Source: an uncultured Actinomycetes bacterium (lineage in GTDB: Bacteria > Actinomycetota > Actinomycetes > S36-B12 > CAIYMF01). Taken from it: a DNA stretch of 32,000 nt. Numbering within the stretch: position 1 is the stretch's first letter; each line of letters begins with the position of its first letter. Below, in pieces: positions 1 through 32,000 of the stretch. The notes beneath the pieces were generated by a model that saw only the letters and a list, made by a program, of their open reading frames with translations, had not been told where the DNA came from and ran no database searches. A program made the position numbers and the translations under genes. Where the stretch lies: the NCBI GenBank assembly GCA_963843975.1, contig CAWJMG010000001.1:810001-842000 (forward strand), in the 5' to 3' direction.

Positions 1-1209
1 GCCCGCCTCGTCGATGAGGTCGATCGCCTTGTCCGGCAGGAAGCGGTCGGTGATGTAGCGGTCGGCCAGGGTGGCCGCCGCGACGAGGGCCGCGTCGGTG
101 ATCGAGACGCGGTGGTGCGACTCGTAGCGGTCGCGCAGACCCTTGAGGATCTCGATGGTGTGCGCGAGCGTCGGCTCCTGCACCTGGATCGGCTGGAAGC
201 GGCGCTCGAGGGCGGCGTCCTTCTCGACGTACTTGCGGTACTCGTCGAGGGTGGTCGCGCCGATGGTCTGCAGCTCGCCACGGGCCAGCATCGGCTTGAG
301 GATCGAGGCCGCGTCGATCGCGCCCTCGGCCGCACCCGCACCGACGAGCGTGTGCATCTCGTCGATGAACAGGATGATGTCGCCGCGGGTGCGGATCTCC
401 TTGAGCACCTTCTTGAGGCGCTCCTCGAAGTCACCGCGGTAGCGGCTGCCCGCGACGAGGGCACCGAGGTCGAGCGTGTAGAGCTGCTTGTCCTTGAGCG
501 TCTCGGGCACCTCGCCCTTGACGATCATCTGGGACAGGCCCTCGACGACGGCGGTCTTGCCGACGCCGGGCTCGCCGATGAGCACCGGGTTGTTCTTGGT
601 GCGGCGGGACAGCACCTGCATGACCCGCTCGATCTCCTTCTCGCGCCCGATGACCGGGTCGAGCTTGCCCTCGCGGGCCGCCTGCGTGAGGTTGCGGCCG
701 AACTGGTCGAGGACGAGGGAGGTCGAGGGGGTGCCCTCGGCCGGGCCGGCCGACTGCTGCGGCTCCTTGCCCTGGTAGCCCGACAGCAGCTGGATGACCT
801 GCTGGCGGACGCGGTTGAGGTCGGCGCCGAGCTTGACGAGGACCTGGGCGGCGACGCCCTCGCCCTCGCGGATCAGGCCGAGCAGGATGTGCTCGGTGCC
901 GATGTAGTTGTGGCCGAGCTGCAGCGCCTCGCGCAGGGACAGCTCGAGCACCTTCTTGGCACGCGGGGTGAAGGGGATGTGGCCGGACGGGGCCTGCTGG
1001 CCCTGGCCGATGATCTCCTCGACCTGCTGGCGCACGGCCTCGAGCGAGATGCCGAGGGACTCGAGCGCCTTGGCCGCGACACCCTCGCCCTCGTGGATGA
1101 GGCCGAGCAGGATGTGCTCGGTGCCGATGTAGTTGTGGTTGAGCATCCGGGCCTCTTCCTGGGCCAGGACGACGACCCGGCGAGCCCGGTCGGTGAACCT
1201 CTCGAACAT
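1..1209 (-). CDS. clpC: ATP-dependent Clp protease ATP-binding subunit ClpC, N-terminal ~403 codons (3' end lies beyond the window start)
   Basis: Absent from the ORF track because it runs off the edge. The reverse complement of 1141-1209 reads [23 protein letters not shown]. The reverse complement of 1-81 reads [34 protein letters not shown] Shine-Dalgarno (1217-1222) lies 7 nt upstream of the ATG. Confidence 0.93.
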
Positions 1210-1237
1210 CTGCACTCTCCTCACACGAGCGGACGCG

Positions 1238-1280
1238 TTGCGACCGTTCTCGCAAGCCTAGCCCCGGGAGTCCCGGGGCT
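1238..1280. promoter_or_regulatory. Two palindromes in the clpC leader / divergent promoter region
   Basis: TTGCGA-N6-TCGCAA at 1238-1255. A 9-bp stem AGCCCCGGG / CCCGGGGCT with a 3-nt loop at 1260-1280. Both are non-coding and upstream of the clpC ATG. Confidence 0.25.
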
Positions 1281-1504
1281 CACCTCCGCAGAACCCGCCT
1301 GGCGCACAAGACGTTCCTTGCACCGTTACGCCCTCGGTGAACCGGGCCCGCCGCGCGGGGTCCGGGCGGCCCCCGTAGCGCCCGCCGGACGCACCCGGGA
1401 CCGGTCCGACGCGGACCGCCGAACCTTCGGCTCGCGCGGATCAGGGCCGGCGGCTCGGGGAGTCCTCCCACCCGGCGGGCCCGAGGTCCGACAGGATCGG
1501 CGCC

Positions 1505-3538
1505 ATGTCGGTCAGGCTGCGCCTCTTCCTCGCAAGCACGCTCATGCTGTTCACCGAGCTCATGCTCATCCGGTGGCTGGGCGCCAACCTGCTGCACCTG
1601 TCCTACTTCTCCAACATCGTGCTCCTGGGCTCCTTCCTCGGCATCGGTCTCGGCTTCCTGATCGCCAAGCCGGGCCGCGCCCGAGGCTGGTGGTTCGCCC
1701 CGGCCCTCGCCATGCTGCTGGTCGCCGTCCCGTTCATCCCGGGAGGCGTCGACCAGACCGGCAGCGACCTCATCTACTTCACGGCGGTCAGCACCGAGGG
1801 CTCGTGGCCGCCGGTGGTCACCCTGACGCTGGTGTTCATAGCGGTCGCCGCGGTGATGACCGGGCCGGCCGTCATGGTGGCCGAGTGCTTCTTCGAGCTC
1901 CCCCGGCTGGATGCCTACCGCTTCGACCTGCTGGGCAGCCTCGCGGGCACCGTCGCCTTCGCCGTGCTGTCGTACGCCGGCGCCGGCCCGATCGTGTGGT
2001 CGATCATCATCGCCGCCCTCGTCCTGCTTCTCGTGCGCGCTTACCGGATCGGCTGGCAGGTGCTGGCCGTCGTGGCCGTGGTCGTCGTCATCGGCACCAT
2101 GTCGTACGGGGTCGTGAAGAAGGGCGACATCTGGTCGCCGTACTACAAGATCAACGTGCTGGACCAGGTCGCGACCGACCAGAGCGGCAAGCAGACCCCG
2201 GCGTACGCCGTGATCGCGAACGGCGTGCCGCACCAGGCGATCGTCGACCTCGACTTCCGCCTCGAGGCGGAGCCGTTCTACGCACAGCCCTACAAGCGCA
2301 TCACCCCCGGCCCGGTGGGCGACGTGCTCGTCGTCGGTGCCGGCAACGGCTCGGACGTCGCCCTCGCGCTTCGCCAGGGCGCCACGCACGTCGACGCGGT
2401 CGAGATCGACCCACGCATCAAGCGGCTCGGCGTCGAGCTGCACCCGCAGAAGCCGTACGACGACCCGCGGGTGACGCCGTACATCGGCGACGGCCGTGCG
2501 TTCCTGCACACCACGGACAAGAAGTACGACCTCGTGATCTTCGCGCTGCCGGACTCGCTGACCCTGGTCGCGGGCTCGAACCAGCTGCGCCTGGAGAGCT
2601 ACCTGTTCACGCAGGAGGCGCTCGAGGACGTGAAGGCGGTGCTGAACCCCGGCGGCGCGTTCGCGATGTACAACTACTACCGCGAGGACTGGCTCATCGG
2701 CCGCCTCGCCAACACCGCCGAGGCCGCCTTCGGCCACAAGCCCTGCGTCGACGCGTTCCGCGCCCGAAGCGCCGTGATCGTCGTCGGCGTCACCGAGGCC
2801 GATCAGCAGTGCGGCGACCCTGCGACCGAGGCCTCTGTCGTCACCGAGCTCTCGGGCCCGCCCCCCGTCCACGACGAGCGGCCGTTCCTCTACCTCAAGG
2901 AGCCGGGCATCCCCGGCACGTTCCTGCTCGTGATCGCCGTCATCCTGATCGTGTCGCTGCTCGCCGTACGCCTCATCGGCGGACCGCTGCGCCGCATGGC
3001 GCCGTACGCCGACCTCGCGTGCCTGGGCGCCGCGTTCCTGCTCCTGGAGACGCGGGCGGTGACGTGGTCGGCGCTGCTGTTCGGCACCACCTGGGTGGTC
3101 AACGCGATCGTCTTCGCGGGCGTGCTCATCGTGGTGCTGCTCGCCGTCGAGGTCACGAGACGCATGAAGAACCGGCCGTCGCGGCCGGTGGCCTTCGGGC
3201 TGCTCGGCGTGACGCTGCTCATCGCCTGGCTGGTGCCGACGTCGTGGCTGCTCAGCCTGCCGATCGGCGTGCGGGTGGTCGCGGCGGTGCTCATCGCGTT
3301 CGGCCCGGTGTTCGCCTCGAACATCGTGTTCGCGACGCGGTTCGACACCACCGAGGACGCCACCGGCGCGTTCGCCGCGAACCTGCTCGGGGCGATGGTC
3401 GGCGGGTGCCTGGAGTACGTCGCGCTGATCGTCGGCTACCCGGCTCTGCTCGGCCTCGCCGGCCTGCTCTACCTCGCGGCGTTCGCGCTCGGGCCCAAGG
3501 TGAAGGTGCCTGTGGGCGTGGGGGCCGGCTCGGCCTAG
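1505..3538 (+). CDS. Polytopic membrane protein with a central spermidine-synthase-like (class I SAM-fold aminopropyltransferase-like) domain
   Basis: 677-aa ORF. Hydrophobic helices fill roughly the first 200 aa and the last 200 aa. The central domain has VLVVGAGNGSDVALALRQGATHVDAVEIDPRI ... DLVIFALPDS, a Rossmann nucleotide-binding motif as in SpeE-like proteins. Confidence 0.75.
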   Translation: MSVRLRLFLASTLMLFTELMLIRWLGANLLHLSYFSNIVLLGSFLGIGLGFLIAKPGRARGWWFAPALAMLLVAVPFIPGGVDQTGSDLIYFTAVSTEGSWPPVVTLTLVFIAVAAVMTGPAVMVAECFFELPRLDAYRFDLLGSLAGTVAFAVLSYAGAGPIVWSIIIAALVLLLVRAYRIGWQVLAVVAVVVVIGTMSYGVVKKGDIWSPYYKINVLDQVATDQSGKQTPAYAVIANGVPHQAIVDLDFRLEAEPFYAQPYKRITPGPVGDVLVVGAGNGSDVALALRQGATHVDAVEIDPRIKRLGVELHPQKPYDDPRVTPYIGDGRAFLHTTDKKYDLVIFALPDSLTLVAGSNQLRLESYLFTQEALEDVKAVLNPGGAFAMYNYYREDWLIGRLANTAEAAFGHKPCVDAFRARSAVIVVGVTEADQQCGDPATEASVVTELSGPPPVHDERPFLYLKEPGIPGTFLLVIAVILIVSLLAVRLIGGPLRRMAPYADLACLGAAFLLLETRAVTWSALLFGTTWVVNAIVFAGVLIVVLLAVEVTRRMKNRPSRPVAFGLLGVTLLIAWLVPTSWLLSLPIGVRVVAAVLIAFGPVFASNIVFATRFDTTEDATGAFAANLLGAMVGGCLEYVALIVGYPALLGLAGLLYLAAFALGPKVKVPVGVGAGSA

Positions 3539-3975
3539 GCGGGAGGACGCCGGTCGCGCTCCATCCAGGTCTGCGGCTTCGCCAGTGGCGTGAAGCCGTG
3601 GCGGGCGTACACCTCGTGGGCGTCCAGGGTGGCGAGGATCTGACGGGCGACGCCGGTCGCTTCGACGGCGTCGAACACCGTGCCGACCAGCCACGTGCCG
3701 ATGCCGCGGCCGCGGTAGGCCTCGGTGACGATCACGTCGCAGATCCAGGCGAAGGTGGCGCGGTCGGTGACCGCCCGGGCGAACCCGACCTGCTGGTCCC
3801 CGTCGTACACGCCGAAGACCCACGAGCCGCGCACCGACGACTCGACCGCCTCGGGCGTGCGCGCGTTCGCCCAGTAGCCCTCGCCGACGACCATCGCGTA
3901 GGTGGCGTCGAGGTCGATCCGGGCCGGGTCGTCGTCGATCACGAGCCCGTCGTCACGGCGGGCGAGGACGGCCAT
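3535..3975 (-). CDS. GNAT family N-acetyltransferase
   Basis: 146-aa ORF with the acetyl-CoA motif RGRGIGTWLVGTVFDAV. It starts 11 nt after the lsr2 stop, so it is probably co-transcribed. Confidence 0.8.
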   Translation of the reverse strand: MAVLARRDDGLVIDDDPARIDLDATYAMVVGEGYWANARTPEAVESSVRGSWVFGVYDGDQQVGFARAVTDRATFAWICDVIVTEAYRGRGIGTWLVGTVFDAVEATGVARQILATLDAHEVYARHGFTPLAKPQTWMERDRRPPA

Positions 3976-3986
3976 GAGCTGGCCGG

Positions 3987-4328
3987 TCAGCCCTGCGCGG
4001 CCTGGTACTTGGCGAGCAGGTCGGCGCTGATGCGGCCGCGCTCATTGACCGCAATGCCCTCGCCCTTGGCCCAGGCGCGGACCTCTGCGGGGTCGATCCC
4101 GCCCGTGCTCTTCCCGGTGGTGCGCCCGGCCGAGGAGGTCGATCGCCGTCCGCCGCCGATGCGCCGGCCATGGCCGACGTAGGGGGCGAGCAGGTCGCGC
4201 AGGCGTGCGGCGTTGTCGTGGGTGAGGTCGATCTCGTACGAGACGCCGTCCAGGGAGAAGGTGACGGTCTCGTCGGCCGTCCCGCCGTCGAGGTCGTCCA
4301 CGAGCACGACCTGCACCTTCTGGGCCAT
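3987..4328 (-). CDS. lsr2: Nucleoid-associated protein Lsr2
   Basis: [35 protein letters not shown]... and C-terminal [30 protein letters not shown] match the Lsr2 dimerisation and AT-hook-like DNA-binding domains. I chose the ATG at 4328 (AGGA ~9 nt upstream) rather than the track start at 4457. Confidence 0.92.
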
Positions 4329-4347
4329 GGTCACCATTCCTGTCGCA

Positions 4348-4488
4348 ATTACCGGGGGAAATGCCGCAGGAATTCCTGGGGCGCGAAAAGGAAAGCACAT
4401 GCGGGGCAGCGTTAGGAAATTCACGGCGGTGAATTCCACGAAGGCCGGACTATCCACACCTGGGGATTACCGGTGGATTCCCGGTAAT
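4348..4488. promoter_or_regulatory. AT-enriched, palindrome-dense lsr2/ppc divergent control region
   Basis: ATTACCGG at 4348-4355. A perfect 12-bp palindrome CAGGAATTCCTG at 4367-4378. AATTCAC-GGCG-GTGAATT at 4418-4435. ATTACCGG-N7-CCGGTAAT at 4466-4488. My hand count gives ~57% GC over 4341-4440, visibly below the flanking sequence. Confidence 0.4.
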
Positions 4489-4632
4489 GCGACCGACACA
4501 ATGCGTCGGCCAGGCGCCGGACATCCCGCGCCGGGCAGCGGCGGTCAGGGCACCCTGACCGCCCCGGTAGGCTGGCCCCGGTGCGTCAGTGACGCCGCGC
4601 CGTCCCCTGGACGAACTCGCGGACGGACGCTC

Positions 4633-7428
4633 ATGGCCAGCGACCTGCACCCCTTCTCCGACCCCGCCCTCGGCGTGTCCGAGGACACCGCCGCCCTGCG
4701 CCGCGACATCCGCGCCCTCGGCGAGCTGCTCGGGGCCACCCTCGTGCGCCAGGAGTCGGCCGATCTCCTCGCCCTGGTCGAGCAGATCCGGCGCAGCGCC
4801 CGCACCGACCTCGGCGACACCTCCGACCTGCTCGCGGGCCTCGACGTCGAGACCGCCACCCGCCTGGCGCGCGCCTTCTCGACGTACTTCCACCTGGCCA
4901 ACGTCACCGAGCAGGTGCACCGCGAGCGCGAGCAGCGCAACGCCCGCCGCGTCGCCGGCGACCCGCTCTCGCGCGCGGCCACGCGCATCTCCGCGGCGAT
5001 CAGCGCCGGCGAGGTGACCACCGAGTCGGTCGCCGACGGCATCTCGCGCCTGTCGGCCCGACCCGTCTTCACCGCCCACCCCACCGAGGCCGCCCGCCGC
5101 TCGGTGCTGCTCAAGCTGCGCGCGATCGCCGACCTTCTCGACCGGTCCGAGGGCGACGGCGTCGGGCTCGAGGACGCACGGGTGTCGGCTCGGGCCGCCG
5201 AGCTCGTCGACCTGCTGTGGCAGACCGACGAGCTGCGCCTGGACCGCCCCGAGGTGCTCGACGAGGCGCGCAACGCCCTCTACTACCTCGACGACCTCGC
5301 CCACGGCCCGGTCGCCGAGGTGCTGGACGACCTCGCGCACGCGCTCTCGACCGTCGGCGTCACCCTGCCCTCGGACGCGCGACCGCTGTCGTTCGGCTCG
5401 TGGATCGGCGGCGACCGCGACGGCAACCCGTTCGTGACGCCGGACGTCACGCTCCGCGTCGTCGACCTCGTGCGCGACCACGCGATCCGCGACCTGCTCC
5501 CGGTGATCGACAAGCTGCTCGAGGACCTCTCGGTGTCCGAGCGGCTCAACGAGGTCACCCCCGAGCTCCGGGCCTCGCTCGACGCCGACCTCGCGACTCT
5601 GACCGAGCTCGACCCCCGCTACCGCCGGCTCAACGCCGAGGAGCCCTACCGGCTCAAGCTCACCTGCGTGCGGGCGAAGCTGGTCAACACCCGCACCCGC
5701 ATCGGCGGCGGCACCCCGCACCGGCCGGGGCGCGACTACCTCTCCACCCGCGACCTGCTCGACGACCTGATGCTCGTGCAGACCTCGCTCGAGGCCAACC
5801 GTGGCGAGCTCGCCGCACGCGGCGTCGTCGCCCGCGCGATCCGCACGGTGGCGGCGTTCGGCCTGTCTCTCGTGACGCTCGACGTCCGCGAGCACGCGTC
5901 GATGCACCACTCGGCCATCGGTGCGCTCGTCGACCGGCTCGGCGAGCAGGGCTGGCGCTACGAGGACCTGCCGCGCGAGCACCGACTGCGGCTGCTGTCG
6001 ACCGAGCTCGCCTCGCGGCGACCGCTCGCCTCGACCCCGCCGCCGCTCGAGGGCGACGACCTGCGCACCTACAACGCGTTCGTCGCGATCCGCGAGGCGC
6101 TCGACAAGTACGGCCCCGAGGTGTGCGAGACCTACATCGTCTCGATGACCAAGGGTGTCGACGACGTCCTCGCCGCGGTCGTCCTCGCGCGCGAGGCGGG
6201 TCTCGTCGACCTCGCCGGAGGCGTCGCGCGCGTGGGCTTCTCGCCGCTGCTCGAGACCGTCGACGAGCTGCGCCGCGCCGGCGACCTGCTCGACGGCCTG
6301 CTCGCGGACCCGTCGTACCGCGAGATCGTCTCGCTGCGCGGCGACGTGCAGGAGGTCATGCTCGGCTACTCCGACTCCAACAAGGACGCCGGCATCACCA
6401 CGTCGCAGTGGGAGATCCACCTGGCCCAGCGACGGCTGCGCGACGTCGCCCGCGCGCACGGCGTACGCCTGCGGCTGTTCCACGGCCGCGGCGGCACGGT
6501 CGGCCGCGGTGGCGGCCCGACCTACGAGGCCGTGCTCTCCCAGCCGTGGGGCGTGCTCGACGGCGAGATCAAGCTGACCGAGCAGGGCGAGGTCATCTCC
6601 GACAAGTACCTCCTGCCCGGTCTCGCCCGCGAGAACCTCGAGCTGCTGCTGGCCGCGGTGGTCGAGGCGACCGTGCTCCACCAGCAGCCGCGCGCGAACG
6701 CCGTGAACCTCTCGAGCTGGGACCCGGCCATGGACCTCGTGTCGGCCGAGGCGCAGAAGGCCTACCGCCGACTCGTCGACGACCCCGACCTGCCGCGCTA
6801 CTTCGCCACCTCGACCCCGGTCGAGGAGCTCGCCGACATGCATCTCGGTTCGCGTCCGGCCCGTCGCGCCTCGGCCGACGCGGGCATCGAGTCGCTGCGC
6901 GCGATCCCGTGGGTGTTCGGCTGGACGCAGTCCCGCCAGATCGTGCCCGGCTGGTTCGGCGTGGGCTCAGGGCTGCGCGCGGCGCGCGAGGCGGGCCTCG
7001 GCGACGTCCTGCAGGAGATGCAGGAGGAGTGGCACTTCTTCCGCAACTTCATCTCCAACGTGGAGATGACGCTTGCCAAGACCGACCTGCGGGTGGCGCG
7101 CGAGTACGTCGATGCCCTCGTGCCGGGCGAGCTGCAGCACGTGTTCGCCGCGATCGAGGCCGAGCACGCCCTCACCGTGGCGGAGGTGCTCGCGCTGACG
7201 GGCGAGTCCGAGCTGCTGGGCGCGCAGCCCACGCTGGCCTCCACCCTGACCACGCGCGACCGCTACCTGCTGCCGCTGCAGCTGCTGCAGGTGCAGCTGC
7301 TGGCACGTGTGCGGGGCGCCCGTGCGACCACCGCCGAGGGCGAGCACTCCGACGTCGAGCCGACCCTGCGTCGGGCGCTGCTGCTCACGGTCAACGGCAT
7401 CGCCACCGGCCTGCGCAACACCGGCTGA
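4633..7428 (+). CDS. ppc: Phosphoenolpyruvate carboxylase
   Basis: 931 aa from the ATG at 4633. It has [37 protein letters not shown] and the canonical C-terminal GLRNTG. The track's upstream extension (4213-4632) overlaps lsr2 and has poor third-position GC. Confidence 0.93.
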
Positions 7429-7548
7429 CCGCGTCACTCACCCAAGAGCCAGAGAACACACGGGTTCTCGGGCGCTTCGGCCAGTGGCGCGGCGGGTCCC
7501 GCAACGGCGTCGGGTCGCCGTCCGCCGCGGCAGGCGGACAATGGAGGC

Positions 7549-8049
7549 ATGGCCACCGACGAGACGCTGTTCGACCTCAGCTACACCAACCCCGCCGGGC
7601 AGCAGGTGGCTCTCGAGCAGTACGTCGGGCGCCCGGTGCTCGTCGTCAACACGGCCAGCAAGTGCGGGCTCACCCCGCAGTACGAGGCGCTGCAGGCCCT
7701 GCACGAGGAGTACGCCGACCGCGGCCTCGTGGTGCTCGGCTTCCCGTGCGACCAGTTCGCCCACCAGGAGCCCGGTGACGACGCCGCCATCGAGCAGTTC
7801 TGCTCGATCAACTACGGCGTGACGTTCCCGCTCTCGACCAAGGTCGACGTCAACGGTCGCAAGACCGACCCGGTGTTCGGCTTCCTGAAGAAGCGCGCCG
7901 GCGGCCTGCTGTCGTCGACGATCAAGTGGAACTTCACCAAGTTCCTCGTCGCCCCCGACGGCACCACGGTCACCCGCTACGCCCCCAAGACCGACCCCGC
8001 GACGATGCGCGACGACATCGAGACCCTCCTCGCCGACCTCACCGCCTGA
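7549..8049 (+). CDS. Glutathione peroxidase (Cys-type, BtuE/Gpx family)
   Basis: 166 aa with VVNTASKCGLTPQY, LGFPCDQFAHQEPG and IKWNFTKFLV motifs. Confidence 0.9.
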   Translation: MATDETLFDLSYTNPAGQQVALEQYVGRPVLVVNTASKCGLTPQYEALQALHEEYADRGLVVLGFPCDQFAHQEPGDDAAIEQFCSINYGVTFPLSTKVDVNGRKTDPVFGFLKKRAGGLLSSTIKWNFTKFLVAPDGTTVTRYAPKTDPATMRDDIETLLADLTA

Positions 8050-8053
8050 TCCT

Positions 8054-8105
8054 CGATTTGGTAGTGCTAGGGCGGCGTATACGCCGCCTTAGCACTACCG
8101 AATCG
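8054..8105. repeat. Palindromic extragenic element, copy 1 (also a likely bidirectional terminator)
   Basis: CGATTTGGTAGTGCTAGGGCGGCGTA / TACGCCGCCTTAGCACTACCGAATCG gives 26-bp arms with two non-Watson-Crick positions (T8059-G8100, G8070-T8089). It exactly fills the gap between two convergent genes. The outer 17 nt recur at 18404-18455. Confidence 0.75.
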
Positions 8106-8107
8106 GG

Positions 8108-8617
8108 CTAGAGGACGAGCAGCATGCGGTGGTTGCCGAGGGTGTTCGGCTTCACGCGCTCGAGGTCGAGGAACTCGGCCACGCCCTCGTCGTACGACCG
8201 CAGGAGCTGCTCGAAGACGTCGTGGTCGACGGGCGTGCCCTCGATCTCGACGAAGCCGTGCCGGCCGAAGAACTCGGTCTCGAAGGTCAGGCAGAAGACC
8301 TTCGCGACGCCGAGCTCACGCGCCCGCTCGATGAGCGCTGAGAGCAGCACGCTGCCGATGCCGGTGCCGACGAACCTCGGGTCGACCGCCACGGTGCGCA
8401 CCTCGGCGAGGTCCTCCCAGAACACGTGCACCGCGCCGCAGCCGACGACCTCGCCGTCGAGGTCGGCGACGAGGAACTCGGTGATGTCCTCGTAGAGCGC
8501 GACCGTCGCCTTGGACAGCAGGCGGCGCTCGGGCGCGTAGGTGTCGACGAGGCCGCGGATCGCTCGGACGTCGGCCGTGCGGGCGTGCCGGACGACGACG
8601 CGGGACGCCGGGCTCAT
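8108..8617 (-). CDS. Single-domain GNAT amino-acid N-acetyltransferase (short N-acetylglutamate-synthase-like type)
   Basis: 169 aa: [27 protein letters not shown]...[23 protein letters not shown]...[20 protein letters not shown]...[15 protein letters not shown]. From memory it closely resembles the mycobacterial short-form NAGS. Its ATG overlaps the lysS TGA (ATGA at 8614-8617). Confidence 0.75.
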
Positions 8618-10122
8618 TCGGGCTTCACGAGCGGGAACAGGATCGTCTCCCGGATGTTGAGGCCCGTGAGGTTCATGAGCAGGCGGTCGATGCCGACGCC
8701 CACACCGCCCGACGGCGGCATGCCGAACTCCAGGGCGCGCAGGAAGTCCTCGTCGACCTGCATGGCCTCGACGTCGCCGCCGGCCTTGAGCAACGACTGC
8801 GCGACCAGGCGCTCGCGCTGCAGGACCGGGTCGACGAGCTCCGAGTACCCGGTGCCCTGCTCGTTGCCGTCGATGTAGAGATCCCACTTCTCGACGACGC
8901 CGGGCTGCGTGCGGTGGCCGCGCACGAGCGGCGAGGTGTCCTCGGGGTAGTCGAAGACGAACGTCGGCTCCGTGAGGTGCTCGACGACGTGGTGCTCGAG
9001 CAGCTCCTCGACGTACTTGCCGGCGACCCAGGTCTTCTCGGGCTTGATGCCGACGGCCTCGCAGAGCTCGCGCAGCTCCTCGACGGGGGTGAACGGCGTG
9101 ATCTCGCGGCCCACGGCCTCGGACACCGAGGGGTAGACGTAGACCTCGCCCCACGTGCCGGAGAAGTCGCACTCCCGGCCGTCGTAGCGGGTGAACTGCA
9201 AGGAGCCGTGCGCCGCGATCGTCGCCTCCTGGATCAGCTCGCGCGTCATCGCGGCGTTGGTGCGGTAGTCGGCGTACTCCTCGTAGTACTCGAGCATCGC
9301 GAACTCCGGCGAGTGCGTGGAGTCGGCGCCCTCGTTGCGGAAGTTGCGGTTGATCTCGAACACGCGCTCCATGCCGCCGACGATGCAGCGCTTCAGGAAC
9401 AGCTCCGGAGCGATGCGCAGGAAGAGGCTCATGTCGAACGCGTTGGAGTGCGTGACGAACGGCCGAGCGGTGGCGCCGCCGTGCTGCGTCTGCAGCATCG
9501 GCGTCTCGACCTCGAGGAAGCCGCGGCGGGCGAAGCTCTCGCGCAGCGCGGCCACGACGGCGACACGCAGGCGGGCGACCTCGCGGGCCTGCGGGCGGAC
9601 GACGAGGTCGACGTACCGCTGCCGCACGCGGGTCTCCTCGGCGAGCGGCTTGTGCTCGACCGGCAGCGGGCGCAGCGTCTTGGCCGCGAGCACCCACGAC
9701 TCGGCCAGGATCGAGAGCTCGCCGCGACGTGAGGTGATCACCTCGCCCGTCACGCTGACGTGGTCGCCGAGGTCGACGTCGGACTTCCAGTCGGCCAGCC
9801 GCTCCTCGCCCACCTTGTCGAGCGAGAGCATCGCCTGGATCTCGGCGCCTCCGCCCGCGCGCAGAGTGGCGAAGCAGAGCTTGCCGGTGTTGCGCACGAA
9901 GATGACCCGGCCGGCGATGGAGACGATCTCGCCGGTGGCCGTGTCGGGCTCGAGGTCGGGGTGGGCCGCGCGCACCTCGGCGATCGAGTGGGTGCGCGGC
10001 ACCGAGACGGGGTAGGCGTCCTGGCCCGAGTCGAGCAGGCGCTGGCGCTTGTCCCGACGTACCCGGATCTGCTCGGGGAGGTCGTCCTCGGCGTCGACGG
10101 GCACGGCGGGCTGGTCAGTCAT
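8614..10122 (-). CDS. lysS: Lysine--tRNA ligase (class II)
   Basis: 502 aa from the ATG at 10122 ([10 protein letters not shown]...). It has an OB anticodon-binding domain and class II motifs: [45 protein letters not shown]. The track's longer form (to 10929) is antisense to a real gene. Confidence 0.93.
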
Positions 10123-10129
10123 GCGCGCA

Positions 10130-10170
10130 AGGTTATCGGGGCCCCGGAGCTGCTCTCGCACCGATAACGT
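10130..10170. promoter_or_regulatory. Divergent -10 elements (probable leaderless lysS and methyltransferase promoters) inside an inverted repeat
   Basis: Inverted repeat GTTATCGG (10132-10139) / CCGATAAC (10161-10168). TAACGT (10165-10170) lies 6 nt before the GTG at 10177. TAACCT on the minus strand (10130-10135) lies 7 nt before the lysS ATG at 10122. The intergenic region is only 54 bp and neither gene has a Shine-Dalgarno. Confidence 0.4.
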
Positions 10171-10176
10171 CGCGGC

Positions 10177-10926
10177 GTGACCGAGCCCAGCTACGAGGAC
10201 CGCCGCCTCTCCTTCGGGTCCGCCGCAAACCGGTACGACGCCCTGCGCCCCGGCTACCCGTCGTACGCCGTCGTCTGGGGCCTGCACGGCGCCACCCGCA
10301 CGGTCCGCGACGTCGCCGACGTCGGCGCCGGCACCGGCCTGTTCACCCAGCGCCTCGTCGACCTCGACCTCGAGGTGCGGGCCTTCGAGCCGGACGCCGG
10401 GATGCTCGACCAGCTCGGCGCGCGGCTGCCGGGGGTCGAGCGCGCCCAGGCCCCCGCCGAGTCGTTGCCGCTCCCAGACGCGTCCCTCGACGCGATCACC
10501 GCCGCCCAGGCCTGGCACTGGTTCGACCCGTCGGCCGCTGCCGCGGAGTTCACCCGGGTGCTGCGCCCGGGCGGCGTGGTGGTGCTCGTCTGGAACACCC
10601 GCGACACCCGCGTGCCGTGGATGGACGCGCTCTCCGACATCGTCGACGGCGGAGACTCCTTCCGGTCCAACCGCACCGAGGCGTTCGAGGCGATCGCCGC
10701 GGTCCACCCCGGGGTCGAGCGGGCCGACGTCCCGCACCGCGTCCTCATGACGCCGGACCAGGTGATCGGCCTGCTCTCGACGTACTCCTACGTGAACCTC
10801 CGCGAGGACGCCGACCACCTGTACGCCGCGGCCCGCGAGCTCATGGCCACGCACCCGGACACCCGCGGGCGGGCGCTGCTGGAGTTCCCGTACGTGACCG
10901 CGACGTACCGCTGGACGCGCCCCTGA
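10177..10926 (+). CDS. Class I SAM-dependent methyltransferase
   Basis: 249 aa with [16 protein letters not shown], motif [13 protein letters not shown], and AQAWHWFD (Methyltransf_11/25-like). Confidence 0.8.
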
Positions 10927-10952
10927 CACCCGCGCGGCGCCTCGGAAGGTGA

Positions 10953-10972
10953 CACCGACGTCGCCGTCGGTG
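10953..10972 (+). terminator. Short hairpin downstream of the methyltransferase gene
   Basis: CACCGACG-TCGC-CGTCGGTG, an 8-bp perfect stem, 27 nt after the stop codon. There is no U-tract. Confidence 0.3.
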
Positions 10973-11104
10973 AGGACACCTGTAGCGCAGCGCCGGATCC
11001 CCTCAGGATCCGCTCACCGGAGCCGATCGGGGTCTCGACCTGGGCGTCGCCTGTGCGACCGTCGAGGGCCAACCGACCGTCCTGCTGTCCTCCCAGGAGC
11101 ACCC

Positions 11105-12022
11105 GTGCGCCTCCGCGCCCTCGCCGCCCTCACCGCCGCCGCGGCCTCGCTCACCGTCGTCGCCGCCCCGGCCCAGGCCGTCGTCGCCCCCGACCGCGGT
11201 GCCGCATCCTCCGTGGTGCTCGACAAGGAGGCAGTCGGGATCCTCACGCACCGCGGCGCCACCAAGGCCGTCGCGACGACCTCCCAGATCACCTACCGGA
11301 AGGGCCCGGTCATGACCGCGGCCACCGGCAACAAGGTCTACATCGTCTGGTACGGCGCCTGGGCCCCCGCAGCGCAGACGATCGTCACCGACCTCGTCTC
11401 CTCGCTCGGCGGCTCGCCCCGGTGGGGCGTCAACGCGACGTACTACGACACCGCGAAGAAGTACGTCTCCAAGACGCTGACCCTCGCCGGCCAGACCGTC
11501 GACCTGGTCGACCGCGGCCTCGCGCTCTCGGACACCGCGATCCGCTCGGCCGTCACCGACGCCATCGCCGCCAACCGCCTCCCCGCTGACAAGGACGGCG
11601 TCTACCTCGTGCTGACCGCCGCCGGCGTCACGGCGACGAGCGGCTTCCTCACGCAGTACTGCGGCTGGCACACCTACACGACCGTGTCGACGACCCCGAT
11701 CAAGTACGGCTTCATCGGCGACCCGACCGGCGCCTCGCTCGGCAACTGCGCCATGCAGACCACGTCCTCCCCCAACGGCAACGCCGGCGTCGACGCGATG
11801 GCCAGCGTGATCGTGCACGAGCTCGACGAGGCCGTCTCCGACCCGCAGCTCAACGCCTGGTACGACGCCCGCGGCTACGAGAACGCCGACAAGTGCGCCT
11901 GGACCTTCGGCACGACGTACGCCGCGACCGGCGGCGGCATCGCGAACGTGAAGCTCGGCGCCCGCGACTTCCTGGTGCAGCGCAACTGGAGCGCGAAGAC
12001 GCAGACCTGCACGATGAGCTGA
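11105..12022 (+). CDS. Secreted EXORDIUM-like / phosphate-induced protein 1 (PHI-1) family protein
   Basis: GTG at 11105 with AGGAG 6 nt upstream. Signal peptide VRLRALAALTAAAASLTVVAAPAQA. The mature part aligns block by block with plant EXO as I recall it: ITYRKGPVM...VYIVWYGAW, LTLAGQTVD, VYLVLTAAGV...YCGWHT, SPNGNAGVDAM, and a C-terminal TQTCT. Confidence 0.7.
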   Translation: MRLRALAALTAAAASLTVVAAPAQAVVAPDRGAASSVVLDKEAVGILTHRGATKAVATTSQITYRKGPVMTAATGNKVYIVWYGAWAPAAQTIVTDLVSSLGGSPRWGVNATYYDTAKKYVSKTLTLAGQTVDLVDRGLALSDTAIRSAVTDAIAANRLPADKDGVYLVLTAAGVTATSGFLTQYCGWHTYTTVSTTPIKYGFIGDPTGASLGNCAMQTTSSPNGNAGVDAMASVIVHELDEAVSDPQLNAWYDARGYENADKCAWTFGTTYAATGGGIANVKLGARDFLVQRNWSAKTQTCTMS

Positions 12023-12043
12023 CGCTCACGGCTCACCGCGCGG

Positions 12044-12080
12044 CGAAGGCCCGGACCCCCGAGGGAGGTCCGGGCCTTCG
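12044..12080. terminator. Bidirectional intrinsic-terminator-like hairpin between convergent genes
   Basis: A 14-bp perfect stem CGAAGGCCCGGACC / GGTCCGGGCCTTCG with a 9-nt loop, between the EXO-like gene (+) and coaX (-). Confidence 0.6.
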
Positions 12081-12097
12081 GCACGTGTCGGGGATGG

Positions 12098-12856
<759 letters not shown>

Positions 12857-12910
12857 GCGGGTCTCCGTGGGTCGTGGTCGCCCCCCACGAGGGTGGGACG
12901 CCGTGGGGAT

Positions 12911-13819
12911 CTACAAGGGGCGGAGGTCGGCTCCGACGTCGAGGACGGGAGCGGAGTGCGTGAGGGCGCCGACGGCGATGTAGTCGACGCCGGTGGCCCC
13001 GACCTCGGCGGCGTCCGGCAGCGTCAGGCCGCCGGAGGCCTCGAGGAGGGCGCGCTCGCGGCCGTGCGCGGCGGCGTGCTCGCGCGCGATGCCGACGGCG
13101 AGACGCATCTGGTCGGGCTTGAAGTTGTCGAGCAGCACGAGGTCGGCGCCGGCGTCGAGCACCTCGGTCAGCTGGCCGAGCGAGTCGACCTCGACCTCGA
13201 CGGCGAGGCCGGGGAACATCGCGCGGACGGCCTCGAACGCCGCCGCCACTCCCCCGGCGGCGACCACATGGTTGTCCTTCACGAGCGCAGCGTCCGACAA
13301 CGACATCCGGTGGTTCACGCCGCCGCCGCAGCGCACGGCGTACTTCTCGAGCACGCGCAGGCCCGGTGTGGTCTTGCGGGTGTCGCGCACCTTGGCTCCG
13401 GTGCCCTCGAGCGCGTCGGCCCACTGCGCGGTCGCCGTCGCGACGCCCGAGAGGTGGCACAGCAGGTTGAGCGCGGTGCGCTCCGCGGTGAGCAGGTCCC
13501 GCGTGCGGCCCTGCGCCGTCACGAGGATGTCGCCGTGGCCGACGCGGGTGCCGTCCGGCGTCACGACCGAGACGGTCGCGTCGCCCTCGGACACGGCGTC
13601 GAAGACGGCGGCCGCCACGGGCGCCCCGGCGGACACGCCGGTGCCGCGCACGACGAGGTCGAGGGTCGAGCGCTGGTCGGCCGGCACCGTCGCCGTCGAC
13701 GTGACGTCCACACCGCCGTCGAGGTCCTCCGCCACGGTGGCGCGCACGAGCGCCTCGACGTACGCCGGATCGAGACCCGTCGACTCGAGGGCAGCCACCA
13801 CTCCAGCACTCAGGCTCAT
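12911..13819 (-). CDS. nadC: Nicotinate-nucleotide pyrophosphorylase (carboxylating)
   Basis: 302 aa from the ATG at 13819. It has TAERTALNLLCHLSGVAT, DTRKTTPGLR, KYAVRCGGGVNHR and VEVEVDSL. Its ATG overlaps the nadB TGA (ATGA). Confidence 0.92.
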   Translation of the reverse strand: MSLSAGVVAALESTGLDPAYVEALVRATVAEDLDGGVDVTSTATVPADQRSTLDLVVRGTGVSAGAPVAAAVFDAVSEGDATVSVVTPDGTRVGHGDILVTAQGRTRDLLTAERTALNLLCHLSGVATATAQWADALEGTGAKVRDTRKTTPGLRVLEKYAVRCGGGVNHRMSLSDAALVKDNHVVAAGGVAAAFEAVRAMFPGLAVEVEVDSLGQLTEVLDAGADLVLLDNFKPDQMRLAVGIAREHAAAHGRERALLEASGGLTLPDAAEVGATGVDYIAVGALTHSAPVLDVGADLRPL

Positions 13820-15483
13820 GCCTTCTCCTTCTCGGGCGCGACGAACGCGGCCTCGGGCACGTCCTCGCGGACGGTGACGAGCACCCCGTCCTCGTCGAGC
13901 CGCGAGACGAGCCGGACGTGCCAGCTCTCGTTGTCGGTGTCGGGGTAGTCCTCGCGCCAGTGCGACCCGCGAGTCTCCTTGCGCATCTTGGCGTTCGCGG
14001 CGAGCACGGTGGCCACCGCGTGCACGTTCGTTGTCTCCCACGCCTTGGACCGGGGGTCGCCGGTGACGCTGTCCGCCAGCGCGTCGAGGACCCCGAGCGT
14101 GGTCGACATCGAGTCGCGAGAGCGCAGCACTCCGACGCCCTCGGTCATCGCGACCTGGATCGAGCGGCGCGCTGCCTCGCTCATGAGGACGCCGTCGCCG
14201 CGCGGCGGCAGCGGGTCGCGACGCTCGGGCAGACCCTCGGCGAGGACGTCGCCGATGCGCGACGCGAACACGAGGCCCTCGAGCAGCGAGTTGGACGCGA
14301 GCCGGTTGGCGCCGTGGACACCGGTGCAGGCGCACTCGCCGACGGCGTACAGGCCGCGCACCGAGGAGCGGCCGTAGGCGTCGGTGCGCACGCCACCCGA
14401 CGCGTAGTGCTGCGCAGGGGCGACAGGGATGAGGTCCTTGCTCGGGTCGATGCCGATCTTGCGCAGCGAGGCGAGGATCGTGGGGAAGCGCTTCTCCCAC
14501 ATCTCGGTGCCGAACTCGCGGGCGTCGAGCCACACGTGCTTGGCGCCGGTCTCGCGCATGCGGCGCATGATGGCCTTGGCGACGACGTCGCGCGGGGCGA
14601 GGTCGGCGAGCGGGTGCTGGCCCTGCATGAACGCGATGCCCGCGTCGTCGCGCAGCACGGCGCCCTCGCCTCGCACGGCCTCGCTGACGAGCGGCTGCTG
14701 GCCCTCGGCGCCGCTGCCGGTCCAGAGCACCGTCGGGTGGAACTGGACGAACTCGAGGTCGGCCACCATCGCCCCGGCCCGCAGCGCGAGAGCGACGCCG
14801 TCGCCCGTGGCCACGGCAGGGTTCGTCGACATGCTGAAGACCTGGCCGAGGCCACCGGTCGCGAGGACGACCGCGGGCGCGAGCACCGCGCCGACACCGT
14901 CGTGCTGACCTTCACCCATGACGTGCAGCGTGAGGCCCTGCGCGGCACCGCGGTCGTCGACGAGCAGGTCGAGCGCGAGCGCGTTCTCGATCACGCGGAT
15001 GCCGGCCCTGCCCGCCACGGCCGCGACGAGCGCGCGCGAGATCTCGGCGCCGGTGGCGTCGCCTCCGGCGTGGGCGATGCGGTCGCGCAGGTGCCCACCC
15101 TCACGGGTGAGCGCGATGTCGCCGGACTCGTCGGTGTCGAAGCGCGCGCCGAGCGCGATGAGGCGGCGGACGGCGTCCGGGCCCTCGGTGACGAGCGCGT
15201 GCACGGCACCCGGGTCGCAGAGGCCGGCGCCGGCGACGAGGGTGTCGACCTCGTGCTCGGCGGGCGAGTCGTCCGGCGAGAGCGCGGCAGCGATGCCGCC
15301 CTGAGCCCAGCGGGTCGAGCCCTCGTCGACCTGAGCCTTGGTGACGATGAGGACGCGGTAGCCGGCGGCGCGGGCGTGCAGCGCGGTGGTGAGGCCCGCG
15401 ACCCCGGAGCCGACGACGACGACGTCGGCCTCGATCGTCCAGCCGGGGGCGGGAGCGGCGAGGCGCCGCGGGAGACGGATCAC
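13816..15483 (-). CDS. nadB: L-aspartate oxidase
   Basis: 555 aa from the GTG at 15483. It has the FAD motif DVVVVGSGVAGLTTAL, plus RWAQGGIAA, EFVQFHPT and HGANRLASNSLLEGLVF. Its GTG overlaps the TGA of the panC terminal frame (GTGA). Confidence 0.9.
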   Translation of the reverse strand: MIRLPRRLAAPAPGWTIEADVVVVGSGVAGLTTALHARAAGYRVLIVTKAQVDEGSTRWAQGGIAAALSPDDSPAEHEVDTLVAGAGLCDPGAVHALVTEGPDAVRRLIALGARFDTDESGDIALTREGGHLRDRIAHAGGDATGAEISRALVAAVAGRAGIRVIENALALDLLVDDRGAAQGLTLHVMGEGQHDGVGAVLAPAVVLATGGLGQVFSMSTNPAVATGDGVALALRAGAMVADLEFVQFHPTVLWTGSGAEGQQPLVSEAVRGEGAVLRDDAGIAFMQGQHPLADLAPRDVVAKAIMRRMRETGAKHVWLDAREFGTEMWEKRFPTILASLRKIGIDPSKDLIPVAPAQHYASGGVRTDAYGRSSVRGLYAVGECACTGVHGANRLASNSLLEGLVFASRIGDVLAEGLPERRDPLPPRGDGVLMSEAARRSIQVAMTEGVGVLRSRDSMSTTLGVLDALADSVTGDPRSKAWETTNVHAVATVLAANAKMRKETRGSHWREDYPDTDNESWHVRLVSRLDEDGVLVTVREDVPEAAFVAPEKEKA

Positions 15484-16350
15484 TCGTGGCCACCGATCGC
15501 GATGCGGGCGTTGTCGAGCAGGCGGGTGGTGCCGATGCGGACGGCGAGCAGAAGACGTGCCTCGCCCTGCTCCGGCGGGGCGCCGAGCATGGGGTCGGTG
15601 ACGACGGCGTAGTCGGTGACGATGCCGTCGTGGTCGTCGAGGAACGACTGCACCGAGCTGCACGACGTCACGCGCAGAGCCGCCCGAGCGCGCGACGCCG
15701 GACCCGACGTCGAGCGCGTGCGGCACGGTGAGAGCGAGGTGCCGGTCGGCGTCGCTGAGGTAGGCGTTGCGGCTCGACAGCGCGAGGCCGTCCTCGGCGC
15801 GCACGGTCGGGACGCCGACGACCTCCACCGGCAGGTCGAGGTCGTGGACCATGCGCTTCACGAGGACGAGCTGCTGGTAGTCCTTCTCGCCCAGCAGCAG
15901 GACGTCGGCGCGGGTGAGGTGCAGCAGCTTCTGCACCACGGTGAGCACGCCGCGGAAGTGGCCGGGGCGCACGGCACCTTCGAGCAGCGTGCCCATCGCA
16001 CCCGGATCGACGGTGATGGCCGGGTCGCCGCCTCGGTAGATCGTCTCGACCGTCGGCACGAAGACGAGGTCGACGCCTTCGCGTGCGCAGAGGTCGACGT
16101 CGTCCTCGAGCGAGCGCGGGTACTTGGCGAGATCCTCGTTCGCGCCGAACTGCGTGGGGTTCACGAAGACCGACGCCGTCACGTGGCCACCGGGCCCGGC
16201 GAGCACGCGACCGGCGCGCATGAGCTGCGCATGCCCGGCGTGCAGCGCGCCCATCGTCGGCACGAGGACGCGCTTCGTGCCGGGTGCGAGGCCGGCGTAC
16301 GCGGCCCGGAGCGAGGTGCGCGACTGCACCACCCTCGTCTCGCCGGTCAT
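15480..16350 (-). pseudogene. panC: Pantoate--beta-alanine ligase, frameshifted as sequenced (871 nt = 3n+1)
   Basis: The N-terminal ~225 aa (MTGETRVVQSR...PTMGALHAGHAQLM...VFVNPTQF...LSSRNAYL) are in the nadB frame. The canonical C-terminus (DGIVTDYAVVTDP...LLLAVRIGTTRLLDN) is in a different frame (track ORF 15480-15671). The switch is near 15640-15690. This may be a sequencing indel rather than true decay. Confidence 0.7.
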
Positions 16351-17261
16351 CGCGTCTCCTCCTCGGTGCGGACGAGCACGTCGAGCAGAGCCTCGGCGCT
16401 CGACGCCTTCAACGTTCCTGCCGCGAGCGCGCGGTCGGCGGTGACCCGCGCGAGCGCGACGTACGCCGTGCGCGCCTCCGTCGACACCTCGCCGATCGCA
16501 CGCACGTGCGCAGCGACCGTACCCGCGTCGCCGCGCGCGACGGGGCCAGTGAGTGCGGCGTCGCCCTGGCGCAGCGCGTTGTCGAGAGCCGCCGACATCA
16601 GCGGCGCGACGAGACGTGCGGGGTGCTCGACGCCCGCTGCGGCGAGCAGGTCGAGGGTCTGCGCGACGAGCGTGACGAGGTGGTTGGCGCCGTGCGCGAG
16701 GGCCGCGTGGTACAGCGTGCGGCTGCCCTCCTCGACCCAGACCGGGTCGCCGCCCATCTCGACGACCAGGGCCTCGGCGACCGGGCGCAGCTGGTCGGGA
16801 GCGGTGACGCCGAACGGGCAGCCGGTGAGGCGCGCGAGGTCGAGGGACGTGCCGGTGAGGGTCATCACCGGGTGCAGCGCGAGCGGCAGCGTGCCCTGAC
16901 GCGTGGCGGGATCGAGCACGCCGTAGCCGTGGCGTCCGCTGGCGTGCGCGACGAACTGGCCGGTGCGAAACGACCGCGTCTCGGCGAGGCCGGCGACCAG
17001 CCCGGGCAGCACGTCGTCCGGCACCGTGAGCAGAACGAGGTCGGAGGCGGCCAGCACGTCGACCACGGGCACGAGCGGCACACCGGGCAGCAGGGCCTCG
17101 GCGCGCAGCCGGCTGGTGTCGCTGACGGCGTACGCCGCGACCACAGGGTGCCCCGCGCGGGCGAGAGCGGCGCCGAGCACGGCACCTGCGCGACCGGTGC
17201 CGACGACGCCGACGGACAGGCGCGGCGGTGCGCCGTCCTGCACGGGCTGGGCGTCGGTCAC
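16347..17261 (-). CDS. Rossmann-fold oxidoreductase-like protein (DUF2520-type), conserved upstream of panC
   Basis: A GxGxxG motif, VGVVGTGRAGAVLGAAL, lies near the N-terminus. The GTG at 17261 has GAGAGG 6 nt upstream. The stop overlaps the panC ATG (ATGA). The exact start is uncertain. Confidence 0.65.
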   Translation of the reverse strand: MTDAQPVQDGAPPRLSVGVVGTGRAGAVLGAALARAGHPVVAAYAVSDTSRLRAEALLPGVPLVPVVDVLAASDLVLLTVPDDVLPGLVAGLAETRSFRTGQFVAHASGRHGYGVLDPATRQGTLPLALHPVMTLTGTSLDLARLTGCPFGVTAPDQLRPVAEALVVEMGGDPVWVEEGSRTLYHAALAHGANHLVTLVAQTLDLLAAAGVEHPARLVAPLMSAALDNALRQGDAALTGPVARGDAGTVAAHVRAIGEVSTEARTAYVALARVTADRALAAGTLKASSAEALLDVLVRTEEETR

Positions 17262-17351
17262 GTGCGGCCTCTCGTTCCGGTCCGCGTGGGTACCGGTCGC
17301 TGACTGGGGTGGGCGTGCGTCTGCCGAACACAGCCAGCCTAACGACGCCGG

Positions 17352-17357
17352 TAGCGT
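17352..17357 (+). promoter_or_regulatory. -10 hexamer TAGCGT positioned for a leaderless MidA-family gene transcript
   Basis: TAGCGT ends 6 nt before the GTG at 17364, placing it at -12..-7 if transcription starts at the start codon. No Shine-Dalgarno is present. Confidence 0.4.
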
Positions 17358-17363
17358 GCCGCT

Positions 17364-18401
17364 GTGCCGACCGTGCCCCACTCTTCCGACGCCGCTGCCG
17401 CGGCGCCGTGGTCGGTCGCGTGGCGGCAGGCCGCGTCGACGTTCTACGCCGGTGCCGACGGCCGCTCCGCGCAGGATCCGGCGTCGCACTTCCGCACCTC
17501 CGCCCATGTGGGGCCCGCGCTCGGTGCGGCCCTCGCGCAGCTGCTCCTCGAGGTCGACGCATCACTCGGGCGTCCCGACCCGCTCGACCTCGTCGACGTC
17601 GGCACCGGCCACGGCGAGCTGCTCGTGTCGGTGCTCGCGGCACTCCCGCCGTCGGTCGGCTCGCGGCTGCGGATCACCGCTGTCGACGTACGCCGTCGCC
17701 CGGTCGGCCTCGAGCCGCGCATCCGCTGGATCGAGGGCTGGGCGCCCGACGCCGTGCCACGCGGGGTCCGCGGCCTGCTCGTCGCGCACGAGCTGCTCGA
17801 CGACGTCCCGTGCGATGTTGTCGAGGTGGACGACGCGGGTGCTCCTCGGCTCTTGCTCGTCGACGCGGCGGGAGGCGAGACCCTCGGGCCCGCGCTCACC
17901 GACGACGACGCCTGGACGTCGTACGGCCTTGACGCTTCACGCGCTCGCGCGTGGCTGTCGGCCTGGTGGCCGCTCGCGTCGCCGGGCGACCGTGCTGAGA
18001 TCGGCCTCTCGCGCGACGACCTGTGGCAGGAGGTCGTGTCGTGCGTCGACGCCGGCATCTCGCTCGCCGTCGACTACGGCCACGTGCGCGAGGCGCGTCC
18101 GTCGCAGGGCACTCTCACCGGCTACCGCTCCGGCGACGTCGTGGCCGCAGTGCCCGACGGCACGTGCAACCTCACCGCGCACGTCGCCGTCGACGCCGTC
18201 GCCCACCGCGCGGGCGCGTCGGTCGTACGTCAGCGCGACGCGCTCCTGGCGCTCGGCGTCGACGCCTCTCTGCCGGACCACGCGCTCTCGGTCAGCGATC
18301 CCCCGGCGTACCTCGACGCGCTCGCTGCGTCGTCCCAGGCCGCCGAGCTGCTCGACCCGACCGGCCTCGGCGCCTTCTGGTGGCTCCGCACCGACGTCTG
18401 A
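17364..18401 (+). CDS. SAM-dependent methyltransferase, MidA / NDUFAF7 (DUF185) family
   Basis: 345 aa. HFRTSAHVGPALGAALA, LVDVGTGHGELL, VAHELLDDVPCDVV, AVDYGH...QGTLTGYRSG...DGTCNLTAHVAVDAV follow the family's conserved blocks as I recall them. Confidence 0.7.
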   Translation: MPTVPHSSDAAAAAPWSVAWRQAASTFYAGADGRSAQDPASHFRTSAHVGPALGAALAQLLLEVDASLGRPDPLDLVDVGTGHGELLVSVLAALPPSVGSRLRITAVDVRRRPVGLEPRIRWIEGWAPDAVPRGVRGLLVAHELLDDVPCDVVEVDDAGAPRLLLVDAAGGETLGPALTDDDAWTSYGLDASRARAWLSAWWPLASPGDRAEIGLSRDDLWQEVVSCVDAGISLAVDYGHVREARPSQGTLTGYRSGDVVAAVPDGTCNLTAHVAVDAVAHRAGASVVRQRDALLALGVDASLPDHALSVSDPPAYLDALAASSQAAELLDPTGLGAFWWLRTDV

Positions 18402-18403
18402 CC

Positions 18404-18455
18404 CGATTTGGTAGTGCTAGAGCGTCACGGGTGACGCTCTAGCACTACCAAATCG
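18404..18455. repeat. Palindromic extragenic element, copy 2 (likely terminator of the MidA-family gene)
   Basis: CGATTTGGTAGTGCTAGAGCGTCAC-GG-GTGACGCTCTAGCACTACCAAATCG gives perfect 25-bp arms. It starts 2 nt after the stop codon. The outer 17 nt are identical to copy 1 and the inner stem is different. Confidence 0.75.
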
Positions 18456-18515
18456 TCGGGGCGTGCTGTGGTCGTGCGGCTGCGGGCGACGTACGGTGGC
18501 AGGGAGGTGAGCGCG

Positions 18516-18722
18516 ATGAGCGAGACCGACACCGCACGGTGGGACGGCGAGGGCGGGCAGCCGCCCGTGCACTCCTACGCCTGGTTCCTCGTCGAGGTCG
18601 CGCACGCCGACCGCGACGAGCTCCGCGAGCTGTGGTCGCTGGCCGTGGCCAAGCTCGGCCACGACGAGGCCTCGCGCCTGTGGCAGGAAGCGCTGTCGGC
18701 GTCCGACGCCAGCGAGACCTAG
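18516..18722 (+). CDS. Small hypothetical protein (68 aa)
   Basis: The ATG at 18516 is preceded by GGGAGG 8 nt upstream. Sequence: MSETDTARWDGEGGQPPVHSYAWFLVEVAHADRDELRELWSLAVAKLG... Third-position GC is high. Confidence 0.5.
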   Translation: MSETDTARWDGEGGQPPVHSYAWFLVEVAHADRDELRELWSLAVAKLGHDEASRLWQEALSASDASET

Positions 18723-18729
18723 CCGCCCG

Positions 18730-20205
18730 TCAGTCGAGCGAGCCGGGGGCCGGCAGGACGGTCGTGCCCGTGGAGACGTCGCCCGCATCGCCAGGGGACG
18801 CGGCCGCATCCGGTACGTCGACGGCAGGGGCACCGGTCGGCGCGGCCCAGCGCAGCGAACGGTCCGCGGCGCGCGCGGCCGCAGCACGGTCGGCCTGCTC
18901 CTGCGCGATCCGGCGTACCTCGCCCGCGTCGCGGTGGTGCGCGGTGATCTTCACGGCGCCCGGAGTCGAGTCGACGTGCAGCGAGGCGAGGCCGAGCGAG
19001 CGCTGCCACGGGCCCTGGGTGACGCGCACCGACTGCGTGCGCGCGTGCGGCACGACCTCCCAGCGCTCCACGATCCGGCCGCCGCGCGCCACGAAGACCT
19101 CGTCGGTCCAGCCGACTGCCAGCTGGCGCCACTGGATCCACGCGCGCTTGCGCGAGCGCTCGGGCGCGGGGATCAGCGGGATCGACATGATGTCGACGCC
19201 GGGCAGCACGCGCCCGACGATCGCGAGCGCGACCGGCCATGGCGCGACCGGGAGCAGCACGTTCTCGGTGTACGACTGGTCGCCGCTTCCCTGCGAGCCG
19301 GACGCCGCACCCGCGATGTTCAGCCGCACGCGCACCCAGCCGCGCTTGCGCCACAGGACCGGCTGCACGAAGCCCACGGCCTGCACGCGGCCCGGCGGCA
19401 CGGTCTGACGGGTGCGCTGCAGCAGGCCGTGCCGCAGCCGCAGGCCGTCCGGCGACTCGGCCACCGTGAAGTCGTAGTAGCGCGAGAACTGCGTGAAGAC
19501 GCCGAAGATCGGCACGCCACCGATGACCACGAAGATCAGACCGGCGGGCCCGGCCGTGATCAGCGTGACCGTGACGAGGAAGACCGTGGCGAGCAGCAGT
19601 GCGAACGTCTCGAGCCGCAGCAGCAGCGACAGGACGAGGTCGCCCGGGGGCACCTTCGCGAGCAGCGTCTCGGGGGCCTCCTCGGCGTCGTGGCGTACGC
19701 CGGCCGAGCGCGCGATCACCTCGTTGCGCAGCGCGTTGGCCTCGGCGAGCGTGAGGAACTGCAGGTTCTGCCGCGAGTCGCCGGCGCCTGCGACCTCGAT
19801 GCGCACCTCGGCGAGACCGGCGAGCCGCGCGAGCAGCGGCTGCAGCACGTCCACCGACTGCAGGCGCGAGACCTGCAGGCGCCGCTCCTGCTTGGTGAGG
19901 ACGCCGGACTGCACGCGCAGGTCGCCGTCGTCGTCGAACCAGAACGACAGCCGCTGCCACTCGAGGTAGTTCCAGAAGACCGCGAGCGACGTGATCAGAA
20001 CGAGGACGCCGCCGCCGATCGCGATGGCCGATCCACCGACGCTCACCTCCATCTGCCCGGGCAGGGCGACGACGGCGACCAGCACGGCCGGCCACCAGCG
20101 CACCGCCTGGATCACCGGCGTCAGCGGATGCACGCGCCGACGGCCGTGCTGGTCGGGGCCGGTCGGCTTGAAGACCTCGAACGAGAGCGGGTCCTGCTCG
20201 CTCAC
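18730..20205 (-). CDS. YdbT-like membrane protein with repeated bacterial PH (bPH_2) domains
   Basis: 491 aa from the GTG at 20205. TM hairpins alternate with three repeats of the pattern 'R.....V....R.Q.V...Q....R..GL..L'. Its GTG overlaps the ydbS-like TGA (GTGA). Confidence 0.7.
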   Translation of the reverse strand: MSEQDPLSFEVFKPTGPDQHGRRRVHPLTPVIQAVRWWPAVLVAVVALPGQMEVSVGGSAIAIGGGVLVLITSLAVFWNYLEWQRLSFWFDDDGDLRVQSGVLTKQERRLQVSRLQSVDVLQPLLARLAGLAEVRIEVAGAGDSRQNLQFLTLAEANALRNEVIARSAGVRHDAEEAPETLLAKVPPGDLVLSLLLRLETFALLLATVFLVTVTLITAGPAGLIFVVIGGVPIFGVFTQFSRYYDFTVAESPDGLRLRHGLLQRTRQTVPPGRVQAVGFVQPVLWRKRGWVRVRLNIAGAASGSQGSGDQSYTENVLLPVAPWPVALAIVGRVLPGVDIMSIPLIPAPERSRKRAWIQWRQLAVGWTDEVFVARGGRIVERWEVVPHARTQSVRVTQGPWQRSLGLASLHVDSTPGAVKITAHHRDAGEVRRIAQEQADRAAAARAADRSLRWAAPTGAPAVDVPDAAASPGDAGDVSTGTTVLPAPGSLD

Positions 20206-20741
20206 AGCCCGGCCGACCTCTCCTCGCCGCGGCGGGCGAGCCGGTCGCGCAGGTCGGCCGCGATCTGCGGAGTCAGGCCAGGGATGCGCGCGTCGCTCGT
20301 GGCCGCAGCCGTGTGCAGCTGCACGGTGGTGATGCCGAGGGCGCGGTGCAGCGGGCCGGCCGTGACGTCTACCAGCTGCATCCGGCCGTAGGGCACGATC
20401 ACCAGGCGGCGGAAGAGGATCCCGCTCGTGACGAGCAGGTCGTCGGCTCGCTCGGCGTACCCCCACGAGGTCACGCGGCGCCCGATCACGATCCAGATCC
20501 ACACGAACGCGACCAGCGCGACCACCGCGATCACGAGCGGGATCACTCGAGGTACGTCGGGGATGAGGAACAGGCCGCCGCACACCAGCAGCACTCCGAG
20601 GCCGAACGAGATCGCGAGCTCGATGCGGTAGGCACGGGCGAGCACGGGCGACACCCGCACCCACTCGCCTCCCGGCGGTCGGAACACCTCGGCGACCGAG
20701 GTGGTGGCGGCGGCTGGCACGGCGTTCTCGGCGGCGTCCAC
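20202..20741 (-). CDS. YdbS-like PH-domain (bPH_2) membrane protein
   Basis: 179 aa. Two TM helices are followed by LLVTSGILFRRLVIVPYGRMQLVDVTAGPLHRALGITTVQLHTA. Confidence 0.7.
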   Translation of the reverse strand: MDAAENAVPAAATTSVAEVFRPPGGEWVRVSPVLARAYRIELAISFGLGVLLVCGGLFLIPDVPRVIPLVIAVVALVAFVWIWIVIGRRVTSWGYAERADDLLVTSGILFRRLVIVPYGRMQLVDVTAGPLHRALGITTVQLHTAAATSDARIPGLTPQIAADLRDRLARRGEERSAGL

Positions 20742-20747
20742 GATCCG

Positions 20748-20753
20748 ACCCTA
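20748..20753 (-). promoter_or_regulatory. -10 hexamer TAGGGT positioned for a leaderless ydbS-like transcript
   Basis: On the minus strand TAGGGT ends 6 nt before the GTG at 20741. No Shine-Dalgarno is present. Confidence 0.35.
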
Positions 20754-20789
20754 AACCCGCCTCCGGAAGGCGTCTGACACGATCGGCGC

Positions 20790-21965
20790 ATGACTGCGGT
20801 GCGGCACGAGGTGGTGCTGTCGGTGGGCTCGGGCCTCCCGGTGCCCGCCCGCGACGGCCTGCCCACGCGGGGCCTCGACCTCGGCGCCGCCCACCCGTCC
20901 AGCCACGGCGTGATCCAGCTGCGCATCGTCGCCGAGGGCGACCGCATCGTGGAGGCCGAGCCGCGCATCGGCTTCCTGCACCGCGGCGCGGAGAAGCTCT
21001 TCGAGGTGCGCGACTACCGCCAGGCGATGGTGCTCGCGAACCGGCACGACTGGCTGTCGGCGTTCGGCAACGAGCTCGGCATCGCCCTGGCGGTCGAGCG
21101 GATGCTCGGCATGGAGGTGCCGGAGCGGGCGGTCTGGCTGCGCACCCTGCTCGCCGAGCTGAACCGCGTCCTGGTGCACCTCGCCTTCCTCGGGTCGTTC
21201 CCCGCGGGCACGGGCATCGCGACACCCGCCCACCACCTCGCCGAGGAGCGCGAGGCCGTGCAGCAGGTGCTCGAGGAGGCCACCGGCGGCCGCATGCACC
21301 TCATGTTCAACCGCGTCGGCGGTCTGCGCGAGGACGTGCCGGCCTCGTGGACCGCGCACGTGCACGACGCGATCCCCGCCGTGCGCGCCGGGCTCGAGAA
21401 GGTCGCGGCGTTCCTCGCGACCGATGATGCACGCGCGGCCACTCGCGGCGTCGGAGTGCTCACGCCCGAGCAGGTGCTGGCGTACGGCGTCTCCGGCCCG
21501 ATGGCCCGCGCGGCGGGCGTCGACCTCGACCTCCGGCGCGACGACCCCTACCTGGCGTACGCGGACCTCCTCGCGAGCGGCACCCTCCGCGTCGTCACCC
21601 GCACCGAGGGCGACGCGCTCGCGCGCCTCGAGGTGATGCTCGGGCAGGCCGAGGTGTCGCTCGACGTCGTGGCCGCGTGCGCCGACCGGCTCGACGCGAT
21701 CGGCCCGGCACCGGTGAACCTCAAGCTGCCCAAGGTGCTGCGCGCACCCGAGGGCATGACCTACGTCTGGACCGAGAGCCCGCTCGGCACGAGCGGCTGG
21801 CTGCTCGTCTCGCGGGCGGAGAAGACGCCGTGGCGGCTCGGGCTGCGCAGCGCGTCGTTCAGCAACGTCGCGGTCCTCGGCGAGCTCCTGGTCGGCGAGC
21901 GGGTGGCCGACCTCGTGACGATCCTCGCGACCTGCCCGTACGTCGTCGGCGACGTCGACGCGTAG
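20790..21965 (+). CDS. Orphan NADH-quinone oxidoreductase subunit D (NuoD / 49-kDa / NDUFS2) paralog
   Basis: 391 aa. [65 protein letters not shown] and C-terminal YVVGDVDA track the NuoD family throughout. No other nuo gene is adjacent. Confidence 0.8.
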
Positions 21966-21967
21966 CC

Positions 21968-21984
21968 GACGATCACCGATCGTC
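21968..21984 (+). terminator. Small hairpin just after the NuoD-like stop codon
   Basis: GACGATC-ACC-GATCGTC, a 7-bp stem, 2 nt after the TAG. It is weak and has no U-tract. Confidence 0.25.
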
Positions 21985-22089
21985 ACGGATGAGCGACATC
22001 CGGCGACGCAGAGTGAATACGCACACCCGATGGTGCGGAGATCGTGCGCAACCCGTGCATCTTCGGGCCTTCCGGGGGATCATCGGCCC

Positions 22090-22515
22090 GTGGACGCAGA
22101 CCCCTTCGGCGCGAGCCAGGACGTCGCGACGATCGCCGAGCTGGCCCGCCAGTTCGGTCATCACGCCGGCCGAGCCTGGTTCTCCGGCGCGCGCGCCGAC
22201 GAGGCCGCGGGCAACGTCACGGTCTACCGCGTCCCCAACCACGCCTTCGACGACGAGCTGCACCTGCTCCTCGGCACCGACGTCCCCGTGCTGCTGCGGG
22301 ACGCCCGCTTCACCCGCGACGAGCTGATCGTGGCGCGCGAGGAGGCCTGGGCCTTCGGCGACGACCTGCAGATCGACGCCATCACGATCCCGGACGACGG
22401 AAGCGGCATCAACGTGTTCGTGCACGTGCCCGTCGACGACGCGCAGTCCGTGCTCAACCGCACGCTCCCCGGCATCGCCCGCGCGCACGACGCGCGCCTC
22501 GGCGTCACCGTCTGA
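22090..22515 (+). CDS. Hypothetical protein (141 aa)
   Basis: Third-position GC is high from the GTG at 22090 onward and poor between 22030 and 22089, so I prefer 22090. GGGGGA lies ~12 nt upstream. I recognise no family and there is no signal peptide. Confidence 0.55.
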   Translation: MDADPFGASQDVATIAELARQFGHHAGRAWFSGARADEAAGNVTVYRVPNHAFDDELHLLLGTDVPVLLRDARFTRDELIVAREEAWAFGDDLQIDAITIPDDGSGINVFVHVPVDDAQSVLNRTLPGIARAHDARLGVTV

Positions 22516-22548
22516 CGCGACGCCGCACGCCGGCCGGCCAGTGGCCGA

Positions 22549-22920
22549 CTAGTGGAACGGATGCTCGCGGACCTCGTCCAGCGAGCGGATGCGCGCGGCC
22601 AGCGAGCGCATGACCTGCAGCGCGAACGTCGGCGTCTCATGCACGAGGAAGATGAACGTGCGCTCGTCGATGACGGCGACCAGCGAGGGCTCGGCCGCGA
22701 CGGCGGTCAGGCTGCGCGGCGCCTTGCTGATGATGGCCAGCTCGCCGAACGTGTCGCCGGGAACGAGCGTGGTGACGACGTCGTCGCCGTCGCGCAGCTC
22801 GATGCTGCCCCGCACGACGCCGAACATCTGAGCGCCGGTGTCGCCGGCGTTGAACACGACGTCACCCGCCTCGAGCTCGCGGGTCTCCTTCGCACTGGCG
22901 AACACGCCCTGCACCGTCAT
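22549..22920 (-). CDS. Stand-alone cyclic-nucleotide-binding (CAP/CRP effector) domain protein
   Basis: 123 aa with GDVVFNAGDTGAQMFGVVRGSIEL ... PGDTFGELAIISKAPRSLTAVA (phosphate-binding-cassette-like). There is no HTH or other output domain. GAGGAGG lies 8 nt upstream of the ATG. Confidence 0.75.
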   Translation of the reverse strand: MTVQGVFASAKETRELEAGDVVFNAGDTGAQMFGVVRGSIELRDGDDVVTTLVPGDTFGELAIISKAPRSLTAVAAEPSLVAVIDERTFIFLVHETPTFALQVMRSLAARIRSLDEVREHPFH

Positions 22921-23024
22921 GCCGTCGTCCTCCTCAGGATCCGGGGACACCGTATGACGGCGGGAGCGGCCGCGGGCCGGGATGCGAGGAGCGGGCGGTG
23001 AACGATCGGTGAACTCGCACGGCC

Positions 23025-23696
23025 TCAGCGGCCGAAGGCCTCGCGGATCACGCGGAGGCGGGTCGCCGTCTCGTCGTCCATGACGAGGTCGTCCGCCGCG
23101 AGGGTCGGGACGGGGGCTGCCGGGTACGCCGGCGGCGCGGGCACGGGTGCGCCCGGGGCCGCAGCTGCAGGCGGCGCCGGGTGGGCGTACTGCGGCGGTG
23201 CGACGGGAACGAAGCGGGCGAGGAGGTCGAGCAGGCGCACGGTCAGGTCGGCGAGCAGCGTCTGCTGGTGCGCGACGAGGCGGCGGAGCTCGGCCATCTC
23301 CTGCAGCAGCAGGTCCTCGCGGATCGACGACGCGGCGGGCGCGGGCTGCGGGACGGCGTCGGGATGAACGTAGGGCTGCGGGGACCACGCGGGCGGGGTG
23401 ACGGCCGACCAGCCGCCGGACGGGACCTCGACGACCACGGGCGGCACCGAGCGCGCGGCCTGCAGCTCCTGCCGCGTGACCTGGAGCTCGTCGCGGACGG
23501 CGACCAGCTCCTGCTGCAGCGTGGCGACCTGCACGGCCACCTGCTCGGTCAGAGCGGTGAGACGGATGGTCTCCATCTGGTCGTTCCAGCGGGCCGACCG
23601 GACGGCCGTGAGCTCGGCGAGGGTGCGCTCGTAGGCCGCCGCCACCTCGGCGCGGCCGGAGGGGCGGGCGTGCCGCGATCCCGGGCGCCTCACCAT
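23025..23696 (-). CDS. Hypothetical coiled-coil / proline-rich protein (223 aa)
   Basis: Third-position GC is high. There are two heptad-like segments (LTALTEQVAVQVATLQQELVAVRDELQVTRQELQAA; LLLQEMAELRRLVAHQQTLLADLTVRLLDLL) separated and followed by Pro/Ala-rich linkers. TACCCT lies 7 nt upstream of the ATG. Confidence 0.55.
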   Translation of the reverse strand: MVRRPGSRHARPSGRAEVAAAYERTLAELTAVRSARWNDQMETIRLTALTEQVAVQVATLQQELVAVRDELQVTRQELQAARSVPPVVVEVPSGGWSAVTPPAWSPQPYVHPDAVPQPAPAASSIREDLLLQEMAELRRLVAHQQTLLADLTVRLLDLLARFVPVAPPQYAHPAPPAAAAPGAPVPAPPAYPAAPVPTLAADDLVMDDETATRLRVIREAFGR

Positions 23697-23774
23697 GAAC
23701 GACAGGGTACGGCGAGGTGACGTGCGAGAGCGGGAGCCCGCGCCGGGGCTACCCGAGGTGGAGCCGTGGGACGG

Positions 23775-24212
23775 TCAGTCGTCGTCGGGCTTGTCGTCGT
23801 CGCCGCCGCCGGAGCCACCGGACCCGCCCTTGCCGCTGGTGGACCCGCCGCCGGAGCTTCCGGAGCCGCCCTTGTCGTCGCCCGGCTCGGTGGTCGAGCC
23901 GCCGCCCGTGCTGGGCACGGTCGAGGGCGACGAGGGCCGGCTCGGCCTGCTCGTCGTGGGGGTGGCCTTGTCGGTCGGCTCGGCGCTCTCGGTCGGCTCC
24001 GCGCTCTCGCTCGGGTCGTCCGACGCGGTGGCGCCGCCCTGGTCACCCACGGTGGGGGCCACGAACGGGTCGTCGGGGAGCAGGGTGTCGGCCGTGCCGA
24101 CGCTGGTGCGGCTCGGGCCGCCGAGGACCTGCGCGTTGAGCGCGGCCGCCGTACCGGCGGCGAGGAGCACGCCCGCGACGGACAGCGCCGTCACAGCGGT
24201 GATGCGTCGCAC
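23775..24212 (-). CDS. Small secreted or membrane-anchored, intrinsically disordered Ser/Gly/Asp-rich protein
   Basis: The GTG at 24212 has GAGGAGG 7 nt upstream. The N-terminus has a hydrophobic signal/anchor, VRRITAVTALSVAGVLLAAGTAAA. The rest is low complexity (ESAEPT repeats, GGSG runs, an acidic tail). Confidence 0.6.
   Translation of the reverse strand: MRRITAVTALSVAGVLLAAGTAAALNAQVLGGPSRTSVGTADTLLPDDPFVAPTVGDQGGATASDDPSESAEPTESAEPTDKATPTTSRPSRPSSPSTVPSTGGGSTTEPGDDKGGSGSSGGGSTSGKGGSGGSGGGDDDKPDDD
23971..24006. repeat. 18-bp tandem repeat (2 full copies, 17/18 identical) inside the disordered-protein gene
   Basis: TCGGTCGGCTCGGCGCTC / TCGGTCGGCTCCGCGCTC, encoding the ESAEPT-ESAEPT repeat on the minus strand. 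Confidence 0.8.
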
Positions 24213-24259
24213 GGTGGGGCCTCCTCGGTGGTCCTGACCCCTCCACGGTAGGCGACCGG

Positions 24260-24322
24260 CGTCCCACGGCGCTCCCCCGCTCGTCCAAGGGACGTCCAAG
24301 ATCCGGGGACGCTTCGTCCGAT
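24260..24322 (+). promoter_or_regulatory. Helically phased direct repeats (candidate OmpR-family response-regulator operator)
   Basis: CGTCC starts at 24260, 24282, 24293 and 24315, giving spacings of 22, 11 and 22 bp. The central pair are exact 8-mers, CGTCCAAG x2. The site lies between the divergent starts at 24212 (-) and 24372 (+). Confidence 0.45.
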
Positions 24323-24371
24323 GGACCGGTCGGAAGCGCTCGGAGCGCCGGTGACCTGCAACGATGGGCCC

Positions 24372-25070
24372 GTGCACATTCTGCTGGTGGAGGACGACGC
24401 GGCCCTGGCCGCATCCGCGGTCGACGGGCTCACGGCCCAGGGGTTCACGGTCGAGCATGTCGCGACGGGCCAGGCCGCCCTCTCGGCGGTCGCTGCAGGC
24501 GCCTCGGCGTTCGACGTCGTGCTCCTCGACCTCGGCCTTCCCGACATCGACGGCCAGGAGGTCTGCCGTCGGATGCGCTCGACGTCGGACGTCCCGATCA
24601 TCGTCGTGAGCGCCCGCGGCGACGAGGCGGACCGCGTGATCGCCCTCGAGCTCGGCGCGGACGACTACCTGACCAAGCCGTACGGCATGCGCGAGCTCGC
24701 TGCCCGCATCCGCGCCGTCATGCGCCGCGCAGCCACCCCGGCCACCAGCTCCACCCCGACTGCCGGGGCCGCAGCGGCCGGCACGCAGGAGCTCGGCCGC
24801 CTCGCGATCGACCGCCGCACGCAGCGCGTGCACGTCGACGGCGTCGAGGTGCAGCTCACGGCGAAGGAGTTCGACGTCCTCGCCTACCTGGCCGAGGACC
24901 CGGGCGCCGTCCGCCGCCGCACCGAGATCCTCGAGCACGTGTGGGACGGCCACTGGTACGGCGCCACGAAGACGGTCGACGCGCACGTCGCGGCGATCCG
25001 CAAGAAGCTCGGCGACCCCGCCTGGGTGGAGGCCGTGCGCGGCGTCGGGTTCCGGCTCGGCTCCCCGTGA
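24372..25070 (+). CDS. OmpR/PhoB-family response regulator
   Basis: Receiver domain (VHILLVEDD ... VVLLDLGLPDIDG ... SARGDE...LELGADDYLTKP) plus a winged-helix domain (LTAKEFDVLAYLAE...VRGVGFRL). Alternative in-frame starts are at 24351 and 24321. Confidence 0.88.
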   Translation: MHILLVEDDAALAASAVDGLTAQGFTVEHVATGQAALSAVAAGASAFDVVLLDLGLPDIDGQEVCRRMRSTSDVPIIVVSARGDEADRVIALELGADDYLTKPYGMRELAARIRAVMRRAATPATSSTPTAGAAAAGTQELGRLAIDRRTQRVHVDGVEVQLTAKEFDVLAYLAEDPGAVRRRTEILEHVWDGHWYGATKTVDAHVAAIRKKLGDPAWVEAVRGVGFRLGSP

Positions 25071-25092
25071 CGCGCGGCGCGGCGGCAGCCGA

Positions 25093-26469
25093 ATGAGGTG
25101 GCGACTCATCGCGGTGCTCGTGGGCTTCACCGCGATCGTCCTGCTCGTGCAGAACGTGCCGCTCGCCCAGTACCTCCGCACGGTCGAGTACGACCGCATC
25201 GTCACCGGCCTGCAGCGCGACGCCTTCGCGATCGCCGGCCTCGCGGTCGAGAGGCTGGAGTCCGAAAAGGGCGCCATCACCGACGCCGAGCTCGACGCCG
25301 TCGTCGAGGAGTACGCCAAGAGCACGGGTGCTGTCGTCGTCATCGTGGACAGCACGGGCGTGGCGATCGCCGCCTCGGACGACAGCGTGGGCGAGTCCTA
25401 CGCCAATCGTCCGGAGATCCAGGCGGCGATCGACGAGGGCCGCGCGGTCTCCGGTCAGCGCGAGTCGCAGACGCTCGGCGAGCCACTTCTGTTCGTCGCG
25501 GTTCCCGTGCGGGCCAGCACCACGACCAACCTCGGCGCGGTGCGCCTCAGCTATCCGGTGAGCGCGATCGACGAGGTGGTCAACGGCCGCGTCCGCGGTC
25601 TCTTCGTCGCTGCAGCGATCACGCTCCTCGCCGCTGCCATCATCGCCGCACTCGTGGCGGCCGCGGTCACCCGCCGCATCCGTCGCCTGCGCGACGCCGC
25701 CGAGGACATCGCCGAGGGCGACCTCACCGCCCGCGCCGACGTGACCGGCAGCGACGAGATCGCCGAGCTCGCGGACTCGTTCAACACGATGGCCGACCGC
25801 GTGCAGCACGTCGTCGAGTCGCAGAAGGGCTTCGCGGGCGACGCGTCGCACCAGCTGCGCACACCGCTCGCCACGCTGCGGCTGCGCCTCGACCGCACCG
25901 CCGAGCTGCTGGAGGAGGACGACCCGGCGGCGGAGCAGGTGGACGCCGCTCGCGACGAGATCGACCGCCTCGGCCGGCTGGTCGACGGCCTCCTCATGCT
26001 GGCCCGCGCCGACGGGCGCGAGCAGGAGACCGTGCCCGTCGACATCTCGGCCGTCGCGCGCGACCGCGTGGAGTCATGGGTGCCGCTCGCCGCAGAGCGC
26101 GACGTCACCATCGTGCTCGACTCCCCCGGCATGGCCGTCGCGCACGCGGTTCCCAGCGCGGTCGAGCAGATCGTCGACAACTACGTCGACAACGCGCTCG
26201 ACGTCGTGCCGGACGGCAGCCGGATCGTCGTGACCGTGCGCAGCAGCCCGGACGGCGTCACGTTGCTCGTCGACGACGAGGGGCCGGGCCTGTCGCAGGA
26301 GGACCGCGAGCGCGCGTTCGACCGCTTCTGGCGCGGCCGTCAGGACGGCGGCGGCAGCGGCCTCGGCCTCGCCGTGGTCGCCTCGCTCGCGGCGGCAGGC
26401 GGCGGCAGCGTCTGGCTCGCGGAGTCGCCCGCCGGCGGCCTCCGAGCCTGCGCGAAGTTCAGGATCTAG
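25093..26469 (+). CDS. Sensor histidine kinase (TM - extracytoplasmic domain - TM - HAMP - HisKA - HATPase_c)
   Basis: 458 aa. H-box ASHQLRTPLATLRL, N-box IVDNYVDNAL, DDEGPGL, GSGLGLAVV. Two TM segments flank a ~150-aa sensor domain. Confidence 0.88.
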   Translation: MRWRLIAVLVGFTAIVLLVQNVPLAQYLRTVEYDRIVTGLQRDAFAIAGLAVERLESEKGAITDAELDAVVEEYAKSTGAVVVIVDSTGVAIAASDDSVGESYANRPEIQAAIDEGRAVSGQRESQTLGEPLLFVAVPVRASTTTNLGAVRLSYPVSAIDEVVNGRVRGLFVAAAITLLAAAIIAALVAAAVTRRIRRLRDAAEDIAEGDLTARADVTGSDEIAELADSFNTMADRVQHVVESQKGFAGDASHQLRTPLATLRLRLDRTAELLEEDDPAAEQVDAARDEIDRLGRLVDGLLMLARADGREQETVPVDISAVARDRVESWVPLAAERDVTIVLDSPGMAVAHAVPSAVEQIVDNYVDNALDVVPDGSRIVVTVRSSPDGVTLLVDDEGPGLSQEDRERAFDRFWRGRQDGGGSGLGLAVVASLAAAGGGSVWLAESPAGGLRACAKFRI

Positions 26470-26489
26470 CGCCCACCGTGACCCTGGTG

Positions 26490-26524
26490 AATCCGTCGCT
26501 TCCTGGCCCGGGAGATGACGGATT
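26490..26524. terminator. Hairpin between the convergent kinase gene and the small acidic protein gene
   Basis: AATCCGTC (26490-26497) pairs with GACGGATT (26517-26524) around a 19-nt partly self-complementary interior. Confidence 0.3.
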
Positions 26525-26545
26525 GATCAGTGCGAGCGGGTGGGG

Positions 26546-26830
26546 CTAGGAGTTCTCGCGGATGTAGGTCGCGAAGCGGGCGCGGAAGAGCGGCTCGAGG
26601 TCGCCGACCGACTCGCCGCCGAAGACCTGCTTGGCCGCACGGATCGTCTCGACGAACGAGCCGCCGATGTCACCGGCCGACCCGCCCTCGTCCTGCACGT
26701 CGTGCATCGCCGGCGCGTGGTTGAACAGGTCGACGAAGAAGCCCACGTCGAGCTTGTGCTCGGCGATGTCGAACGCACGGTCGCGCAGCTCGTCGTAGGG
26801 AAGGTCCTCGAGCACGATGTCCTCGCTCAT
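26546..26830 (-). CDS. Small acidic cytoplasmic hypothetical protein (94 aa)
   Basis: MSEDIVLEDLPYDELRDRAFDIAEHKLDVGFFVDLFNHAPAMHD... Third-position GC is high. TAGGGT lies 7 nt upstream of the ATG. It follows the fol operon on the same strand. Confidence 0.55.
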   Translation of the reverse strand: MSEDIVLEDLPYDELRDRAFDIAEHKLDVGFFVDLFNHAPAMHDVQDEGGSAGDIGGSFVETIRAAKQVFGGESVGDLEPLFRARFATYIRENS

Positions 26831-26859
26831 GGGCCTGACCCTAGGCGATGACCTCGGGG

Positions 26860-27330
26860 CTACGCCGCCCGGTCCGCCTCGTCGTCGTCCGAGGGAGGGA
26901 TCCGGCAGATGCGCTCGAGCCACAGCCCGGCAGCCACGAGCAGCGCCGACCCGATCGCGGTGACCAGCGCGGCGACGATGAGGCCGCGGACGTAGGAGAT
27001 GTCCCACGACGGCGAGAGGGCGACGGCGACGCCCAGGTAGAACCCGCCGATGAAGGCCCCCGCGCGCGACACCGACAGCGCGAGGGCCGCCGTGCGCAGC
27101 GCCAGCAGCGGCGGCATCGGCTTGGTCCCGGGCCGCTTCTCCAGCCTGGCGCGGGTGCCGCGCGCCCAGACGAACACCGACAGCGCGAGCACGAGCATCA
27201 GCGCGGGCACGGTGAGCGGCACGGGGAACGAGCGGCCTGCCACGGCATCCACGAGCGCCGTCGCGACCCAGCCGCCGACGGCCCCCAGGAGGGCGAGCAG
27301 CAGCAGGGTGCGGGGCTTCGTGGCGGTCAT
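26860..27330 (-). CDS. DUF3180-type four-TM membrane protein (conserved downstream of folK in actinobacteria)
   Basis: 156 aa with four hydrophobic helices. Its ATG overlaps the folK TGA (ATGA). Confidence 0.7.
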   Translation of the reverse strand: MTATKPRTLLLLALLGAVGGWVATALVDAVAGRSFPVPLTVPALMLVLALSVFVWARGTRARLEKRPGTKPMPPLLALRTAALALSVSRAGAFIGGFYLGVAVALSPSWDISYVRGLIVAALVTAIGSALLVAAGLWLERICRIPPSDDDEADRAA

Positions 27331-27839
27331 GCGGGCAGCTCCAGGCGTACGTCGTCGCGCCGGCGCACGGAGTCCGCGCCGTCGCGCTGCAGCACGGACG
27401 CCGCCAGCTCGGCGACGCGACCGCGGGCGGGGATCACAGCGGCAGGGTCGGCCTCAGCCCAGGGCACGAGGACGAAGCCGCGCTCGTGGGCACGCGGGTG
27501 CGGGATCTCGAGGTCGGGGTCGTGAAGCTCGAGGTCGCCGTACGAGAGGACGTCGACGTCGAGGGTGCGCGGCCCCCACCGCACCTCGCGGGTGCGGTTC
27601 CACGCCTGCTCGGCCTCGTGAGCCGCCGCGAGCAGCGCGTGCGGGTCGATGTCGGTGCTGCCCACGAGGACGGCGTTGGCGTAGTCGGGCTGGTCGGCCG
27701 GGCCGCCCACCGGTGCGGTCTCGTAGACGGACGAGACGACGGCGTCGGCCAGCAGCGGGCTGAGGAGGTCGACGGCGCCCTGGAGCGCCGCGACGCGGTC
27801 GCCGAGGTTGGCGCCGAGCCCGAACGCCGCGCGGGTCAC
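27327..27839 (-). CDS. folK: 2-amino-4-hydroxy-6-hydroxymethyldihydropteridine diphosphokinase
   Basis: 170 aa from the GTG at 27839. It has AFGLGANLGDR, SSVYETAPVGGP, WGPRTLDVDVL, IPHPRAHERGFVLVPW. Its GTG overlaps the folB TGA. Confidence 0.9.
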   Translation of the reverse strand: MTRAAFGLGANLGDRVAALQGAVDLLSPLLADAVVSSVYETAPVGGPADQPDYANAVLVGSTDIDPHALLAAAHEAEQAWNRTREVRWGPRTLDVDVLSYGDLELHDPDLEIPHPRAHERGFVLVPWAEADPAAVIPARGRVAELAASVLQRDGADSVRRRDDVRLELPA

Positions 27840-28216
27840 GGGCGCCCCGCGATGCGGGTGATCGTGACGGTGACGTCGCCGAAGGCCACGCCGACCGGCG
27901 CCTCGGGCTTGTGCACGGTGACCGCGACGGCCTGGACGCCGTCGCGCGCGAGGCACGCGTCGGCCACCTGCTGCGCGAGCGTCTCGATCAGGTCGACGGG
28001 CTCGCCCTCGATCAGCGCGATCACGTCGGCGGCGACCTCGGCGTAGTTGATGGTCTTGGCGAGGTCGTCAGAGGTCGCCGCCTCACGGGTGTCGACACCG
28101 AGCACGACGTCGACGACGAAGGTCTGGCCCTCGCGCTTCTCGAACTCGAAGACGCCGTGGTGGCCGGTGGCGGTGAGGCCGCGGACGGCGATGCGGTCGA
28201 GGTGCTCGGGGATCAC
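27836..28216 (-). CDS. folB: Dihydroneopterin aldolase
   Basis: 126 aa: DRIAVRGLTATGHHGVFEFEKREGQTFVVDVVL...DDLAKTINYAEV...VTVHKPEAP. Confidence 0.9.
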   Translation of the reverse strand: MIPEHLDRIAVRGLTATGHHGVFEFEKREGQTFVVDVVLGVDTREAATSDDLAKTINYAEVAADVIALIEGEPVDLIETLAQQVADACLARDGVQAVAVTVHKPEAPVGVAFGDVTVTITRIAGRP

Positions 28217-28220
28217 GGGA

Positions 28221-29081
28221 TCACCCTCGCCCACGCGACCAGGCGGCGGCCACCTGCACGGCATCGCGGCTGCCGCGGACGTCGTGCACGCGGACGCACC
28301 AGGCGCCGGCCGCGGCGGCGAGCGCGCTGATGGCGTCGGTGGCGTCGTCGCGCTCGGCCATCGGTCGCGGTTCGCCGTCGGCCGCCAGCAGCGACCCGAG
28401 GAACCGCTTGCGCGAGGCGCCGACGAGCACGGGATGCCCGAGGGCGAGCAGGCGGTCGAGGCCGCGCAGCAGCGCCCAGTTGTGGTCGGCCTCCTTGGCG
28501 AAGCCGAGACCGGGGTCGAGCACGACGCGCGATGGATCGACGCCGGCGGCGGTGGCCGCCGCCGCCCGCGCCCCGAGCTCGGCCAGCACATCGGCGACGA
28601 CGTCGTCGTAGACCGCCAGGTCGTCCATGTGCGTGCTGTGTCCGCGCCAGTGCATCGCGACGTACGGCACGTCGAGCGAGGCGACGACGCCCAGCATCTC
28701 GGGATCGGCGAGGCCGCCGCTCACGTCGTTCACGACGCACGCGCCGGCCTCTACAGCGGCCTGCGCCGTGCTCGCGCGCATGGTGTCGATGCTCACCGGG
28801 ATGCCGACGTCGGTGAGGGCGCGCACGACGGGCAGGACCCGCGCGACCTCCTCCTCCGGCGCGACGCGCTCGGCACCGGGCCGGGTCGACTCGCCGCCGA
28901 CGTCGACGAGATCGGCACCTGCCGCGGCCATCGCGCGACCGTGCTCGACAGCGCTGGCGGCGTCGAGGAAGAGACCGCCGTCGGAGAAGGAGTCGGGCGT
29001 GACGTTGAGGACGCCCATCACGACGCAGCGCTCGAGCGACGCGAGCTGATCCGGCAGGCCGGCCGGACGCCGGAAGGTCAC
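28221..29081 (-). CDS. folP: Dihydropteroate synthase
   Basis: VMGVLNVTPDSFSDGG, DVGGESTRPGA, SIDT, VNDVSGG, DPGLGFAK, LVGASRKRF. The GTG at 29081 lies 7 nt after the folE stop. A later start at ATG 29018 is possible. Confidence 0.9.
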   Translation of the reverse strand: MTFRRPAGLPDQLASLERCVVMGVLNVTPDSFSDGGLFLDAASAVEHGRAMAAAGADLVDVGGESTRPGAERVAPEEEVARVLPVVRALTDVGIPVSIDTMRASTAQAAVEAGACVVNDVSGGLADPEMLGVVASLDVPYVAMHWRGHSTHMDDLAVYDDVVADVLAELGARAAAATAAGVDPSRVVLDPGLGFAKEADHNWALLRGLDRLLALGHPVLVGASRKRFLGSLLAADGEPRPMAERDDATDAISALAAAAGAWCVRVHDVRGSRDAVQVAAAWSRGRG

Positions 29082-29088
29082 GACGGCT

Positions 29089-29690
29089 CTAGCCGACGAT
29101 GAGGCTCATCGCCTCGGCGCGGGTCGCAGGGTCGCGGAGCTGACCGCGGACGGCGCTGGTGATGGTCTTGGCCCCGGGCTTGCGGATGCCGCGCATCGAC
29201 ATGCAGAGATGCTCGCACTCGATGACGACGATGGCGCCGCGCGGCTCGAGGATGTGCACGAGCGCGTCGGCTACCTGCGTCGTGAGGCGCTCCTGCACCT
29301 GCGGACGCTTGGCGTAGACGTCGACGAGGCGGGCCAGCTTGGACAGGCCCGTTATGCGGCCGTCCTCGCCGGGGATGTAGCCGACGTGCGCGACGCCGTG
29401 GAACGGCACGAGGTGGTGCTCGCAGGTCGAGTACAGCTCGATGTCCTTGACCAGCACCATCTCGTCGTGGCCGAGGTCGAACGTGGTCGCCAGGACCTCC
29501 TCGGGCGTCTGGCGAAGGCCGGCGAACATCTCGCCGTACGCGCGCGCGACGCGCGCCGGGGTGTCGAGCAGGCCGTCGCGGTCGGGGTCCTCGCCGATCG
29601 CGATGAGCAGCTCGCGGACGGCCGCCTCGGCCCGGGCCTGGTCGAAGTCGCGCACGGCCGTCTCCGGCACGTGCACGGGGTCGACGCGGC

Positions 29691-29694
<4 letters not shown>
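29089..29694 (-). CDS. folE: GTP cyclohydrolase I
   Basis: 201 aa from the GTG at 29694. It has [65 protein letters not shown]. Its GTG overlaps the ftsH TGA. Confidence 0.92.
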
Positions 29695-31706
<2,012 letters not shown>

Positions 31707-32000
31707 GGGCTGGGGGCCTCACGGCCCCGTCCCTCCTGACTGTGCTTGCTGGGTGACGGGCTGGCGAGCGGGCACGGGGGTCCTCGGACGGCGCTCCCGG
31801 GGCTCCGGGCGCGCGAACGAGGTCCCTCGAAGGTACACCGGCCCAGCGGTCACCGCCGTCCCGCGTGCCCCCTCACCAGCACAGACGCCCGCGGGACCCC
31901 ACCTGTTCCCCCGTTCACCCGGGGCAGAACCCAACCGATGGCGAGCCGGCGCTTGAGCTCGCTCAGTCAGCGTTCGACCTGCCCTACCCGCGCCGGGGCG

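Follow-up and report, generated by a model that had tools for sequence, protein, structure and literature searches.

The MidA-family protein NDUFAF7 dimethylates Arg-85 of the mitochondrial complex I subunit NDUFS2 (Rhein 2013), and a bacterial locus in which a MidA-family gene and a gene for a NuoD/NDUFS2 paralogue occur close together raises the question of whether the same chemistry is at work there. The locus lies within a 32,000-nucleotide stretch of DNA from an uncultured Actinomycetes bacterium (contig CAWJMG010000001.1, positions 810,001 to 842,000; hereafter the window). The reading that we favour, by a modest degree of confidence, is that the two genes represent the NDUFAF7-NDUFS2 system in an actinobacterial form, with the NuoD paralogue, here called NuoD2, acting in a second complex-I-like enzyme.

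Gene layout of the locus

The features considered are the following.

16347-17300, minus strand: Rossmann-like/DUF2520 gene (PF10727 and PF10728), divergent neighbour of the MidA-like gene
17364-18401, plus strand: MidA/COG1565-family SAM-dependent methyltransferase gene (345 aa; assigned by PF02636 and fold), of a divergent actinobacterial subfamily; proposed NuoD2 arginine methyltransferase
18468-18722, plus strand: small ORF, 84 aa from a GTG start, 68 aa from an internal ATG
18730-20205, minus strand: YdbT-like membrane protein with three bPH_2 domains (PF03703, three stretches, E=1.5e-35)
20202-20741, minus strand: YdbS-like membrane protein with one bPH_2 domain (PF03703, E=6e-14)
20790-21965, plus strand: NuoD2, NuoD/NDUFS2 paralogue of the 'RHDW' clade (391 aa; PF00346, E=1.6e-52)
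20982-20984, plus strand: Arg65 codon of NuoD2, within FLHRGAEK, equivalent of NDUFS2 Arg-85

All coordinates and family assignments of a first-pass annotation of this DNA were borne out, as was the layout that it described: the MidA-family and NuoD-like genes lie on one strand with a gap of 2388 bp, the small ORF (68 aa when read from its ATG) and the ydbT/ydbS-like pair lie between them, the ydbS start (20741) diverges from the NuoD-like start (20790) over a 48-bp spacer, and no other nuo genes are found near the NuoD-like gene within the 32-kb window. Because the MidA-like and NuoD-like ORFs have coding-type GC3 values (0.89 and 0.97) and hundreds of homologues each, both are real genes. 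The ydbT and ydbS genes overlap by GTGA, and cofactor genes (fol, pan, nad) surround the cluster; the DUF2520 gene, on the pan side of this fol-pan cluster, is context and lies outside the module. The small ORF has a GC3 of 0.92, no match in Pfam or NCBIfam, and tblastn matches confined to the nearest relatives, L006 (88%) and L010 (67%); it is lineage-specific, and its membership of the module is doubtful.

A divergent MidA-family methyltransferase

Homology of the MidA-like protein to NDUFAF7/MidA is clear from profile and fold. Its match to PF02636 (Methyltransf_28; E=3.9e-21) scores 76.1 bits, above the cut-off of 23.3, and covers profile positions 2-237 of 249, and the AlphaFold model (pLDDT 92.3) confirms, at the level of prediction, a COG1565-type fold made up of a Rossmann methyltransferase core and family-specific extensions. 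In a Foldseek search of the PDB with this model, the best six matches all belong to COG1565/MidA (4G67, 4F3N, 5ZTZ, 5ZU0, 1ZKD; E values from 1e-19 to 6e-16, TM 0.65-0.72), and the next family follows only at E=6e-6 and TM 0.34. The protein carries a glycine-rich motif I, VDVGTGHGEL (V77-D78 to G82-H-G84-E-L), in which G82 and G84 are invariant among 39 subfamily members; from general knowledge of class I methyltransferases we take this to be the SAM-binding motif. In sequence the protein is far from characterised enzymes, with phmmer matches in the PDB at E=0.0019 for 1ZKD and E=0.31 for Dictyostelium MidA (5ZTZ), so that substrate and site specificity are not confidently transferable.

That strong divergence from NDUFAF7 is one argument for an alternative that we consider unlikely, namely that the MidA-like enzyme acts on some other substrate (a protein, a quinone or cofactor intermediate, or a nucleic acid), with NuoD2 serving as a partner, a scaffold or a co-regulated gene. 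The embedding of the cluster in fol, pan and nad genes would fit such a role, as would the preliminary DNA methylation by Wolbachia MidA, described in one paper, and the repeated presence of a cytochrome P450 gene, either separating the pair or flanking it, in Knoellia, Actinomadura, Microbispora, Herbidospora and Cryptosporangium as well as in several metagenome loci. The P450 is missing from most loci, however, the window included, the sole established activity of the MidA family is arginine methylation of a NuoD orthologue, and a NuoD paralogue as universal neighbour is a specific prediction of exactly that activity. Nor is the family without precedent in bacteria: the first-pass annotation, which knew of no described function for bacterial MidA proteins, has to be amended, since an alphaproteobacterial homologue is held responsible, by in silico inference only, for the dimethylarginine on subunit D (Nqo4) of Paracoccus denitrificans.

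The candidate acceptor arginine

The proposal that Arg65 of NuoD2 corresponds to the mitochondrially modified residue holds up in the alignment, in which HMMER places Arg65 opposite Thr64 of Thermus thermophilus Nqo4. Thr64 is the orthologue of NDUFS2 Arg-85, the residue at which the tryptic peptide KCDPHIGLLHR ends (Rhein 2013). Symmetric dimethylarginine is present at this subunit D site in P. denitrificans Nqo4 and absent in E. coli. Arg65 is invariant in the NuoD2 family (40/40 members), whereas canonical NuoD of Mycobacterium smegmatis, the one species from which the canonical actinobacterial residue was taken, reads GYLHTGIEK and, like the Thermus protein, has threonine at the acceptor site, so that the paralogue is the sole NuoD-type protein there with an acceptor arginine.

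Most NuoD, NdhH and hydrogenase relatives have the arginine of the HRGxEK loop, methylated or not, and the unmethylated E. coli protein is a case in point; thus its presence alone is weak evidence of modification, and Arg65 is also retained in four NuoD2 loci that have no nearby MidA gene. Taken by analogy with the mitochondrial and Paracoccus proteins, methylation of Arg65 of NuoD2 is a possibility to which we give slightly more credence than to its absence.

NuoD2, a remodelled paralogue

NuoD2 is recognisably a member of its family (PF00346, Complex1_49kDa, 178.7 bits), and its AlphaFold model (pLDDT 88; TM about 0.8 to NuoD/NDUFS2 chains of complex I) confirms a predicted NuoD fold. It misses every NCBIfam NuoD equivalog cut-off, however, scoring 301.1 against 360 for NF004739, 281.4 against 459 for TIGR01962 and 291.5 against 522 for NF008974. 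A motif survey of 150 cluster representatives, with residue counts from 40 family members and alignments to Nqo4 and NDUFS2, places the protein by sequence in a distinct, strongly conserved 'RHDW' clade. Trp88, a tryptophan in 40/40 members, occupies the position of the quinone-ligating tyrosine (Nqo4 Y87, Yarrowia Y144), and the identical change made by site-directed mutagenesis severely reduces quinone reductase activity (PMC4758237). The equivalent of Nqo4 H38, H39 in the window protein, is present in only 25/40 of the family, and the equivalents of the Q-site residues Asp139, Phe146 and Asp401 are found in 2/40, 0/40 and 0/40 members, respectively. A complex-I-specific segment of about 25 residues (Nqo4 ~315-335, 'SMEAVIYHFK') is missing, which splits the alignment into two stretches; the region is 27-31 residues long in RHDW proteins versus 51-53 in canonical NuoD. 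An invariant new constellation, R-H-D-W plus G-D-x-D, characterises the clade. With the tyrosine replaced by tryptophan and the equivalents of Asp139, Phe146 and Asp401 gone, an enzyme built with NuoD2 is probably not a standard quinone reductase.

A second nuo set and the YdbS/YdbT pair

The description of NuoD2 as an orphan is correct with respect to its position only, because its orthologue SCO3392 carries the annotation NuoD2 and is counted in the literature as part of a second nuo set. Proteins of Streptomyces loci share 61-65% identity with the window protein, and their genes have panC on one side and folK on the other, with a HisKA_3 kinase gene alongside, an arrangement that in Streptomyces coelicolor corresponds to SCO3383 (panC), SCO3390 (kinase), SCO3392 and SCO3401 (folK); judged by sequence and position, the window gene is the orthologue of SCO3392. 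The second nuo set of Streptomyces comprises nuoA2, B2, D2 and H2-N2 and lacks the NADH-oxidising N-module, with nuoD2 located apart from the rest. The literature searched on Streptomyces NuoD2 makes no mention of an adjacent MidA-like gene, of the Tyr-to-Trp change or of arginine methylation, and contains no experimental report of the incorporation of NuoD2 into a Nuo2 complex.

Relatives of NuoD2 are found in nuo operons. The nearest non-RHDW relative, P0286, lies in a nuoA-B-C-D-H-I operon, and a Trp-type NuoD, P0307 (L172; 38% identity to the window NuoD2), is encoded in a nuoABCDHIJKL operon linked to heliorhodopsin; the NuoB of that operon retains all four N2 cysteines. The operon is of the 11-subunit nuo type of marine Actinobacteria (Ca. 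Actinomarina), which likewise lacks the N-module and is followed by an NDUFAF7/PF02636 gene; the position of NDUFAF7 is a statement of a preprint, the P0307 contig ending at nuoL. P0307 shares HRGYEK and the tryptophan in place of tyrosine with the window protein; it differs in having the motif NRIDW and in lying inside the operon, whereas NuoD2 and MidA lie outside, in the fol-pan region. Whether NuoD2 is a subunit of a Nuo2 complex is on balance an evenly weighted matter, and its partnership with such a complex in the window organism is something we infer by analogy.

The absence of nuo genes from the window extends to 170 related loci screened by tblastn with the window proteins, about 10 of which have Pfam-annotated gene lists, and it invites a different explanation, improbable in our estimation, in which NuoD2 operates without any Nuo membrane arm. 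Either soluble or peripheral, it would dock on YdbS/YdbT, and the MidA-like enzyme would modify or regulate it. The former NiFe/quinone pocket might in that case hold a new His/Asp site (H86, D87, D388, D390) for NuoD2 to use. Consistent with this explanation are the loss of Q-site residues with the concurrent appearance of the invariant R-H-D-W and G-D-x-D motifs, and the higher conservation of NuoD2 compared with a housekeeping neighbour (mean pairwise distance 0.17 versus 0.24 for DUF2520). The ydbS/ydbT genes adjoin the NuoD-like gene in many loci; ydbS is present in 79/170, and in 94% of these the distance to its divergent neighbour is at most 500 bp. Against this, ydbS/ydbT are missing from 26/80 MidA-anchored loci in which MidA and NuoD2 are still adjacent, the Streptomyces annotation puts the gene in the nuo2 set, and a Trp-type NuoD is an ordinary operon member beside an N2-bearing NuoB. 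Thus, of the three-part module proposed in the first-pass annotation, the linked MidA-NuoD2 pair stands, and the membrane partner is not obligatory. In its most specific form, to which we attach rather low probability, NuoD2 of such organisms would lie outside any Nuo complex, as a free-standing protein with a new His/Asp site (H64-R65, R85-H86-D87-W88, D388, D390), docked on YdbS/YdbT and switched through arginine methylation by a dedicated MidA-type enzyme; if true, protein arginine methylation would control a bacterial enzyme or sensor of a new kind.

Conserved linkage across Actinobacteria

Linkage in other genomes had been set in advance as a test of the proposed pairing, and a NuoD-like gene is present at 117/117 MidA loci, adjacent or in an operon with MidA at many of them. 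These loci represent at least six orders of Actinobacteria and show five different gene arrangements, in a sample dominated by Streptomyces, such that the independent events are far fewer than 117. They occur in Streptomyces, Kitasatospora, Micromonosporaceae, Actinomadura, Microbispora, Herbidospora, Knoellia, Cryptosporangium, Microlunatus and Nanopelagicales-like MAGs. The two genes either point in one direction, converge so that their 3' ends overlap, or have ydbTS and/or P450 between them. The gap between MidA and NuoD2 has a median of 107 bp over the 117 loci and is at most 500 bp in 79% of them, and in a subset of the MidA-anchored loci the NuoD-like gene is less than 10 kb away in 85/85. 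No locus carries MidA without NuoD2, while NuoD2 occurs without MidA in 4/15 well-flanked loci, a one-sided dependence that is the pattern expected of a dedicated modifier.

The linkage is partly inherited synteny, since the pair lies where two conserved housekeeping blocks meet. That it is nothing else, with MidA and NuoD2 carried along in the highly conserved ftsH-fol...pan-coaX-clpC region and not directly connected in function, is very improbable: all loci do lie within that region, the four MidA-less NuoD2 loci resemble breakpoints at which the pan and fol sides came apart, and the distance-matrix correlation does not single out the MidA-NuoD2 pair, whose mirror-tree signal is not above that with DUF2520, but adjacency outlasts inversions and insertions that put DUF2520 kilobases off (median gap to MidA 4.7 kb), the pair forms MidA-to-NuoD2 operons with gaps of 18-19 bp (Microlunatus L087, and L088), Actinomadura keeps it together with the pan side gone, and the same two families are linked in the very different setting of the 11-subunit nuo operon. 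The linkage of MidA and NuoD2 is tighter than background synteny, and functional coupling of the two genes is highly probable.

A proposed bacterial variant of the NDUFAF7-NDUFS2 system

In the favoured reading, that of a MidA-type enzyme acting on NuoD2, the MidA-family enzyme would transfer methyl groups from SAM to Arg65, which lies in the HRGxEK loop of NuoD2, both the methyl transfer and its site being what we infer from homology. NuoD2 would serve as D-type subunit in a second complex-I-like enzyme without the NADH-oxidising N-module, and its remaining subunits would, to judge from annotation and the Actinomarina-like operon, be encoded elsewhere, like nuoA2, B2 and H2-N2 in Streptomyces. 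By analogy with complex I, the methylated arginine would lie against the Fe-S cluster of a NuoB-type partner and could aid the docking or assembly of NuoD2.

On this reading, the locus would present a known enzyme-substrate pair in a new variant. It has in common with mitochondrial NDUFAF7-NDUFS2 both protein families, the acceptor arginine of the HRGxEK loop and the seven-beta-strand SAM methyltransferase fold, and differs in that the enzyme is very divergent, in that the presumed substrate is a paralogue rather than the canonical subunit D, with tryptophan for tyrosine and without the ~25-aa segment, and in that the genes are neighbours here but not in eukaryotes. Alphaproteobacterial MidA (1ZKD) and Paracoccus Nqo4 form a bacterial parallel in which the equivalent subunit D arginine is symmetrically dimethylated, and there the substrate is the canonical subunit, whereas in Actinobacteria threonine occupies the site in canonical M. 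smegmatis NuoD and arginine is found in the paralogue. Taken together, the two genes suggest that bacteria reuse the arginine-methylation system of mitochondria for a second complex-I-like enzyme that has received little study.

Organization of the MidA-like and NuoD2 region

The window (GC ~72%, actinobacterial) has Longivirga aurantiaca and Candidatus Nanopelagicales MAGs as its closest named relatives. It carries housekeeping genes in the order clpC ... lysS-coaX-nadC-nadB-panC-DUF2520 and, further on, DUF3180-folK-folP-folE-ftsH, and the segment from the MidA-like gene, a relative of mitochondrial NDUFAF7, to NuoD2, a paralogue of NuoD/NDUFS2, is where the pan and fol sides meet. The coordinates and distances reported for this segment in the first-pass annotation, and the codon of NuoD2 Arg65 (20982-20984), agree with the window sequence, and its statement that no further nuo gene lies beside NuoD2 holds across the 32-kb window.

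Features of the junction
17364-18401, + strand: PF02636 methyltransferase (MidA-like)
18468-18722, + strand: small ORF, 84/68 aa; coding-like GC3, no Pfam/NCBIfam match
18730-20205, - strand: ydbT
20202-20741, - strand: ydbS
20790-21965, + strand: NuoD-like gene, PF00346 (NuoD2)
22030-22515, + strand: 161-aa ORF; coding-like GC3, no Pfam/NCBIfam match

The 161-aa ORF, immediately 3' of NuoD2, is followed by a cNMP-binding protein and a two-component system. Both short ORFs are lineage-specific, the 84/68-aa ORF being conserved only in related loci L006 and L010, and the 161-aa ORF in L006 (69%) and L007 (42%). A promoter and terminator scan of 17000-22700 found no match with a consensus ill-suited to high-GC actinobacteria, and is hence uninformative.

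Several features of the surrounding region are recorded here in their own right. The panC gene is frameshifted (15492-16332, - strand), with PanC residues ~11-226 in frame -3 (16332-15673) and residues ~242-287 in frame -1 (15620-15492); because of this frameshift, the ORF finder gives a single 1275-aa ORF (13816-17643) spanning nadB and panC. Either the assembly is in error here or panC is a pseudogene. In contrast to the Knoellia locus L003, panD is missing from the window. The sole match of a 719-aa protein (1379-3538, + strand) is a weak spermine/spermidine-synthase domain (E=8.8e-8), and the same housekeeping region encodes a protein of the Phi_1 (phosphate-induced protein 1) family (10898-12022, + strand), a family better known from plants.

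A divergent MidA-like methyltransferase

Assignment of the methyltransferase to the MidA family, proposed on first reading, is borne out by HMM, with a score of 76 bits against a Pfam PF02636 cut-off of 23. By plain sequence, the protein lies very far from solved relatives (1ZKD, E=0.0019; Dictyostelium MidA, E=0.31). An AlphaFold model based on 39 subfamily sequences has high confidence (pLDDT 92), and its top six PDB structure matches are all COG1565/MidA proteins (E 1e-19 to 6e-16, TM 0.65-0.72), the next being generic methyltransferases (E=6e-6, TM 0.34). A glycine-rich motif, VDVGTGHGEL, is conserved, and the mean pairwise distance of the protein is 0.35. Judged by its modelled structure, the protein truly belongs to the MidA fold family, within a divergent actinobacterial subfamily; the activity and specificity of NDUFAF7 are not simply transferable to it.

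NuoD2 and the RHDW clade

The model of NuoD2 has a NuoD fold (pLDDT 88, TM ~0.8 to complex I chains), and the protein scores under all NCBIfam NuoD equivalog thresholds. When NuoD2 is aligned to Thermus Nqo4 and mitochondrial 49-kDa subunits, Nqo4 Thr64, at the position of NDUFS2 Arg-85, pairs with NuoD2 Arg65, the quinone-ligating Tyr87 of Nqo4 pairs with Trp88, and ~25 residues matching Nqo4 315-335 are missing from NuoD2. A library-wide search followed by a motif survey places NuoD2 in a large, distinct clade, termed RHDW, whose signatures are HR[GS]xEK, [NDS]RHDW (canonical NuoD, DR[LM]DY) and, C-terminally, GD[IVL]D[KR] (canonical NuoD, GE[IV]DR). All members bearing an organism name come from Actinomycetota. 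Among 40 members of 39-90% identity, residues H64, R65, E68, R85, H86, D87, W88, D388 and D390 are invariant, the Nqo4 H38 equivalent is kept in 25, the D139 equivalent in two, and the F146 and D401 equivalents in none. NuoD2 also evolves slowly (mean pairwise distance 0.17, versus 0.24 for the DUF2520 neighbour) and must therefore be under strong constraint. NuoD2 is thus a strongly constrained protein, yet probably no standard quinone-reducing subunit.

The invariant residues, in NuoD2 positions 64-68, 85-88 and 388-390 (window 20979-20993, 21042-21053 and 21951-21959), fall within motifs whose hydrogenase counterparts bear the NiFe ligands, with His86 and Asp388 as clade-specific substitutes for Met/Leu and Glu. 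Going by this alignment, they could form a new candidate ligand or metal site.

Linkage of the MidA-like gene and NuoD2

Scanning genomes with an alignment of the MidA subfamily yielded 587 relatives, and in 85 of 85 MidA-anchored loci (the best 80 of the 587 plus five added context loci) a NuoD-like gene was found by tblastn within 10 kb of the MidA-like gene. The linkage that the first-pass annotation made its test holds in one direction: in a sample rich in Streptomyces, and with both genes at a junction of gene blocks, NuoD2 lies near every MidA-like gene sampled (117/117; median gap 107 bp, 79% within 500 bp), whereas DUF2520 accompanies MidA in 91 of the 117 loci (median gap 4.7 kb, 24% within 500 bp). 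It is incomplete in the other. In a reverse test, with the RHDW alignment run against metagenome contigs and loci retained if flanked by 4 kb or more on each side (n=15), MidA was present in 11 and absent nearby in four (Luteococcus sp. OSA5 L086, L097, L137 and L149); a profile HMM confirmed these absences. At least three of these four look like breakpoints that removed the pan side from the fol side, and all four keep the Arg65 equivalent. The asymmetry among sampled loci, whereby MidA never occurs without NuoD2 but NuoD2 sometimes occurs without a nearby MidA, fits a dedicated modifier. A mirror-tree test gave r=0.85 for MidA and NuoD2 versus r=0.89 for MidA and DUF2520, and partial correlations did not single out the MidA-NuoD2 pair; the test does not discriminate and is therefore left out as linkage evidence.

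Five arrangements were found. MidA and NuoD2 are co-directional and adjacent, without ydbS/T, in some Streptomyces, Kitasatospora, Micromonosporaceae, Actinoplanes and Plantactinospora; in most Streptomyces they are adjacent and convergent, their 3' ends overlapping in some cases, with ydbS/T divergent from NuoD2. The order is MidA-P450-(ydbT-ydbS)-NuoD2 in Knoellia, Actinomadura, Microbispora, Herbidospora and Cryptosporangium, and MidA-ydbT-ydbS-NuoD2 in the window and its relatives, and in a few loci the two genes are 6-8 kb apart. An operon with 18-19 bp between them is found in Microlunatus (L087) and on a metagenome contig (L088).

Other genes recur at these loci. A cytochrome P450, often divergent from NuoD2 or ydbS/T and 46-48% identical between lineages, recurs between MidA-like gene and NuoD2 (L003 8065-9276; L005 6264-7487; L170 10846-12090; also L019, L020, L022, L079, L107, L120 and L135), in the five genera with the P450-containing order and in metagenome loci; no such P450 is found in the window or in most Streptomyces loci. 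In Streptomyces and Actinomadura, the MidA-like gene directly adjoins genes for a DUF7134-HisKA_3 histidine kinase and a response regulator of the GerE type (L001 12308-14274; L002 7929-9882; L005 3160-5087). The two-component pair of the window (24321-26469) is of the HAMP-HisKA/OmpR type and unrelated to these.

The nuo2 set and operon-borne relatives

Streptomyces coelicolor SCO3392 is annotated as 'NADH dehydrogenase subunit NuoD2', and its surroundings, with SCO3383 (panC), SCO3390 (by annotation a two-component sensor kinase) and SCO3401 (folK), are those of the Streptomyces loci sampled here. According to two transcriptome papers, the second streptomycete set (nuoA2, B2, D2, H2-N2) is without an N-module and contiguous except for nuoD2. 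The description of NuoD2 as an orphan is thus apt for its position in the window, but its Streptomyces orthologue SCO3392 is assigned to the nuo2 set.

The nearest relative outside the RHDW clade, P0286, is a short protein with HRG and Tyr encoded within a nuoA-B-C-D-H-I operon. A Trp-type NuoD, P0307 (HRGYEK, NRIDW, GDVDR), is encoded in a nuoA-B-C-D-H-I-J-K-L operon on a contig that ends at nuoL, and none of the four cysteine ligands of N2 is lost from the NuoB encoded there. On this contig (L172) a heliorhodopsin gene (3795-4598) lies just upstream of the 11-subunit nuo operon (5848-12224), a context matching that of Ca. Actinomarina (bioRxiv 10.1101/2021.02.01.429150), in which, per the preprint, NDUFAF7/PF02636 comes after the 11-subunit operon. 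Taken together, the annotation, the nuo2 set, the two operons and the preprint suggest that D subunits of the Arg-bearing, Trp type are components of complex-I-like enzymes of Actinobacteria that lack an N-module, and that MidA-type genes travel along; most Actinomycetes would then carry D2 and MidA relocated to the fol-pan region.

A proposed enzyme-substrate pair

Mammals, yeasts and Paracoccus denitrificans dimethylate the arginine at the NDUFS2 Arg-85 position, E. coli does not, and Thermus has Thr at the site, the space being occupied by an Arg of NuoB (Carroll 2013, Hameedi 2021). In Mycobacterium smegmatis, the canonical NuoD (8e9g_D), retrieved by a PDB search with a canonical NuoD representative as query, reads IGYLHTGIEK ... 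TRMDYLSPF, that is, Thr with the usual Tyr; in the motif survey, the canonical-type representatives closest to the query likewise have HTG. With Thr at the site, the M. smegmatis protein cannot accept the mark, whereas the paralogue always can. In MidA-bearing genomes, the paralogue would thus be the only acceptor, on a canonical NuoD read in one actinobacterium, M. smegmatis. Swapping of NuoD2 into the canonical 14-subunit complex I was set aside, as NuoD2 is without the complex-I-specific segment; an Arg-bearing D subunit would also misfit a Thermus-type NuoB whose Arg fills the site, should the actinobacterial NuoB carry that Arg.

From the observed families, linkage and residue patterns, we infer a chemistry, a site and partners. 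The MidA-like enzyme would methylate NuoD2 Arg65 in a SAM-dependent reaction, and the loop bearing the modified residue would then, by analogy with mitochondrial assembly, pack onto a NuoB2-type partner at the site of its Fe-S cluster. The resulting enzyme would have a remodelled acceptor pocket (Trp88, His86), and its substrate therefore cannot be presumed. Methylation of Arg65 has even to slightly better than even odds, and membership of NuoD2 in a Nuo2 complex in the window's organism is an evenly balanced proposition. One less probable alternative is a stand-alone NuoD2-YdbS/T module; ydbS occurs in 79 of 170 loci with NuoD2 (median gap 298 bp, 94% within 500 bp). Another is a methyltransferase with a different substrate, for which the recurrent P450 is a hint, as it could reflect a small-molecule link. 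Functional coupling of the MidA-like gene and NuoD2 is itself very probable, and mere synteny of the two improbable.

Implications

The enzyme-substrate pair is already known in mitochondria, the presence of a MidA-NuoD pair has been inferred in alphaproteobacteria, Streptomyces 'nuoD2' exists in annotation, and NDUFAF7 beside the 11-subunit operon is a remark in one preprint. In the searchable literature, no report was found of phylum-wide MidA-NuoD2 pairing, of the RHDW/Trp clade definition or of an acceptor arginine in the paralogue only, and its main texts yielded no mention of SCO3391-3394. To our knowledge, bacterial protein arginine methylation is barely documented. No experimental test of a bacterial MidA as an arginine methyltransferase is on record. 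A Y87W substitution in the 'NuoD' of piericidin-producing Streptomyces has been read as natural inhibitor self-resistance (PMC4758237; Degli Esposti 2015); because every Streptomyces locus sampled has a Trp-type NuoD2 paralogue, this could be a confusion of paralogues.

The pairing is a moderate surprise and lends itself unusually well to testing, since it is conserved in genetically tractable Streptomyces (SCO3392 and its MidA-like neighbour), where the question can be addressed directly. Coming from a phylum remote from the mitochondrial lineage, it is an independent line of genomic evidence that enzymes of the MidA type act on NuoD-type proteins, and it bears on the proposed 'proteobacterial origin' of the arginine modification. 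It also highlights a widely conserved, uncharacterised complex-I-like system of Actinomycetota, which, with Trp replacing the quinone-binding Tyr in the D subunit, is probably no standard quinone reductase.
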